DNA from: Candidatus Poribacteria bacterium
Lineage (GTDB): Bacteria > Poribacteria > WGA-4E > PCPOR2b
Direction: 5' to 3'
Assembly (NCBI GenBank): GCA_965208675.1
Contig: OZ242351.1
Location: 1,536,001-1,600,000 of the forward strand
Length of the DNA stretch: 64,000 nucleotides
Positions 1-64,000 of the stretch are shown here, one piece after another. The position numbers and the translations under genes are program-made. The notes beneath the pieces are model-generated. The model was not told where the DNA came from, did no database searches, and saw only the letters and a program-made list of their open reading frames with translations. Positions within the stretch are counted from its first letter, which is position 1. Every line of letters begins with the position of its first letter.

Positions 1-857
1 TGGTCCCTTGGAATGTCGTGACCGCTCTTTTTAGCGATCAGCCGTCTTCCGTTAGACGAGAGAAGAGTTAGCTCCGCCCACATCTCTTGAACAGTTTGCC
101 ACGCTTGATTCAGTAATGCCTCTGGGATGCCGGGTAGAGTAGATGGTCTTTGATTGCCTGTCAGTACCACTAACGGCATTTCTCTCAGTTTTGGAGGTAA
201 AACGCGATGGGCACGTACCTGCGCGTCCGTCTCAGGGCGGGCAACAAATTCATCATAATCTGCGGTTCCCGGTTCCGGCGTGGGGGTCGCGACGTTCCAT
301 ATCTCCGCGGGTATGCGTAGACGTTGATCTTCGTGCGACGGGTCAATCAGCGCCATCCCGACCACTTCGTCCGGATACTGACTAGCGTAAAGACGAACAT
401 GCAATCCACCAGACGAGTGCCCCACCAGAACATAGGGTGCTTCAATTCCTGCATTCACCAGCAATTTATGGAGTTCATTGACAATCTGCTGCCCGGTGCG
501 AGGTGTGGGACCGGGATCGCTGAAGCCGTAACCGGCGCGATCGTAAGAACAGACCCGAGTGAATTTTGCGAGTTCGGGTTGTACATTCTGCCAGTCATCT
601 GAGCCGCCGCCACGTCCGGAATCCAACACCACGGTCGGGCTGCCTTCGCCGGTACAGAGGATATATAACTGGTAGCCGCCCACGTCCACCAGTTTGCCCG
701 GGGGCGCCGCCTTACGTTGGGAATTTTGGCGATTATTTTTGCTCTTCATACCGCTAACTTCCCCTATAGTTTTCGTTGCAGGAACGGCGAGGCAAAATAT
801 ACCTAGCGCAACTGCTAACGCGCATTCAACAGCTAGTACGCTCCGTCGTTTAGACAT
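1..857 (-). CDS. alpha/beta hydrolase with N-terminal signal/TM segment (3' end runs off the window)
   Basis: Translated by hand (not in the ORF track because it has no stop). ATG at 857, MSKRRSVLAVECALAVALGIFCLAV..., motifs PPGKLVDVGG, CSYDRAGYGFSD, nucleophile elbow GHSSGG, catalytic His in SGHDIP near the window edge. Confidence 0.88.
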   Translation of the reverse strand, partial: MSKRRSVLAVECALAVALGIFCLAVPATKTIGEVSGMKSKNNRQNSQRKAAPPGKLVDVGGYQLYILCTGEGSPTVVLDSGRGGGSDDWQNVQPELAKFTRVCSYDRAGYGFSDPGPTPRTGQQIVNELHKLLVNAGIEAPYVLVGHSSGGLHVRLYASQYPDEVVGMALIDPSHEDQRLRIPAEIWNVATPTPEPGTADYDEFVARPETDAQVRAHRVLPPKLREMPLVVLTGNQRPSTLPGIPEALLNQAWQTVQEMWAELTLLSSNGRRLIAKKSGHDIPRD

Positions 858-1085
858 GATGCTTTTCCTTTTGGTTCAAAATTCACTGCGAGTGATGAAG
901 ACGATTGGATTTAATCGAAAAATATACTCCTAAAATCGTGAACGCGCAAAGACGAGCAACCTATTACATGTGTACTTTTAGATTTTGAGCGGGCCAGTGT
1001 TGTCCATTTTGCTAGATTATGCAAGATGCGAAATGCACGTGTCAATGGGAAAAGCGGTGGTGAGCGTTTGTAGGTTGGATTGAGG

Positions 1086-1165
1086 TGTCGGGTTTCACTA
1101 TCTATGAGAGGTGCTGTTTAACCCTAGATCCTTTTTTCTGGTGGATAGAGATGAAGACCTGACAT
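1086..1165. repeat. imperfect intergenic inverted repeat (REP-like)
   Basis: TGTCGGGTTTCA-CTATC ... GATAG-AGA-TGAAGACCTGACA arms, preceded by GTAGGTTGGATTGAG. Confidence 0.4.
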
Positions 1166-1226
1166 TTATTGCCTTCGCTATACGAAAAGTTTATTCTTCC
1201 CTGTCCGGGTGGAATCTATGAACTGG

Positions 1227-4200
1227 TCAATCTGCGAGCAGATATTGAACTTTAGCTTCCAGGTCATGCCCCCAGGCGTCTACGGAAATCTCTCCTGCTG
1301 AGTTAATTAGAACAAACCCAGTTCCCCATCCGATTGCAAATCGATCGAATGTTTCGCCCTTTGCGCCGACGACCTTTGTTGGGCGGTCTAAGCCGATCGA
1401 GTACGACAGCGACTGCTCCGTGATGTGCACTTTGACTTTGTCAACATCAGCCGTAGCGGGACAGATGGCGACGCAGACGAGTCCTTTTTCTCGATAGACC
1501 TCCTGCAAGATATTCAGGAGACGTATTTGTCGAATATGGTCGCGGTGATTCAAATTCCAAAAATGTAGGACAATCGTCTTTCCCTTGAACTCTCCGATGG
1601 ATGCGGGTGAACCGGACAACCACTTGGAAACCGCCAACTCCGGTGCCGGTTTGTTCACGAAAGATTTGAAGCGGTTTTCTGCGGACGCGGCGTATGACCG
1701 CTGCAACTGCTGCTGCGGAGTCGGCCCCAATCTCTCGTCATCCGTCGTCAGAGTAAAGACCAGATCACGTCGATCCACCGCGATATCCTTGAATGTTTTG
1801 CGGTACTTTTTATGATAGACACCCATTGACACGACCGGACCCTTTATGTTCGGTAGTTCAAAATCACCGTACACGTTAGTGTAAGCAACGGGGTATCGGT
1901 AGCTGGAGAAGGGCGTTTCTTCGCCGCCTACCATGACCCGCGCCTGTTCAATCGGTTTGCCTTCGGCGTCCACTACCTTCCCGGCGAGATATGCTATCGC
2001 CTTGACTAGTTCAAAGTCGTGCCGTCGGTTGGTTTTTAAAATCCTGACTTCAAGGTCTGGATACGCCGGATGGAAAATGAACAGCGCGGAAATAACCGCC
2101 ATAGAAAGTTCTTCCATTCGATAATTACCGTTTTCATCGGTGCGGCTTGACCAGTGTTGCCCCGCCTGACTGATGCTAAGTTGCACGCCGCTAACCGGCT
2201 CGCCAGAGTTATCAATGACACGCCCTTCAATAAAAAACTGCCCGCCGGCTGGGAACAGGACGAAATCCGCAATTTGTGTCATCTCCGCTGTGGCGGTGAA
2301 CTGATCGGTTTCAGCATTTCGATACCCGTCTCGTTGCACATAAATTTCGTACTTATCACCAACAATGAGCGAAATATTCTGGAACTGCCCATCGTCATCT
2401 GTCACATCCACAATGGTGTGAGCACCGATGCCTCGTTGATGGTCCCAGTGAATCAGATTGACGTTCGCCAACGGCATCGGTTTGCCTTCACCGTCTATTG
2501 CTCGTCCGGAGACTTCGATCCGCTGTTGCCGTTTCATCCGGATTTCAACCGGCATATCCGGCTGCACCTCAATCTCGACCGTTCCGCGCAATCCCAATTC
2601 GCTATGTACGGCTCTGAGGCCAAGATTACTTCCAACTCGTAGTCCGTCAACAGTGAACCTACCTAACTCATCTGATGTGCCATAGTTTTTAAGACGCATC
2701 TGATCGTTTGTAATTTTCGCGCCGGCCACCGGTTTACCGGTCTCGTCCACAAGCCGGCCGGTCAGATTAATCCCTTTCGAAAACTGAAAATCAACGGTCA
2801 CAGTTTCGCCTTCAACGACCTCCACACGTCTCTCAACCCGTCCGATGTCCAATCTCTCGGTCCAGCCTATATCTTGATAGCCTGCCGGTGTATTAGTGTG
2901 CACGACCGCCTCACCGGGCGCGGCATCAAATTTGTACGCACCAGTTTCATCTGTTATTATATGGTGAGACCCCAGTTGAGATCTGTGCGGACGGGCCGCA
3001 TCATTTAATCTGATAGTATGGCCGGCAAGCGGTTCATTTGTGTCCCGATCGGTCACCCGCCCGGTGATGAAGCCGCTCCGATTCAGGGCTAAATCCACAT
3101 TCGTAACGGTCTGTCCGCCAGTGACTGTAATGAACTCCTCGGGAAGGGCGGTCCACCCGTTTGGCCCCTGATCTAGATAAAGGCTGTATGTGCCGGGGGC
3201 GACATTGTTCAGGCGATATTTTCCCTTTCGAACAGGTGCCTGTCCCGCCTCAATGGTCGGATAGATGCCCTGAAGCAACACCATCGCGCTTTTGACCGGC
3301 CTCTCGGTGTCAGCATAAGTGATGCGCCCCTCAATCCTGCCCTCACGTGTCAGCCGGAAATTGAGCCTTTTTCCGCTGACCGGCACGCTGTGGCGAAACT
3401 CCTTTGCGTATCCTGATGCTTGGACATCAAGGCTTATTTTTGTACCTTGCTGCAATCCAGGGAGCACAAACTCCCCATTCGTGTCCGTCTTGACGGGTTT
3501 TGGCAAGGCATTTTGTGTCAATCTATCTCCGTGTTCCCCTTCGCCATGGAAAACGGATTGAATCAATACCTTAGCGTTCTTAATCGGCTCGCCCGCCTCA
3601 TTCATTACTTTGCCAGTGATGATTCTTGGGCCTTCAAGTTTAATCTCAACGTCTGCCGTACTTTGGATTGGAAATTCCTGCCACCAGATTGCATGATCGG
3701 GATGCGTAACAGCAAGCTGCAGGCGATTCAGTGTGTTCTTGGAGTTGAAATGCCTTGATTTGCGTTTTGAAGGTGAAACTTCAAAGCGAAAGACCCCATC
3801 CTTCCCGGTGCGGGTAAAATACTTACGGTCAGGGTATGTGAAATATACGGATTCGGCATCCCCTCCAACTGGATAGGACAGTATCACATATCGTAGTTCG
3901 GCATCCGCTACCGGCGCACCATCACTGTCAACAACCCGGCCGGAGAATATTAGTTTCTCTTTCTCACCCACCGCTGCTGCTGCACGGCGTTGCGGTTTGG
4001 CGTTCTTTGCACCGAGGTTCCCCGAATCTGACGCTAGTCCAATTGAATTGCGGCTTTGCGCCGTAGAACCGCGATTGGAAGCAGCCAACGGCTGCATTCC
4101 CATCGGGGTGGGTATGCCCGCAATTAACGGACGTGTTGAGTTGGGAGCGGGTGTAAGGAATGTGACTGGAATCGGGTGGCTCGTGTGAGATTGTAACAAC

Positions 4201-4967
4201 CCAATCTGGTTATTTGAGGACACATTCGGCGAATCGCTTCGTCCGCCAATCAGTCCAACAAAAACACACAATGCCGTAATCAGCGAAATTAGTGCTTTGC
4301 TCACCGTTGTGCTACCCCACGTGAACCCTAGGGTTGGAGATGGGATGTGGCGAATCTGCTCCATTAGCTGCATGAGGAATCCTCCTTTGAGTTTGCGGTT
4401 CTTTACGAATCTGCCGTAATGTTCAGACAACGTGCTGCCAAGCTGCAGACGCGCACGACGCAACTTGCTCTTGATAGTATTCACGGAGACACCGAGAAAT
4501 TCTGAAATCTCCTTCAGCGAATAATCACCTGCATAGAACATCGACACGACGAGTCGGCTTTCGTCAGAGAGCTCTGACATTGCCTGCTCAAGATCTACCT
4601 GCCAGTCCTGTGTGGGCACCGTGTGTTCAGGTTGAATCTGTAGTGAGTCGTCCACAGCATGCTCCAGCGCAATCTCGTGCCGACGTTTTTTCGTAATGCG
4701 CTCCAGCCAACGTTTGCATTCGTTGGACATGATTGTATACAGCCAGCTCCGGAAGAGATGCGGATGCCGCAGTTTTTGGAGATGGCGGAATGCCTTTAAA
4801 AAAACCTCTTGCGTAATGTCCTGCGAATCGGCTGCGTTCCGCACTTTCTGATAGGCGTAGGTGTAGACCATGTCCTGATACTTGTGTACGAGCGCACCGA
4901 AGGCGTCTCGATCTCCTGCGAGCGTTTGAGACACTAACTTTTCGTCGGCTGTATACATAATAAGCAT
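1227..4967 (-). CDS. ECF sigma-70 factor fused to TM helix, carboxypeptidase-regulatory-like repeats and C-terminal thioredoxin-like domain
   Basis: Region 2 (DSQDITQEVFLKAF, FRSWLYTIMSN), region 4 (YSLKEISEFLGVSVNTIKSKLRRAR), TM ALISLITALCVFVGLIGG, repeated G-R/K-V-x-D-x-x-G-x-P-V/I and TDxxGxF/Y motifs, C-terminal PAPELAVSKW...KGKTIVLHFW redoxin-like fold. Alternative start 4958. Confidence 0.9.
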   Translation of the reverse strand: MLIMYTADEKLVSQTLAGDRDAFGALVHKYQDMVYTYAYQKVRNAADSQDITQEVFLKAFRHLQKLRHPHLFRSWLYTIMSNECKRWLERITKKRRHEIALEHAVDDSLQIQPEHTVPTQDWQVDLEQAMSELSDESRLVVSMFYAGDYSLKEISEFLGVSVNTIKSKLRRARLQLGSTLSEHYGRFVKNRKLKGGFLMQLMEQIRHIPSPTLGFTWGSTTVSKALISLITALCVFVGLIGGRSDSPNVSSNNQIGLLQSHTSHPIPVTFLTPAPNSTRPLIAGIPTPMGMQPLAASNRGSTAQSRNSIGLASDSGNLGAKNAKPQRRAAAAVGEKEKLIFSGRVVDSDGAPVADAELRYVILSYPVGGDAESVYFTYPDRKYFTRTGKDGVFRFEVSPSKRKSRHFNSKNTLNRLQLAVTHPDHAIWWQEFPIQSTADVEIKLEGPRIITGKVMNEAGEPIKNAKVLIQSVFHGEGEHGDRLTQNALPKPVKTDTNGEFVLPGLQQGTKISLDVQASGYAKEFRHSVPVSGKRLNFRLTREGRIEGRITYADTERPVKSAMVLLQGIYPTIEAGQAPVRKGKYRLNNVAPGTYSLYLDQGPNGWTALPEEFITVTGGQTVTNVDLALNRSGFITGRVTDRDTNEPLAGHTIRLNDAARPHRSQLGSHHIITDETGAYKFDAAPGEAVVHTNTPAGYQDIGWTERLDIGRVERRVEVVEGETVTVDFQFSKGINLTGRLVDETGKPVAGAKITNDQMRLKNYGTSDELGRFTVDGLRVGSNLGLRAVHSELGLRGTVEIEVQPDMPVEIRMKRQQRIEVSGRAIDGEGKPMPLANVNLIHWDHQRGIGAHTIVDVTDDDGQFQNISLIVGDKYEIYVQRDGYRNAETDQFTATAEMTQIADFVLFPAGGQFFIEGRVIDNSGEPVSGVQLSISQAGQHWSSRTDENGNYRMEELSMAVISALFIFHPAYPDLEVRILKTNRRHDFELVKAIAYLAGKVVDAEGKPIEQARVMVGGEETPFSSYRYPVAYTNVYGDFELPNIKGPVVSMGVYHKKYRKTFKDIAVDRRDLVFTLTTDDERLGPTPQQQLQRSYAASAENRFKSFVNKPAPELAVSKWLSGSPASIGEFKGKTIVLHFWNLNHRDHIRQIRLLNILQEVYREKGLVCVAICPATADVDKVKVHITEQSLSYSIGLDRPTKVVGAKGETFDRFAIGWGTGFVLINSAGEISVDAWGHDLEAKVQYLLAD

Positions 4968-5008
4968 CTAATCCTAAAACGAAGCATGGAAGCCCTATTT
5001 GCATAACA

Positions 5009-5051
5009 TAGACACATCTAGTGTACCAGAGGTTGCACCGAGTGGAAAAAA
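5009..5051 (-). promoter_or_regulatory. putative ECF autoregulatory promoter TGCAAC-N18-GTCTA with upstream T-tract
   Basis: Same motif, spacing and T-tract upstream of all three sigma paralogs; AAC/GTC cores typical of ECF promoters. Confidence 0.7.
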
Positions 5052-5246
5052 TAATGATTCACGCCCCATCCCAATCAAAAAAATGAATGGTTGCTGAATT
5101 CAAGGAATAGCATCAAAGAGATGTCTCAAACGATTAAATGCCGCCTGAATGAGAATTTGAAACCTGCAATCGCGAAAGGGCTTTGGAACGCAGCGTGAAT
5201 GGGACAACTACGTCAAAGGTGGGGTTTATAGCGGACGACGATGAAA

Positions 5247-5538
5247 AGACATCTTTCCTAATTAACTCAATGTGGTTGACAAAACTGAAGCGACATCGGG
5301 CTTTGAAATTATTTTGGAAAGTTGTCAAATGTGTTTTCTGAACACGCCTGAAAAAACTATCTTCGATTTGACGAACGAAAATTCGCTCTGGGGCTTTGGC
5401 TTATGACTGCTGGTGCGGCGTTAAGGGCAACCACAAGGGTTGCCCCTACAGCGTATTAGCCCAATGTGAGGGTAGTCGTTTTATACCTGTCGCCCCGCTG
5501 GGGCTATCGGGCGGTGGAATTATTTTGGAAAGATGTCT
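5247..5538. mobile_element. MITE-like element with 12-bp terminal inverted repeats and internal REP-like hairpins
   Basis: AGACATCTTTCC (5247-5258) / GGAAAGATGTCT (5527-5538); extra direct copy of the right end at 5307-5329; hairpins GGGCAACC-acaa-GGGTTGCCC (5425-5445) and GCCCC-gct-GGGGC (5492-5504). Confidence 0.45.
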
Positions 5539-5888
5539 AAAGACAAACCAAATTTGCGATAACTAGACAACCGGCCGGTATTGGGTATGGCGATAACTTT
5601 CTCCGTGCTAAGATGGACTTCACCGGGAACGTTTATTTTGGACCGGCAGGCCGTAATTGGAGGGGTTATCCTGCGGCTAATATTGACGCGAGAAGTTTTC
5701 GACTTGGACGAAATGGAAAAATAAGGTGGGATTTTGACCGTTGAGGCGTTTACGTAAATTCAGGCCGCAAACAAGCCATTTGCAGAACCGCGGAGGTCAT
5801 AGATAGAGATTCACATTCGACCCAAACTACACTGTGGCAATTATGATAGATTAGCGAAGCGTATCAAAATTTCGCCGAGATCGACGAT

Positions 5889-7130
5889 TTACTTTGTCCG
5901 TGTTGTCTTTCCGGTCGTGCTGTCCTTTTCGATGATAGCTATGTGCGGCAGGCGCCACTCTATGCTTGCAGGGCCAACGTCGAACCATTCACCCGAAAGT
6001 CCCATCGAAACGAAATCTTCCTCGCCCCGGTCTTTATCGTGCGGTTCATGGGGCGCCCAGTTTGTGAATGTCACCGGCTCACTGTTTGCCCAAACCCATT
6101 CCCCTTCGTTCGCATAATCGGTCAGTCCAATCCAGCACCGATGCGGGCCAAAAGTTCTTGAAATCCAATCCTGCTCTGCTGCATCGTTGATTGCAACGAG
6201 ATACCCATATTCGGCGGCGGCTTGAGAGTTGGCTTCATCCCAACTCTCGCTACTAATTCGCTTGTACGCGTGCCCATTTGCCGGATTCACCACCCACGCT
6301 GACCCGCCGCCCTGCGGTGACGTTGATACTTCTGCAGAAACGTCGACTCGACCAGTGGGACCTTCAGGCCAATTCGGAAGTCTGTCGAGCGTGAAAGCCA
6401 AATCTTCTCTGTCTTCTCCTTTTCTTAGCAGGAAGGGATCTGCTGACGCCGAAAACCTGTGATAGTTCACCGTCATTGTGTAGATTGCCGATTCATCTAC
6501 GTAGTATTTAAAGTAGCCGTCAGCGTCTGTTTCACTCGACGAACTTGAGCTGCCGCTACCCGTCCCGTCGGGCGTACGATGGTTTACGCTGACATTTATC
6601 CTCACGCTGGAAAGCGGGGTGCCATTGAGAAACACAATGCGTCCCCGAATGTAATTCCGCAATTTCACTCTGACTTCGACATTCTCAACGTGCACGTCCG
6701 GCTTAATAGCGAACGCGATTCCCTGCCAAGGCGAATATTCGTGCCGGTACACGGTCAGTGCCGCAACCTTTACGGAAATGATTTCGCCGCTGGTCCCGGA
6801 CGAATGATAAAACTTGGTAGCCGGTGTTAGTCGGACTTTTGCCGGCGGGATGTTGCTCATCGAAAAACGTCCAATTTCGTCAGAGTGCGATTCTGAAAGT
6901 GTGATGAAGGTTCCTTCGACTGATTCAAGTGAAAACGGTAAAAGGGATAGCCCAAATCCTGCAACCGGATTGCCTTCTGAATCAACAACACGGCCGGACA
7001 GTGTAGAAGTACCGTCCAAAGCCAAGCCCTGCAACGATGCGGCGAATGAAAATACCATTATCCCAATAAGTAGCAACAGGTTTTCTCGCCTAAACGAAAT
7101 GCACAAACACCTGACATGTGACCAGTCCAT
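5889..7130 (-). CDS. secreted protein: signal peptide + carboxypeptidase-regulatory-like repeats + C-type lectin domain
   Basis: SD GAAGGAGG; hydrophobic N-terminus; LSGRVVDSEGNPV; lectin motifs NGHAYK, SWDEA, LVAINDAAEQDWI, WIGLTD, FTNWAPHEP; colinear with the C-terminal half of 9065..11248. Confidence 0.85.
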   Translation of the reverse strand: MDWSHVRCLCISFRRENLLLLIGIMVFSFAASLQGLALDGTSTLSGRVVDSEGNPVAGFGLSLLPFSLESVEGTFITLSESHSDEIGRFSMSNIPPAKVRLTPATKFYHSSGTSGEIISVKVAALTVYRHEYSPWQGIAFAIKPDVHVENVEVRVKLRNYIRGRIVFLNGTPLSSVRINVSVNHRTPDGTGSGSSSSSSETDADGYFKYYVDESAIYTMTVNYHRFSASADPFLLRKGEDREDLAFTLDRLPNWPEGPTGRVDVSAEVSTSPQGGGSAWVVNPANGHAYKRISSESWDEANSQAAAEYGYLVAINDAAEQDWISRTFGPHRCWIGLTDYANEGEWVWANSEPVTFTNWAPHEPHDKDRGEEDFVSMGLSGEWFDVGPASIEWRLPHIAIIEKDSTTGKTTRTK

Positions 7131-7202
7131 GGTAGATGCCTCCTTCGGAATGTTTTATGCGACCGAGGACGAGTCCCTCGGTGAATGGCCCAAATCGGTC
7201 AT

Positions 7203-7231
7203 TTGACGAAGCCAATTAGGGTTTGATTTCC
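7203..7231 (-). promoter_or_regulatory. possible ECF-type promoter GGAAAT-N18-GTCAA
   Basis: Same 18-nt spacing and similar cores to the motif upstream of the three sigma genes; single, degenerate instance. Confidence 0.35.
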
Positions 7232-7369
7232 TGACAACCCGGTCATATTACCGGGGAATGGCTACGCGAAGGCCTTGTCACTCACGTACCAAACGAGCTG
7301 TAAACGCTGTTACTAGCTGGATATACTCTTAGAAATCGTTTTGCGTTCAATGAGTCTAATTATCGGGTG

Positions 7370-8839
7370 TCAACGCCGGTTCTTCCCGGGCGATTCACGT
7401 CTTTTCGTTTCGGAGTCATTACGCCCTTCATAGGATTCATGTCGATTTTCATTGGGTTCGCTCCGGTCTATTTTACGCTCGTCATCATCATGAAGTATTT
7501 CAGGTTCATCCGGCAGATTTAGAATAGAAGTCGGGTCATCTGTATCTTCCAACGACTTCAGTGACCTCTCCAACTCATTCACCTCTACCCCGCCGGTCGA
7601 TTTCCAATCCTCAGCTTGCTTCATCTGGTTTTCCAATTCGAGTGGGACGATTGGCGCGGGGATCGGCTGTTCCAAATCCGCCGGAAATTCCGGCATATCT
7701 AGCGTCGGTCCGGCATGGCGCGTTGCTGCCGCAGGCGCGGAGTCGTCCGCTGCCAAGTCGGATTCGGAGGTCCAATGTGATGAGCGGGATACAGGTTTCG
7801 GTTCGGCAACGTTCGCAGGTTGCGAATCTGTTCCTGACGGAAGCACTACGTCGGACTCGGAACGGGCGATCTCCCGTCTATCATCATCAAATTTGCCGGC
7901 AAAATTCCCCCATAGCTTCGCCATTCCTCGCCTCGGTGCACCAGCGGGTTTGCCGTCCGGACCAATAAAGCCAATCTTCACATGTTCGGGCAGTTGCTCC
8001 GCGAAAGGGAAAGGCTGCAAATGTTTCATTATAGCATCCGTATCTTGAGCAGAAAGTCCCATAGCGGGCATAACTATATCTCCCATGTCTACACCGCCGT
8101 TACCGTTCAACTTAAAATAGGTGGTGTCCGCTCTCATCGGAAAACGCGTCCCATCTTTGGCTCTGGCAATCGTCACAAATTTGCCTTCATTCCATTGTTG
8201 TGCGAAAGTTGGGTCTTTTAATGCTTCTTTCACATAATAGTGCGTCTCCAAAAAATGCTGGATCCTAGTTTCTTCAAACTGTGCCGACGACGTGTCCGCT
8301 GGCAGCCCCATACGTTCTAGCACACTGTTTTTGTAATCGGCATCATGTCCGTACAGGGCTTGCTCGAAAAACTGCTGCTTTGAATGTAGCAGATTGAACC
8401 TGTACATGAGGAATGAATTGTATTCCGCACCGTTCACGATTAGCAGGCCTTTATCCAGCAACATCTGCAGGAATTCTGCACGCGGATAGGCTTGGTCGAC
8501 ATTTGCTAAGTCGATGCCGCTGAAATTAATCGTCTGCGACTCAACCCATGTGTCAAAATTAGTGTCATGCGCTTCCATAAGGGCTTCGACGGATTGCGGG
8601 CTTTGAAATGAGGTTGAATCGGAAATGTGGCGCATTCGAGTCAACTCCTCGTCCGCACCTTTGACGACGGTTGTCCACCAATAGTCGCGCAAATAGTTGC
8701 TTGTTACAATCTCTTCCGGTGAACCAACGTTCTGGCTAAATACAACATGCTGTCGATGCAAAAGTGCGGCGAAAACAGCCGCCGCAACAACTCCCAGACC
8801 AATCACTACAATCTTCCACTTTGACAAGGAAACCAACAT
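7370..8839 (-). CDS. hypothetical membrane-anchored protein with acidic low-complexity C-terminal tail
   Basis: 489-aa ORF, SD AAAGGAG, N-terminal TM IVVIGLGVVAAAVFAALL; no recognisable family motif. Confidence 0.75.
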   Translation of the reverse strand: MLVSLSKWKIVVIGLGVVAAAVFAALLHRQHVVFSQNVGSPEEIVTSNYLRDYWWTTVVKGADEELTRMRHISDSTSFQSPQSVEALMEAHDTNFDTWVESQTINFSGIDLANVDQAYPRAEFLQMLLDKGLLIVNGAEYNSFLMYRFNLLHSKQQFFEQALYGHDADYKNSVLERMGLPADTSSAQFEETRIQHFLETHYYVKEALKDPTFAQQWNEGKFVTIARAKDGTRFPMRADTTYFKLNGNGGVDMGDIVMPAMGLSAQDTDAIMKHLQPFPFAEQLPEHVKIGFIGPDGKPAGAPRRGMAKLWGNFAGKFDDDRREIARSESDVVLPSGTDSQPANVAEPKPVSRSSHWTSESDLAADDSAPAAATRHAGPTLDMPEFPADLEQPIPAPIVPLELENQMKQAEDWKSTGGVEVNELERSLKSLEDTDDPTSILNLPDEPEILHDDDERKIDRSEPNENRHESYEGRNDSETKRRESPGKNRR

Positions 8840-9064
8840 GATAGGTGCTCCTTTCTCCTAATACTTAATTGTTCGTGGAGATTCCAGTTGATTAAACCTA
8901 AACCCCCACGCTTCAGGCGTTTTTTTACTCATTCAAACTGGTTATTAGGATAGTTGTTCGTGAAAGTGTGTTTGGATTTACACATTGTAGCGCTGCGAAC
9001 ACTCAGTAATTCGATCGTTCATGTGTCAAAAGGCAATTTTTCACAGAATTGGGTAAATTTCGGG

Positions 9065-11248
9065 TTAGTTATCCTCAATGGGTGGTGAAGAAGCTAAGTT
9101 CTGCCTTTCGATGATAGCCATGCGGGTCATCCGCCACCGCGGGCTTTCGGGTCCAACATTAAACCAATTTCCATTCGGATTGATACCCATGAAGACGTAA
9201 TCTTCTTCACCGGGCGGCGACTCAGTCGGTTCATTGGGCGCCCAGTTCGTGTAAGTCGTCAGTTCGCCGCTGGACCATCGCCATTCCCCCTCCTTTTCGA
9301 AATCAGTTAGTCCAATCCAATAGGGCGTAGTTCCAAAAACTTTCACCAGCCAACTTTGCTCGGAGGCGTCGTTAATCGAAACCAAGTATGCATCCTCGGT
9401 AATGGCTTTCGCTTGAGCATCTTCCCAACTTTCACAATGAATGCTTCGATAGGCGTGTCCGTTTTCAGGATTCATCACCCAAGCTCCATCTCGGTCCGGG
9501 GGCGCGGCGCTATCCGGAGTTGGCTCAATGGGAATTGGCGGGCTGTCAAGCGTTATGACCAAATCATCATGCCGTTGACCGGTTTCGAGAGCAAACTGCT
9601 CCGACGTCGCCAATAGTCCTTGAAATTCAACCGCTACTGCGTAAAACCCAGGTTCATTCACATAGTGCACAAAGTAACCCGCTTCGTCTGTGCGTGGCAA
9701 TCCTCCGCTACTGCCCGTGCCTTCCTCATCAAGTGTACGCCATCGCACGCGAATCAGAACTTTCGCCTTGGCAAGCGGTGTGCCGTCAGCGAAAACAACC
9801 TGACCCCGAATGCGCATCCGCGGTTTAACTACAATTTCAAAATTTTCAAGGTGTGTCCCCGGCTCAATGGTAAATGTAATCCCACCGTGAGGGGGCGGTT
9901 GCTGGGAATCCGCATAAAAAATCATCGCGCCAGTATCAATGGACAAAACCTCCGCGTCTACAAAATTTTCTTGGTTGTAGCTATGCGGAGGCATGTCATC
10001 GCTTGTTACAGGATTGGGCTGTGCCATGAACTGGAGAGGCCCGGGTTTGATGCCAGAAATCGAAAACTGTCCCTCTTCGTCCGTGTCCGATTTGAACGTG
10101 TACGGCTGTGCGCCCCTCCTGAACCAATCATAACTGAACATTGGCATGATTTTGCCGTCAAATGACATCAGCGGTCCGACAGCTATGGGGAACCCCGCGA
10201 TTGGATTGCCGTCTGTGTCGACCACGCAGCCCGATAAGGCAATTTTATCGGACCCGCTCACCGATGCAGCAGTTGCGAATTGCGGACTTGGGGATTTGGC
10301 GCCCCCAGCCACGGCAGTGGTTTCTCGGTCAACTGGCTCGGAGTTCGGCTCCACTGAGGCGCGGTTGACGACCGCCAATGGATGCTTCCCCGACGAAGTA
10401 GGAATTCCCGTAATTGACGGGCGTGCGGAGAATGGCGGCGAAGCAAGCAACGCGACCGGGATCGGGCGGTAGGCGTCTGGCGGCGACAGTGCTAATTGAT
10501 TGCCTGTGGACGCTTTTGGTGAGATGTCTACTGCTCCAATAAGTCCGATCAAGATACACAGCGCCGTAATCAAAGAAAATAGGGTCTTGCTAACAGTTGC
10601 ACTGCTCCACGTGAACCCAACTGTTGGCGGTGGGATATGGCGTACCTGCTCCATAAGTTGCATGAGGAATCCTCCTTGGAGTTTGCGGCTTTTCATGAAT
10701 CGACCGTAGTGTTCAGACATCGAATCACCTAGTTGCTGCCGTGCTCGATGTAATTTGCCCCGTGCGGTGTTAACGGAGACGCCGAGGAATTCAGAGATTT
10801 CCTTCAGCGAACAGTCGCCCATATAGAACATCGACACCGCCACGCGATTGTCATCGGGAAGCGCGGAGATAGCCCGCTCTAAGTCCACCTGCCAACCTTC
10901 CGTTGCGGCCGTGTGCGCGGGTTCAATCTGTAACGCATCGTCCGTAACTTCGTCTAACGCAATTTCGCGCCGGCGTGTTTCCGTGACCCGCGCCAGCCAC
11001 CGGTTGCACTCGTTGGACATGATTGTATACAGCCAACTTCGGAACCGATGCGGGTGCCGCAGTTTGCAAAGATGCCGATACGCCCGGAGGAAAACCTCCT
11101 GCGTGATGTCCTGCGAGTCGGCTTCGTTCCTCACCTTTTGAAAGGCGTAGGTGTAGACCATGTCCTGATACTTATGCACGAGCACGCCGAAGGCGTCTCG
11201 ATCCCCCGCGAGCGTTTGAAACACTAAGTTTTCGTCGGGTGGATTCAT
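9065..11248 (-). CDS. ECF sigma-70 factor fused to TM helix, carboxypeptidase-regulatory-like repeats and C-type lectin domain
   Basis: Sigma regions 2/4 highly similar to 1227..4967; TM TLFSLITALCILIGLIGAV; lectin motifs WIGLTD, YTNWAPNEP. Start set at ATG 11248 (GAGG SD, aligns with paralogs); ORF track start 11281. Confidence 0.9.
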   Translation of the reverse strand: MNPPDENLVFQTLAGDRDAFGVLVHKYQDMVYTYAFQKVRNEADSQDITQEVFLRAYRHLCKLRHPHRFRSWLYTIMSNECNRWLARVTETRRREIALDEVTDDALQIEPAHTAATEGWQVDLERAISALPDDNRVAVSMFYMGDCSLKEISEFLGVSVNTARGKLHRARQQLGDSMSEHYGRFMKSRKLQGGFLMQLMEQVRHIPPPTVGFTWSSATVSKTLFSLITALCILIGLIGAVDISPKASTGNQLALSPPDAYRPIPVALLASPPFSARPSITGIPTSSGKHPLAVVNRASVEPNSEPVDRETTAVAGGAKSPSPQFATAASVSGSDKIALSGCVVDTDGNPIAGFPIAVGPLMSFDGKIMPMFSYDWFRRGAQPYTFKSDTDEEGQFSISGIKPGPLQFMAQPNPVTSDDMPPHSYNQENFVDAEVLSIDTGAMIFYADSQQPPPHGGITFTIEPGTHLENFEIVVKPRMRIRGQVVFADGTPLAKAKVLIRVRWRTLDEEGTGSSGGLPRTDEAGYFVHYVNEPGFYAVAVEFQGLLATSEQFALETGQRHDDLVITLDSPPIPIEPTPDSAAPPDRDGAWVMNPENGHAYRSIHCESWEDAQAKAITEDAYLVSINDASEQSWLVKVFGTTPYWIGLTDFEKEGEWRWSSGELTTYTNWAPNEPTESPPGEEDYVFMGINPNGNWFNVGPESPRWRMTRMAIIERQNLASSPPIEDN

Positions 11249-11311
11249 ACCACACACCTCAACCGAAATGATACACCACAACCCCGCAATAACCCAGACA
11301 AAACTACTTAT

Positions 11312-11355
11312 TAGACCCGCTGCGCGGATAAAAAGTTATGTCTTAGCGAAAAAAA
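11312..11355 (-). promoter_or_regulatory. putative ECF autoregulatory promoter CATAAC-N18-GTCTA with upstream T-tract
   Basis: Conserved with 5009-5051 and 15720-15763. Confidence 0.7.
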
Positions 11356-11567
11356 TTCGGGTGTGGCTGCATTCCTGATGAAGCAACGAATTACAATTCC
11401 TCATCGTGCAAAAGCGTAAGTATTAAAGAATAAGCAACAGTTTAAACACCTGGCTGTTGTATCTGGTTAGGGAGGGAATAAATGGTTAGCGAGAGTCCGT
11501 GTTATAGTCACTGCAACTAAAAATTACACATCACCTTGAATCCGATTGACAACGGGTGCCAACTCTC

Positions 11568-11837
11568 CTTATCAGGCTTAAAAATACCCACAATCTTAAT
11601 GAGGGTACTAGAAACAGCACTCGACGTAACCTACGACCTCCCCTAACCCCTCCTTAGTAAGGAGGGGAATGATTATTGTAATGAACTGCCAAGGCGTTCT
11701 CACTGTAGGAGAGGCATCTAAAACTATCGCGCTCCCTATTCGGTCGGTTGATTCTCGACAATCGGGAGAAGGATTTCCCGCCCACAGCGTGGCTCCGTGC
11801 GACACTCTGGACTTATGGGTAATAGTGCGCTTATCAG
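11568..11837 (-). mobile_element. MITE-like element, copy 1 (~250 bp, flanked by CTTATCAG direct repeats)
   Basis: Reverse complement aligns end to end with 44240..44510; degenerate TIR GCTTAAAAATACCCACA / TATGGGTAATAGTGCG; CTTATCAG at 11568-11575 and 11830-11837. Confidence 0.75.
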
Positions 11838-11976
11838 GGGGGCTGAATGTGTGTAAATATGAATGGAATTGACTATAATCTTCGGCGTGACAGATGGGTT
11901 CATGCATTGGGTAAATTATACTCAACCACAACAGGAAACTCGTTCCCTGTTGTGGTTGAGGTCATAGAAGTTCGGA

Positions 11977-14900
11977 TCAATCCGCAAGCAGCGTTTGAAT
12001 CTGAATTTCCAGATCGTCCGCCCAAGCGCGCCCGGCGATCTCTCCCGCCGAATTAATTAGAACGAATGGAGGCCCCCCTCCGATAGCGTATCGATCGAAG
12101 GTTTCGCCTTTCGCGCCAGCGACCGCTGTTGAGCGGTCTAAGCCGACTGAATACGACAGCGACTGTTCCGCGATGTGCCGTTTGATTTCCTCGACCTCTG
12201 TTGAGGCGGGGCAGATAGCGGCGCAGGTGAGCCCTTTTTCACCAAACACCTCCTGCAAAAGATTCAATAGCCGTACCCATTGGACACGGTCGTCGACGTA
12301 GCTCAAATCCCAGAAACACAGGACAATCGTCTTTCCTTCCAAATCCGCGATAGAGACCGGTGGACCAGACAACCACTCCGCAACCGCCAACTCGGGCGCA
12401 GGTTGGTTCATCAAGGATTTTAACCGTTCTTCGGCAGATTCGACGTATGACCGGCGAGCTTTCCGCTGTGCTTGTTGCTCCGCGGTCGGCTGCGGTCTCG
12501 GCTCGGGTGGTGTCAAGGTCAAAACAAGATCGCGCTGATTCACCGCGATATCTTCAAAAATCTTGTAGTCACGATCTTTGCCGACATAAATCGAAACAGT
12601 TGAATCTTTGATGTGTTTGAGTTCAAATTCGCCCTGCCAGTCGGTATCGACGGCAGGGAGTATATGGCCGGATGAGAGGTCTTCTTGCGGATCTACGAAC
12701 ACTGTTGCGCCTTCAATCGGTTTGCCGTCAGCGTTTACAACTTTACCAGCTAGGTATCCGTTCGCTTTGACTAACACCAAGTCGTGACGCTGATTGGTCT
12801 TTAACATCCTAAATGTATGGAATGCGTACTCAGGATGCTCAACATTCAAATCGATAATGAAGTTCATGAGAAGGTTTTTCAACTCATAATAACCATTCTC
12901 ATTGGTGCGCGCATCCCAGTGTTGTGATTGATGGTGTGTGTTTACGTGGGCGCCGTTGACCGGTTGACCGGAGGTATCCGTGACGCGGCCCTGAATGTAA
13001 AACTGACCTGCAACTGGCGCCAGTGTAAAATCTGCAATCTGGTCCATCTCTAGCGTAGCGGTGAACATCTCGGTTTCGGCGTTCCAATATCCTTCAGCGC
13101 TTGCAGACATAACGTACTGGTCGCCGACAATGAGCGCAATCTCCTGGAAACGTCCATCACCGTCTGTCAGAGCGACTGTTGTACTCCGTCCTATGTTTCG
13201 TTGGCTATCCCAGCGCATCAAAGTTATGTTCACCGATGGAATAGGTTCACCCTTACCGTTGATCACTCTTCCGGCGACCTTAACCTGATGGTACTCTCTC
13301 ACTTGAATCTCAACTGACGCGCCCTGCAGAACTTCAACCTCCGCCGTTCCACGCAATCCCAATCCGTTATGCTCCGCTCTGAGGACGAGATTTTGTCCGA
13401 TTCGCAATCCCCGTACAGTAAATTCTCCCTGTGCGTCCGACGTTCCGTATTCCTTAAACAATTTTCGCACATCGGAAATGTCGAGAATCTTCGCACCACT
13501 GATCGGTTCGCCCGTTGCCGTCAACACTCGACCAATTAAGTCCAACCCTTTCGAGAACTGAAAACCAACAGTGACAGTTTCGGCTTCAATAACATCCACA
13601 TATTTCTTGATCTGTCCGATATCCAGATAGCCCTCCGGTGCGCTGGTGTAGACCATTGCCCGGCCGGGAGCGGCGCGGAAGCGATAGGCACCCGTTTCAT
13701 CTGTGTTCGTCCCGTGAACCGATGCTTGGGATTGCGGCCGAGCGGCGTCGTGAAAGCTGATATGGTGGTTTGCGATGGGATCGCCTGTGTCTCGGTCGGT
13801 TACCCGCCCGGTGATATACCCACCCTGTACCAATGTTAGGTCTGTCCAGACGGTTAGCCCCTCAACGACCTTAAGGAGTTCTTTGGCTACTGCTGTCCAC
13901 CCGTCAGGTCCCTCATGAAGAAAGAGGTTGTACGTACCGGGAGGAATATTTTTCAGGAGGTAATGCCCGTTTAGATCAGTAATTGTTCGCGCCCAACCTT
14001 CGGTAGGATGGATACCCTCAACCATGACGGTAGCGTTTTTGACCGGCTCACCGGTACCTGAGAAGCTGAGGTTTCCCTCCACCCTGCCTTCGCGCTTGAG
14101 TCGAAACTCCAGCCGCTCTGTGCTGACCAACACACGTCCAAGTCGTTCCTTTGCGTATCCAGGGCCTTTAGCATAGAATACAATTGCACCGCCTTGCGGC
14201 AGTCCGCGGAGAACGAATTGTCCATTTGCATCAGTCTTGGCGGGCTGGATGGGGATAACGTCAATCGTCAATATTTTCCCGATATCGCTTGAAATTGGGT
14301 CACCATCGAACAACATCCCAATTTGCGCCTCCGCGTTTTCAATCGGTTCGCCCGCTTCGTTCATAATGGTGCCCGTTATACTCCCCGGAATTCCCAGTTG
14401 AATCTCAACATCAGAGGTGCCCTCGGGTAGGAGATTTTGCCAGCCGATAGCGTGTTTGGGGTGCATGGCGATGATGTCTACGCGATCCCATTTCTCGAGT
14501 TTTGGACGAAGACACTCAAAATGGAACGTCCCATCCGCGCCCGTGCGGGTGACAGACTTGGACAGATCGCGCTTTATTGAGTAAAAGACTTCGGCATCCG
14601 CTACCGCCGCGCCGCCGCTGTCAACGACCCGACCGGAGTAGACAAGTTTTTCGCCCGCGTTTCCCGCTGCAGTTGCCGCGAGTCGCGGTACGGAATTCTT
14701 CCCACCGCGGTTCGACGAAACTGACTCTTTGTCAATTGATTGGCTGCTTTGCCGTGTGGGTGCGCGGTTGGCGGCAGCCAGCGGGTGCTTTCCCGATGGG
14801 GTTGGAATTCCTGAAACCGAGGAATTCGCTGCGTATTGACCCGGTGTGTAAAACGACACCTCAATTGGCCATCGGCTCGTATCTGACTGCGGCCGCCAAA

Positions 14901-15654
14901 TCTGGTTTCTTGACAACTCTGTTGATGTGTGGATTCGTCCACCAATCAATCCAATTAAGACGCACAATGCTGTTATCAGCGAAAACAGAGTTTTGCTAAT
15001 CGTTGTGCTGCTCCAAGTGAAAGTCATGGCTGGAGTTGGGATGCGGCGAATTTGCTCCGTTAACTGCATGAGAAACCCTCCTTTGAGTGTGTGGCTCTTC
15101 AAGTATCTGCCGTATCGTTCAGACATAGCGCTGCCCAGTTGCTGGCGCGCCCGGTACAACTTCCCCTTTACGGTGTTCGCGGAGACACCGAGAAATTCCG
15201 AGATTTCTTTCAGCGAGCATTCGCCCATATAAAACATCGACACCGCCACCCGATTATCATCGGAGAGCACGGAGATTGCCTGTTCAAGGTCTACCTCCCA
15301 ACCCGCTGTGGGGACGGTGTGCGCGGGTTCATCTTGTAGAGCATCGTCTGCAGCGTCCTCCAGCGCAATTTCACGATGGCGTTTTTTCGACACCTGCGTC
15401 AGCCAGCGGTTACACTCGTTCGCCATGATTGTATAAAGCCAACTTCGAAACCGGTGCGGATGCCGCAGTTGATAGAGATGACGGTATGCCCGCAGAAAAA
15501 CCTCTTGGGAGATGTCCTGCGAATCGGATTCGTTTCTCACCTTTTGGAAAGCGTAGGTATAGACCATGCCCTGATACTTTCGCACGAGCATGCCGAAGGC
15601 GTCTCGATCGCCCGCCAGAGTTTGAGACACCAATATTTCGTCGGATGAATACAT
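11977..15654 (-). CDS. ECF sigma-70 factor fused to TM helix, carboxypeptidase-regulatory-like repeats and C-terminal thioredoxin-like domain
   Basis: Full-length paralog of 1227..4967 with the same architecture. ATG 15654 (MYSSDE); ORF track start 15663. Confidence 0.9.
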   Translation of the reverse strand: MYSSDEILVSQTLAGDRDAFGMLVRKYQGMVYTYAFQKVRNESDSQDISQEVFLRAYRHLYQLRHPHRFRSWLYTIMANECNRWLTQVSKKRHREIALEDAADDALQDEPAHTVPTAGWEVDLEQAISVLSDDNRVAVSMFYMGECSLKEISEFLGVSANTVKGKLYRARQQLGSAMSERYGRYLKSHTLKGGFLMQLTEQIRRIPTPAMTFTWSSTTISKTLFSLITALCVLIGLIGGRIHTSTELSRNQIWRPQSDTSRWPIEVSFYTPGQYAANSSVSGIPTPSGKHPLAAANRAPTRQSSQSIDKESVSSNRGGKNSVPRLAATAAGNAGEKLVYSGRVVDSGGAAVADAEVFYSIKRDLSKSVTRTGADGTFHFECLRPKLEKWDRVDIIAMHPKHAIGWQNLLPEGTSDVEIQLGIPGSITGTIMNEAGEPIENAEAQIGMLFDGDPISSDIGKILTIDVIPIQPAKTDANGQFVLRGLPQGGAIVFYAKGPGYAKERLGRVLVSTERLEFRLKREGRVEGNLSFSGTGEPVKNATVMVEGIHPTEGWARTITDLNGHYLLKNIPPGTYNLFLHEGPDGWTAVAKELLKVVEGLTVWTDLTLVQGGYITGRVTDRDTGDPIANHHISFHDAARPQSQASVHGTNTDETGAYRFRAAPGRAMVYTSAPEGYLDIGQIKKYVDVIEAETVTVGFQFSKGLDLIGRVLTATGEPISGAKILDISDVRKLFKEYGTSDAQGEFTVRGLRIGQNLVLRAEHNGLGLRGTAEVEVLQGASVEIQVREYHQVKVAGRVINGKGEPIPSVNITLMRWDSQRNIGRSTTVALTDGDGRFQEIALIVGDQYVMSASAEGYWNAETEMFTATLEMDQIADFTLAPVAGQFYIQGRVTDTSGQPVNGAHVNTHHQSQHWDARTNENGYYELKNLLMNFIIDLNVEHPEYAFHTFRMLKTNQRHDLVLVKANGYLAGKVVNADGKPIEGATVFVDPQEDLSSGHILPAVDTDWQGEFELKHIKDSTVSIYVGKDRDYKIFEDIAVNQRDLVLTLTPPEPRPQPTAEQQAQRKARRSYVESAEERLKSLMNQPAPELAVAEWLSGPPVSIADLEGKTIVLCFWDLSYVDDRVQWVRLLNLLQEVFGEKGLTCAAICPASTEVEEIKRHIAEQSLSYSVGLDRSTAVAGAKGETFDRYAIGGGPPFVLINSAGEIAGRAWADDLEIQIQTLLAD

Positions 15655-15719
15655 AACACCCACCTAACCAAAATTGAGAAAAAACCAACGCCGCAACGAT
15701 AATGGGCGCGACTATTATC

Positions 15720-15763
15720 TAGACACACTTTGTGGATTGGAGGTTATGCTGGGTAGAAAAAAA
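15720..15763 (-). promoter_or_regulatory. putative ECF autoregulatory promoter CATAAC-N18-GTCTA with upstream T-tract
   Basis: Conserved with the other two sigma paralogs. Confidence 0.7.
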
Positions 15764-16080
15764 TTTGGCGGGCAATCTCCGCGCAGGCGGATAAATTGTC
15801 TTTGGTCGTTATAATCTGCTTGAATTTATGAGGGCAAATCCCGGTTCTAGGCTATGGTTCTTGAAAGCGAGAGCAGAGTTAACGTGCATTTTTGCCGGGT
15901 GTGAGGAAAATGCTGCGGCTACATTTTTCACCCCCGATATGACCAAAGCCAATCTTTGCGAAGTCGAACGTAGCCAAGGTGTGCGGCAGCATTTCATGCT
16001 AGGAGCGTTTTATTCAACGGTTGGAGAGTTTTAATTCTCTCCAACCGAAATTTGAAGGAATAGGACAATGCGAAGCAACT

Positions 16081-16917
16081 TTACGCTGGAAGCTGAACCC
16101 AAGCGGTGACATGCGGGGGCAGGATGAGAGGACGTTTCGACGCAACAACTTCCGCCCTAAGCCGCTCGGCAAGCGTGTCCAGATCGACCTCTTCAGCGGT
16201 CGCAATCCCGTATGCTTCCAGGAGCGGGATTAGGCTGCGAAAACTGTTCGCTATGAATTGGTAACCCGCCCACGAGGCTGGACCGCCCATCGGTGCCCAA
16301 TACTGCAAAGTGGGTTCAGGCAAACCGGCATCAACGAAAGTGCCGAATAGGTCAAGACCCATTCCAATATTCGCCCCTGAACGCCGAAACACCTCTATCC
16401 CCCACTCGGCTAACTGGTTCAGCACGGGCGTATTCGAGCGGGCAGTTGCCTTGTAAATCGAGAGCTCAGCCTCCTGAAAAGCGACGATGCCTCCCGGGCG
16501 CACACGTGCCGCGAGTTGCTTCAAAGTGTCTACAGGGTCAGCCAGGTACATCAGGACCAAGCGTCCAATAAGGGCGTCGAAATCGCTCGGCAAGTCCAGA
16601 GTTTGGGCATCCCCCGCCACGAATTCGATGTTGGTGTAGCCCGCCTCCTGTGCGCGTGACCTGGCAGTTTCAAGAATCTCCGCGTTCATGTCCACGCCGA
16701 CGACTTTTCCTTCACTGCCAACCAACTCGGCGGCGGCGAACGCTACATCTCCGGCACCGCTCCCGATATCAAGCACTTTCATGCCTGTAAAAATGCCCGC
16801 ATCCCTGAGAAGACGCCGCGTTATGTCTTCAGACATTCCTGACTGCTGAATCAAGCGTTCCGTCTCCTCTTTGCTGCGCCCCATGGTATACGTCATCTCT
16901 CTATTTGTGTTGCTCAT
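16081..16917 (-). CDS. class I SAM-dependent methyltransferase
   Basis: VLDIGSGAGD motif I, VVGVD, FDALIGRLVL, VRPGG; SD AAAGGAGG. Confidence 0.88.
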   Translation of the reverse strand: MSNTNREMTYTMGRSKEETERLIQQSGMSEDITRRLLRDAGIFTGMKVLDIGSGAGDVAFAAAELVGSEGKVVGVDMNAEILETARSRAQEAGYTNIEFVAGDAQTLDLPSDFDALIGRLVLMYLADPVDTLKQLAARVRPGGIVAFQEAELSIYKATARSNTPVLNQLAEWGIEVFRRSGANIGMGLDLFGTFVDAGLPEPTLQYWAPMGGPASWAGYQFIANSFRSLIPLLEAYGIATAEEVDLDTLAERLRAEVVASKRPLILPPHVTAWVQLPA

Positions 16918-16975
16918 ATCAATTTATCCTCCTTTTGTAAATGAAATAGTGAACAAGACAGCTAACACTCCGTGC

Positions 16976-18190
16976 TTACGGTTCAATCAACTTATAGAAC
17001 AGTACTTCGCCATCGACGATGCGTTTTATGACGATGCTTTTCGATGTGTGCCGGTTCTCATCATAGCCAGAAATGAATGTGGCCCCGCTATAATTCTCCG
17101 TGGCTGCAATCTGGTCGCGGATCATCGACGGTGTCAGGTCATCTGCGCGGCGCATCGCCAGCACGACGAGTCTAAGAGCATCATATCCGCCTGCCGCGCC
17201 TCCATCGGGCGTTTCATCAAACATCGCAGTGTACGCAGCCACGAATTGATAGGCATCTTCACCCAAATCACTCGGTTCCGCCTCGGCGGAAAAGCCGCTG
17301 CTATAAAAACTCCCGTCAGCAGCCGCTCCGGCTGTGGCAATCAACGCGGTGTTGTCCCAGCTATCGCCGCCCAAGAAAGTTGCCGTTATACCGAACTCCT
17401 CTTTTGCTTGCCGAACTGCGAGCGGGACTTCAGGGATGAAGCCGGTACTAAAAACCACGTCCGGTGACGCTTCGGCAATTACGGTTAGTTGCGCGGTGAA
17501 ATCGGAAGTTCCCGCCGAATAAAATTCATCAGCCGCAATCACGCCGCCCTGAGCGGTAAAGTTGTCAATGAAGGTTTGCGACAATCCCTCCGAATAAACA
17601 TCTTCCCTGTGCGTCAGGATGGCGGCGGTGTTCGCCGCTAAATCTTGCAGGGCAAACTGAGCCATCACCTTTCCTTGGAAGTCGTCCGTGAAAGCCGCCA
17701 TGAACACAAAATCGCCCGCAGCAGTAACCGCCGGATTGGTCGCGGACGTAGCCATCATCGGTATCGAGTTGCGCTGCGCAATTTCCCCGACGATCACGGC
17801 GTAGGTCGATCGGTTTGGGCCGACAATTGCAGAAACGCCCTCTTCGAAAATCAGTTCTTCCGCAAGTGCTGCAACATATTCGGCGTCGTTTATGTCCTCG
17901 CTAATCAGGCGCTGTGTCGGTATGCCGCGAGGGACGAGTTGAATTGGTGTGCCCCGCACGCCGCCCGACTCGTTAAGTTGCAACGTTGCTAATTCTGCAC
18001 CGTATCGGCTGTTATTTCGGTTAGGCGAGGTGTACAAGAAGCCAATTTTAATCGCAGATTCGCCGTCCTCTGGGGGCAAAGGCGTAAGCAATTCTTTGAA
18101 CTGCTCGCACCCTGCAAACAGGGTGCTCATTAAGATTAACGGAATCAAAAGCCGACTAATGACTCTGGATCCAGTAGGTCGATCGGTCAT
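16976..18190 (-). CDS. branched-chain amino acid-type (LivJ/LivK-like) ABC substrate-binding lipoprotein
   Basis: Lipobox LFAGC; IKIG, SAIVGP, SATNPAVT, FTDDFQG, DFTAQL, LGGDSWD, GYDA. Confidence 0.88.
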   Translation of the reverse strand: MTDRPTGSRVISRLLIPLILMSTLFAGCEQFKELLTPLPPEDGESAIKIGFLYTSPNRNNSRYGAELATLQLNESGGVRGTPIQLVPRGIPTQRLISEDINDAEYVAALAEELIFEEGVSAIVGPNRSTYAVIVGEIAQRNSIPMMATSATNPAVTAAGDFVFMAAFTDDFQGKVMAQFALQDLAANTAAILTHREDVYSEGLSQTFIDNFTAQGGVIAADEFYSAGTSDFTAQLTVIAEASPDVVFSTGFIPEVPLAVRQAKEEFGITATFLGGDSWDNTALIATAGAAADGSFYSSGFSAEAEPSDLGEDAYQFVAAYTAMFDETPDGGAAGGYDALRLVVLAMRRADDLTPSMIRDQIAATENYSGATFISGYDENRHTSKSIVIKRIVDGEVLFYKLIEP

Positions 18191-18207
18191 TGAAGTCCTC
18201 CTTGCCG

Positions 18208-19428
18208 TTACGGCTTAATCAGTTTATGGAACTGCGCCTCGCCGTTGACGATTCGGTTAATCACGGCGCTCTTAGCTGCATGGCGATTTTCATCATAGGC
18301 TGAGAGCAAAGTTGCCCCGCTGTAGTTCTCGGTTGCGGCGATCTGGTCGCGAATCGCCGTTGGTGTCAGTTCGTCTGCACGCCGCATGGCTTGAACGACG
18401 ATTCTGAGCGCATCGTATCCGAGCGCCGCACCCCCGTCCGGCGCCTTGCCGAAGATCGCTGCGTAGGCGGTAAAGAATTGATGCCCTTCTTCACTCAAAT
18501 CGCCGGATGGAACATTGGCGGAAAAGAAGGTTGAGAAAAAACTCCCTTCAAGCAGTTCTGCATTTTCGGCGATTAACGGCGCATTATCCCAACTATCACC
18601 GCCGAGCAATATCCCCGTAATGCCGAGCGTTTTCGCTTGTTCAACCACCAATGGGATTTCGGCGGAGAACCCCGGCAGGAAAAACACGTCAGGGGCGGAT
18701 TCAGCGATTTCGGTCAATTGCGCCGTAAATTCGGTATCGCCCCTCATATAAAATTGCGCGTGCAGCACATCGCCCCCAAATGCTGTAAAGTTGTCGACGA
18801 AGGTTTGCGATAAACCTTCCGAATAGAGAGAGCCGCTGCGCGTAAAGACTGCGGCGGTTTTTGCCTCCAAATCTTGGATGGCAAATTGAGCCATCACTTT
18901 TCCCTGAAAATCGTCGGTGAACGCCGCCATAAACACAAAATCGCTCGCAGCGGTAACGGTTGGATTGGTCGCGGTAGTCGTCACCATCGGTATCCCGTGC
19001 TGTTGCGCAATCTCCCCAATGGGTACAGCGTAGGAAGAGAGGTTGGGACCGACTATTGCTGACACCCTCTCTTGGGTAATCAACTCCTCCGCTATCGCCG
19101 CGGCATGTTCGGCGTCGCTTATGTTCCCGCGGGCAACGATTGCAATCTCCTGTCCGTGCACGCCGCCCGCACCGTTCACTTGCAGCGCCGCCAATTCTGC
19201 GCCGTTCAATGTGTGGCTGCGCGTTGGGCTGCTGTAAATAACGCCGATTTTGATTGGAGCGTCGTCATCAGACTCTGGCAACGGCGTGAGCACCTGTCGG
19301 AATTGCTCGCACCCGGTAAGCGGCATAAAGATGCCGATCGCTAAGATGAAGAACGCCGCCGCATAAGTAAAACACGCCAAATCCTTGTGCCATCTAATCA
19401 CAGTTTTATTTGTTCCTTGAAATGTCAA
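18208..19428 (-). CDS. LivJ/LivK-like ABC substrate-binding lipoprotein (tandem paralog)
   Basis: Lipobox LTGC; same motifs as the neighbour (TATNPTVT, FTDDFQG, LGGDSWD, ALGYDA). Confidence 0.88.
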   Translation of the reverse strand: MTFQGTNKTVIRWHKDLACFTYAAAFFILAIGIFMPLTGCEQFRQVLTPLPESDDDAPIKIGVIYSSPTRSHTLNGAELAALQVNGAGGVHGQEIAIVARGNISDAEHAAAIAEELITQERVSAIVGPNLSSYAVPIGEIAQQHGIPMVTTTATNPTVTAASDFVFMAAFTDDFQGKVMAQFAIQDLEAKTAAVFTRSGSLYSEGLSQTFVDNFTAFGGDVLHAQFYMRGDTEFTAQLTEIAESAPDVFFLPGFSAEIPLVVEQAKTLGITGILLGGDSWDNAPLIAENAELLEGSFFSTFFSANVPSGDLSEEGHQFFTAYAAIFGKAPDGGAALGYDALRIVVQAMRRADELTPTAIRDQIAATENYSGATLLSAYDENRHAAKSAVINRIVNGEAQFHKLIKP

Positions 19429-19510
19429 TGAATCTCCCCTTTTTCAGTTTGTATGTTTCTTCAGATTCTACGAAATGCAATATTATTGAGTATAGACCAG
19501 TTTCATTGGG

Positions 19511-20344
19511 TTATCTCAAAACAACGTTAATCCGCAAATCAGCGGATTGGCTTACGAAATCCGACGTAACTTCCACGCCCAAATCGGGAAAAGGTGTAAT
19601 CCATTTTCCTTTCGTGAAGCTAGTGTAGCGCCCTTCAACTTCAAGCCAACAGTCGTCCCACATTTTCTTCTCCACACCGACGCCACTCGTCCATGCTGTG
19701 GAATAAAAATCCTTGGCAGCTCTACCGGATTCATAGCCGCCAATGCCGCAAGGCTCCGGATTGAAACACCCGTTGTAGTAGGCATCAAGCCGCGACTTGG
19801 CGAGGCGGACGCCTGCAATTACGTAAACGCCAGCTTTCCACGACCGCAGTGTTCCGGGACTAGCACCTAGCTTTAACGCCAGCCCGTAGCTATTGATCCT
19901 TTGAAACGTCCATTGCTCGGACCAACTCTCCCCAAGTTGGTTTGGGGCTTCAGATGTTCCCTCTTCCTCGATAGTTCCGTAAACGCTGCCGCCGTGGTAC
20001 AGGTAGTCAAACTCGCCGCTGAAGAAAAAAACGTCCTTACCGAATGGCATACGGTAGCCGATCTGGTAACCAAGTCCGTTAATGCCACCATCCGTGTTTG
20101 ATTCTGCACGATTTACCTTACCCTTTTGAGTCGACACATTCCGCGGATGTGTATTGTCGACAGTCTTGTTGTAATGGGCATCAATAAATTCCCCTGCTGA
20201 TATAAAACCGCCATATGGACCTGCGTGCGGATGTGTAAACCCTAAGCACGAAATTAACATGAAGCAGCAGCAAGTTCCAGTCAAAATGTTATGGCTCGAA
20301 AGGACGCAATTTCGCAAATCTGTTTTGTTGAACCCTTTAATCAT
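19511..20344 (-). CDS. putative outer-membrane beta-barrel protein
   Basis: Alternating amphipathic strands GYQIGYRM, FSGEFDY, YGLALKLG, VYVIAGV, GVGVEKK, LEVEGRY; N-terminal hydrophobic segment. Confidence 0.6.
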   Translation of the reverse strand: MIKGFNKTDLRNCVLSSHNILTGTCCCFMLISCLGFTHPHAGPYGGFISAGEFIDAHYNKTVDNTHPRNVSTQKGKVNRAESNTDGGINGLGYQIGYRMPFGKDVFFFSGEFDYLYHGGSVYGTIEEEGTSEAPNQLGESWSEQWTFQRINSYGLALKLGASPGTLRSWKAGVYVIAGVRLAKSRLDAYYNGCFNPEPCGIGGYESGRAAKDFYSTAWTSGVGVEKKMWDDCWLEVEGRYTSFTKGKWITPFPDLGVEVTSDFVSQSADLRINVVLR

Positions 20345-20722
20345 ATCAATCCCGTTCCAATAAAGATTAAAAACCTAATCTTCACTCCTTCAAATCATTA
20401 AAGCGGTTACAACTTTGCGATATTATATATACATCCTAAAATAAATGCAAGTGCATAGGGTGACGCACTGCGCATGCGGAGTATGGCTGTATGCTAATGC
20501 CTTGGCCCTCCGATCCAGCGGTTACGGTGAGGTTTTTCGCCACTCAAATGCGGCGAAGCAGGGACGAAAAGACAGGATTCAATGAGCCAATCGGTGTATG
20601 GGCAACTCATCCCTCTCAACCCACCGCTACCCATGTTGAATTATTGATTGTATTCTTAAAACTATGATAAAATAGAAGCGATTGACCATCCCAATCAAAT
20701 TTAGGATAGGAAGGAGATATCC

Positions 20723-21358
20723 ATGACGACTTCCAATGCGCCGCAGATAAAGCAGATTGAAGCGAAAGCATCCGTCTGCACCGATTGCGGGCTGTCCGAG
20801 ACCCGCACACAAGTTGTGTTTGGCGAAGGAAACGCCGACGCGGCGTTAACATTGGTTGGTGAGGGGCCTGGTGATCAAGAAGATAGGCGTGGACGGCCAT
20901 TCGTCGGCAAGGCGGGAAAGCTACTCGATGAAGTCATGGCAGACGCTCAAATCAGAAGGGAGGACATCTGGCTCACCAATGTCATCAAATGCCGCGCCTG
21001 CGTCACGGAAGACGGTTTCACGCGGAACCGCCCGCCAAAGATGGAGGAGATAAAAGCCTGCCATCAATGGCTGGATGCAGAACTTAACTTAATTCAACCG
21101 GCTGTAATTGTTTGTATCGGTGCGCCAGCCGCGAACCGGCTGATTCATAGGAATTTCAAGATGACTCAAGAACACGGGCGTTGGTTCACAGATACCCAAT
21201 ACGCGCCGTTCGCCATTGCCGCACTGCATCCAGCGTATGTCTTACGCCTTCACGGCGACGATTTCACCGCCGCGCGCCAATACCTGGTGGAAGATCTCAT
21301 TAAAGCGCGAGAGAAGGCGGAGGACGCGCCGCAACGCCAACAGTTAACGCTGTTTTGA
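20723..21358 (+). CDS. uracil-DNA glycosylase family 4
   Basis: CxxC Fe-S ligands, GEGPGDQED, GRPFVGKAG, TNVIKC, HPAY; SD AAGGAGA. Confidence 0.92.
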   Translation: MTTSNAPQIKQIEAKASVCTDCGLSETRTQVVFGEGNADAALTLVGEGPGDQEDRRGRPFVGKAGKLLDEVMADAQIRREDIWLTNVIKCRACVTEDGFTRNRPPKMEEIKACHQWLDAELNLIQPAVIVCIGAPAANRLIHRNFKMTQEHGRWFTDTQYAPFAIAALHPAYVLRLHGDDFTAARQYLVEDLIKAREKAEDAPQRQQLTLF

Positions 21359-21528
21359 GAATCGCGCGCTCGTCGGCGGTTTAACGTAGACTTCACAATC
21401 CTAACCGTTTACAGCAAAGTGCGGATTGAGGAATACGTCCTATCCAATCGCCATGTCGAGATTTACAGAACACAAGCGAATTGCAAGCGCGTTCCTGCTA
21501 TACCTCGTCGTTGTATTATCATAAATTT

Positions 21529-23570
<2,042 letters not shown>

Positions 23571-23592
23571 CAGGTTCTGGGAGCATGAAAAA

Positions 23593-24633
23593 TTGCCAGA
23601 AAACACGCCGTTGTACCCGTTAAAATTCGAGCCCATCTACAAGGAAAAGGTCTGGGGCGGAAGAGGTTTAGAAAAGCTTGGGCGAAAACTTCCGGGAAGT
23701 GCGAGCACACGTATCGGCGAATCGTGGGAGGTGGCTGATCTCGGTGTAAGCTCACCTTCTGTGGGCGGCGGCTCTACTCGCTCAATCGTAAACAACGGTC
23801 AATTTCTCGGCACTTCGTTGCACGAACTCATCGCGCGATACGGCGTGAAACTTCTGGGGCGGTTGTCGCCCGGCGTCTCGGGCAATTTCCCTTATTTGTT
23901 CAAATACATCGACATTCGCGAGAACGTGTCTGTGCAGGTACATCCCACTTCTGCGTATGTCCGCAGCCACCCTAAAGCATACGTAAAACATGAAGCGTGG
24001 TACATCGTGGATGCAAAACCGGGAGCGGTCGTCTATAAAGGTATCGGCGAAGGTGTGACACCCCGGCAGTTTCGCGGCGCCATCGCATCCGGAACGGCTC
24101 ACGAGGTTGAAGCAACGCTGATTAAAGTGCCGGCGAAGCGCGGCGACTGCCACTACCTGCCGAGCGGCACCTGCCATGCGGCTGGTGCGGGCGTGCTATT
24201 AGCCGAAATTCAGAACGCCAGCGACACGACGTTCCGCATGTACGATTGGGGCCGAACAGACCGCGAGCTGCATATTGAGCAGGCGATGCAGTGTATCGAG
24301 TTCGGCCCGCCGGATGTTAGCCAATATGAAAGGCACCTAAATAAGCCGAGCCGGTTTTCCGAAGCCGTACAACTGCTTGCGTGCGAACACTTTCGTATTC
24401 ATAAGGTTCACGCAACCCGAAACGCGGCGCGGGAATTGTCATTCAATCAAACCACCGTCTGGATGGTGCTTGAAGGCAGCGGACGAATCGACCCTAACAA
24501 CGGCGCCGCGCCTGTCGAGTTCTCTCGCGGCGAAACACTCTTTATTCCGGCAAGTCTTTTTGATGTTCAAATCGAGATATTTCAAGATGCGGTCTGGCTT
24601 GAAATTACCTTTCCACCAACTTCAGCGGCATGA
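23593..24633 (+). CDS. manA: mannose-6-phosphate isomerase, class I
   Basis: KEKVWGG, IGESWE, SVQVHP, KHEAWY, GTCHA, EIQNASDTTFRMYDWGR. Confidence 0.9.
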   Translation: MPENTPLYPLKFEPIYKEKVWGGRGLEKLGRKLPGSASTRIGESWEVADLGVSSPSVGGGSTRSIVNNGQFLGTSLHELIARYGVKLLGRLSPGVSGNFPYLFKYIDIRENVSVQVHPTSAYVRSHPKAYVKHEAWYIVDAKPGAVVYKGIGEGVTPRQFRGAIASGTAHEVEATLIKVPAKRGDCHYLPSGTCHAAGAGVLLAEIQNASDTTFRMYDWGRTDRELHIEQAMQCIEFGPPDVSQYERHLNKPSRFSEAVQLLACEHFRIHKVHATRNAARELSFNQTTVWMVLEGSGRIDPNNGAAPVEFSRGETLFIPASLFDVQIEIFQDAVWLEITFPPTSAA

Positions 24634-24783
24634 TATTGACATAAAAAATAATTTAATCTTCTGTTCAACAGACGAATCTGGATAATTCTTGGCGGTTTCG
24701 ACTTTGATTGTTGATGGACGAACGTTTGCAGTCTATTCCTGAGGTTGCCTTCAGCATTAAATTCAGATGAAGGAGGGCTAACA

Positions 24784-25527
24784 TTGACAGAACAGCAAAA
24801 ATATCTCTTTGACTTGCAGGGGTACATTGTATTGAAAGATGTGGTACCGTTAGACATCGTTGAGGCGTGCAACCGCGTGCTGGACCGATTTGAAAATATG
24901 CCGCCGGAGGAGTTTCCGGTTCCTCTCGTTCTCGGAACACCAAAAACAGAGAAAGAACTTTACATCTCAAATATCCTTGAGAGCGACCCGGCTTTTATTC
25001 CGCTGATTGACATCCCCGAAGTACTGTCCATCATCGAAGGCGTCACCGGCGGCGAGTACCGCCTGAATCATACTTATACCATCTACCGGTGGAAAGATGG
25101 ATATACACCGATGCATATGCACGCCACTCCAATTATCTCCAAATGCCAATACCACTGCCGCAACGGTCAGATGGTTTCCACCTTAACCAAAGCAGTGTTT
25201 CCAATGATTGATTGCCATGTCGAGGACGGTAGCTTTGCAGCTATACCGGGCGCGCACAAGAGCAATTTTCCGAGGCCGTGGGGCGAGCATCCGGACGAAA
25301 ATCCGGTCTTGACGCCGATACCCGCAAATGCGGGCGATGCAATAATTTTTACCGAAGCTTTAACGCACGGCTCAGTGATGAACACTTCAGGCCGCCGAAG
25401 ACGAACTGTTTACTACTGTTACAGCATCGGCTATATGCCCGACTGGGGCGGCCAGGGACTCGTCTTCAGCGACCAGGTCATGGAGTCCCTTAACGCGGCG
25501 CAGCAGGAGATTCTTCGGTTGAAGTAG
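24784..25527 (+). CDS. phytanoyl-CoA dioxygenase (PhyH) family Fe(II)/2OG enzyme
   Basis: FDLQGYIVLKDV, IPGAHK, AGDAIIFTEALTHG, RRT; TTG 24784 follows SD GAAGGAGG (ORF track start 24745). Confidence 0.85.
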   Translation: MTEQQKYLFDLQGYIVLKDVVPLDIVEACNRVLDRFENMPPEEFPVPLVLGTPKTEKELYISNILESDPAFIPLIDIPEVLSIIEGVTGGEYRLNHTYTIYRWKDGYTPMHMHATPIISKCQYHCRNGQMVSTLTKAVFPMIDCHVEDGSFAAIPGAHKSNFPRPWGEHPDENPVLTPIPANAGDAIIFTEALTHGSVMNTSGRRRRTVYYCYSIGYMPDWGGQGLVFSDQVMESLNAAQQEILRLK

Positions 25528-25626
25528 GTATGTTTAATCCGACTTTCAGTCGGCGAAGGCAATGCCTGATTCCACAGTCCACATCGGACATGAGGCACAA
25601 CTAGAACGAAACTAGAGGCTACGAAC

Positions 25627-27663
25627 ATGGCAGAAATTTCATCGGTCAAGGCGCGTGTGTGGATGAGCTACGTGAACGTAGTCAACGGCGTGGACGAAGA
25701 CTTCCGTGACATGAAAGCCCACGGTATCGAAGGCGTGGAGATTAACATGTATCCTGCGATATGGGTGGGCGACGAGATCGACCTGAATCAGGCGTTAGCA
25801 TGCGCCCGAAAATACGGTATGCAGCTTGCATTTACGATCGAGAACATCACGCTTCGTGCCGACCGTGTCACTGCACACGGCATTACGCCAACGCCGTGCG
25901 TTATGATTGGCGGCGCATATAATGGAAAAGCAATAGATTGGAATCGGTTCTCTTTCGCGCCTGAACGGCAGGAAATAACGATTGAGAAGCCGGTTTTCGG
26001 CAGCGACTGGACGCTCGGAAACGGCAGTTACTACGCCGAACTATTGCCGCCGCATCATGCGGAGGTCGTCGTCAAGGAGAAGGATTACGACGGCCGGCAA
26101 CACTTGGCAATAATTCCTGCGTCGATTCAGGTCGATGGCGAACACACTTATCGTATGCAGTTTGATCTGTCCGGCGCACGGGGTGATCTTGACAATGTCA
26201 TGCTGGCAGTCTATTGGCGGATGCGCGGCCCCATTTTCGAGCAGCCGCAGCCTGCAAACTATTTCGGCAACACAGCAAGTCCCCACGCGGCTGGTACCGC
26301 CGAGGGGCTTCGTGCACAGCTTAGATACGAGATTGGGAGGTGGGCGGAGGCAAACGGCGGCGAATTTCCCGCCGATATTGTCATGGGAGTGCGTATCGGC
26401 GACGAGGATTTTTTGCAGACGGTGCCGAACGGTCCTGCGAATCCAGCTCAGTCGATGCCGCTATGGGACTATTCAGACGATGCCATTACTGCCTTCAAAC
26501 GATTGAATCCCGACGACACCTATCCGCGGCATTGGACGTTTCGTGAGGCGTTCGGCGAGCGTGCTTACGCCGATTGGATGTGGTCTTGCCACCGCGCCTG
26601 TGCAAATCTTCTACGAACTGCAAAGGATACGCTGCACCAAGAAGGTCTCGAGTCGCTAAGAATTTATCGGAATCTTACACGCTGCAACACCTTCTACGTA
26701 GGAAACGATCACGGCGGCATTGGGCTTGATATGTGCGCGCGCGAGATGGACATTGTTTCCGCAGACCCCTACCCGGCCTCGGACCGCGGCTACAACGACA
26801 GTTCAATTCCGAGGGATGTGAGTTACGTCGCCGGTCTTGCCCGCCGGCATCGGAAAGAACTAATGCCGTGGATGCAGGGCCATGAAATTCAACACCCGTC
26901 CGTCGCGCATCTCAATCGGCTCTATGAGCAGCACGTTGCCCAAACGCCGACGCGGATAATGTATTTGGGCTATGGAAATCGTGAGCGGCCTCCAAAAGGC
27001 ACGGCTGCCACCTTTCCGGGCGGGAATCCGGACTCATGGGAGGAATCACGGCGGCTGAATAACCAGTTCCGCCAACGCGCCAGTAGACATGTAAACGCAC
27101 GCGTTGCCGCCGTACGCGACTATCATGTGTGGAGCCTAAACTCTTTCGGTGAAGTGGACTGCCTTGACCGGCTATTCACGGACATTCTCGGTGAAATATC
27201 CGATCCGCACGGAACACCGTTCGACCCGATAGAGGTTCGTTCGCTTGACGCACTCGATTGGGGAGAGCTTGCGCATTACAGTATCGTGGTTGCCGCTCTG
27301 CCGCACAAGGTGCCCCAGCATTGCTGGCGCCGGTTTGCAGAATTACCCGGCAAGTGTGTATTGCTTGCTTCCGACTGTGGAACGCTCGCGAACGATGAAG
27401 GAACGACCGGCGTCCGTTTTTCAGGTGAGATTGCGCACGGCGGCGAGGTCTCAATGATTAACGGGATTGCCCTGCCGAGCTTGTACGTCCGTCCTGTTGA
27501 GGTTCGCCCCGACGTTCACAGCCTCGGAGTATACGGCGGGAAGACTTGCATTTGGCGGGTAGGCTCCATCCTCTTTTCCAGCGCACGGATACGGCACGAG
27601 GCGGTACCGCAATTCGTCGAATGGCTGGACGGGTGTGAGTGCCCCGAGTTAATAGACGGTTAA
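25627..27663 (+). CDS. hypothetical protein, possibly a TIM-barrel glycoside hydrolase
   Basis: 678-aa ORF with GAGG SD; DFRDMKAHGIEGV, GVRIGDE, DYSDDAITAF, DIVSADPYP, PWMQG resemble clan GH-A / GH42-like barrels; weak. Confidence 0.6.
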   Translation: MAEISSVKARVWMSYVNVVNGVDEDFRDMKAHGIEGVEINMYPAIWVGDEIDLNQALACARKYGMQLAFTIENITLRADRVTAHGITPTPCVMIGGAYNGKAIDWNRFSFAPERQEITIEKPVFGSDWTLGNGSYYAELLPPHHAEVVVKEKDYDGRQHLAIIPASIQVDGEHTYRMQFDLSGARGDLDNVMLAVYWRMRGPIFEQPQPANYFGNTASPHAAGTAEGLRAQLRYEIGRWAEANGGEFPADIVMGVRIGDEDFLQTVPNGPANPAQSMPLWDYSDDAITAFKRLNPDDTYPRHWTFREAFGERAYADWMWSCHRACANLLRTAKDTLHQEGLESLRIYRNLTRCNTFYVGNDHGGIGLDMCAREMDIVSADPYPASDRGYNDSSIPRDVSYVAGLARRHRKELMPWMQGHEIQHPSVAHLNRLYEQHVAQTPTRIMYLGYGNRERPPKGTAATFPGGNPDSWEESRRLNNQFRQRASRHVNARVAAVRDYHVWSLNSFGEVDCLDRLFTDILGEISDPHGTPFDPIEVRSLDALDWGELAHYSIVVAALPHKVPQHCWRRFAELPGKCVLLASDCGTLANDEGTTGVRFSGEIAHGGEVSMINGIALPSLYVRPVEVRPDVHSLGVYGGKTCIWRVGSILFSSARIRHEAVPQFVEWLDGCECPELIDG

Positions 27664-27685
27664 AACCGAAGCAATATCAGTGCTG

Positions 27686-29161
27686 TCAGGCGCCCTTAAT
27701 AGCATATTCCTCCATCTTGGAATGCAGCGTGTTTCGATTGATTCCGAGGAGTTCTGCTGCCTTGCTGCGATTCCAACCTGTCCGCTCAAGAACAATTCTA
27801 AATAACGCCTTCTCAAAACCAGCGCGAATCTCCGTGTAGAGCAAGCCATCAGTTCTTTCAGATTCTATGTACTCGTCAACGCGTTCCGTAATCATGGCTT
27901 TTAACTGTGTGCCGTAGCTTGTATCCGCCTCGCCAGCGGAAGAAACCGTGCCCGTGGCAAGCTGTGGAAAATGTTCCGGCAGAAGTACGTGACCCGAGCA
28001 CATCACCAATGCGCGTTTGAGCGTATTTTCCAATTCTCGCACGTTTCCGGGCCAATCGTAATTCACTAGCATTTCAAATGCTTCAGGAGAGATTGACGCT
28101 TCTGGAAGATTATAATCTCCGGCAAAGCGGCGAATAAACGAATCGATAAGATCCCGAATATCCTGTTTCCGTTCGCGCAGCGGGGGCAGATAGATTGGGA
28201 CAACATTGAGCCGATAGAACAAATCTTCACGAAATGCGCCTTTTTGGATAGCTACATCGAGCTGCCGGTTCGTCGCAGCGATAACGCGCACGTCAACGTG
28301 ACTCGACACATTTGACCCAACTGGCTCAACCTCGCGTTCCTGTAGCACACGCAATAATTTCATCTGCACTTCTGTAGGCAGCTCACCCACCTCGTCCAGA
28401 AAGATTGTCCCGCCATGAGCTTGTTTAAATTTACCTTGCCGGTCAGCATCCGCCCCAGTGAATGCGCCCCTGACATGCCCGAACAGGGTGCTTTCGATTA
28501 AGCCCGGCGGAACCGCGCTACAATCAACCACAACAAAGGATGCTTCTGCTCTCCTGCTGTTCTGGTGGATTGCGCGGGCAACCAACTCCTTCCCGGTACC
28601 GCTCTCACCCATGATAAGCATGGTTTCATCAAGCATCGCCGCCCGTCCAATGATTTGAAAAACCACATGCATCGCCGGACTTTCACCCACAATTTGAAAT
28701 CTTGCGTCTTCTTCAGAAGACGATGCGGCGGCGGTATCGGTATTCAGAGTGCGTTCCTGATTGGATTCTAAACCTGCAAGTGTCTGCTTTGCTTGATTAG
28801 CGGCATATGCAGCTCGAGCCACGAGATCGGTTACGGCTATAATGTCAAAAGGCTTGGTAATATAGTCGTAGGTGCGCCGTTTGGCGGCTTCGATGGCGAT
28901 TTGCGTCGTGCCATGCGCCGTAACGATTATAATCGAGACTGTTGAGTTTATTCCTTGGATCGTCTCAATCAGATCCAGCCCATTAGCATCAGGCATGAAG
29001 ATATCAAGCAGTATCACGTCAATCGGTTTTGACCGCAGCAGGTCAACTGTCTCGCTGCCGTTGCGCGCACAGAATATGCGGTAACCCTCTTTCTGAAGGG
29101 CTTTCGTCAGTACAAAACGAATGCTTTCGTCATCGTCAGCGATGAGAATTGAGTGGTTCAT
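27686..29161 (-). CDS. sigma-54-dependent response regulator (NtrC family)
   Basis: REC domain (ADDDE, LLDIFMP, KPFD), GESGTGKE, GAFTGA, LDEVGE, WPGNVRELEN, Fis-type HTH. Confidence 0.95.
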   Translation of the reverse strand: MNHSILIADDDESIRFVLTKALQKEGYRIFCARNGSETVDLLRSKPIDVILLDIFMPDANGLDLIETIQGINSTVSIIIVTAHGTTQIAIEAAKRRTYDYITKPFDIIAVTDLVARAAYAANQAKQTLAGLESNQERTLNTDTAAASSSEEDARFQIVGESPAMHVVFQIIGRAAMLDETMLIMGESGTGKELVARAIHQNSRRAEASFVVVDCSAVPPGLIESTLFGHVRGAFTGADADRQGKFKQAHGGTIFLDEVGELPTEVQMKLLRVLQEREVEPVGSNVSSHVDVRVIAATNRQLDVAIQKGAFREDLFYRLNVVPIYLPPLRERKQDIRDLIDSFIRRFAGDYNLPEASISPEAFEMLVNYDWPGNVRELENTLKRALVMCSGHVLLPEHFPQLATGTVSSAGEADTSYGTQLKAMITERVDEYIESERTDGLLYTEIRAGFEKALFRIVLERTGWNRSKAAELLGINRNTLHSKMEEYAIKGA

Positions 29162-29232
29162 GAGTATTCACTTTAGCGCGCGGATTTGCGTTAGGCAATC
29201 CGTGCCAATCTTGAGATTCGAGCGTTCCGGTA

Positions 29233-30801
29233 TTAGATTGGCAGTGTAATTATGAAAGCCGTGCCATGGGTTAGCGCGGCATCAACTTCAATAGTACCGC
29301 CGTGTTCTTCTATAACCTCTCGACTGATTGCTAGTCCAAGACCTGTTCCTTTCTGCTTGGTAGTAAAAAACGGATCGAACAGATGCGGCACGATATCCGG
29401 AGAGATACCGGCGCCCGAGTCCTGTACACGAATCTGAACATTCCTTTTTTCTGACGCTTCCGTTCCGATAGGAGGCTGCTTCGAGTGGGCCTCAGCGCTA
29501 ACGCCATCACATTGGGTTTGGATCGTCAACACCCCGCCTTTTTCCATGGATTCGATTGCGTTCCGGAACAGATTCAGTAGCACTTGCGTCAACCTATCCG
29601 CATCGACGACGACGGGCGGACAGTCGTCCCATCGCCTGTATTGGACATGAATCCGGTTTTGATCGAAATCGGGTTGACAGATGGATAGGCCATTTTCGAT
29701 AATCTCGTGAAGGTTGTGCAGCTTAAAATTCGTGGGATGCCCCTTGCCAAAGGTGAGCAACTGTTCGATAACGCCATTTAGGCGGTCCACCTCTTTAATG
29801 ATGACGTCGATACACGCTTTAGTTTCAGGATACGATTCACTTTCGAGTTCGAGGAGTTGCGCCGCCCCGCGAATGCCGCCAAGCGGATTCCTAACCTCGT
29901 GGGCTACAGTAGTGGCGAGCTTGCCGAGCGTTGCAAGCCGTTCGGATTGGACGAGCGAATCAATCATCTCCTGTATCTTAACGCGTTGACCCAAAATTGA
30001 AGCGATAATAGTCAAAATGCGAAGGTCGTCTTGCGCGGAGAATTCATCTGACGCCTTATCGACTGTTAATGTCGCCGCCACCTGTTCATCAACGATGACG
30101 GGGATACACCAGAATGCAATTGAATCTTTGGATTGAACCGAAGTTGCATCGGGGAGATCGAGTTGCTGAAGCGGTTTGCGTGTATGCGGGACGCCAATCG
30201 CCTTACCGGAATCCAAAACTTTCTGCTGAATCTCGTGGATTTGACTGTCTGTGCCGCGCCGCAGTTCTGCTTTCGTCAATCCAAATACGGCGCCCATAGT
30301 CCTTGTTCGTTTACCATCGTGCCAGATTCTCAGTGTGCCTCGATACACTCGCATTCGGTTCGCGAGGATTTTCATAATTTCTTGGAAAAGTTCGTCCAGT
30401 TCTAAAGCGGCATTTGCGGCTTTGCCAACTTCAAAAAGCGTTGCGAGGTCGCGCACCCGACTGCCAAGGTTTTGGAGTTCCTCTTCATTTGTATCTCGAT
30501 TTAATTCGGACAATCGTAGTGTACGAGTGATTACCAGCGCGATGAAGGGATACACAGTGGCAACAACCGTCGTCACTCCGGCAACGTACATCTGATCATA
30601 AAAGAGGACGATATACAGCCAATTTGCAAAGGTTGTTAAAGCAACTAACACCGCTTGCCCGATCCGTCCGCTATATTTTCCCGCAAGGATCATGATTCCG
30701 TAGTAGATGTGCATCACAATTTCGTAGCCTTGCGGATAATTTGAACTGTATATGAAGAGATTGATGAATACAACAAGGGTTGCGAGGAAAGTTGTTTTCA
30801 T
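29233..30801 (-). CDS. membrane sensor histidine kinase with GAF domain (NtrB-like)
   Basis: N-terminal TMs, GAF, H-box AHEVRNPL, N-box NLFRNA, DSGAG, FDPFFTTK, GTGLGL. Confidence 0.93.
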   Translation of the reverse strand: MKTTFLATLVVFINLFIYSSNYPQGYEIVMHIYYGIMILAGKYSGRIGQAVLVALTTFANWLYIVLFYDQMYVAGVTTVVATVYPFIALVITRTLRLSELNRDTNEEELQNLGSRVRDLATLFEVGKAANAALELDELFQEIMKILANRMRVYRGTLRIWHDGKRTRTMGAVFGLTKAELRRGTDSQIHEIQQKVLDSGKAIGVPHTRKPLQQLDLPDATSVQSKDSIAFWCIPVIVDEQVAATLTVDKASDEFSAQDDLRILTIIASILGQRVKIQEMIDSLVQSERLATLGKLATTVAHEVRNPLGGIRGAAQLLELESESYPETKACIDVIIKEVDRLNGVIEQLLTFGKGHPTNFKLHNLHEIIENGLSICQPDFDQNRIHVQYRRWDDCPPVVVDADRLTQVLLNLFRNAIESMEKGGVLTIQTQCDGVSAEAHSKQPPIGTEASEKRNVQIRVQDSGAGISPDIVPHLFDPFFTTKQKGTGLGLAISREVIEEHGGTIEVDAALTHGTAFIITLPI

Positions 30802-30812
30802 TGCCGGCGAAG

Positions 30813-31415
30813 CTAATTGCGCAAAAAATTATGGAGCATCTTGAGTCCGATGCGGCCGCTTTTTTCCAGATGGAATTGTGTCGCAATGAGGTTCTCGTGC
30901 GCGACGACACTGCAAAATTCAACGCCGTACCTCGTTCTGCCAATGATGTGCGACGGAATCTGGGGAATCGGATAGTAGGAATTTACAAAATAGAAGTGCG
31001 CGGGATTGGGAACATCGTGAAAAAAAGGGTGCGATTGGGTCTGATTCACTTCATTCCAGCCAATCTGCGGCACTTTTGAAGTGCGGTCCGCCTCAAATTT
31101 TTTTACAATACCGGGTAAAATGCCGAGACATTCGGTATTTTCTTCTTCGCTGTGATCGAACAGAATTTGGATGCCGATACAAATCCCCAGCATCGGTTTA
31201 CCGGCACTATATACCTGCTTCAAAGTCTCAGAGAGCCCTGCCGCCTCCAGGTTGTCCATGGTTGCCCGTGCTGCGCCGACACCGGGGAAAATCACCTTGT
31301 CGGCAGACAGAATGGTATCGGAATCCGCCGTAATCACTCCATCGTAGCCTAAGTACGTAACAGCGCGTTCAACGCTTGTCAAGTTCCCCGCGCCGTAGTC
31401 GATAATTGCAATCAT
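30813..31415 (-). CDS. hisH: imidazole glycerol phosphate synthase, glutaminase subunit
   Basis: IIDYGAGNL, FPGVG, LGICIGIQ, YFVNSY, QFHLEKSG; ORF track start 31424. Confidence 0.95.
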   Translation of the reverse strand: MIAIIDYGAGNLTSVERAVTYLGYDGVITADSDTILSADKVIFPGVGAARATMDNLEAAGLSETLKQVYSAGKPMLGICIGIQILFDHSEEENTECLGILPGIVKKFEADRTSKVPQIGWNEVNQTQSHPFFHDVPNPAHFYFVNSYYPIPQIPSHIIGRTRYGVEFCSVVAHENLIATQFHLEKSGRIGLKMLHNFLRN

Positions 31416-31428
31416 GGGCACCACACGT

Positions 31429-32277
31429 TTAAAGTAGTTTTGTTTGAAAGTTTAAGAATGGGCCATTGAAGTGATGTTGAAGGGTGAAAATTTTAACCCG
31501 CGAAAATAACTCCATAACGTCCATTTGTCCAAACGCCGTCGTCATTCTATAAATGTACAATTCCTTCTCCTCATTACCGTGATAGGGAACGGCAAAGTTC
31601 AGCGTATTGTCTTTAACATCGGGGTACTGATTTGGGTTCAGGATGTTTCCACCCGCTTTTACTTCGGTCATCACTCGGAATCGTAGTTTAACCGATGCGT
31701 TTTCCACATTTCTTGTCTTACTGAAGGTCTCTTGCTCGCTGAACAGATTCAGCAGTTTTTGTTTCATCGAAGCTGAGAACGATACCCCAAGTTCATCAAG
31801 CCGTTCTTCCAATGCTTGACCGAATGACTCAGATATTAGGGTTGAAACAGGTACCGTCTCAAAGAATTTTCCGTGGCCTAAGCAAACCTTCACGTTTGGT
31901 CCGCTTCTGCCACGAATCAAGTAAAATACTTGCCGAATGGGTAAGGAAAGAATGTCATCGCCCGCTTGCAGCATCTGTGTCCGGATGATGTTTTCTGCCC
32001 CTTCAATCAATTCTTGGACATCTTTTTCACCCGTCGGAATTGTCGAGTTGAAAGAGGAAACTGAATAGCTCTTGTTATCTTTTAATTCTATCAACTCTCC
32101 ACCGTCAAAAATTGGGTCATTTTGATTGAGCTTTATAGCCAAGTCGGGGAACTTTCCTTTGTTGATACATGCGAGCATATCCTCATCGAATGGAAAAGTA
32201 TCAAGCGGATTTTGGGATGTGAATTTATCTCTTTTTACACATAGGTCGGCGAAGTAGTGGTAGATTGAACTAGCCAT
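31429..32277 (-). CDS. putative type II restriction endonuclease
   Basis: PD-(D/E)xK-like FPD...IELK; start abuts the methyltransferase stop (TAG ATG); visibly AT-richer than flanks. Confidence 0.65.
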   Translation of the reverse strand: MASSIYHYFADLCVKRDKFTSQNPLDTFPFDEDMLACINKGKFPDLAIKLNQNDPIFDGGELIELKDNKSYSVSSFNSTIPTGEKDVQELIEGAENIIRTQMLQAGDDILSLPIRQVFYLIRGRSGPNVKVCLGHGKFFETVPVSTLISESFGQALEERLDELGVSFSASMKQKLLNLFSEQETFSKTRNVENASVKLRFRVMTEVKAGGNILNPNQYPDVKDNTLNFAVPYHGNEEKELYIYRMTTAFGQMDVMELFSRVKIFTLQHHFNGPFLNFQTKLL

Positions 32278-33174
32278 CTATTTATTTGACTCAAAAAGTG
32301 CCATCTGTTCGGAAGCAGAATTTGGTACTTTACTTTGTGTAGTTGTTCCCCAAATGACTTCTAAGTTCGGTGTGCATTTGTAGTCTTTGAACAACCCTGA
32401 AATGTCATCTGCTTTCCTTTTTTCAGCAAGCCTATTCCGAATAATTCCGACGTTAATCTTATCGAGTTCCATGCCAACCGATTCTCGTCCCAACTGCTCC
32501 GCAACAACCAAGGTCGTCCCCGAACCAGCGAATGGGTCCAACACAACATCCCCGGGATTTGTTGACGACAGGATTATCCTAACGAGAAGTTGAATCGGTG
32601 TCTGTTGCTTGTGCAAACGATTCCCCTCTGTATCCCTAAGGGCTTCATCTCCAGCAAAGTACCCCGATGTCAGCTCACGAATATCGTCCCACACGTCGGT
32701 AACGAACATGCCGTTTTCCCGTTCATATTTGTAATCAGCAGGAAGCGGCGGATTGATTCTCAGGCGGTGAAATACGCCTGGACGTTCCCCCTTCGTTGCG
32801 AACGCAATAATCTGGTAATGCTTGCCAAAACGCTTCATTCCGGGCACGGCGGACGTTTTCTTTTTCCAAATGATCAAGTTTTGAAACGTCCACCCTGATT
32901 CGCGAAGACAGCGCAGCACTGATTCAGTCTTCTTTTCGCGTTGCATAAAATAGATTCCGCCGCCCGACGCCGTCCCGCGGCAAATCTTTGTACAAACATC
33001 GCTCATCCGCCTCCAATATTCCGCTTCAGGCAAGTTGTCGTCCCACTCATTATATCCTTTGTCCTGATTGAAGGGCGGATCGAGAAACGTGAGATCCACA
33101 GGCCGCAAATCAATGTTCTGTTGGTCCAATAACGACGCACAATCTCCGAGCAGCACAGTTGCATTCATTTTCAA
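32278..33174 (-). CDS. site-specific DNA methyltransferase (N6-A/N4-C, beta class)
   Basis: Motif IV DPPF precedes motif I VLDPFAGSGTT; IIWKK, DVW, HxxQxP; alternative ATG 33168. Confidence 0.92.
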   Translation of the reverse strand: MKMNATVLLGDCASLLDQQNIDLRPVDLTFLDPPFNQDKGYNEWDDNLPEAEYWRRMSDVCTKICRGTASGGGIYFMQREKKTESVLRCLRESGWTFQNLIIWKKKTSAVPGMKRFGKHYQIIAFATKGERPGVFHRLRINPPLPADYKYERENGMFVTDVWDDIRELTSGYFAGDEALRDTEGNRLHKQQTPIQLLVRIILSSTNPGDVVLDPFAGSGTTLVVAEQLGRESVGMELDKINVGIIRNRLAEKRKADDISGLFKDYKCTPNLEVIWGTTTQSKVPNSASEQMALFESNK

Positions 33175-33320
33175 TCCTGAGACCTGAGAAACTCGTCATT
33201 GACAATCATCGGGACTTCATTTGGTTTCGGCAAATTGATTAAAATCCTGGCGAAAATTTTTCCATGCTCGTCAAATGGATTAAGAAGTTTACATTTCCAA
33301 AATATGGCCATTCGTTTGTA

Positions 33321-33803
33321 TCAGTTGTCTGCCAAATCCTCAATCCGCCGATATAGGTTCGCCATCTCGATTGCCGCAGCAGCCGCTTCCGCACCTTTGT
33401 TCCCCATTTTTGTACCGGTACGCTCTATGGCTTGCTCAATCGTATCGGTGGTAATCACTCCGTATATCACCGGAACACCCGTGTTGGATGAAACCTGCGA
33501 AATGCCTTTAGCGCTCTCGCTTGCGACAAAGTCGAAGTGCGGCGTCGCGCCCCGGATCACGGCGCCGATACAAATAATGGCGTCATACCGATTGCTTTCA
33601 GCGAGCCGTTTTGCCGTTGCAGGAATCTCAAACGCACCCGGCGTCCAAAATATATCTACATCATCGAGATTGACCCCGTGGCGTTTCAGAGCGTCAAGCG
33701 CCCCATCTAACAATTTGGTGGTGATAAAGCCGTTAAATCGACTGACAGTAATACCGACCTTCAAATTGTTTCCGACCAGATTGCCTTCATAAATGTTCGG
33801 CAT
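33321..33803 (-). CDS. ribH: 6,7-dimethyl-8-ribityllumazine synthase
   Basis: [27 protein letters not shown]. Confidence 0.97.
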
Positions 33804-33805
33804 CG

Positions 33806-35053
33806 TTAATTGCGGCGCGCATCTTTATCTTGCGCCCCCTCCTCTTCATCAATTGTGTGCAGCAGCAAATGTCCTAACTTCGTTCGTTTAGTTTCGAGGT
33901 AGCAGCGGTTGAATTTATGGGGTGGGGTCTGCAGCGGGACGCGCTCGACAATTTTAAGGTTATGTCCGGCCAGTCCGCTGACCTTGCGCGGATTGTTCGT
34001 TAAGAGACGCATCTCAGTTACACCCAGATCTGCCAAAATTTGTGCACCGACGCCGTAATCGCGCAAATCCGCAGGGAAACCGAGTCGATTGTTCGCTTCC
34101 ACAGTATCCAGCCCTTCCCTGTCCTGCAAATTGTAAGCGCGGATTTTGTTGCTGAGCCCCATGCCGCGACCCTCTTGTCGCATGTACACCAAAACCCCCC
34201 GTTCTTCTGCTTGGATGAGTTCCATGGCTTTATCCAACTGTTCGCCGCAGTCGCAACGCAGCGACCCAAATACATCTCCGGTGAGACACTGCGAATGGAC
34301 TCGCACCAACACCGGCGTTTCATCTGAGACATCTCCTTTGACGAGTGCAATATGGGTCTTCAGGTCGTCCAGGCTTTCATAGGAATACAATTTGAAATGC
34401 CCATGCTGCGTTTGTACATCCGCCTCGGCGACGCGTTTGATAAGCGTTTCCGTCTGCCGCCGATACTCGATGAGATCTGCGATGGTGATAATCTTTAATC
34501 CGTGCTTTGGGGCAAGTTCCAAGAGTTCAGGCATTCTTGCCATCGTGCCGTCTTCATTTAAAATTTCACAGAGTACCCCCGCAGGATATAGCCCCGCGAG
34601 CAGCGCAAGGTCAACGGTCGCCTCGGTATGCCCGGCGCGCCGCAGCACGCCGCCATCCATCGCTTGCAGCGGGAAGATATGCCCCGGCCGCACAAAATCT
34701 TCCGGTGTCGTCTGGGGTTCGACAAATTTTCGGATTGTGTGGGCGCGTTCATAGGCAGATACGCCCGTGCTCACGTCTTTTGCGTCGATGGTTACGGTAA
34801 ACGCAGTATGCAGCCGGGCGGTGTTTTCGGATACCATCAGGGGAAGATTCAACTCTGCCAAACGAGCCGCGGTGGCTGGGAGGCAAATCAAGCCGCGCCC
34901 GTATTTCGTCATAAAATTTATCGCATCCGGCGTGACCATTTCAGCCGCCATAATTAAATCGCCTTCGTTTTCGCGATCTGGATCGTCGGTGACAATGATC
35001 ATTTCACCATTACGAATGGCTTTAACGGCTTCCGGAATTGTGTTAAACGTCAT
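33806..35053 (-). CDS. ribBA: bifunctional DHBP synthase / GTP cyclohydrolase II
   Basis: [52 protein letters not shown]. Confidence 0.97.
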
Positions 35054-35164
35054 AAAACTTCGCAAAGAACTCTGTCAAATCCTATTTTTGCCGGGGAGTT
35101 TTCCCGACAGAGAAAAACTGCGCTCCTCATTTGGCTAATAATGAATGTGCTGAATTTACGCGTG

Positions 35165-35806
35165 CTAACTAACGTAGCCGTGTTCCCTCAAAAACGCCAA
35201 ATCAACAGTCCGGGATTTGCCAAGGCCGGAAACTAACAGCCGTTCTACATAACGCCCTATCAAATCAACCTCAATATTTACGCGCGCACCGACTCGTAAC
35301 TTTCCGAGCGTTGTTACTTGTTTGGTGTGGGGAATAAGCGCCACTTCAAAACTATCATCGGACAATTCAGCGATGGTTAGGCTGACACCGTCTACACAGA
35401 CAGAGCCTTTATATACGATATACCGCATCGCCGTTGCAGAAACCGTGACGCTCATCATAGACGCTTCGTCCCGCCAGCCGCTCACAGTACCCACTTCGTC
35501 GACATGCCCTAATACAAGGTGTCCGCCCAGCCGATCGCTCAAGCGCAACGGCAGTTCAAGGTTAACTGCATCTCCAGGTTTAAGTTCACCGAGTGTTGTT
35601 TTGCGAGACGTTTCCGCAGAGATGTCCGCTGTAAAACTGTCCTCAGTGACGCTAGCCATAGTCAAGCAGACACCGCTCACAGCGATACTGTCGCCGACAA
35701 TGCACTCCGCTGCGGCTTGCGGCGTTTCGATTGTAAGCGCGGCAGCTTGACCGCCGCGCTGTACCTGTTTGACGATCCCAACAGTTTCAACAATTCCTGT
35801 GAACAT
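35165..35806 (-). CDS. ribE: riboflavin synthase
   Basis: MFTGIVE, GDSIAVSGVCLT, GGHLVLGHVD, KGSVCVDGVSLT, IPHT. Confidence 0.96.
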   Translation of the reverse strand: MFTGIVETVGIVKQVQRGGQAAALTIETPQAAAECIVGDSIAVSGVCLTMASVTEDSFTADISAETSRKTTLGELKPGDAVNLELPLRLSDRLGGHLVLGHVDEVGTVSGWRDEASMMSVTVSATAMRYIVYKGSVCVDGVSLTIAELSDDSFEVALIPHTKQVTTLGKLRVGARVNIEVDLIGRYVERLLVSGLGKSRTVDLAFLREHGYVS

Positions 35807-35846
35807 AATCATCTGTAATTCTGTGATGCAAAGACACCGAGTGCAC

Positions 35847-36974
35847 TCACACGTTAGGATTCAAATAACCTTCTATGAGGAGGTCTCCATTGATAGGCGT
35901 AACTGTTAAATCACGTAGCGTGTAAGCCTCTGACAGGTATTGAATCCCGACTCCCCCGATTGGCCCAGCCGCCGCCTTGCCGCCAATTAACTTTGGCGCG
36001 AAAAAGAACACGACCTTGTCTACAATTCCCGCTTTTAATGCAGAGGCGTTGACTTCCGCACCCCCTTCAACAAGCACACTAGTGATGCTTCGGTGTCCAA
36101 GTTCACACATCAACGTTCCCATGCAAACACGTCCATCTTTTTCTTGGACTGCCAGAATTTCTGCGCCGATCGCCTCGAGGTTCGCGAGGTCTCCCAAATT
36201 AGCACGATCGGTTACAGCGATGATTGCACCCGCACTATGGTCGGGGCTGAAGATTTTCGCTGTTGGGGGTGTACGTCCGTGCGAATCCATCACAATGCGT
36301 ATTGGATTTTTGCCGCGCCCGTGAGGCAATCGCGTCGACAACGATGGGTTGTCGTTCAAAACTGTTTCAACCCCGACTAAAATTGCATCAACCTGATTAC
36401 GAATCTCATGTCCTTTCGTCCTAGCCGCTTGCGACGTAATCCATTGGGATTCGCCCGAGGCAGTGGCGATTTTACCGTCAAGGCTGCACGCGGCTTTGAG
36501 GATGACGAACGGCTGCTTGGTCGCCGTATATTTGAGATACACCTCATTGAGGCGCCGTGCTTCCCGCTCAAATAAGCCGACTTTCACGCGAATTCCAGCA
36601 TCTCTCAGCTCACGCATGCCGTTGCCGTTGACGCAGGGATTCGGATCTTTAAGTGCAACATAAGCCTTTGCGATGCCCGCCCTAACAATTGACTTCGTGC
36701 ACGGCTGTGTACGTCCCCAGTGGCAGCACGGTTCCAGTGTGACATATAGGGCCGCCCCCCGAGCGAGGTCACCGGCTTGATTCAATGCATGAATCTCTGC
36801 ATGCGCTTCCCCAGCCTTTTGATGGTATCCCTCGCCAACAATCGTGTTTTCCCGCACGATGACCGCACCGACTAAAGGATTGGGGCTGGTGCGGCCGCGG
36901 GATTTTTCGGCGAGATCGAGCGCATAACGCATGAAGCCTTTATCTGTCGATGACCACTGGGCTGACCGGGACAC
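35847..36974 (-). CDS. ribD: bifunctional diaminohydroxyphosphoribosylaminopyrimidine deaminase / reductase
   Basis: PNPLVGAV, HAE, TLEPCCHWGRTQPC, SLDGKIA, VEGG. Real start is GTG 36974 after SD AGGAG; the longer ORF-track N-terminus is riboswitch sequence. Confidence 0.96.
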   Translation of the reverse strand: MSRSAQWSSTDKGFMRYALDLAEKSRGRTSPNPLVGAVIVRENTIVGEGYHQKAGEAHAEIHALNQAGDLARGAALYVTLEPCCHWGRTQPCTKSIVRAGIAKAYVALKDPNPCVNGNGMRELRDAGIRVKVGLFEREARRLNEVYLKYTATKQPFVILKAACSLDGKIATASGESQWITSQAARTKGHEIRNQVDAILVGVETVLNDNPSLSTRLPHGRGKNPIRIVMDSHGRTPPTAKIFSPDHSAGAIIAVTDRANLGDLANLEAIGAEILAVQEKDGRVCMGTLMCELGHRSITSVLVEGGAEVNASALKAGIVDKVVFFFAPKLIGGKAAAGPIGGVGIQYLSEAYTLRDLTVTPINGDLLIEGYLNPNV

Positions 36975-36990
36975 ATACCGCTCCTGATAC

Positions 36991-37019
36991 AAAAAAAGCC
37001 CAAAGATCAGTCTTTGGGC
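36991..37019 (-). terminator. intrinsic terminator, expression platform of the FMN riboswitch
   Basis: GCCCAAAGA-ctga-TCTTTGGGC followed by T7, between aptamer and ribD SD. Confidence 0.88.
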
Positions 37020-37036
37020 GGAAGAATCGCGACCGT

Positions 37037-37157
37037 GCCTTCTCCCTTCCGGACTATTACCGTCGGCTCTGGAATCACACCAGATCTGTCCTCGACATTT
37101 ATCGTGGACTCGCGGACTATACCGCCGATGGGGAATTCCACCCACCCCCGAAGACGC
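37037..37157 (-). promoter_or_regulatory. FMN riboswitch (RFN element)
   Basis: Minus strand TCTTCGGGGGTGGGTGGAATTCCCCATCGGCGGT...CCGCGAG...AGATCTGGTGTGATTCCAGAGCCGACGGTAATAGTCCGGAAGGGAGAAG, upstream of the rib operon. Confidence 0.96.
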
Positions 37158-37243
37158 TCTGATTCTCTTAGAGGGTGCGCGTGGGCACATCAAAAGCCCG
37201 CCTTCGCAATCACCCCCTCAGTGAATATACTTGTTTGAAGAAT

Positions 37244-37252
37244 ATTATATCA
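37244..37252 (-). promoter_or_regulatory. extended -10 sigma70 promoter of the rib operon
   Basis: TGaTATAAT on the minus strand, with TTGATT 18 nt upstream of TATAAT. Confidence 0.55.
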
Positions 37253-37483
37253 TAAGCTTGTATGACAAATCAAAAAAGTTTATCAAACCGGTATGCTAAA
37301 TGCGTCTCAACCCTCTTTTTCGCTTGATTATTTTCGAGAGTTCACTTATCATCTGTTGGGATATGAGAGGTAGCGTTATGGATATGCTCTGAGACTGCAT
37401 CGGTGTAATGATTAAGAATTACGCGATGGGACCTCAGGTGAAATAATCTTACGGAAAGCGCATAAAGGAGTCCATTCGCAAAA

Positions 37484-37693
37484 ATGACATCAGCCCTTGA
37501 AGAAGAGCTTGTTGAGGCATACGAGCGGGAAGTGGAAAGATTAGTCTCCAAGCAACGCAAATACCGCAATGTGCTCGGCGGCGCCGACGTCGCCGCAGTG
37601 GTTCGTGCGTTTCGTTTCACTTTTGAGCACGGAATTGAAAAAGTGACAGCTCAGATGCTCTACGATATGATCAATGACGATAACGGAGAATAG
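37484..37693 (+). CDS. small hypothetical helical protein
   Basis: 69 aa, upstream AAGGAG, ends 3 nt before the ATPase start and contains that gene's SD (GGAG). Confidence 0.65.
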   Translation: MTSALEEELVEAYEREVERLVSKQRKYRNVLGGADVAAVVRAFRFTFEHGIEKVTAQMLYDMINDDNGE

Positions 37694-37696
37694 CGT

Positions 37697-39580
37697 ATGC
37701 TGCTAGAACGAATCATGCTCAAATCCTTTGGGTGTTATGATCGAAAAAATTTCGATTTGAGCGAAGGCATAAACCTGATATTCGGTCCAAATTTCAGCGG
37801 CAAGAGCACACTCGTTAGTGCAATCTTCTTCGCACTGACTGGCAAACCTATTATCCCGCGCGTTAATCCGTCCTCAATGGCACGATCCGGTGCGTCAAGC
37901 GGAACGGCGGGGCTGGGGTTCTGCAATCAAGACCGCCGTTATCGACTCTTTCGTTCGACGAACGGTGACGTTCAAATTCGGTGTCAAGAGAACGGTGAGT
38001 GGCGCATCCAAATAACCGGGAAACGCACGGCGGACTCGGAGCTTCAGCAGATTGTTCATCTGAACCACCACCATCTTTCTGCAGCATCCTTCCTGAGAGA
38101 GGGCGAAATTTTTGAATTCCTGACCCGCATGCCGGCGAGCCGGCGGGATATCCTGTATGCGCTGCTTGGCATCGATCGGCTCATAGAGGTTCGCGAACGG
38201 TTCATTGACGGGCGCCGCCTATCCAAGCGCGAGGAAAAGCGGGTTCAAGAGCATCAACGCAGCCTGCGGATAACGTCTGTCAAGGGGCATGGAGAAGAAA
38301 TTAAGCGGCTTGAAGAGGAACTGAAAGCCCTGGAAGCGCAATATGAAAGCCTAACAAACAAGGCCGCTGAAGACGGCGACGCACTGTTAATCGTTGAACT
38401 AAATCAGACCCGCGACCGGCTCCAGCAGCAGATAGTTGCGATGGGCAAAGAACGCGCTTCAATTCTCGGCGGCTTTACCGATCCCGCGCATCTACACGAA
38501 TCGATCAAGGCGATTGAAACAGCAATTTCAGAGGCGCGGGGATTGGAGGCTGAACGGGAGAAAGCTATTCAGGAGGTAGGCGTCCTAACCAGCCAGATTC
38601 GGACGCTGGACGGGGAATGTGAAACTTTACATCAGTTCATCAATAATCAGCGTGGACACTGTCCGACCTGCCATCAGCCGATACAGCGTGAGACAATTGC
38701 GCACATCGTCGACGAAAAGACTTCCGAACGAGAAAAACATCAGCGCGAACTCGACGCAAAACAGGCAATTCTCAATAAACACACCGATGATGTCAGCGCA
38801 TTGCGTGAACTCGACCAGCGGCGCCAACTATTGTTGAGCAAAGTGGAGATGCTTGAGCGTGTCGAAACTCAGTTTGCGGAGTTGCAGCGCGAGTTCAAAA
38901 CTGTAGCGGATCGGTTGAACGCGTTGGAAACATCTGCTCCGCCGCAGCGGGATACTCCAGTTGAAGCGCAGCCCGATGCGGCGCAGACGGCTGAAAACCG
39001 GCGTCGCATGAAATCAAAAATTGATACATTGCGGGCGTGTCTTAGCAAACTCAACGCAGACGAGGCGGTGTTAGCCCATAAACTCCAAGAACTTCAACGT
39101 GTTCAAACTGAAGCCGACAAGATCCTTCGTACGCGCTTAAGCTTTGAACTCGCTTGCGCGGGCGTGGAGAAAACCATTGAAACACTTCAACAACAGATGC
39201 TGCAACCCGCGGAGGAAGAACTTCAGCGTTGGTTAAAACGCATGAACCTTTTCGAACACGCGAAGGTTGACCTCAAAAGTCAACACCTTCTCCCGTCTCT
39301 AAACATCAATGGTGCGGCACGCGACCTGATGCTGCTCAGCGGCAGCGAAAAGATGATCCTATATCTCTGCTTCAAAGCCGCGCTGTCAACTGTGTTGGGG
39401 GACAACGGCTTTTTTGTCTTCGACGATCCAACCCTGCATTTGGACGAAGAGCGCAAGGACTTGATGATCTCGTTTATTCAACAACTTGCTGGCAATCATC
39501 AGGTCATCGTAACCAGCAACGACACCGCTGTGAGAGATGCACTGACCGATTCACACATCATTGAAACAACCGGTGAATAG
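37697..39580 (+). CDS. Rad50/SbcC-like SMC-family ATPase with zinc hook
   Basis: Walker A GPNFSGKST, coiled coils, central CPTC, signature LSGSE, Walker B/D-loop FFVFDDPTLHLD. Confidence 0.9.
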   Translation: MLLERIMLKSFGCYDRKNFDLSEGINLIFGPNFSGKSTLVSAIFFALTGKPIIPRVNPSSMARSGASSGTAGLGFCNQDRRYRLFRSTNGDVQIRCQENGEWRIQITGKRTADSELQQIVHLNHHHLSAASFLREGEIFEFLTRMPASRRDILYALLGIDRLIEVRERFIDGRRLSKREEKRVQEHQRSLRITSVKGHGEEIKRLEEELKALEAQYESLTNKAAEDGDALLIVELNQTRDRLQQQIVAMGKERASILGGFTDPAHLHESIKAIETAISEARGLEAEREKAIQEVGVLTSQIRTLDGECETLHQFINNQRGHCPTCHQPIQRETIAHIVDEKTSEREKHQRELDAKQAILNKHTDDVSALRELDQRRQLLLSKVEMLERVETQFAELQREFKTVADRLNALETSAPPQRDTPVEAQPDAAQTAENRRRMKSKIDTLRACLSKLNADEAVLAHKLQELQRVQTEADKILRTRLSFELACAGVEKTIETLQQQMLQPAEEELQRWLKRMNLFEHAKVDLKSQHLLPSLNINGAARDLMLLSGSEKMILYLCFKAALSTVLGDNGFFVFDDPTLHLDEERKDLMISFIQQLAGNHQVIVTSNDTAVRDALTDSHIIETTGE

Positions 39581-39639
39581 CGTCCGTGAAGATGTCCTGC
39601 CATACAGCCGTCATATCGTGGAATAATCACCCATCAGCT

Positions 39640-39735
39640 AGTAGGCATACTCCGTATGCCGTAACTCTCACACCCGTGCGGCGATCAGCCTTCAATGCAC
39701 AACGTACAAGTCACGGCACACGGAGTGTGCCCACT
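39640..39735. repeat. inverted REP-like doublet between convergent genes
   Basis: AGTAGGCATACTCCGTATGCCGT (39640-39662) vs reverse complement of 39713-39735 AGTGGGCACACTCCGTGTGCCGT; each unit is itself a hairpin. Confidence 0.7.
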
Positions 39736-39769
39736 ACTTTGCCATGAGCTTAAATTGCTTTAGTCCTCA

Positions 39770-41623
39770 CTATTTCACAATCACCATCCGACGCATCGCG
39801 GAAAAATCACCCGCCCGCAGTTGATAGAAATAGGTACCGCTTGCGACCGCTTCGCCGCGTTCGTTGTGTCCATCCCAATACACCGCATTGCCTTTTTCAG
39901 TATAGAACCCGGCAGTCTGGTGCCCCAAATCGAAATGACGCACCAACACACCGCCAGCATTATAAATGGAAAGCGCGGCATCCGCGTCACGGTCAAGGTG
40001 ATACGGAAGCCATGTCTCCGGATTGAAGGGATTCGGGTAGTTGGGGAGAAGCTGCGTTTTCGCAGGGATTCTGGCGTTGGTTGCCAGCCAATTGCGCAGC
40101 AGGTCCGCACCGATGCGAACTTCCGGCATCACGTCAGATATGCGCTCTAACTCGGTCAAAGCCGACCGCAAACGGCGAAGGCGGTCGGAACCCATCGGCG
40201 TCGTGCGGCAATGGGTGCCCACCCGCTGAATGCTATGGCGTGCCGCACCGTAGCCAAACCTACCGCTTGTGGTGTGGGCGGATGGCGCCGCCGAAACAAT
40301 ACTTGATTGGCCGAATAGGCGCGCCACGCGAACAAGATCAAAAATATCGACCTCGCCATTCCCGTCAATATCTGCCGCAAGTCCTTCACCAGTTTGCCCA
40401 AAACTACCACCGACTTTAACAAGATCGAAGATATCGATTTGCTCATCCCTGTTGATGTCCTCAGGACGAAATTCCACGTATGAAAACGCTATCTTTCCCG
40501 ATTGGCCATCCGGGTTGGTTAGGACAATTTCGACATTCCCAACCGTACTTGCGGGTATAGTGAAGGTGATTTCAGTCGGGGATACATATTTTACGTCCAG
40601 TATCTCAATGCCACCGACAGTAACGCTTGCACCCTCTTGAAAATTCTGTCCGAGTAACTGAACAATTGTGCCTTCGGAAATTATTCCGCTCTCTGATGTG
40701 ACACTGTCAAGGATTGGTGCCGGAATCCTCGCTTCAACCTCAATATTAAATGACACTGACTGTCCGTCCGGATTGGTGAGGACAATTTCAACCGTTCCAA
40801 ACGTGTCCTCGGGGAGTGTGATGCTGAGTTCGGTTGGAGAGATATATTCTACGTCCGATATCTCAATGCCCCAGACGGTAACGCTTGCGCCGTCTTGAAA
40901 ATTCTCGCCGATTAATTGAACCATGGTGCCTTCCGTAATTATTCCGCTCTCTGATGTGACACTGCCAAGGATTGGTGCTGGAATCTTCGCTTCAACCTCA
41001 ATATTAAATGACACTGACTGTCCGTCCGGATTGGTGAGGACAATTTCAACCGTTCCAAACGTGTCCTCGGGAAGTGTGATGCTGAGTTCGGTTGGAGAGA
41101 TATATTCTACGATTGCAACCGTGATATCGTCGATGGTAACGGTCGCGCCCTCTTGAAAATTCTCTCCGAACAATTGGACGGCATCGCCTCCGGAAATCAT
41201 GCCGCTATCCGACGCGACGCTGTCAATGATTGGCGCTGGAACTCCTGATTCAATCTGAATGTCAATCTCTGCGCTGGTTGCTGCGATATCGTCGTCCGTC
41301 ACGATATAGGTTACTTCCGCGAGGGCTTCTCCTTCTTCCAAGACGGCGACTAGTATCTCGTCGCCAGAACCCGCAACATCCTCCTTGAGGTTAAAAAAGA
41401 CAGCCGAATAAATCCCAGGACCATTTTGACCGGTCGGTCCGGTTTGTTCTGGAATAGGTTTTGAGGTGTTTTTAACAGTAACATCAAGCCCATCTATCGG
41501 ATTGCCGTTTGCATCTGTTACCAGAACCTTTACCACAAAGATTTGGGTCGCAAAACTCGTCATCGGTACAACCGCGTATAGCAGAATTATAAACCCTAAA
41601 CAACAAATGGCGGTGCGTTTCAT
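39770..41623 (-). CDS. secreted protein with three IPT/TIG repeats, dockerin-like EF-hand pair and FlgD-Ig/T9SS-type C-terminal domain
   Basis: Signal peptide; GENFQEGATVT...SPTEL...TNPDGQS x3; DINRDEQIDIFDL and DIDGNGEVDIFDL; NYPNPFNPETW...WDGHNERGEAVASGTYFY...RRMVIVK. Confidence 0.88.
   Translation of the reverse strand: MKRTAICCLGFIILLYAVVPMTSFATQIFVVKVLVTDANGNPIDGLDVTVKNTSKPIPEQTGPTGQNGPGIYSAVFFNLKEDVAGSGDEILVAVLEEGEALAEVTYIVTDDDIAATSAEIDIQIESGVPAPIIDSVASDSGMISGGDAVQLFGENFQEGATVTIDDITVAIVEYISPTELSITLPEDTFGTVEIVLTNPDGQSVSFNIEVEAKIPAPILGSVTSESGIITEGTMVQLIGENFQDGASVTVWGIEISDVEYISPTELSITLPEDTFGTVEIVLTNPDGQSVSFNIEVEARIPAPILDSVTSESGIISEGTIVQLLGQNFQEGASVTVGGIEILDVKYVSPTEITFTIPASTVGNVEIVLTNPDGQSGKIAFSYVEFRPEDINRDEQIDIFDLVKVGGSFGQTGEGLAADIDGNGEVDIFDLVRVARLFGQSSIVSAAPSAHTTSGRFGYGAARHSIQRVGTHCRTTPMGSDRLRRLRSALTELERISDVMPEVRIGADLLRNWLATNARIPAKTQLLPNYPNPFNPETWLPYHLDRDADAALSIYNAGGVLVRHFDLGHQTAGFYTEKGNAVYWDGHNERGEAVASGTYFYQLRAGDFSAMRRMVIVK
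40681..41111. repeat. intragenic near-identical tandem duplication, period 258 bp (86 aa)
   Basis: TTATTCCGCTCTCTGATGTGACACTG...GAGAGATATATTCTACG begins at 40681 and again at 40939, with very few mismatches. Confidence 0.88.
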
Positions 41624-41821
41624 GACTCACTCCTTATAATCTCAATTTTTACTCAATCTCTGAACTCGCGCGCAATGCTAGTCGTCAAAAACCTTACCTT
41701 CAAATTACGTCTACAAAATGGGGTGCGTTTCACGATATTCTCCTGTAGCTTTGGGTTGATGCACCAATCGTTAAGCTGACATCCCCATCGCTGCGCTTTT
41801 GCTTAGCCGAACGTGATTCTT

Positions 41822-41858
41822 GAAATCGAGATTTTCCTCGAAAACTCGGTTTCTACAA
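41822..41858. repeat. REP-like palindrome / possible terminator
   Basis: GAAATCGAGATTTTC-ctc-GAAAACTCGGTTTC just downstream of the Ldh_2 gene. Confidence 0.5.
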
Positions 41859-41866
41859 CGGATTGA

Positions 41867-42913
41867 CTAGCTTACCCGCACATTCAAAGATGAGGCGGCT
41901 TCAACAATTGACTCCCAGACATCGTCGGCGATTGGAATTCCCTCGCGTTTACGCTCGGCGCGGGTGCGAGATTCCGGATCGCCGGGCATGAGCACCGCTT
42001 CAAATCCGGGCGCCGGCGCAATATCCCTAATACGATCTCCCATCTCATCCACTTGGGTTGTGAACGCAGCGAACGGGCGGAACAAATCTGCTTTGAGTAC
42101 AATCATCGTCACACCTTGGTGCCCCATTATAGCGCCGCCCCGGCCCGCATCCGTGAACGTATCGCTGCCCGTAAAGATTCTTCCGAGAAACTCCACTGCC
42201 ATCATCAGCGCATAGCCCTTGTGTCCGCCAAACGGCAAATAAGCACCCCCGTCAAAATAGTCGTTTGGATCCGTGCTTGGAACACCGTCTTTGTCAACGA
42301 GGCACCCGGCCGGCAATTGTTCACCCCTACGCCGCGCATCAAGGACTTTAACGCCCGACACGGCAGTCGTGGCGAAGTCGAACATCATCGGCGGCGTTTC
42401 GCCGCCGGGGAAACCCATCGCTAACGGGTTCGTATGCAGCGCCCGCTCTCGTCCGCCGTATGGGGCAGTTGCGGGCACTTCCACACCAAACCCTCCCGCC
42501 CAGAGCATCGAAATCATGCCTTCAGACGCCGCCATCTCCACATAGTGCCCTAGGCGCCCAATGTGGCAGGCTTGCACTAAACCGACGACCGTCACATGAT
42601 GTTCCTTCGCTTTTTCGATTGCGGTCTCCATCGCATACTTAGCCGTGACATGACCGAATGCCCAATTGCCTTTAACCAATGCGCTTGCGGCGGTTTCGTT
42701 TAGGATTTCAGGACGTGCAGTCCCGACAATTTCGCCGGCTTGCATGCCTTTTACATAGAATGGCAAATGCCAGACGCCGTGTGTGTCGACCCCGCTGAGG
42801 TTTGCCGACACAAGGTGTTCCGCAACAATGTCCGCGTTGTGTTCATTCGCACCGCCCTTCAGTAAAATCTCTCTGGCAAGCGCCTGAAGTGCGTCCGCAG
42901 TCTTGACTATCAT
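41867..42913 (-). CDS. Ldh_2 family (malate/L-lactate/ureidoglycolate-type) dehydrogenase
   Basis: GVDTHG, HIGRLGHY, TNPLAMG, DFATT, PFGGHKGYAL, PGDPE. Confidence 0.92.
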   Translation of the reverse strand: MIVKTADALQALAREILLKGGANEHNADIVAEHLVSANLSGVDTHGVWHLPFYVKGMQAGEIVGTARPEILNETAASALVKGNWAFGHVTAKYAMETAIEKAKEHHVTVVGLVQACHIGRLGHYVEMAASEGMISMLWAGGFGVEVPATAPYGGRERALHTNPLAMGFPGGETPPMMFDFATTAVSGVKVLDARRRGEQLPAGCLVDKDGVPSTDPNDYFDGGAYLPFGGHKGYALMMAVEFLGRIFTGSDTFTDAGRGGAIMGHQGVTMIVLKADLFRPFAAFTTQVDEMGDRIRDIAPAPGFEAVLMPGDPESRTRAERKREGIPIADDVWESIVEAASSLNVRVS

Positions 42914-43230
42914 TTATCATTCCCAATAAGTTTGTTTTAGATGTTCACGCGCTGTCCAGCCGTTAGCGCCGCGTCAAACGCCCCGAATTCAGATTGAAAC
43001 CGGTCTGCCAATTTGGTAAAATAGAAATAACGCTGTTCCCAGAAATTGTAAAAACTGTTTCGTTATTTTTGCATGAAAGGCGAATAAAGTCAAGAAGATA
43101 AAGTACGGGCTATTCTGAGGAGGAGATGTTTCGAACGCTTCTTGCGCGGCGTTGACAAAATCGGCTTTCGCCGGCAATTCGCATGGCGCTTCCGTATACC
43201 CTAACGCTGTTTAGGATTTACGCAGAATTT

Positions 43231-43291
43231 GGGCGGGCACAAGACCTGCCCGTTCATTCCCAGTAGGGGCGCCCCTTGTAGTTGCCCCTAC
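43231..43291. repeat. REP-like hairpins
   Basis: GGGCGGG-cacaaga-CCTGCCC and GTAGGGGC-gccccttgtagtt-GCCCCTAC; related to 5425-5450. Confidence 0.55.
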
Positions 43292-43318
43292 TATAATTGT
43301 GAAATTGGGAAGGGAAAA

Positions 43319-44215
43319 ATGGAGAAACGGACTTTAGGAAAAACTGGTCTTGAGGTGAGCCGCCTAGGCTTAGGGCTTGCCTGGATAGGATTTGAGCTGA
43401 CACTGAACGAGACGCGGCAAGCCGGTGAGGTAATTAATACGGCGCTCGACGCCGGTGTTAACCTGCTCGATACCGCCGCCTGTTACGGTATCAGCGAAGA
43501 GCTAATCGGCCGCACGGTTGCGCACCGCCGCCATGAATACTATCTAGCTACCAAATGCGGGCACGGCGGGACGGGTGCGGACTGGTCTGCCGAAACTGTT
43601 AATGAGAACATTGACCGCAGCTTGAAGCGGATGCGGACCGATTACTTGGATATCGTGCAACTGCACTCCTGCGGCGTGCACATTCTTGAGGAGAGCGATG
43701 CCGTGCAGGCGCTATTGGATGCAAAGAAGGCGGGCAAAACGCGATTCATCGGCCACAGCGGGGATAACGAGTCTGCCCGATGGGTCATTGAGAGCGGCTT
43801 GTTCGACACGCTCCAAACCAGTTTCAACCTCATCGACCAACGCGCCCGTACGCGCCTGTTTCCTGCTGCAGAAGCTAACGATATTGGCATCATCATCAAA
43901 CGCCCAATCGCCAATGCCGTGTGGAAGGCAGCCAATAGCCCTAGCGACTATTATGACGGTTACTTTGAACGTGCTAAAATCATGGATGCGATGGGGCCCA
44001 TTCCCGGCGCACCGGAGAACCGTATCTTGCTCCCAATGAGTTTCACGTTCGCCCACGATGTGGTGGACACGGCAATTGTCGGCACCAAAAATCCTGAAAA
44101 TATGCGCCAAAACATCGAGTTGTACAATAGCGGCCTCTCAATCCCACCAGAAGCCGTTGCCGAACTGTACCGCCGCTTCGACCAGGTTGGGAGCGATTGG
44201 CACCAACTCAGTTGA
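43319..44215 (+). CDS. aldo/keto reductase
   Basis: MEKRTLGKTGLEVSRLGLG, DTAACYG.SE, LATKCG, SLKRMRTDYLDIVQLH; ATG 43319 preferred because the ORF-track extension is REP sequence. Confidence 0.93.
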   Translation: MEKRTLGKTGLEVSRLGLGLAWIGFELTLNETRQAGEVINTALDAGVNLLDTAACYGISEELIGRTVAHRRHEYYLATKCGHGGTGADWSAETVNENIDRSLKRMRTDYLDIVQLHSCGVHILEESDAVQALLDAKKAGKTRFIGHSGDNESARWVIESGLFDTLQTSFNLIDQRARTRLFPAAEANDIGIIIKRPIANAVWKAANSPSDYYDGYFERAKIMDAMGPIPGAPENRILLPMSFTFAHDVVDTAIVGTKNPENMRQNIELYNSGLSIPPEAVAELYRRFDQVGSDWHQLS

Positions 44216-44239
44216 TTTTCGTGGGGTGTGGTTACCCCC

Positions 44240-44510
44240 CTGATAAGGCTTACTATTACCCACAAGTCCAGAAACTCGCACGGAGCCACGCTGTGGGAGG
44301 GAAATCCTTCTCCCGATTGTCGAGAATCAAGCGACCGAATAGGGAGCGCGATAGTTTTAAGTGCCTCTCCTACAATGAGAGCGCCCTGCCGGCTCATTCC
44401 ATTAATCATTCCCCTCCTTTCTAAGGAGGGGTTAGGGGAGGTTATAGTTTGGGTTGAGCGCTGTTTCTAGCACCCTCCATTAAGATGTGGGTAATAGCAA
44501 GCTGATAAGG
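44240..44510 (+). mobile_element. MITE-like element, copy 2 (16-bp TIR, 9-bp flanking direct repeat)
   Basis: CTGATAAGG | CTTACTATTACCCACA ... TGTGGGTAATAGCAAG | CTGATAAGG; homologous to 11568..11837. Confidence 0.8.
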
Positions 44511-44612
44511 GATCAACTGAGCGAATAGCGAAGGCGATAGTTTTGGGGTTGACATCTCTTTTTTAATCGAGTTAAAGGTGATGTGTAATCTTTGGTTGCA
44601 GTGACTATAATT

Positions 44613-45833
44613 CTAGTCCACCGGCGATTCCAGTTTACCCAATAGCGTTCGGCGAATGCAGTCGAGCCCTTGAATAGCGAGCCAGCGGCGAATATAGTCG
44701 GTATCCTGATAGTTGCGGCTGCGTTCGAAACGGAATGCGCGCCCCGGCCCCTGCAGAAGGATGTAGGTCGCATTTTCCTCGAATGGTCCCACCACCGCTA
44801 ACCCTAAACCATCGACCGGAGTGACTTGTCTCGTAAGCGAGGATGCGTGTGCTCGAATTTCTGCTTGCGATGATTGTGGATTTACTTCTGACCCCTCCAG
44901 CGCTTCCGCCAAATTTGCGGCAGGCTTTGTGCGTGCGATAGACTCGCCGTACCCGGCTTCGACGAGATCGCTCACCAGTTGGCCGTTAGTAAGCGAATCC
45001 ACAACCCCTAGCTTCAGCTCTCGTTGGTCCAATAATTGCCCCACCACCTCCGGCAACGACTCTCGTCCGACGCCGTAAACCGCGACGCCCAGCCGCTCTC
45101 TAAGCGTAGCCTCCATTTCAGCAATCAGCGCGTCCGCTTCTTCTTCGGTGTCGGCTTTGGCTGCGATTCGCACATCAGTTTGACCCACATGCGCCGCCAA
45201 CCCAACCGTCGGGTTAGCCGAAGTCATCAAATCCCCGATTGCCCGATCCACGTTACTTTCGCCAACAGCACAGGTCCGTATCACGCGCACCTTTGTGACC
45301 TTGCTCCCGCCCATACGCTCAACAAGCAGCGGAACCACCGAATGCTTCAGCACGTATTCAAGCTCGCGCGGCACGCCCGGCAGAGAAATCACACAGCCGC
45401 GTCCGCGCCAATCCTCGCTCAAAAAACACGGTGCAGTCCCAACGGGGTTGGATAACGGCGTCGCACCTTCGGGTATATACGCTTGGCGCTTGTTGTTTTC
45501 CGCCATCTTGCGGCCAAATCGGCGAAACCGTTCCGCGATTTCCGCTTCCAGTTCATCGCTGTAAACGAGTTTGCGCCCTGTGGCATTGGCAGCCGCTTGG
45601 CGCGTGAGGTCATCCACTGTGGGACCGATGCCGCCAGAGGTGATGACAACGTCCGAACGATCCAACGCCCGGTCGAGAATCTCCGTAATGCGCGCCTCAT
45701 TGTCGCCAACGGTAGTCTTGTAATATAAATCGAACCCGATCTCGCGGAGCGCAATGGCTAATCGGTTGGCATTCGTATCGACAATCTCGCCCAGCAGCAG
45801 TTCAGTGCCAATCATCACAATTTCCGCGTGCAT
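44613..45833 (-). CDS. cinA: CinA family protein (MocF-like N-domain; degenerate C-terminal PncC-like domain)
   Basis: IGTELLLGEIVDTN, VGDN, SGGIGPTVDDLT, NPVGTAP, LPGVPREL. Confidence 0.88.
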   Translation of the reverse strand: MHAEIVMIGTELLLGEIVDTNANRLAIALREIGFDLYYKTTVGDNEARITEILDRALDRSDVVITSGGIGPTVDDLTRQAAANATGRKLVYSDELEAEIAERFRRFGRKMAENNKRQAYIPEGATPLSNPVGTAPCFLSEDWRGRGCVISLPGVPRELEYVLKHSVVPLLVERMGGSKVTKVRVIRTCAVGESNVDRAIGDLMTSANPTVGLAAHVGQTDVRIAAKADTEEEADALIAEMEATLRERLGVAVYGVGRESLPEVVGQLLDQRELKLGVVDSLTNGQLVSDLVEAGYGESIARTKPAANLAEALEGSEVNPQSSQAEIRAHASSLTRQVTPVDGLGLAVVGPFEENATYILLQGPGRAFRFERSRNYQDTDYIRRWLAIQGLDCIRRTLLGKLESPVD

Positions 45834-45939
45834 CCGCTTTTCGATTCCCCCTCCGTTTTCTCTAAGTTCATTTCTGCAGATTGCATCACGGTTATATCAC
45901 AGTTACGAAACTATAGTCAAGGATTAAGCCAAATATGTG

Positions 45940-45968
45940 TTGACATCATCCGGGTATACGCATAAAAT
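45940..45968 (+). promoter_or_regulatory. sigma70 promoter
   Basis: TTGACA-N17-TAAAAT. Confidence 0.7.
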
Positions 45969-46083
45969 TGGAGCATTAAACCTCCTACTGTTTGGGAGGA
46001 ACATCCCTGTCCCGATAATCGAGTGAAGAACGCGTATAACAGACATTTTCAATACATATCTGACATCGCGCTAGTCTGCAAAT

Positions 46084-46108
46084 AAAGCCAACCTTTGGGC
46101 TTTTTTTT
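46084..46108 (+). terminator. terminator-like hairpin in a 5' leader
   Basis: AAAGCC-aacctttg-GGCTTT extending into a T8 run, about 20 nt before the SD of the next gene. Confidence 0.45.
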
Positions 46109-46141
46109 ACACGAGCCACTATTTATGACAGGAGGTTTATC

Positions 46142-46525
46142 ATGCGGCATCGCCCGTATCCAATGGCTGACGGTGTGAGAAGCATTGCGCTCGGCATCAT
46201 TTTCAGCCTTCTGACTTGCGGAATTTATTCCCTGTATTGGCAGTACAAACAGATGGTAACGCTCAACGCGTGGTTAGGGCGGAACGATTACCGATTTTGG
46301 CTTTGGCTTTTCCTCAGCATCCTGACGTGCGGTATTTTTAGCTTCTACTATGAATACAAAATGGCCGTAGGAATCAACGAAATTCAGACTAATAGCGGGC
46401 TGCTCGTGAGCAGTTATTTAGCGGTAACATGCGTCTTGCTCGCAATTTTTGGGGTCGGCATCGCATCCCTCGCCATCCAGCAGTGGGAAATCAACAAATT
46501 CTACAATGCGCACGACGACGTTTAA
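46142..46525 (+). CDS. DUF4234-type small membrane protein
   Basis: Repeated LTCGIYSLYWQYK / LTCGIFSFYYEYK, QQWEIN; SD AGGAGG. Confidence 0.82.
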   Translation: MRHRPYPMADGVRSIALGIIFSLLTCGIYSLYWQYKQMVTLNAWLGRNDYRFWLWLFLSILTCGIFSFYYEYKMAVGINEIQTNSGLLVSSYLAVTCVLLAIFGVGIASLAIQQWEINKFYNAHDDV

Positions 46526-46895
46526 TCACATTCATCTTGCGCGGGTTTTCCTAATCGGACTTGCTCTCGTCGGCATATACTCCGCATGGTCGGGTATATC
46601 GCCCGATAAGATGACGCTGATTCCGTGCTTATTTCGCGTCATCACGGATATATCGTGTCCCGGCTGCGGTATGACGCGCGCCTGTGTCTCGCTTGCACAG
46701 GGAAACATTACTGCAGCTTGGCATTTCCATCCGTTTGTATTTTTTGTTGTTCCGTTAGCCCTCGGTATCTCATGCGCTCCGATCCGCCTTCGAGATAATT
46801 GGCAAAGGCTCTCCGCACCCATCCGAAATTCGCTTGCTTGCATTGGTACCGCTCTCGTGCTAGGCGCCTGGATCTTTCGGTTAATCCAATTATAG
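46506..46895 (+). CDS. DUF2752-type membrane protein
   Basis: CLFRVITDISCPGCGMTRA, AAWHFHP; ATG 46506 overlaps the upstream gene. Confidence 0.85.
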   Translation: MRTTTFNHIHLARVFLIGLALVGIYSAWSGISPDKMTLIPCLFRVITDISCPGCGMTRACVSLAQGNITAAWHFHPFVFFVVPLALGISCAPIRLRDNWQRLSAPIRNSLACIGTALVLGAWIFRLIQL

Positions 46896-46923
46896 TAATG
46901 TCACGCTTTATGCAGAAACCGAC

Positions 46924-46977
46924 GGTTGGGTAGCGTGGGTATGGTGTAACAGATGAAGCATTCCGCTCTACCCAACC
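46924..46977. repeat. REP-like inverted repeat
   Basis: GGTTGGGTAG ... CTACCCAACC. Confidence 0.55.
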
Positions 46978-47187
46978 TACATCATTTGGACAGTAAAGCT
47001 TGACCGACTGGTCGTTTTGTGGGACCATTGGAATGCTCAAAGTTAATTGCGGCGGCACGTAACCAATCGGCGGGTAGACACAAGGTCCTCATTTCAGAGG
47101 GTTAAAGATGCTATACACGCAACACCTGAAATTCAAGCTGATTCATGCGGGAATCGGATTTTTGTTGCCAGAGGGGAGATAGCATCG

Positions 47188-47661
47188 ATGAACAGTCTCG
47201 TGAAGCGTGAGTTTTCTCTTTTGGAACAGACCTTGGCGTTGCGTAGGCAGTTGCTCGAAACACTGACCGACACAGTTCTCGGTCACACACTGCCCAGAAA
47301 TCCATCCCTCGGCGTACTGTGCCGAGAAGCTGGGCAGCACGACGAGATTTACATCGAGTCCTTCCGGACATTCGTTCTGGATTGGTCGCCGCGGCACGCG
47401 CCGTACGGAGCCGAAACGCAAGTTGAGGTTCTCAGAGAATGGTACGCTAGCTCCGATGATTCGCTGAAGGCGGCGCTCTCGGCGCTCTCCGAGGAGGACG
47501 TACAAGGCAAAACCATCGACCGCCAAGGTTACGCCGTGCCGGTTGGGGTACAACTTCACATCTACCGGGAATCAATTTTAATCTTCTGTGGCAAGGCGAG
47601 CGTCTACCTACACTCTCTGGGAATGCGTCTCCCCTCGCAGTGGCAGCAATGGATCGGATGA
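47188..47661 (+). CDS. DinB/DUF664-like four-helix-bundle protein
   Basis: ATG 47188 after GAGGGGAG; LLETLTD..L, PSLGVLCRE, GKASVYLHSLG pattern; the metal-binding His residues look incomplete. Confidence 0.6.
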   Translation: MNSLVKREFSLLEQTLALRRQLLETLTDTVLGHTLPRNPSLGVLCREAGQHDEIYIESFRTFVLDWSPRHAPYGAETQVEVLREWYASSDDSLKAALSALSEEDVQGKTIDRQGYAVPVGVQLHIYRESILIFCGKASVYLHSLGMRLPSQWQQWIG

Positions 47662-47758
47662 CAGCATTGTTATCATTGAAAAACCAATCCACCAACGCTA
47701 GCCGTCCATCTGGAATTAAGAAGAGGTTGCCGCATTTCAGGTGTAGTTTGTGTGGGCA

Positions 47759-48913
47759 TTACACGCCCTTCAATCTCCGCGCCGCCTTCCACTGCCGCCA
47801 GAAATTGATACCGACACTGAACAAAACGGCGGCGCCGATAATTCCTAACATCAACCCCAGTATCGCGAAGCTAGAAGAACGAATGCCATACCAACAACCG
47901 CCAATCAGCGCCATGGCAATGAAAAAGTCTTGGATACATTGCCGCCTCGCTCTTCTGAGTACGGCGCGCAAGTTCTTTCGCCGCGCTTGTTTCACATAAT
48001 CTGCCAACAGTTCGACAGAGATTTGCGGCGGGTAAGCGCGAGCTTCTTCGGGTGAAACGTCTCGGACGCATCGAAACCCAATGTTGCTCGCAATGTAGTC
48101 CGGCGGCGCGTGAAAGCGATTTGCGCTGCGGAAATACCGCTGCGCAGTTTCATCCCTAACCTCTAACCATGACCCGCCTCGCAAGACCTTGTGTTCTTCG
48201 CCGTAACTGCGGTCAACGTAGGAACTCTGCGAATAAGGCCTAAACCTATCCGAGGTCCATTCCCACACGTTCCCCGCAACTTCATGCACGCCGTATGGGC
48301 TTGCTGCTAGAGGCCGAGCACCCACGGGCGTGCGTTCATCCGTGAGAATCTGTGTCAAATCTGACGGCTGCGCTGTGGTGTTCCCGACTCCGATTCGTCC
48401 TTTCATGCCGCCGTCCGCGCAGTCTGCTGATGGCTGATTGAGAAAGTCATCTCCCCACGGATAGATACGTCCATCTGCGCCTCTGGCGGCTTTCTCCCAT
48501 TCCGCCTCGGACGGCAAACGTCCGCCTGCCCATTCGGCGTAAGCGTTCGCCTCGTTCCAATTAACGTGAACGACTGGCAGGTTCTCCTGGCCGCGCACAA
48601 CCTTTCCGTTTTTCCAATCGCGCGGCGCAGGATGCCTCGTTGCATTCACAAATTTTGCATATTCCGCATTCGTGACAGGATAACGGTCAATCCGGTAGGC
48701 TCCAAGGTAAACAACGTGCATCGGCGCTTCATTGTAGTTTGCGTATTCAGATTGAGGCAAAATAGTGCCATAGAATGGTTCGATATCCGTGCCCATGATA
48801 AACGCGCTCGGCGGGATAACGACGTCATCTGTATGAAGCGCGCCCGGCCGTTCCAGACCGATATCTGCGTGGTTGGCGGCTTCCGAGGCACTGCTTCGAC
48901 TAGCAGCGTTCAT
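47759..48913 (-). CDS. formylglycine-generating-enzyme (SUMF1) domain protein with C-terminal TM helices
   Basis: FIMG, PVTNAEY, PVVHVNW, RLPSEAEWEKAARG, AGNVWEW, RGGSW, IGFRC; ATG 48913 overlaps the upstream stop (ATGA). Confidence 0.88.
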   Translation of the reverse strand: MNAASRSSASEAANHADIGLERPGALHTDDVVIPPSAFIMGTDIEPFYGTILPQSEYANYNEAPMHVVYLGAYRIDRYPVTNAEYAKFVNATRHPAPRDWKNGKVVRGQENLPVVHVNWNEANAYAEWAGGRLPSEAEWEKAARGADGRIYPWGDDFLNQPSADCADGGMKGRIGVGNTTAQPSDLTQILTDERTPVGARPLAASPYGVHEVAGNVWEWTSDRFRPYSQSSYVDRSYGEEHKVLRGGSWLEVRDETAQRYFRSANRFHAPPDYIASNIGFRCVRDVSPEEARAYPPQISVELLADYVKQARRKNLRAVLRRARRQCIQDFFIAMALIGGCWYGIRSSSFAILGLMLGIIGAAVLFSVGINFWRQWKAARRLKGV

Positions 48914-49731
48914 CGGCGAAAATTCCATTCGTCCGTTGCGTATTTCGTTTTAACTAAGCAATCTGCAGATTCCAGCTCTCGGTCTGAGAGTTCACCGTCA
49001 ATCAATTGCACGCCCAACTGTTTCTCGAAACCGGCGGCGACCGCATCTTCAATTTGCCGCCGATTAATCTGCACACATTCGCCAGTGTTGATAAACGCGG
49101 ACATCCCTTTGAGGTACCGGTCAAAGCCGGACTGCCGCGAAGCAAGCGCGAGTACATCGGCGGGCGGCATGTCGAGAGCGATGTAACCTTGGTGCATCAC
49201 GCCAATCTGGTTGCGGCGTTGGGATACGCCCGCGATTTTTTTCCCGTCGAGCATGACATCGTACTTTGCGGGATTAGTCAGGCAGATATTCGCGAGATCT
49301 GTTCCATGTTGCCTCTCTTGATTTACCGAGTGCCGTGCCAACGCTTCAATCTGTGGATTTGGGACTCCGACTTTTTTGAATCCGTGAATAAGACAGCCGC
49401 TGATGGCATCGTACGAGGCCGAGATTGATTTCGGTAAGATACCGTTATGCGGAACAACCACCGCATACGTGACATCCCAGCCGTGAATAACGGTACCGCC
49501 GCCCGTCATTCGGCGAACAAGCTCGACGCCTCGTGCGGCGCACGCTACGGCATCAACTTCGCGCGAAACTTGCTGAAAGTACCCAAAACTGAAAGCGGGC
49601 CGTGACCAATCATAAAACCGCAGCGTAGGTTGAGGGCTGGCAGCTTGACGAGAAAGAATCGCCTCATCAATTGCCATGTTCATCGCAGCGCTATGTTTTC
49701 CGGTCCGCAAAAACCGCCAAATGTGATTCAT
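48910..49731 (-). CDS. lipoate-protein ligase / octanoyltransferase family (LplA/LipM)
   Basis: NMAIDEA, LRFYDW, VRRMTGGGTVIH, KKIAGVSQRR. Confidence 0.9.
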   Translation of the reverse strand: MNHIWRFLRTGKHSAAMNMAIDEAILSRQAASPQPTLRFYDWSRPAFSFGYFQQVSREVDAVACAARGVELVRRMTGGGTVIHGWDVTYAVVVPHNGILPKSISASYDAISGCLIHGFKKVGVPNPQIEALARHSVNQERQHGTDLANICLTNPAKYDVMLDGKKIAGVSQRRNQIGVMHQGYIALDMPPADVLALASRQSGFDRYLKGMSAFINTGECVQINRRQIEDAVAAGFEKQLGVQLIDGELSDRELESADCLVKTKYATDEWNFRR

Positions 49732-49843
49732 AGATTCTCTGTATCCCCAAGTAAATCGCTTTCATTCCGTGCGCTTTAATCCTGGGTCTTCACCGTGCGC
49801 CGGATACATTGCCAACCGCGCTCATGGCGGCTGCATTAATCGG

Positions 49844-51163
<1,320 letters not shown>

Positions 51164-51564
51164 TTATATCAATGTTATCATCCGATGTGTGAGAAAACCA
51201 GAAATTTTATCTTTCGCGCCTATCAATCGGCGGTCGCAAATTTTCATGATATTCTGCTTTGATATGATGTCCAATCCGCCCATTATATCCGACTTTGGAG
51301 ATGATGTGCAAAATTTCGTGCGGCGCCGTAGCAGCGGTAAATACCCTTGACGGTCATATCGCAATTTGCTATTATACATTGCCGTGATTTGCAGAGGATT
51401 TGTCATACGGTAGGACACCTTGTGCCACTAAATGTATAACGTAAAAATCCTTCCATCCGCCCGTAAAGTCCATTTGATGTACATATCGCCGCACCGAATC
51501 AAGATTGGTTGTTTTACAGGTAAAACCCGCTGCAAATGAACCCTAAGTATCGTAGGAAGGCACT

Positions 51565-54500
51565 ATGCGGACGCGAAATGTATTCCTGATATTCTTTGCG
51601 CTTATTGTAATTACCTTGGTTATCGGCGTATTTTTCTTTTCGCGTTCTGCATACCTGCTCAATCGGGTTCGAATTGTGATAGTGGATGAACTTGAAAACC
51701 AGTTGAATCACCCGGTCACCATTGGTAAGATTTCCGGTAATGTGTTAACCGGATTGAAAGTCCACCAACTCGAGGTCGCCAAACAACATCCTGACAAGCT
51801 GAATCCCATTCTGATTGATGAGGTTAATGTTAAGTATCGACTTTGGGGATTAATGCAGGGTAAATTTGTCGTCCAGCGGCTAAATCTTTACCGGCCACAA
51901 ATTAATGCATTTATTGATCGAGATGGCAAATTCAACCTATCATCGCTAACACCGGAGAAAACCGCCGAATCGAGTGCGAGACGCCCTCAGCTCCTGATTT
52001 CACGTGCTAACGTCGAAGACGGCGGCATCTCTTTTGTAGATGAAACGCGAAAATTCAAAATAGCCATCAGCGGCATTCAGAGCCTCATAGATAACCCGAA
52101 GCAAAGCGCCAAATATAATGGAAGCATGAACATAAGAGATGGCAGCTTTGAATTGAACGGCATTTCGACGCAAATTGACGAACTCGTAACCGAGTTTGAG
52201 TTTTTGAAAAACCAGGGCGAGTTGAAAACATTGCGCCTCACTGTGGGAAATTCTTCCCTGACGATTTCCGGAGGCTTGAATAATTTCAACAGCGAATCTC
52301 CGAGTAAAGAGCGTTCAACGCCTATCCTAGATACACAAATCGGCCTCAATGTCGATCTGCGAGATCTGCAGAAATATGTCCCAACTTACGAATTGGAAGG
52401 GTTTGCACAAGCCGCAATACAAGCCAAGGGATGGATTGGCGACATTGTTGGACAATGTAATCTCGAACTTCCCCAAGCAAAGATTAATCAGATACCGCTT
52501 AAAAATTGGGTTGCGGACGCCGAGTTTACCCAGGATCGATTTCACTTAAACGCAATTAATGGGGAATTAGCTTCCGGATCAGCTACGGGCAACGCAGATT
52601 TTAAATTGGCTTCAGAAGGTGTGACGTACAGTGGATCGTTGCAACTTTCCGACCTTCAAGCGCATCAGGTTTTGCCCACGGTTATTGAACTGCCCGAAGA
52701 TTTTTTGGTTGTCAATGGCCGCGTCAACGGCAAAATCCTGTTCCGCGGGAACAGCGCTAATTTGAACGGTTTCCAACTGGATTCCAACCTAGAATTGAGC
52801 GAGGCTTCCCTGAACGATGTGCCTATTCGACTTTCAAAAGCGCGCTGTGACATAAAACACAATCGGTTATCCGTGTCGGCAAATCTTGATGACGCCGAAA
52901 TTCGCCTTAACGGGCCGCTTGGGTCGGCGGGGCCATCTGCCATCAATCTAAATATTACCCAGATTGATGTCGGTAAAGTTTCTCGCATCTTGAGTTTGCC
53001 GGACCTGAGCGGCAGTGGCACGCTCACAGGAAGGATATCACCGAATCCTCCTCTCGCCGCGACGTTTAGTGTCCCTGACGCCGCTTTATACGATGTCCCT
53101 ATTGGTGTTTTGCGGGCGGAATTTCACTATGCCGAAGGCCGCGTTACGCTCCATCCGGTGAGCCTTGTAAAGGGCGAGAGCGAAATTACGCTAACCGGAA
53201 CTGCTCGGATGGAAAACGATATCCCTGTCGATTTCAGTGTAACCGCGCAGCCGCTTCAGATTGCGGATTATGTTAGGCTTGCCGGAGACGATTATCCTAT
53301 TGAAGGAATTGCAACCGGTGAACTCAAACTTGATGGGACGCTCGCGAGTTTAGACGGCCGGGGAAACCTCCACGTCGCGGCCGGACAAGCCTGGGAATTG
53401 GCGCTTGATCCACTAACGCTTCCATTAGAAATCCATGATTATGTTGTCAAGACCCCCAATTTTGAGATATTGGTTCGTGGGCAACGCGGCGTGCTCAACA
53501 CAAAACTGACGCCGGATGGAGACTATGACATCAGCTTCCAAAGCGAGGCGGTGCGGTTGGCAGAACTTGCGCGCGCGAAGGGGATAACAGATTTTCAACT
53601 GGACGCCGATCTTGTCGTCCTTGCAACCGGTCGTGCAAACGTCACAAATCCGAGGGTCGATTTGAGCTTTGATTTCTCAAATGTCTCTTACGCAGGAAAA
53701 CCGCTGCGCGATGTTCGTCTTGAAGGTATCTACATGGGTGACAAGCTGCACTTCGACGGTTCAGGATTTGACAACACGTGTCGAATCCAAGGGGTAATGG
53801 AATCGGTTGAAGGAAACCCATACAAAGTTTTCGTGGACGGTAAGGGTGTAGACGTCAAGCCAATCCTGCGGATTTTTAACGACACGCTGTCAGATAAAAT
53901 CACGGGAAGTGCCATCGGTGCGCTGGAAATCTCCGGAACCCTCGCGGACACATCCCAATTCACACTGAACATGTCCTTACCTTCCCTCGCGCTTCAGGCC
54001 AATGGGAGACAGTTGTTTAATCCTTCCACTGTCAAACTCAGCTTTGCCGACGACCTTTGGCACGTTAAATCCTTTGAACTTGCGGATAGCCGTGACCGCC
54101 GCCGCTTACTACGCGCAGCTGGAACGCTGGGGGCAGCAGCATTTGAACCGAACCCGCCGTCCTCGACGCCGCTGTCGGAAGCAACGGACCTGCCTCGTGA
54201 AGGGTTCGATTTCACTGTCGAGTCTGAAGGGTTCGCACTCGAATACCTAACCGATATTTTAGGCATGCCGCCAATGGTGTCAGGCACAGCCCGCTATAAA
54301 CTCACCGGGAACGGAACCGCCGACGATGCTCAATTGGCGCTGGATTGGTCGCTCGAAAATTTGTCCGTTAATTTACCGATAGAACCTATTGAGATTAGTG
54401 AAGCCGCCGGGCGTTTGGTCTACAAGAATCGGAACTTGATTGTGGAGCAGTCCAATTTTCTGTGGCTCGATAATTCCATTGGTATTGACGGCAGTGTGCC

Positions 54501-57500
54501 GTTAAATCTCAGTGCAATGCCAATGCCTTTTGAGGAGCGGATTGCTGGAGACGCCATGCGAATCGAATTTCGCGGCGAGCAAATTCATTTGGCGTCCTTA
54601 AAGAAATATGTCCCGCAACTATCTCATCTTCAGGGTTACGCGGATCTGAGCGGCGAAATAACTGGCAGCCTCCAACAACCGGAATTGACCGCAACGGTTG
54701 ATGTAAAAGAAACAGCGATGCAACTGTTCGATTTTCCGGACCCGATCGAAAATCTGCAAGCCCGCATACTAATACATGGCGGCATACCAAAATCCGATTT
54801 GGATGCGCATTTGTCTAATGCGGACAATACCCGTGCTGGGTTCACGAACGATATAATTTCGGTTGAACTGGTATACGCCAACTGGAATCTTGCCGGTGGA
54901 AACTATCGAGCCGCCGGAGGCTGGAATCTACCAAAAACGGAAACGCAATCATCGCTGTTTTCGATTTCCAGTTTTCACACACCAGTTTCGTTCCAGTTGC
55001 AACTTGATGGAAGGCAGGTGAATCTCACTAACTTTGCGCAACACTTGATGCGCGAGGATCAGGCCGCCCTATTTCGCGAGTATGATTTGGAGGGTCAGGT
55101 GGATGTCTCATTAGCGCTTCAGGGTAGTGGATTTCAAGCGAATCAACTATCCGGAACACTTACATGCAACAATCTACGGGCTAGCATTAATAAGTTGCAA
55201 TTCGATACCGATTTGGGGCATCAAGACGAATTGAATCGCGGCGGCATCTCGGAAGGGTTTGGACAAGTATTCGTGAAACATGGAATCCCAATTTCCCCTA
55301 ATGCGCCTGTCTCCGTTGAAAAAGGAGATGGCGGGCGGACGGTAATTAATGGGGAAGATAGCAATCTACCATACGTTGTTAAAGAAGATTCAGATAAACT
55401 CCTCATCTACAAAAAGCACAATGTACAGAACTTGGCACCGATTATATGTCGGTATTCGGGTGGGAGGTTAAACATTGAATCATTCCATATCGGACAACCG
55501 GGTGGGGGATTCATAGATGCGTCAGGCACGTGTGATACTGATGAGAACCTCAATCTACAGTTGGAACTCAGCGAGCTTCCCTACGCGTTATTGTTACCGT
55601 CGTTGACATTGACACTGTTTAACACTTCTGCTTTGTTAGATGGCCGTTTCTCTAGCCGGATTGCCTTGGGCGGCACCCTCTCCGAACCCACTATTGATGC
55701 GGAATGGGATACCTACGCAACGAATAAAAATGCTGAATTTTCAGATAAGGGATTTGCGAAATACCAAAATCGAACACTGGTCGCCGGTGATACAATTCGG
55801 TTGGGAAATGCCGACAATCAGTTGTCAATCTCCGGCGAAATTCCGATTAATCTCTCCTTACAGCCGCTCAATCTACCAGAACGGTTACCGGAATTACCCA
55901 TGAACTTGCAATTAAAAGGGAAGGATGAATCAAAGATAATGCTCGATTATCTAGCCTTATTGTTCCCTGTTTTGCTCGAAGACTCGGGTGGTATAGCCGA
56001 AGTGGATTTCAGCATAAGGGGAACAACTGCTTCACCTTACTTAGTCGGTGAAGGAACTGTCCATAACGGCATGATGAAATTCAAACATCTCGATACACCG
56101 ATTTCAGGTGCGGCGATGCGTCTGGTTGCAAGCGCCGGAAAAATTAGTATTCCCGCTTTCAGTTTTCAGATTGGCGCGGGGGAGTATGCAGCCCCAAAAC
56201 CAATTGAATTCAAAATGAACGGTCTGTTCCCGACGGATTTCGAGGTGCAACAATTCACCGTCACAAAGGCGCAGATCTCTGATTTTGCGCAGAGTTTCTT
56301 CGCCGGAGAGATTATCTCTGATTTTCAAGGCTACGCCACAGCAGAAGCACGTTTACGATTCCCTGTCAATCGGGTAATCACACCCGGAGAAACCGCATGG
56401 ACGCCGAAGATTGCTCTACCCGATTTACATAATCTAATCGAACACGCAGTTGGCGAATTAAACATTCAGAATCTGCTGGTGAATAGTATGGTGGAAGGTC
56501 TGGACTACACAATAAGTAACCCGGCGCCGATCAGGATTCACTTAGAAGGCAGGACAGTAAAACTCGACGGCTTCATTTTAGAAGATCAGATGTCCAACAC
56601 AGACGCACAGCGCCTTAAAATGACCGGATCAGGAAGTTGGAAATTGGGTGAGAGGTTGGATTTCCGCATGGATATGCATCATTTCAATCTCGGCTTTATC
56701 TCTGATTTTTTTCCCGATGCATACGCGATTCGGGGTTTTCTCAATGCAGTATTAGACATACGCGGGACAGACGCCAATCCAGAAGTCATTTTCGAATGGG
56801 AGACGCCGAAGTTTTCACTTCGTCATGCCCATCTGGACGAATTTACGGGCAAAATTGTGTACAAAAATAAGAAACTGCGCTTAACCGGCAAAGATGGAAA
56901 TAACGTGCGCTTCTCCGTAGGCGCCAATCGAGCCAAGTTTTCAGGACTCATTCCATTCAATCTTTCTTTACTCGAATTCAAAGCAGAACCGCTTCAGCAC
57001 GACGAAATCGAGGGGAGATTAGATGCGGCTATCCGCGATTTAGATTTTCTGCCGCTCATTATTCCCTCATGCGACTTCGCAGATGGTACGGGCGAAATCG
57101 GCGTGACAATCGGGGGACCTCTTCGGTCGCCGCAATTGAAAGGGGTTGCAAATCTAAGGAATTTAGAATTTGACTTCCCGGATTCATACACAAAAATCGA
57201 GAAAACTGAGATTGACATCGATTTCACCCAACGTGGACTGAATATTCGGCGCTTTGATGGCAGACTAAATGGCGGCACATACCGGATTAACGGCTCTGTT
57301 GAATCAGACTGGCTTCGTATACAGAATTTTAATCTTACAGCAGCATTGAGCGGCGGATGTGTTTTTCAGATGCCCGGCGTGTACTGGGTTGAACTCGAGC
57401 GTGCAGACCTTGCAATTCATGGCGGGCTGAAACTTCCGGAACTCACCGGTTCTATCCATATCACCGAAGGGCGGTACGAGAATCACTGGAGGGAATTAGT

Positions 57501-58404
57501 TAAGAATTGGTTTGATAAAGATGCAGGCATTCAAACTGAAGTGTGGTTCGACTACCCGATCGTGCGTGATTTACGATTAAATCTTGCGGTTTTCGCCGAC
57601 GATAATTTACGAATGGAGTCCGACATCGGCGAACTTGAAGTCGCAGTATCTGTCGTAAACGGCAAAATCGTCGGCCCCATTCAAAAACCCATCTTTGATG
57701 GGCGCGTAAATTTGTTGGAGGGCCAGTTTTCATTGCTGGATCGCCTCTTTTCTATAAATGACGGTTCATTTATAGAAAACACCAACCCGTTTGAATTTAA
57801 CCCCCAATACAAAATTGATGCCGAAACCATCGATCCGATTAGAAACATTCCCTTAATAACAGCCGATGACCAAGTACGTACGAAAGATCTGAACATTAAA
57901 GCCCATTTAAGCGGTTATCTCAACGAGCATCGCCCGCCCGAGTTTCAGGTCGAAGTTCTCCGAAAAAGCGCTGGCGAAGAGTATCAATTTACCTCGGAGC
58001 AGATCTTTCGCATTTTGTCGTTCGGCGCCGCCGACACTTCTGAGCCGCTATCCGCAGGTGCCACCTCAGACATTTTGCTGCGGCATTCCCAACGATATTT
58101 AGGAAATCGTTTGGGGGATGCCGTGGGGTTCGTTGATGAAGTACGGTTTAACATCAGTCCGAGTGCGTTTGAAGCGTCACAATTCTTCTTTACCAAAGCC
58201 ATCTCCGAACGCTTTTTTCTTACGTCCGGTTTCACGTTCCAACTTCACGCCGAACCGCGCATTGAAGTAGAGTATCTAATCAATAAGCATATCACCGTTA
58301 AAGGTGAAAAGAACGAGCAAGGTAAATTTGGAATCGATCTCAAACTTCAACAGAAATTCGGATTGACGCCGATTCGAGCGGCGATAAATTCGATGCACAA
58401 TTAA
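51565..58404 (+). CDS. tamB: TamB/AsmA-like translocation and assembly module protein
   Basis: 2279 aa, N-terminal TM anchor, repeating beta-taco-like strands (GTLxxP, GxIPxNLSL), DUF490-like C-terminus, directly upstream of an Omp85 gene. Confidence 0.8.
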   Translation: MRTRNVFLIFFALIVITLVIGVFFFSRSAYLLNRVRIVIVDELENQLNHPVTIGKISGNVLTGLKVHQLEVAKQHPDKLNPILIDEVNVKYRLWGLMQGKFVVQRLNLYRPQINAFIDRDGKFNLSSLTPEKTAESSARRPQLLISRANVEDGGISFVDETRKFKIAISGIQSLIDNPKQSAKYNGSMNIRDGSFELNGISTQIDELVTEFEFLKNQGELKTLRLTVGNSSLTISGGLNNFNSESPSKERSTPILDTQIGLNVDLRDLQKYVPTYELEGFAQAAIQAKGWIGDIVGQCNLELPQAKINQIPLKNWVADAEFTQDRFHLNAINGELASGSATGNADFKLASEGVTYSGSLQLSDLQAHQVLPTVIELPEDFLVVNGRVNGKILFRGNSANLNGFQLDSNLELSEASLNDVPIRLSKARCDIKHNRLSVSANLDDAEIRLNGPLGSAGPSAINLNITQIDVGKVSRILSLPDLSGSGTLTGRISPNPPLAATFSVPDAALYDVPIGVLRAEFHYAEGRVTLHPVSLVKGESEITLTGTARMENDIPVDFSVTAQPLQIADYVRLAGDDYPIEGIATGELKLDGTLASLDGRGNLHVAAGQAWELALDPLTLPLEIHDYVVKTPNFEILVRGQRGVLNTKLTPDGDYDISFQSEAVRLAELARAKGITDFQLDADLVVLATGRANVTNPRVDLSFDFSNVSYAGKPLRDVRLEGIYMGDKLHFDGSGFDNTCRIQGVMESVEGNPYKVFVDGKGVDVKPILRIFNDTLSDKITGSAIGALEISGTLADTSQFTLNMSLPSLALQANGRQLFNPSTVKLSFADDLWHVKSFELADSRDRRRLLRAAGTLGAAAFEPNPPSSTPLSEATDLPREGFDFTVESEGFALEYLTDILGMPPMVSGTARYKLTGNGTADDAQLALDWSLENLSVNLPIEPIEISEAAGRLVYKNRNLIVEQSNFLWLDNSIGIDGSVPLNLSAMPMPFEERIAGDAMRIEFRGEQIHLASLKKYVPQLSHLQGYADLSGEITGSLQQPELTATVDVKETAMQLFDFPDPIENLQARILIHGGIPKSDLDAHLSNADNTRAGFTNDIISVELVYANWNLAGGNYRAAGGWNLPKTETQSSLFSISSFHTPVSFQLQLDGRQVNLTNFAQHLMREDQAALFREYDLEGQVDVSLALQGSGFQANQLSGTLTCNNLRASINKLQFDTDLGHQDELNRGGISEGFGQVFVKHGIPISPNAPVSVEKGDGGRTVINGEDSNLPYVVKEDSDKLLIYKKHNVQNLAPIICRYSGGRLNIESFHIGQPGGGFIDASGTCDTDENLNLQLELSELPYALLLPSLTLTLFNTSALLDGRFSSRIALGGTLSEPTIDAEWDTYATNKNAEFSDKGFAKYQNRTLVAGDTIRLGNADNQLSISGEIPINLSLQPLNLPERLPELPMNLQLKGKDESKIMLDYLALLFPVLLEDSGGIAEVDFSIRGTTASPYLVGEGTVHNGMMKFKHLDTPISGAAMRLVASAGKISIPAFSFQIGAGEYAAPKPIEFKMNGLFPTDFEVQQFTVTKAQISDFAQSFFAGEIISDFQGYATAEARLRFPVNRVITPGETAWTPKIALPDLHNLIEHAVGELNIQNLLVNSMVEGLDYTISNPAPIRIHLEGRTVKLDGFILEDQMSNTDAQRLKMTGSGSWKLGERLDFRMDMHHFNLGFISDFFPDAYAIRGFLNAVLDIRGTDANPEVIFEWETPKFSLRHAHLDEFTGKIVYKNKKLRLTGKDGNNVRFSVGANRAKFSGLIPFNLSLLEFKAEPLQHDEIEGRLDAAIRDLDFLPLIIPSCDFADGTGEIGVTIGGPLRSPQLKGVANLRNLEFDFPDSYTKIEKTEIDIDFTQRGLNIRRFDGRLNGGTYRINGSVESDWLRIQNFNLTAALSGGCVFQMPGVYWVELERADLAIHGGLKLPELTGSIHITEGRYENHWRELVKNWFDKDAGIQTEVWFDYPIVRDLRLNLAVFADDNLRMESDIGELEVAVSVVNGKIVGPIQKPIFDGRVNLLEGQFSLLDRLFSINDGSFIENTNPFEFNPQYKIDAETIDPIRNIPLITADDQVRTKDLNIKAHLSGYLNEHRPPEFQVEVLRKSAGEEYQFTSEQIFRILSFGAADTSEPLSAGATSDILLRHSQRYLGNRLGDAVGFVDEVRFNISPSAFEASQFFFTKAISERFFLTSGFTFQLHAEPRIEVEYLINKHITVKGEKNEQGKFGIDLKLQQKFGLTPIRAAINSMHN

Positions 58405-58426
58405 GTCATTCGCAAGATGGAATTAG

Positions 58427-61177
58427 ATGAAGCGCTCAACCGAGAGCTACAAAGCGAAACACCGTTTCACCCCCTATCTCGTTATTAGCTTGATGCTTGT
58501 GTCCAACCCTGTGTTGGGGCAAACGCATAATCATCGGGTCGCCGATATCGTATACCTCCTCAACGGCAACGCCATTGATGAAACTACCCTGCTTGAAGAC
58601 CTCCGGCGTAGGACGAAAATCTCAATAGGAAAACCAATCTCCCGCCATGCAATTCGGAAGAGCATTGAAGCAATCTATGCAATCGGCGAGTATTCTCAAG
58701 TGGAAGTTATTCAAAGCGCTGCGCCCGGCGGCGTTTTGATCCGATTTATACTTTCCACGAAAATCACCGTACGAGAAATCCAATTCACGGGCAACGATAA
58801 CTTGCGCAAAGACGACCTCTTTGAAGTAATGAAATCCCGCCCGAATGTAGAATACCATGAGCAAATTGCTAAGCAAGATAGAAACAGAATTCTCCGATTT
58901 TACGGAGATGAACACGGTTATCTACAAGCCGAAGTGCGCTTCATTCCGCCCAATCCCCAAAACGTCCATGAGGTCAATCTTCTTTACGAAATCTCCGAAG
59001 GGCAACAATCCCTGATTCGGGAAATTGGGTTTAAAGGGGTTAAGGGAATCGAACCGAAAAAGCTGGCAAAGGTGCTAAAGAGCAAAGCATGCAAACCTTA
59101 CCAGAATCGCCGCATCGAAGAAGACATTGATGCCATCCGCGACTTATACCGAAAAAATGGATACCTCACCGTCCAAGTTGAACCCGAACCGTATTATGAT
59201 GAAAAAACGCATATGGTTTCTCTCATCTACCAGGTGCGCGAGGGGAAAAAAGTCGTTGTCGAACTAGTGGGTGAAAACGTTGACAGCCGAGAACTCAGTG
59301 AGCAACTGAGTTTATTCAAACAGGACGGGTATTCGGATACAATTCTCCGCAGCAATAAGCAACAAATTCGCCGCATCTATCAACAGAAAGGGTATTATGC
59401 CCCGGAGGTTGCGTTTCAAATCGAAAAAGAATCGAAGGATGAAGTGATTATTCGTTTCGACATTCATCCCGGTGTACTGTTGCACATCGGCACTATTAAG
59501 TTTGAAGGGAACGCAGCATTTACAGCCGCCGAGCTTCGTGACAAGATGGAAACCCGATCGCGCGCCGGATTCGGTCGTATCATACCGGGATTTGGCAGGT
59601 TTTTTCCAAAAGGTATTTTCGATCCGGAGATTTTGGAAAGAGACCGCCGTGTACTGAAACTGTTTTATAAAAAAGCCGGTTATGCCGACGTCCAAATCAA
59701 ACCGGAAAAAGAGATCGATGAAAAAAAAGGGCGCATCAACTTAATGATTAACGTTATAGAGGGAAAACGTCAGATTATAGAGGTTGTGAGCATTAAAGGA
59801 AACCGCACAATTAAAGCTAGAACCTTGCTATCGAAGCCCGCTGCAAAACCGGGGGAACCCTACAGCACAGACGTTGTGGCGCGCGATGTGCAATCGATCC
59901 AGTCCCATTACAATAAGGAAGGGTATATCTACGCGAGCATTGAACCGCACTACCAGCCGGAAACAGGTAGGCTGGTTTATCAAATCTCTGAGGGCATTCA
60001 AGCCAAGTTTGGGCGGTTCTACTTTGATGGGGAGGGGCGAATCAAACTACACGTTTTGGAGCGAGAATTTAAGAACCTAGACGGCACCGTGTTTAACCAC
60101 GAAAAACTGATTGAAGGTCGGCGGCGATTGTTTAATTTCGGAATCTTTCGCGAAATCGATATTCAGACGCCTGGACAGCTTGAAGGGGAAGAGGTCGTTG
60201 ATGTCAATGTCAACGCCAAAGTCAGAGCACCCGGTTCAATGAGCTTGAGCGGCGGTTATAGCCCGTCGGAAGGCGTTCGGGGAACTATCGGTGTGACTCA
60301 CAATAATATTCACAAACGCAACATGCGAGCAGGAATGCAGTTCCGAATCGGAACGCGCGGCAACCTGTATGAGCTAACCCTGGTTGAACCGTGGTTCAAA
60401 CCACCAATCATTGGACACACAATCGGCACCCTACGCCTATTTGAAGATAATCTAGAAGAAAACAATGACATACGCGCCCGCGGTGTGACAGCCAATCTTG
60501 CGAAGCGGCTTGGACCGCATAGCAACTTGGCAATGCAATACAAATATCAGGAGTTACATCAGAGCGATAGTGACAGAAGCACCATTGTGAGCAGTTTGGG
60601 AATCTCGTTTCATCGGGATAATCGGGACAGCTTTCTTAACCCCAGAAATGGATGGTTCAACGAGGTGGCAGTAGAGTATGCCGGCGTGTTTCTTGGCGGC
60701 GAAACCCGCTTTGTGAAATTTACAACGGATAATCGCCACTACAAGCAGATTGGAAGGGTAGTTGTTGCGAATGCGCTCCGGCTTGGTTGGTTGCGCCCCA
60801 ACCGCGCCCGGGAGATTGACGATCTCCTCTCTTTTGAACGTTTTTGGGCGGGTGGGTCCACAACGGTTAGAGGGTACGATGAGCGGTCATTAGGCCCCAG
60901 CGAATCGGACAATCCTCGAGGGGACGTTTTGTTAGTATTTAATACAGAATTGCGCTACCCAATTTTCAAGTTCATCGGCGGTGCCTTGTTTTTTGACACG
61001 GGCAACGTGTGGGAAAAACTGAGGTTTTCGGATATCGGGGAAAACCCCCCTCGGTCGGCCGTTGGAATTGGGCTTCGTATTGAGACGCCTCTTGGTCCTG
61101 CTCGTTTGGATTTTGGTTTCCCGCTCACCGAGAATTCCTCGCGCCGCGTTCATCTCGAACTGGGGCACGCTTTTTGA
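58427..61177 (+). CDS. Omp85 family outer-membrane assembly factor (BamA/TamA-like)
   Basis: Signal peptide, multiple POTRA repeats (IxFxGN, YxxxGY, I/VxEG), barrel with FWAGGSTTVRGY, FFDTGNVW, TPLGPARLDFG, terminal F. Confidence 0.92.
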   Translation: MKRSTESYKAKHRFTPYLVISLMLVSNPVLGQTHNHRVADIVYLLNGNAIDETTLLEDLRRRTKISIGKPISRHAIRKSIEAIYAIGEYSQVEVIQSAAPGGVLIRFILSTKITVREIQFTGNDNLRKDDLFEVMKSRPNVEYHEQIAKQDRNRILRFYGDEHGYLQAEVRFIPPNPQNVHEVNLLYEISEGQQSLIREIGFKGVKGIEPKKLAKVLKSKACKPYQNRRIEEDIDAIRDLYRKNGYLTVQVEPEPYYDEKTHMVSLIYQVREGKKVVVELVGENVDSRELSEQLSLFKQDGYSDTILRSNKQQIRRIYQQKGYYAPEVAFQIEKESKDEVIIRFDIHPGVLLHIGTIKFEGNAAFTAAELRDKMETRSRAGFGRIIPGFGRFFPKGIFDPEILERDRRVLKLFYKKAGYADVQIKPEKEIDEKKGRINLMINVIEGKRQIIEVVSIKGNRTIKARTLLSKPAAKPGEPYSTDVVARDVQSIQSHYNKEGYIYASIEPHYQPETGRLVYQISEGIQAKFGRFYFDGEGRIKLHVLEREFKNLDGTVFNHEKLIEGRRRLFNFGIFREIDIQTPGQLEGEEVVDVNVNAKVRAPGSMSLSGGYSPSEGVRGTIGVTHNNIHKRNMRAGMQFRIGTRGNLYELTLVEPWFKPPIIGHTIGTLRLFEDNLEENNDIRARGVTANLAKRLGPHSNLAMQYKYQELHQSDSDRSTIVSSLGISFHRDNRDSFLNPRNGWFNEVAVEYAGVFLGGETRFVKFTTDNRHYKQIGRVVVANALRLGWLRPNRAREIDDLLSFERFWAGGSTTVRGYDERSLGPSESDNPRGDVLLVFNTELRYPIFKFIGGALFFDTGNVWEKLRFSDIGENPPRSAVGIGLRIETPLGPARLDFGFPLTENSSRRVHLELGHAF

Positions 61178-61188
61178 ACAAAAATCCC

Positions 61189-61217
61189 TTGACAAACGAG
61201 TAGCTACTATGTATAAT
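61189..61217 (+). promoter_or_regulatory. consensus sigma70 promoter of the tRNA operon
   Basis: TTGACA-N17-TATAAT, 14 nt before tRNA-Thr. Confidence 0.9.
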
Positions 61218-61231
61218 TCACATTCGCGTTT

Positions 61232-61307
61232 GCTGGCGTAGCTCAACGGGCAGAGCAAGTGATTTGTAATCACTAGGTTGGGGGTTCGATTCCTCTCGCC
61301 AGCTCCA
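61232..61307 (+). tRNA. tRNA-Thr(TGT)
   Basis: GCTGGCG/CGCCAGC acceptor stem, anticodon arm AGTGA-TTTGTAA-TCACT, GTTCGA, encoded CCA. Confidence 0.96.
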
Positions 61308-61324
61308 TTCTTTGTACACCGGCT

Positions 61325-61406
61325 GGGGAGATACCAAAGCGGTCAAACGGGGCAGACTGTAAATCTGTTGGCTATGCCTTCGGAGGTTCGAATCCTTCTC
61401 TCCCCA
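61325..61406 (+). tRNA. tRNA-Tyr(GTA)
   Basis: GGGGAGA/TCTCCCC, GCAGA-CTGTAAA-TCTGT, long variable arm, GTTCGAA. Confidence 0.96.
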
Positions 61407-61451
61407 TCACGTATGGCGCACAGCAAAACGCGAAAGCAGTTCAGATACAAC

Positions 61452-61525
61452 GCGGGAGTAGCTCAGGTTGGTAGAGCATTGGCCTTCCAAGCCAATTGTC
61501 GCGGGTTCGAACCCCGTCTCCCGCT
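61452..61525 (+). tRNA. tRNA-Gly(TCC)
   Basis: GCGGGAG/CTCCCGC, TTGGC-CTTCCAA-GCCAA, GTTCGAA. Confidence 0.96.
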
Positions 61526-61664
61526 TTGCGTTCTGATATTTTTTTTGGTAGTCCCCTTTGAATTTGGACAGCTATTTCGCCAAACTCCCGAGTTGCATAT
61601 CACTGGAGCGCGGTTTGCTTAACGGCGAATCCGGCGAATGTCGGAACGGGGACTTGTTTGCTGT

Positions 61665-61737
<73 letters not shown>

Positions 61738-61785
61738 TCAGTACGCGTTTCAAAACCGGGATGTATTTACATTCGAGTAACCGAT

Positions 61786-61938
61786 ATGCCTAGAGATGTC
61801 GTTTCGTTAGCGTGTGATGATTGCAAACGGCGAAACTATGTGACGACAAGGAACAAAAGAAAACAACAAGCGCGTTTTGAGTTTAAAAAATATTGTCGTT
61901 TTTGTCGGAAACACACACTACACAAAGAAACTCGATAA
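61786..61938 (+). CDS. rpmG: 50S ribosomal protein L33 (Zn-binding C+ type)
   Basis: MPRDVVSLACDDCKRRNYVTTRNK...KKYCRFCRKHTLHKETR. Confidence 0.96.
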   Translation: MPRDVVSLACDDCKRRNYVTTRNKRKQQARFEFKKYCRFCRKHTLHKETR

Positions 61939-61962
61939 AACATCAATCATTTCCTTGCTTGC

Positions 61963-62036
61963 AGGCCAGTGGCTCAACCGGCTAGAGCATCGGTCTCCAA
62001 AACCGAGGGTTGGGGGTTCGAGTCCCTCCTGGCCTG
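61963..62036 (+). tRNA. tRNA-Trp(CCA)
   Basis: AGGCCAG/CTGGCCT, TCGGT-CTCCAAA-ACCGA, GTTCGAG. Confidence 0.96.
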
Positions 62037-62057
62037 CCTTTTTATTGAAATTTCATT

Positions 62058-62441
62058 ATGATAGGGCGCGTAAAAAAATTTTTACAAGAAATTCGAATTG
62101 AATGGGAAAAGGTGTCCAAACCTGACTGGAAGGATGTCCGTGGGAATACACTCGTCGTAATTGTAGCATGTGCGATTTTAGGGTTTTTCCTGTGGCTTGT
62201 CGATGGAAACGCCGCGTACCCCAATTGGACCTCTGAGATTGGACTGGTTTTGCTCATCGTTTTAGTGCTATTCGTTCCTTTGATTTTGAGACGTTATACA
62301 CCTAAGTGGAAACTATCAATTCCCATTTTGATTCTTCCACTAGTAATTGTTGCGTTTTTCTATTTTGATCCCGATCCTAACCGGGGGGACATTAAAGGAT
62401 TCGGTTTGTCTTTACTTCGCGATCTGTTTATCCGCCGCTAA
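62058..62441 (+). CDS. secE: preprotein translocase subunit SecE (extended)
   Basis: FLQEIRIEWEKVSKP...TLVVIV...FLWLVD; synteny between tRNA-Trp and nusG. Confidence 0.9.
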   Translation: MIGRVKKFLQEIRIEWEKVSKPDWKDVRGNTLVVIVACAILGFFLWLVDGNAAYPNWTSEIGLVLLIVLVLFVPLILRRYTPKWKLSIPILILPLVIVAFFYFDPDPNRGDIKGFGLSLLRDLFIRR

Positions 62442-62502
62442 ACATGCGTTTACGCCGTGCTGTGCCGTTCCCACGGTTAACTTTAATGGATAAAAGAAAT
62501 CT

Positions 62503-63066
62503 ATGACCGGCTTCTGGTATATTATCCACATCTATTCTGGGCATGAAAAAAAAGTCAAGGTAAATCTTGAGCAACGAGTACAGGCGGTAGGTTTGGAGGA
62601 GGAAATCCTTCAAGTCATCATTCCGACGAAGGAAGTCGTAGAAGTCAAAAACGGCAAGAAACGGACGTTTGAACGCCCCTCTTATCCAGGATATATACTT
62701 ATCCAAACCGCAAATGAATTAAGGGCAGATGCAGAAATTGAGAGCAGCCAGAAGAGTTGGCATCTGATCCGAGACACGCCCGGCGTGATGAGTTTCGTTG
62801 GATCAAGTTCTCATCCACCGCCGCTTGCTGAAGAAGAGGTGCAAAATGCCCTTAATATTTCAACGGATGAAGAGAGAAGGCGACCTTCTCCGGTGGTGGA
62901 TTATGTCGTTGGAGATAAGGTTAAGGTGATTGATGGGCCATTCAACGAATTCCCCGCGGAGATTCATGGCATTGACGAGGAAAAACAGCGATTACATCTT
63001 ATGATTTCGATTTTTGGTAGAACAACCCCTATAGAACTTGAATTTTTCCAAGTCGAGAAAATTTAG
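62503..63066 (+). CDS. nusG: transcription termination/antitermination factor NusG
   Basis: WYIIHIYSGHEKKV, YPGYI, TPGVMSFVG, KOW GDKVKVIDGPF, IFGRTTP. Confidence 0.97.
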   Translation: MTGFWYIIHIYSGHEKKVKVNLEQRVQAVGLEEEILQVIIPTKEVVEVKNGKKRTFERPSYPGYILIQTANELRADAEIESSQKSWHLIRDTPGVMSFVGSSSHPPPLAEEEVQNALNISTDEERRRPSPVVDYVVGDKVKVIDGPFNEFPAEIHGIDEEKQRLHLMISIFGRTTPIELEFFQVEKI

Positions 63067-63087
63067 CGTATCTTTGGAGAGATAATA

Positions 63088-63513
63088 ATGGCAAAAAAAA
63101 TTGCGGGCGTTGTTAAACTTCAGCTCGTGTCCGGGCAAGCAACTCCGAACCCGCCTGTTGGTCCGAGCCTTGCGCCATATATGATAAATATTCCAGAGTT
63201 TATCAAATCCTTTAATGCGCAGACTCAAGACCAACAAGGATTGGTTGTTACCACGGTTGTGACCTGTTTCGCAGATCGCTCCTTTAGTTTCGAGGTAAAA
63301 TCACCACCGACCGCGGTGCTATTGAAACAAGCCGCAAGAATTGCGAAAGGATCGGGCGAACCAAACCGCAATAAGGTTGCTTCTGTGACCCCGGAGCAAA
63401 TCAAGGATATTGCGCAAACCAAATTGCCAGATTTGAATACGGTAAGTTTGGAATCTGCAATGCAAATGGTCAGAGGAACCGCCCGGAGTATGGGAATCAC
63501 GATTACGGGATAA
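63088..63513 (+). CDS. rplK: 50S ribosomal protein L11
   Basis: [34 protein letters not shown]. Confidence 0.97.
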
Positions 63514-63527
63514 CACGGAGGATAACC

Positions 63528-64000
63528 ATGAAAAAGAGAGGCAAGCGATACCAGGAGATAGCGCAAGCCGTTGACCGCCTTAAGTCTTACGATTTAAATG
63601 AAGCATTACCTTTATTGAAAAAGACGGCAACTTCGAAGTTCGGAGAAACCGTGGATCTGGCTGTGCATCTCGGTGTTGACCCGAGGCACGCTGACCAAAA
63701 TATCCGCGGCACCGTTGCATTGCCCCACGGCACCGGTAAGCAGGTGCATGTAATTGTTTTTGCCGAAGGTGAAAAAGCACGCGAAGCGGAAGACGCAGGC
63801 GCGGATGTCGTCGGTAGTGACGACCTAATTGAACGGATTGCCGGCGGCTGGTTAGAATTCGATGCCGTCGTTGCAACCCCAGATATGATGCGTAGAATTT
63901 CGTCGAAATTGGGGAGGATTCTGGGGCCAAGAGGATTAATGCCTAATCCGAAGGCAGGAACCGTTACAATGGACGTTGCAGAGACCATCGCAAATATCAA
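63528..64000 (+). CDS. rplA: 50S ribosomal protein L1 (partial, runs off the window)
   Basis: ATG 63528 after GGAGG; MKKRGKRY...[24 protein letters not shown]...[20 protein letters not shown]. Confidence 0.97.

Follow-up and report, generated by a model that had tools for sequence, protein, structure and literature searches.

How a sigma factor made as one chain with a membrane helix and an ectodomain could come to act on DNA, and what else such a gene might produce, is the question raised by an array of five minus-strand genes (A to E) in the window, the 64,000-nucleotide stretch of Candidatus Poribacteria DNA analysed here. Genes A, B and C, the sigma fusions, occupy the open reading frames 1227..4967 (1246 aa), 9065..11281 (738 aa) and 11977..15663 (1228 aa), and conserved N-termini place their likely starts at positions 4958, 11248 and 15654, respectively. 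Gene A (1227..4958) encodes an ECF sigma factor followed by a predicted transmembrane (TM) helix, a linker, approximately eight carboxypeptidase-regulatory-like repeats and a thioredoxin fold without a CxxC motif. Gene C (11977..15654) has the same architecture and is 55% identical to A. In gene B (9065..11248), the sigma, TM and linker parts lead into two repeats and a C-type lectin-like domain. Gene D (5889..7130) is a sigma-less paralog that combines a signal-peptide-like, hydrophobic N-terminus of its own with two repeats and a C-type lectin-like domain, and it is 39% identical to the cargo of B. The same five-gene order is present in genome G002 and a four-gene version in genome G003; because the gene order recurs in this way, we rejected the possibility that the array is an assembly artefact.

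The sigma parts of A, B and C match Sigma70_r2 (PF04542) and Sigma70_r4_2 (PF08281) above the Pfam cut-off, contain no sigma3, and score 81–91 bits against TIGR02937 (cut-off, 42.9). The sigma2–sigma4 region is present at full length, matching AlgU, SigW and RpoE over its entire extent (E-values down to 5e-25). Judged by these matches, the three sigma domains are intact ECF (group 4) sigma factors. After sigma4, each protein has one hydrophobic segment (Kyte–Doolittle 19-mer, 2.2–2.5 at aa 222–251; next best, ≤1.3), from which hydropathy predicts TM helices at 4248..4304 in A (2.29), 10529..10585 in B (2.48) and 14932..14988 in C (2.16). The first 260 aa are 70–72% identical among the three proteins, and the linker contains 24–29% Pro plus Ser. 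Domain and hydropathy searches thus agree with the initial annotation, which had described three co-oriented genes with closely similar N-termini, ECF regions 2 and 4, one TM helix at aa ~222–240 and a Pro/Ser-rich linker. Its statement that no anti-sigma gene is recognisable nearby also holds in the regions scanned: no anti-sigma family was matched among 6 neighbouring ORFs in one domain scan or 18 in another. There is likewise no His/Cys motif of a zinc finger between sigma and TM in junction columns 186–225 of 38 sequences. A fold search with the AlphaFold model of full-length B returned ECF and pilin-like beta-sandwich folds; because the model is poor (pLDDT 53), this search merely echoes such folds.

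Each of the three genes is preceded by an ECF-type promoter motif (AACC, 17 nt and GTCTA after a T-tract in A), located at 5009..5038 for A, 11312..11341 for B and 15720..15749 for C. An AAC-type −35 and GTC-type −10 motif is found upstream of 31 of the 38 members of the subfamily to which these genes belong, and the three best matches in a genome-wide scan, with a matrix built from these genes' own family, are A, B and C themselves. We infer from these motifs that the sigma factors of A, B and C may recognise their own upstream sequence. The core motif occurs 272 times in the genome versus 332–339 times in shuffled sequences, and the matrix and core scans yielded no convincing targets beyond A, B, C and one sister ECF.

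Membrane-tethered one-component ECF sigma factors, as the initial annotation had interpreted these proteins, have a precedent that supports the interpretation together with the architecture itself. IutY of Pseudomonas putida (PMC5411451) is a sigma/anti-sigma hybrid of 374 aa whose periplasmic domain is of the FecR type; it works with a TonB receptor as partner, and its sigma is set free by Prc and RseP. IutY resembles A, B and C in joining a cytosolic ECF sigma factor, one TM helix and an extracytoplasmic domain in a single chain; it differs from them in that their ectodomain is a repeat stalk tipped by a thioredoxin fold or C-type lectin-like domain and in that they carry a putative internal restart. 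No FecR domain was matched in A, B or C, and no TonB receptor among the neighbours scanned. According to PMC7826278, ECF57 proteins of Planctomycetes have long TM-containing C-terminal extensions, release from the membrane has been proposed for them, and they are associated with carboxypeptidase-regulatory-like domains, all of which recalls A, B and C. The same source describes ECF48, ECF52 and ECF53 of Actinobacteria as sigma–TM fusions that keep a zinc finger after sigma (SCO4117 is self-induced) and reports carbohydrate-binding tips, NPCBM and ricin-type lectin, in ECF52 subgroups. ECF52 is therefore a precedent for a sigma–TM–lectin fusion, although the lectin fold of B is C-type and B has no zinc-finger motif.

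Membership in ECF57 was rejected because the tree, the cysteines and the helix count differ. In a quick tree, 30 planctomycete long ECFs, counted as ECF57-like by motifs rather than group HMMs, form a clade of their own (SH-aLRT 100), whereas our subfamily lies inside a Poribacteria clade (96). ECF57 proteins have about two helices and a completely conserved sigma2/sigma4 cysteine pair; A, B and C have one helix and different cysteines. The sigma2 cysteine is invariant in 36 sequences, but its position differs from that of the planctomycete CRR motif, and the sigma4 cysteine is missing in A and two others of the 10 sequences shown. The Poribacteria subfamily also differs in its conserved promoter and in the embedded start described below, which occurs in only 2 of the 30 planctomycete fusions. 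All 38 members were found in Ca. Poribacteria, at 1–6 copies per genome. A plasmid search returned no full-length relative; 61 Planctomycetia genomes gave no match at 1e-24, a threshold too strict for this purpose. Atlas clusters combining sigma2, sigma4 and CarboxypepD_reg are mostly from Planctomycetota, one of them with 2579 members (scores 0.81–0.83, to be taken as leads). The principle of sigma, TM helix and ectodomain in one protein is thus already known, and sigma factors with these repeats are common in Planctomycetota. The initial annotation, which had proposed an undescribed system, overstated the novelty of the architecture; what stands is the embedded restart, for which we found no description, and our literature search located no ECF study of Ca. 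Poribacteria.

As far as these comparisons reach, the new part is an in-frame Shine–Dalgarno (SD) sequence and ATG embedded just after sigma4. In A, the SD AAAGGAGG and its ATG lie at 4371..4388 (Met199 of the ORF); the equivalent elements lie at 10661..10678 in B (Met207) and 15067..15084 in C (Met199). An internal SD of −8 kcal/mol or stronger was detected at this point in 34 of the 38 subfamily genes, and an internal SD–ATG in 26 of the 29 long ECFs of this genome versus 8 of 200 control ORFs. The common promoter, internal restart and sigma-less paralog listed in the initial annotation are each present in the sequence. In two relatives (L039 and L051), sigma-less genes start at the restart Met. 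Comparative sequence strongly implies that the embedded start yields the same membrane-anchored ectodomain without sigma, a predicted product with only ~25 cytoplasmic residues ahead of the helix. Internal starts of this kind are known from ArcB/ArcB-C and the rpn genes of Escherichia coli, for which a preprint (bioRxiv 10.1101/520783) describes in-frame starts at domain boundaries and a second product. As in ArcB, a conserved SD and start codon lie where two domains of a signalling protein meet; ArcB-C, however, is a soluble C-terminal domain, whereas the product here would be a membrane anchor with ectodomain, and the putative restart recurs throughout a paralog expansion.

We consider it about an even chance that these genes encode an autoregulated, tethered sigma factor that is freed by intramembrane proteolysis and made together with a sigma-less isoform. 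Each gene would then be a self-contained, autoregulated one-component signalling unit with two products. In its full-length product, as read from the sequence, an intact ECF sigma factor under its own ECF-type promoter is joined via one membrane helix to a beta-sandwich repeat stalk, whose tip is either a C-type lectin-like domain or a thioredoxin fold lacking the active-site cysteines. By analogy with IutY, this form would hold sigma at the membrane until the ectodomain changes, whereupon site-1 and site-2 (RseP-type) proteases would cut sigma free to transcribe its own gene; the genome encodes site-2 (M50) and S41 proteases. Ribosomes starting again after sigma4 would supply the sigma-less form, which may serve as the bulk surface or periplasmic binding protein and also as a buffer determining the level at which the feedback loop switches on, by acting as a decoy for ligand or protease and perhaps as a weak anti-sigma. 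Concerning the last role, the post-sigma4 helix resembles anti-sigma helix IV by eye, a likeness that is not significant; for one of seven zinc-finger anti-sigmas of the genome, the junction profile scored better than each of 100 shuffles, the helix gave no anti-sigma match in the PDB at E 10, and the predicted complex of sigma with the restart N-terminus (score 0.01) is uninformative in either direction.

More tentatively, the design may be a lineage-wide one in Poribacteria, in which one frame gives a sigma-tethered receptor and, from an SD re-created by selection at varied positions and frames, a sigma-less twin that serves in constant proportion as decoy or anti-sigma, and in which the promoter–sigma–restart cassette is homogenised among paralogs and can take in new exported proteins while leaving their expression intact. 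Many ECFs have TM-containing extensions, and hardly any of these have been tested. If the conserved restart is used, such a gene would continue to supply an anti-sigma-like membrane protein as a distinct product, and expression of a captured gene would persist. This two-in-one reading, if true, would account for the presence in one genome of an expanded set of ~29 such genes, whose products bear eukaryote-like binding domains. The restart also hints that Ca. Poribacteria possess an extensive repertoire of uncharacterised surface sensors, with C-type lectin, WD40 and LRR tips.

Both A and C contain CarboxypepD_reg stretches (7 and 8, respectively) and a below-cut-off AhpC-TSA match, and their ResA/TlpA-like thioredoxin folds (1230..1658 in A and 11980..12408 in C; profile E 1.3e-11, Foldseek E 1.9e-9) share the fold of these thiol-disulfide oxidoreductases. 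However, CxxC is found in none of the 29 thioredoxin-fold domains, is also absent on alignment to ResA, and the loop that corresponds to the active site varies strongly. Because the motif is absent, redox sensing, suggested in the initial annotation, was rejected for this tip; rather than doing dithiol redox chemistry, the tips would bind a ligand (protein, peptide or glycan). The domain of B (9107..9484; CarboxypepD_reg precedes it) belongs to the C-type lectin fold (Lectin_C, 43.9 bits versus a cut-off of 22.6) but has EPT and WFN in place of the calcium–sugar motifs EPN or QPD and WND, and a single cysteine instead of the conserved disulfides. The proposed glycan sensor is possible, but this lectin motif departs from the canonical one, and most occurrences of the cargo are without sigma. 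Interchangeability of the modules holds in part: in a quick tree, sigma cassettes group by genus and not by cargo, with two or more changes required for the lectin label, but only two kinds of tip domain exist among the 38 members.

The same cargo data bear on an alternative that we regard as unlikely, namely that promoter, sigma and SD–ATG form a portable positive-feedback switch expressing any fused exported protein, with sigma freed without a specific signal (for example by signal-peptidase cleavage and remnant clearance) to give on/off surface-protein expression. Among the lectin-cargo homologues listed, 79 of 120 lack the sigma junction, and ten sigma-less ones of ~420–430 aa start with signal-peptide-like N-termini. 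The other long ECFs of this genome carry WD40, PD40, LRR, M16, sortilin-like and Reg_prop cargoes, the promoter scans gave no further targets, and the internal SD (−11 to −12) is stronger than that at the sigma start (−4.0, −9.4 and −8.1). In genome G005, moreover, a 701-bp, 95% identical copy of promoter, sigma and junction is fused in frame to purC, with the restart ATG within 2 codons of the native purC start; G005, however, is 15% contaminated and contains a second, ordinary purC. Also against such a switch, both cargoes persist in two families (the lectin cargo of genus g1 is 66–70% identical to that of g11), the subfamily has a conserved junction, helix and linker, and a conserved signal-peptidase site is not evident by eye.

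A tethered sigma made with a sigma-less isoform also requires that the SD–ATG be used. We find it rather improbable that these genes are plain ECF57/IutY-like fusions in which it is idle, either a fossil of the point where sigma and anti-sigma genes met in an ancestral operon or a side effect of Lys/Glu/Gly codon use. A fossil would fit a Tumebacillus pair, in which overlapping sigma and zinc-finger anti-sigma genes (L092) are matched by an in-frame fusion, LKGG..M (L104), although a homopolymer error is possible there. The peptides KGG and KEE readily give SD-like strings (chance 14–52% per site), single-site synonymous tests of A, B and C alone give p = 0.08–0.25, and the SD is lost in 4 of 38 members, whose frames stay open, and in 8 of 23. 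Against this stand several results that would be hard to obtain without selection on the RNA. The combined synonymous-codon test, which covered 14 paralog clusters and counted the misses, gives p = 1.7e-4 (control, 0.99). The SD lies in all three reading frames (12/11/3) and at least five peptide contexts, spaced 6–11 nt as at real starts; three genes use rare AGG-AGG Arg codons (p ~0.01); and the restart lies ~16 residues further downstream than in sister families, within a homologous junction. Of 40 fourfold columns, that at the third position of Gly195 shows the strongest conservation (GGA in 33 of 35 versus 24% in the genome), although two others are nearly as conserved (0.43 and 0.58 versus 0.37 bits) and the relatives counted are not independent. 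Gly196 is GGC in none of the 38 members versus 36% in the genome.

We give little credence to fortuitous capture, in which copies of the sigma cassette become joined by chance to unrelated genes under birth-and-death turnover and the extensions have no common regulatory role, as modelled for Planctomycetes by Pinto and da Fonseca (PMC7671368). Truncated, frameshifted and purC-fused members and the varying copy number accord with it. However, the duplicated unit spans junction, helix and linker besides sigma2/sigma4, 30 of 38 members (7 end without a tip domain) have one of two complete conserved cargoes, and G002 and G003 preserve the order of the array. That the internal SD instead drives pausing or a programmed frameshift, terminating translation after sigma4 and so releasing sigma without proteolysis, is hardly credible: SD-stimulated frameshifts are known from prfB and dnaX and 22 of 38 members have a +1-frame stop ≤4 codons from the junction, but that stop is 32 codons away in 15 of 38, −1 stops are scattered at distances of 5–106 codons, and what the contexts all have in common is an ATG spaced as for initiation.

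The remaining gene of the array, gene E (7370..8839), encodes 489 aa with an N-terminal hydrophobic helix and has no Pfam or NCBIfam match and no usable Atlas match. Its full-length homologues are confined to this genus and are not always inside the array, and gene E is probably a passenger.

Genes A (long ORF 1227..4967, likely start 4958), B (9065..11281, likely start 11248) and C (11977..15663, likely start 15654) lie on the minus strand, and the initial annotation had described them accurately as three co-oriented sigma–transmembrane (TM)–repeat genes: Pfam detected sigma2 and sigma4 in each, a single hydrophobic segment follows sigma4 (a helix at 216–237 in a low-confidence model of B), and the first 260 residues are 70–72% identical. 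Along its whole length, the sigma portion can be aligned with AlgU, SigW and RpoE. A and C carry 7 and 8 CarboxypepD_reg stretches, respectively, and a weak AhpC-TSA match, and B carries CarboxypepD_reg and Lectin_C. Between A and B, on the same strand, are gene D (5889..7130), a sigma-less paralog with CarboxypepD_reg and Lectin_C, and gene E (7370..8839), in which no Pfam family was matched; a 70–80-residue segment of E (amino acids 75–155) matches weakly across Poribacteria, which suggests a small lineage-specific domain. The intergenic stretch between D and A (5247–5538) contains two inverted repeats of 22 nt separated by 248 nt, and short direct repeats.

Of 81 genomes from the phylum, 17 yielded the subfamily formed by these fusions and their relatives (38 members, from the window and 25 fetched regions), at 1–6 copies each. 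All 17 belong to two families, where it was seen in 11 of 12 and in 5 of 6 other genomes; in a third family it was found in 0 of 53. A GTDB genome scan gave at least 580 candidates, of which the best 80 were retained; among these, 22 loci at 60–92% identity were all titled Ca. Poribacteria, and the remaining matches were at most 38% identical. The array order C-B-E-D-A is kept in one relative (G002), and C-B-D-A in another (G003). The window genome contains 52 sigma-like matches, 29 with long extensions (long ECFs); 16 of the 26 others were scanned, and the cargoes were WD40, PD40, LRR, sortilin-like, M16, Reg_prop and CarboxypepD, with no cargo match in 5.

What sets these genes apart, as judged from sequence, is a predicted internal restart that is conserved, and shifted in position, throughout an expansion spanning the Poribacteria. 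In each of A, B and C, sigma4 is followed by a strong Shine–Dalgarno sequence (SD; −11.2 to −12.3 kcal/mol when paired with the 16S tail of this genome) and an in-frame ATG. Such an SD-ATG is found in 34 of the 38 subfamily genes, in 26 of the 29 long ECFs of the window genome versus 8 of 200 control ORFs handled identically, and in 15 of 23 fusions of other Poribacteria, many of them from one tandem array; relatives are not independent in these counts and in the tests below. Only 2 of 30 long ECFs in two Planctomycetia genomes have it; these genomes are GC-rich, and the same anti-SD was applied. Two sigma-less genes in relatives start at the restart Met.

A promoter-like sequence (T-tract, AACC/T, 17–18 nt, GTCTA) precedes 31 of the 38 members, and A, B and C were the top three matches in a matrix scan of the window genome; autoregulation is likely. 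A core-only scan gave no genome-wide enrichment (272 versus 332–339), its 16 matches upstream of ORFs including A, B, C and a sister ECF at 888509; neither scan of this genome revealed a regulon wider than the genes themselves. We favour, at a probability of about 0.5, an autoregulated tethered sigma with a co-made sigma-less twin. With the presumed topology, sigma would be freed by intramembrane proteolysis, as described for the Pseudomonas putida hybrid IutY (PMC5411451), and would transcribe its own gene, the restart yielding a twin with a putative role of its own; M50 and S41 proteases are encoded in the genome. That promoter, sigma and junction merely form a signal-independent expression cassette is a less probable reading.

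Synonymous codons favour the SD given the peptides (Fisher p=1.7e-4, 14 clusters, misses counted; p 0.99 in a 51-gene control), with p just 0.08–0.25 for A, B and C alone. Among 40 fourfold columns, conservation is highest at Gly195, where 33 of 35 codons are GGA. Loss of the SD in 4 of the 38 members counts against the restart; an unused fossil SD seems somewhat less probable than the cassette reading. Most TM-bearing families share a homologous junction segment, yet the subfamily restart lies ~16 residues further downstream, which suggests that it was re-created, not merely inherited. In G005, a 15% contaminated relative, a duplicated cassette has its ATG no more than 2 codons from where native purC starts, and a second purC is present. 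The 701-bp copy of promoter, sigma and junction (L045:4052-5581) is 95% identical and in frame with a nearly complete purC, the second purC being ordinary. The SD occurs in all three frames, 6–11 nt from the ATG as at true starts. Fortuitous capture appears unlikely, and frameshifting very improbable.

The restart probably originated from an overlapped sigma/anti-sigma junction fallen in frame, as illustrated by Tumebacillus lipolyticus and T. avium (L092, L104, ~4530–4560), whose orthologous ECF and zinc-finger anti-sigma genes show an out-of-frame overlap versus an in-frame fusion. The latter keeps the ribosome-binding site; a homopolymer error could account for it. Sigma fusions that are soluble and lack a TM segment occur in Planctomycetota (L087, L089; moderate SD-ATG ahead of an enzyme-like C-terminal part) and Latescibacterota (L137).

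The 38 C-terminal ends comprise 24 thioredoxin folds, 6 lectins, 7 with repeats only and one PurC fusion. The thioredoxin-like domain has the ResA/TlpA fold, but the redox sensor that had been proposed is not supported, CxxC being absent from all 29 copies; together with the freely variable former active-site loop, this makes a binding surface more likely than a redox switch. The lectin domain of B matches macrophage mannose receptor domains; given its EPT and WFN motifs and single cysteine, calcium-dependent sugar binding is uncertain. Of the 593 homologues of the B cargo, 120 were listed: 79 have no sigma part, 37 are fused to sigma, and the other 4 begin close to the restart. A quick tree was built from 37 N-terminal cassettes, with one frameshifted member excluded. 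Grouping in it is by genus, with one change each for three genera; the lectin label requires three changes, at least two forced by strong branches, although lectin cargo identity between the two genera is 66–70%. Cassette and cargo thus differ in their histories, and exchange or gene conversion is real; the proposed interchangeability of modules holds to this extent, within a small cargo repertoire. One lectin-type ortholog (L032:5640-7562 in G003; 640 aa) has lost the initial portion of its lectin domain through an in-frame deletion. The window genome has further sigma-less repeat-plus-lectin paralogs at C1:2590406-2591911 and 4143314-4144822 (501 and 502 aa, N-termini nearly identical), the latter adjoining another ECF array.

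The idea of an undescribed system was overstated for the architecture, the restart being the part for which no description was found. TM-containing sigma fusions are known: PMC7826278 describes ECF57 of Planctomycetes, for which release from the membrane is proposed, and ECF48/52/53 of Actinobacteria, ECF52 with carbohydrate-binding tips. A, B and C act like these fusions but are not members: a quick tree of 161 sigma domains sets them in a clade of their own, and they have one helix, no zinc finger and no FecR domain. Other sources report sigma duplication with unrelated extensions in Planctomycetes (PMC7671368), internal starts at domain boundaries generally (10.1101/520783) and that extension-bearing ECFs are barely characterised (PMC8103513). 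Judged by listing, neither the Poribacteria literature (sigma factor, extracytoplasmic function, C-type lectin) nor that on sigma/anti-sigma internal initiation gave an account of such fusions; Jogler 2012 and Wiegand 2020 with supplements may bear on the architecture's novelty. Atlas clusters of sigma plus CarboxypepD_reg are large and serve as leads. The architecture by itself is of moderate interest; the internal restart is directly testable.

Other tandem arrays of long ECF fusions were seen at C1:4143000-4161400 (L187; five PD40-type) and C1:2755000-2780000 (at least six, mixed type) of the window genome, where a sigma-less member (2765314-2767527) starts near the restart of its family. 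In G028 (C1:3228000-3288000, L170-L172), at least 14 long ECF-TM fusions of a sister family are in tandem, and in most of them KEETM or KEEPM forms the peptide context of the SD-ATG. In G026 (L038, L039), fusions of family f3 are interleaved with signal-peptide proteins, TolB-type propeller-like by eye at their N-termini, and an IS-like ORF. In the window, the gene downstream of A (1-857) is alpha/beta hydrolase-like by eye (GHSxGG motif), with a weak core promoter match at ~851-880. Upstream of the array are a methyltransferase gene (16081-16917), then tandem periplasmic binding proteins (Peripla_BP_6; 16976-19428), and an outer-membrane beta-barrel gene (19511-20344). The window also contains a two-component pair (27686-30801), riboflavin biosynthesis genes (ribBA, lumazine-binding, ribD; 33806-37193) and, in lower-GC sequence on the plus strand, two long ORFs of 2279 and 916 aa (51565-61177).

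Follow-up and report, generated by a model that had tools for sequence, protein, structure and literature searches.

The window, a 64,000-nucleotide stretch of a Candidatus Poribacteria genome (a sponge symbiont), carries three minus-strand genes in which an ECF sigma factor, a transmembrane (TM) helix and a sensor are encoded together. The first (P0001, 1246 aa; positions 1227 to 4967, from the ORF list, its translation and Pfam) likely starts at ATG 4967 or ATG 4958, and its product comprises, in order, an ECF sigma part with regions 2 and 4, a linker, one TM helix, CarboxypepD_reg repeats and an AhpC/TSA-like C-terminus. Sigma-70 region 2 (residues 26–90) and region 4 (residues 125–176), located by Pfam, occupy positions 4440 to 4892, and the TM helix (residues 222–240; positions 4248 to 4304) was predicted from its hydrophobic sequence and from AF2 secondary structure of low pLDDT. 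The second gene (P0002; 9065 to 11248, within an ORF of 9065–11281; likely start ATG 11248) encodes an ECF sigma part, a TM helix, CarboxypepD_reg and a C-type lectin domain identified by Pfam. The third (P0003; 11977 to 15654, within an ORF of 11977–15663; likely start ATG 15654) has the architecture of the first; both of these assignments rest on translation and Pfam. The same strand also holds P0004 (413 aa; 5889 to 7130; Pfam, translation, BLASTP), a free-standing paralog of the gene 2 sensor (39% identity over 407 aa, BLASTP E 8e-88). P0004 has no sigma part, and its N-terminus, judged by eye, is hydrophobic and signal-peptide-like.

All three fusion proteins match Sigma70_r2 (E 6e-15 to 2e-13), Sigma70_r4_2 (E 3e-13 to 1e-11) and Sigma70_ECF in Pfam, and no Pfam match to sigma region 3 or region 1 is listed for any of them. 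Possession of regions 2 and 4 without region 3 or 1 places them among the ECF (group 4) sigma-70 proteins. As in IutY, a sigma domain, a single TM helix and an extracytoplasmic domain share one ORF, a layout read from the uninterrupted ORFs, the hydrophobic helix 222–240 and the occurrence of fused homologs in 41 genomes. IutY of Pseudomonas putida is described, in the available portions of the source papers, as an ECF243 sigma/anti-sigma hybrid whose sigma domain is freed by Prc and RseP cleavage (PMC5411451, PMC8999054). The N-terminal ECF sigma, the one TM helix and the extracytoplasmic C-terminus are features that the three genes share with IutY and with the predicted fused groups ECF48, ECF52 and ECF53, as far as those portions describe them. 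According to the same portions, IutY carries a FecR-type and ECF52 a zinc-finger anti-sigma domain (PMC5411451, PMC8999054). The Poribacterial genes instead have a linker of ~45 residues in which Pfam finds no anti-sigma domain, then CarboxypepD_reg repeats and an AhpC/TSA-like or C-type lectin domain; FecR, zf-HC2 and RskA anti-sigma domains gave no Pfam match at E ≤ 0.01 anywhere in the three fusion proteins. By analogy, release of sigma through Prc- and RseP-like proteolysis may also apply to the Poribacterial fusions.

Each protein contains the peptide (K/Q)GGFLM 18–23 residues past the end of the Pfam Sigma70_r4_2 match, and its codons include a Shine-Dalgarno (SD) sequence, AAGGAGG, 7 nt before an in-frame ATG. 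The sequence-only reading had reported this arrangement after region 4 in all three genes (ATG at 4373, 10663 and 15069), and it is present in each. In gene 1 the SD (4381 to 4387; codons K194-G195-G196) precedes the ATG of Met199 (4371 to 4373), the junction reading AAAGGAGGATTCCTCATG in the reverse complement of 4388–4371, and the proposed sigma-less product (1227–4373) would have 1048 aa. The same elements in gene 2 (10661 to 10677; AAGGAGG at 10677–10671, ATG at 10663–10661; CAAGGAGGATTCCTCATG in the reverse complement of 10678–10661) and gene 3 (15067 to 15083; AAGGAGG at 15083–15077, ATG at 15069–15067; AAAGGAGGGTTTCTCATG in the reverse complement of 15084–15067) predict sigma-less products of 532 and 1030 aa, respectively. 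The tryptic peptide spanning the internal start is GGFLMQLMEQIR. Measured from M199 to the predicted TM helix 222–240, the cytoplasmic tail of the short product would be about 23 residues, rather than the ~26 first estimated.

The 3′ end of this genome’s 16S is CACCTCCTTTCT, so that AAGGAGG pairs fully with the anti-SD. Predicted duplex energies are lower at the internal ATGs of genes 1, 2 and 3 (−12.1, −11.2 and −12.6 kcal/mol) than at their own starts (−4.0, −9.4 and −8.1 kcal/mol), and the internal SD is therefore the stronger one, as had been claimed; it also beats the own-start SD in 65 of 69 distinct homologs (medians −13.3 vs −7.4 kcal/mol). Each site thus offers what internal initiation calls for, an SD that matches the organism’s own anti-SD 5–10 nt before an in-frame start. 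The organism evidently uses SDs, as strong ones stand at 28% of crude first starts vs 3.3% of internal ATGs. Across the whole genome (stop-to-stop ORFs of ≥200 aa), AGGAGG stands 5–9 nt upstream of only 15 of the 18,042 internal in-frame ATGs; three of the 15 are the sites of the window genes, and another three fall where sigma and extension meet in other ECF fusion genes.

Predicted local mRNA structure is weakest, over the first ~280 codons, at the internal start. When 51-nt windows were folded and averaged over 45 homologs (overall mean −10.5, sd 1.9 kcal/mol), alignment columns 185–204, with the ATG at column 198, were the least structured (−6.1 to −7.8 kcal/mol). These columns are also the most AT-rich part of the 5′ region (41–49% GC), and linker composition could also be the cause of the weak folding. 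No sigma-70-like match that might mark an internal promoter was found between 4200 and 5200 of the window, bearing in mind that Poribacterial promoters may differ, and positions 1–17000 gave no Rfam match to a known RNA element at gathering score. SD-stimulated programmed frameshifting was considered and rejected, inspection having revealed no conserved slippery heptamer and no nearby stop in the other frames. The Gly-Phe-Leu codons read GGA TTC CTC in two of the window genes, GGG TTT CTC in the third and GGT TTT CTC in many homologs.

Homologs of these genes, referred to here as family A, were gathered as matches at E ≤ 1e-80, which together with the window paralogs gave 45 sequences with 62–91% identity over 260 aa; ORFs were taken stop to stop, without a gene caller. 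The sequence-only reading had proposed comparing the Gly codons with genome usage and checking whether the Met is conserved, and both comparisons agree with a maintained site. Codon 199 is ATG in 44 of the 45 sequences and GTG in one, and the first Gly (Gly195) is encoded by GGA in 41 of 42, with Ala in its place in three sequences. Since a single genus accounts for 16 of the 40 relatives’ genomes and paralogs abound, these counts, and those of homologs given below, are not phylogenetically independent. Genome-wide, 23.7% of all Gly codons are GGA, and only 12.7% of Gly-Gly pairs begin with it. The neighboring Gly196, whose third base falls outside GGAGG, is GGT in 27, GGG in 10 and GGA in 8. 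On a FastTree phylogeny built without the junction columns, parsimony counts, which are not those of a codon model, give a single change at the Gly195 third position, the fewest among 63 fourfold sites, within a range of 1–17 changes, most sites having changed 5–13 times and Gly196 10 times. Other synonymous sites among the homologs are well mixed. Such a pattern points to purifying selection on the synonymous SD positions and on the start codon.

It might be supposed that K-G-G-F-L-M is needed as protein and that GGA is merely an inherited codon or a product of local codon bias. The window copies are paralogous and many homologs come from the single genus mentioned above, as this explanation would have it, and a juxtamembrane peptide, L-x-P/G-x-F-T, is conserved in distant paralogs that have no SD at that position. 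Coincidence is nevertheless very improbable. Residue 194 varies (K, R, Q or T), yet the third base of its codon is a purine in all sequences and A in 43 of 45; moreover, the nearest outgroup (L108), about 46–51% identical over about 1,050 aa, retains K-G-G-F but reads LKGGFVA (AAA GGC GGG TTT GTA GCG), with neither Met nor GGAGG.

A second possibility, already raised by the sequence-only reading, is that a sigma gene and a downstream partner were fused by stop loss, so that the partner’s SD and ATG are non-functional leftovers. As an account of origin, fusion of sigma with a partner is plausible, since stand-alone ECF/partner pairs share the geometry of the fused genes, minus the stop: in the same genome, zinc-finger-type anti-sigma-like ORFs (recognized by eye) start −14 to +42 nt from the stop of stand-alone ECF sigma genes. 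The elements have also been lost in some lineages. For instance, 7 of 70 distinct family A sequences, forming an R-A-G-F-L-M sub-lineage, have lost the SD and kept the Met, with SD energies of −3.8 to −6.6 kcal/mol and no strong replacement; from these it follows that the Met can be held by protein-level constraint alone and that the SD is dispensable in some copies. As an account of what the site is today, however, a pure fossil is distinctly unlikely. The family A fusion arose before two Poribacterial families diverged, and a search of 41 genomes found neither split nor stand-alone sigma-less copies of it; all matches spanning the junction are in one open frame, except two copies lesioned elsewhere in the sigma part. 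On the same tree, other fourfold sites changed 3–17 times, against the one change in GGAGG, and a neutral relic would not hold GGA at its observed frequency against the genomic share in Gly-Gly pairs. Nor would it hold AGR Arg codons at every junction of a second fusion family, described below.

The same arrangement recurs beyond family A. Of the 27 fused ECF ORFs of this genome, 25 carry a strong SD and an in-frame start in the linker between sigma region 4 and the extension, when the duplex is required to reach −9.5 kcal/mol or lower (a threshold picked post hoc, other thresholds giving the same picture) and the start to lie −5 to +75 codons from the sigma-4 end. Control windows satisfy the same rule in 8 of 152 cases in sensor parts and 3 of 27 in sigma parts. 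Depending on the family, the SD is encoded as K-G-G, K-E-E, S-G-G or R-R, K-E-E peptides being naturally SD-like. One RNA motif is thus found at the same place in five different peptide contexts of unrelated families, which is difficult to reconcile with the need for a particular peptide.

Conservation within these other families can be equally strict. In family H, AGGAG and ATG are kept in 17 of 17 junctions, and every Arg codon there is AGG or AGA, although AGR represents 17.6% of Arg codons genome-wide. Among 37 distinct family G homologs, the start is ATG in 36 and GTG in one, and GGAGG is present in 31. Family G also includes a stand-alone sigma-less paralog whose first codon is precisely the homologous Met; AGGAG lies upstream of this codon, which is preceded by in-frame stops. 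The search for homologs with a stop just before the Met, suggested by the sequence-only reading, hence found none in family A but one in family G. Six copies of family I have both elements, and four (family f3) have neither. In an f2-type family, a strong SD accompanies 25 of 33 start-capable codons (ATG or TTG) vs 1 of 14 non-start codons; strong sites occur in only about half of its members (15/27) and in 24 of 32 of the ATG-bearing ones. Where the start codon was replaced and the SD retained, the replacements were GTG, GTG and TTG. In 14 distant paralogs, the SD and Met are missing from the site that corresponds to Met199, and a strong SD with ATG is instead found 10–15 codons upstream. As judged from these comparisons, retention or loss of the SD goes with that of the start codon across the fusion families, and the junction site is neither a chance feature nor a decaying fossil. 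Families H and I bear soluble WD40, LRR or other extensions in which no TM helix is evident by sequence (no TM predictor having been applied), and WD40 and LRR extensions can be seen in adjacent genes behind sigma modules with the same junction. An alignment scan reaching beyond the phylum yielded 80 loci, of which 34 were fused; 33 of these were titled Poribacteria and one “uncultured bacterium”, and no fused locus bore the title of another phylum.

The SD-like motif might be retained for a purpose other than initiation, such as an elongation pause at the domain boundary that lets sigma fold, or the nascent chain be targeted, before the TM helix is synthesized, the Met serving as a residue of a juxtamembrane helix. 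The motif does lie exactly at the domain boundary in every family, the R-A-G sequences keep the Met without the SD, and a structural role for Met is possible, since AF2 shows residues 197–206 as helical at pLDDT near 80. SD-induced ribosome pausing is itself disputed. Membrane targeting cannot be the general reason, because families H and I share SD and ATG in the absence of an evident TM helix. A pause would also fail to account for the weak or absent SD wherever the start codon is missing, for the GTG, GTG and TTG replacements where the SD is kept, and for the 5–10 nt spacing. We consider this explanation unlikely.

Between the two possibilities offered by the sequence-only reading, a fossil or one gene with two isoforms, the latter is better supported, owing to synonymous conservation of SD and start, their co-variation and their recurrence in unrelated families; conservation at synonymous sites disfavors the former. 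A working internal initiation site that yields a sigma-less sensor beside the tethered sigma is, in our estimation, fairly likely, and, given the conserved ribosome-binding site and start codon at the sigma/sensor join, the full fusion and the sigma-less sensor are probably both made from each gene. Ribosomes starting at the weak 5′ site would produce the full-length protein, in which one membrane helix tethers the ECF sigma to a large extracytoplasmic sensor; by analogy with IutY, the sigma domain would stay membrane-bound and inactive until its release by regulated proteolysis. Within the ORF, AAGGAGG, the 7-nt spacer and AUG at codon 199 would form a second and stronger initiation region, which lies in an AT-rich stretch predicted to be poorly structured and would allow ribosomes to enter independently. 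Initiation there would give a sensor with the ~23-residue tail, the TM helix and the whole sensor part, probably in excess over the fusion. A look-up of sequencing runs containing the locus gave four, all of one study, none of them registered as RNA.

The most likely role of the short form, again to be read as conditional on initiation at the internal site and on the ratio of the products, would be that of a receptor free of sigma. Competition for the partners that engage or cleave the fusion, or co-assembly with them, would then let it fix the threshold at which sigma is released. A complex prediction of sigma residues 4–192 with short-form residues 199–245 scored 0.00, which is evidence neither way. 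The label of anti-sigma, which the sequence-only reading had applied to the short form, is unsupported, as the linker has no Pfam anti-sigma domain and the tail is so short.

A broader proposal, which we regard as doubtful, is that Poribacterial ECF fusion genes as a rule encode two products, the sigma-less form being the main, working protein and a sigma-tagged minority acting as built-in sentinels that release sigma. The main protein might then be an enzyme or binding protein, either secreted or in the membrane, or else a soluble WD40 or LRR protein; when its population is engaged, damaged or cleaved, the sentinels would free sigma and feed back on transcription. Sigma-tagging of this kind would explain why the same junction precedes quite different domains, e.g., WD40 and LRR in adjacent genes.

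Comparable sites are known in E. coli, where, in the available part of the source, in-frame internal initiation sites are reported for arcB (ArcB-C), infB, clpB, mrcB and rpn genes (bioRxiv 10.1101/520783). There, as in the Poribacterial genes, an SD-like sequence and an in-frame start within an ORF specify an N-terminally truncated second product, and arcB-type sites likewise fall at a domain boundary of a membrane signaling protein and are conserved among species. In contrast, the E. coli sites were demonstrated by Ribo-RET and western blots, and the Poribacterial ones are predicted from sequence comparison; furthermore, the short form of ArcB is a soluble output domain, whereas that of the Poribacterial fusions would keep the membrane sensor and lose sigma. 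The available part of that source has nothing comparable to the recurrence seen across a whole set of paralogous fusions within one phylum (10.1101/520783). Similarly, the available text of the IutY paper makes no mention of an internal start, the terms “translation” and “start codon” having no occurrences in it, and full-text literature searches found no description of one in an ECF fusion, a point on which supplementary ECF group descriptions may bear. Two-gene ECF sigma/anti-sigma operons also have the downstream SD and start directly after region 4. Unlike in those operons, no stop intervenes in the Poribacterial fusions, the upstream frame runs on into the partner, and the downstream part has no recognizable anti-sigma domain. 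In the Tn5 transposase/inhibitor and lambda S107/S105 holin pairs, a second in-frame start adds a shorter modulator to the full protein; these proteins are unrelated to the fusions, and antagonism is not claimed for the latter.

ECF sigma-sensor fusions are treated as “one-component” devices with a fixed 1:1 stoichiometry of sensor to output. Should the conserved internal start of the fusion genes also supply sensor without sigma, this stoichiometry would be tunable. The short form could then serve as a decoy, a noise buffer or a means of setting thresholds, comparable to surplus anti-sigma in two-gene systems. The presence of such sites in nearly all fusions of this genome, in at least five sequence contexts, points to a rule on how fusions arise and persist, and so frequent a pattern implies dozens of putative proteins per genome that automatic annotation misses. 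Sigma-tagging through a weak upstream and a strong internal start would, if true, represent a general and evolvable way of linking what happens to nearly any protein with gene regulation.

Lastly, copies with a dead sigma part and an intact sensor (L112, L113, L105 and L102) were set aside as anecdotal with regard to independent expression of the sensor. The lesion in L112 is recent, its near-identical ortholog being intact.

Genes 1, 2 and 3 lie on the minus strand of a genome that consists of a single 4.89-Mb contig. Gene 1 is an ORF of 1246 aa at 1227–4967, gene 2 occupies 9065–11281 (likely start, ATG 11248), and gene 3 spans 11977–15663 (likely start, ATG 15654). In Pfam, their N-termini match sigma-70 region 2, region 4 and an ECF model, and CarboxypepD_reg repeats occur C-terminal to the sigma part; the ends of genes 1 and 3 are AhpC/TSA-like, and gene 2 carries a C-type lectin domain. 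An AlphaFold2 model of gene 1 residues 1–262 (56-row alignment, mean pLDDT 70) places two short helices after sigma region 4 (179–189 and 197–206, pLDDT about 74–81) and a hydrophobic helix beyond them (222–240).

The sequence-only reading had placed a Shine-Dalgarno (SD) sequence and an in-frame ATG at the sigma/sensor junction of all three fusions, and both are indeed present. The reverse complement reads AAAGGAGGATTCCTCATG, CAAGGAGGATTCCTCATG and AAAGGAGGGTTTCTCATG, and the ATGs at 4373, 10663 and 15069 are in frame in genes 1, 2 and 3, respectively. Since the 16S 3′ end of the genome reads CACCTCCTTTCT, AAGGAGG pairs perfectly with the organism's own ribosome. The internal SDs are also stronger than those at the genes' own starts, as had been claimed, with predicted SD:anti-SD duplexes of −12.1, −11.2 and −12.6 versus −4.0, −9.4 and −8.1 kcal/mol (genes 1, 2 and 3). 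Stop-to-stop ORFs of 200 aa or more, surveyed crudely, have a strong SD in the −20 to −4 window of 28% of first starts versus 3.3% of internal in-frame ATGs, and AGGAGG stood 5–9 nt upstream of 15 of 18,042 such internal ATGs. Mean folding in 51-nt windows across 45 homologs is weakest at alignment columns 185–204, which include the ATG (column 198); these fold at −6.1 to −7.8 kcal/mol versus −10.5 ± 1.9 overall, and GC falls to 41–49%. This is consistent with initiation without being decisive, as a Lys/Asn/His-rich linker could yield the same picture. Positions 1–17000 match no Rfam family at the gathering score, and no sigma-70-type promoter match occurs within the sigma-coding part.

When residues 1–260 were searched against the whole genomes of 40 relatives, family A, the family of genes 1–3, was found in two families of the order, with all junction-spanning matches in one open frame except for two copies with lesions elsewhere. 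Codons were counted in 45 sequences 62–91% identical to gene 1, made up of the two window paralogs and all matches with E ≤ 1e-80 among the retrieved loci; seven more distant loci (L024–L030) were excluded. Codon 199, that of the internal Met in gene 1 numbering, is ATG in 44 and GTG in one. Gly195 is encoded by GGA in 41 sequences and GGG in one, with Ala in the other three. Residue 194 is variable (K, R, Q, T), and the third base of its codon is A in 43 and G in two. Gly196, whose third base falls outside GGAGG, is GGT in 27, GGG in 10 and GGA in eight, and seven other conserved Gly columns of the alignment freely use two to four codons each. Fitch parsimony changes were counted on a FastTree phylogeny built without the junction columns; 63 columns qualified, each with a shared fourfold codon family in 38 or more sequences. 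With a single change, the third base of Gly195 has the lowest count of the 63, compared with 3–17 at the others and 10 at Gly196. Genome-wide, 23.7% of Gly codons are GGA, and only 12.7% of Gly-Gly pairs begin with it. The excess of GGA over genome usage for which the sequence-only reading proposed a test is therefore seen at Gly195 (41 of 42 Gly codons), and the set shows neither a randomised Gly195 codon nor an unconserved Met (ATG in 44/45).

Adding pattern-scan loci gave 71 distinct sequences, a set biased for Met because one of the six scan patterns contained it; here Gly195 is GGA in 62, GGG in two and Ala in seven, codon 199 is ATG in 70 and GTG in one, and GGAGG is present in 62. The nearest outgroup, locus L108 (about 46–51% identical over about 1,050 aa), retains L-K-G-G-F but encodes it as AAA GGC GGG and has Ala (GCG) at the Met position. 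Within family A, 7 of 70 distinct sequences read R-A-G-F-L-M (loci L036, L044, L061, L062, L064, L066 and L103). In this sub-lineage the SD was destroyed because the first Gly became Ala (−3.8 to −6.6 kcal/mol), the Met is kept, and no strong substitute SD lies near the seven junctions. As judged from these predicted duplexes, SD loss with a retained Met counts against internal initiation.

The signal recurs among the 27 ECF ORFs of 330 aa or longer in the genome. The region searched for in-frame ATG, GTG and TTG codons began 5 codons ahead of the end of region 4 and extended 75 codons beyond it, and the 15 nt upstream of each such codon were scored against the anti-SD. At ≤−9.5 kcal/mol, a threshold picked after the values were seen and reached by about 1.5% of sampled internal ATGs, a junction start is found in 25 of the 27 ORFs, compared with 8/152 equal-sized controls from sensor parts and 3/27 from sigma parts. 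At ≤−10 the corresponding figures are 21/27, 5/152 and 0/27. The ORFs are not independent, as they form roughly nine paralog groups. Distant paralogs lack the signal only at the position homologous to Met199.

Read at the nucleotide level, the RNA motif is encoded via different peptides in different families: K-G-G-F-L-M in family A; (K/Q/S)-E-E-x-x-M in several TM families (AAGGAGGAA); S-G-G-L-T-V-M-K in a large TM family (TCAGGAGGA...ATG); E-R-R-K-T-M in a pair of neighbouring genes, one with a WD40 and one with an LRR extension (GAAAGGAGGAAGACCATG); and K-R-R-I-S-Q-M in one gene whose extension has no known family. The WD40/LRR pair (L114, G000:C1:3224932-3228213) consists of two adjacent fusion genes with sigma parts 86% identical and a common junction, GAAAGGAGGAAGA(C/T)CATG ACT TCC, followed by WD40 repeats in one and leucine-rich repeats in the other. 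It looks as if a sigma module including the internal start was put before different genes.

SD and start also vary together among relatives of these families, in raw counts that ignore kinship. In the WD40/LRR family, AGGAG precedes the ATG in 17/17 distinct junctions, and the two Arg codons are AGG or AGA without exception, although AGR accounts for 17.6% of Arg codons genome-wide. The K-R-R family has SD and ATG in six copies, and neither in four copies from the other taxonomic family of the order (f3). Among 37 distinct S-G-G homologs, including a 38%-identical member, the start is ATG in 36 and GTG in one, and GGAGG is present in 31. For the (K/Q)-E-E family, 47 distinct fused sequences fitting the search pattern were drawn from many Poribacterial genomes; a strong SD accompanies 24/32 ATG codons, the single TTG and 1/14 non-start codons, the last in a sequence with an ATG one codon on. 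The three Met substitutions that retain a strong SD are GTG, GTG and TTG, and those without one are Ile, Arg, His, Ala, Val (GTC) and Leu (CTT) codons.

Because the initiation elements are present, fit the ribosome and are under selection at protein-silent positions, and because SD and start appear and disappear together and recur in varied peptides at one functional place, we conclude that ribosomes probably initiate at codon 199 to yield a sigma-less sensor beside the tethered sigma. The sequence-only reading had left a choice between a fossil of gene fusion and one gene with two isoforms. Selection at silent positions favours two isoforms and makes a neutral relic implausible; it is plausible that the genes arose when a sigma gene fused with its neighbour. 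A stand-alone sigma-less gene of the S-G-G family (G000:C1:2771645-2772439, minus strand) begins MKFGTLHK at the exact position of the internal Met in its fused paralogs (MKVGTVPK), with AGGAG upstream and in-frame stops before its Met. This split form was seen in the one S-G-G copy examined; no stand-alone sigma-less copy of family A was found in 41 genomes. Downstream of stand-alone ECF genes in this genome lie ORFs whose N-termini are Cys-rich and anti-sigma-like (by eye); their starts fall −14 to +42 nt from the sigma stop, a geometry equal to that of the fused genes minus the stop.

The suggested anti-sigma label is not supported for the short form, which is probably not a classical anti-sigma factor since its tail is about 23 residues and the proteins of genes 1, 2 and 3 match no anti-sigma family in Pfam. 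The simplest proposal is that it would act as a sigma-free receptor competing or co-assembling with the fusion. Fused ECF sigma/anti-sigma proteins are already established (PMC5411451, PMC8999054), and, by analogy with the Pseudomonas putida hybrid IutY described there, sigma would be released from the fusion by regulated proteolysis. E. coli offers established examples of in-frame internal starts at domain boundaries, among them arcB, infB and clpB (bioRxiv 10.1101/520783), whereas the evidence for genes 1–3 is comparative. A literature search of main texts turned up neither an internal start in an ECF sigma/anti-sigma fusion nor a paper combining Poribacteria with ECF sigma factors. An alignment-based scan that took one genome for each species gave 80 best ECF relatives (loci L198–L277), of which 34 are fused to a long C-terminal ORF, 33 of them titled Poribacteria and one 'uncultured bacterium'; all loci whose titles name another phylum end 3–28 codons past region 4. 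Judged by this best-80 sample, Poribacteria seem strongly enriched in such fusions.

Some family copies have broken sigma parts: L112 (genome G038) has TAG at codon 38, L113 (G029) a stop and a frameshift within the first 71 codons, L105 a frameshift near codon 172, and L102 stops in region 4. The next 1150–1200 sensor codons are open in the two sigma-broken copies examined. In the window, a 413-aa protein (5889–7130, minus strand) is 39% identical to the gene 2 sensor over 407 aa; it has CarboxypepD_reg and C-type lectin domains, no sigma or TM tether, and an N-terminus that by eye is hydrophobic and signal-peptide-like. Next to the fusions, then, the sensor module is also encoded on its own, apparently in a secreted form. 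Between it and gene 2 lies a 489-aa ORF (7370–8839, minus strand) with a hydrophobic N-terminal segment and a low-complexity, acidic tail; it matches nothing in Pfam at E ≤ 0.001. Five relatives (G010, G011, G020, G022 and G024) carry open frames of about 980–1040 aa, 3–6 kb from fused genes, which match only the first sensor repeats, not the tail/TM, and may be further free sensor-like paralogs.
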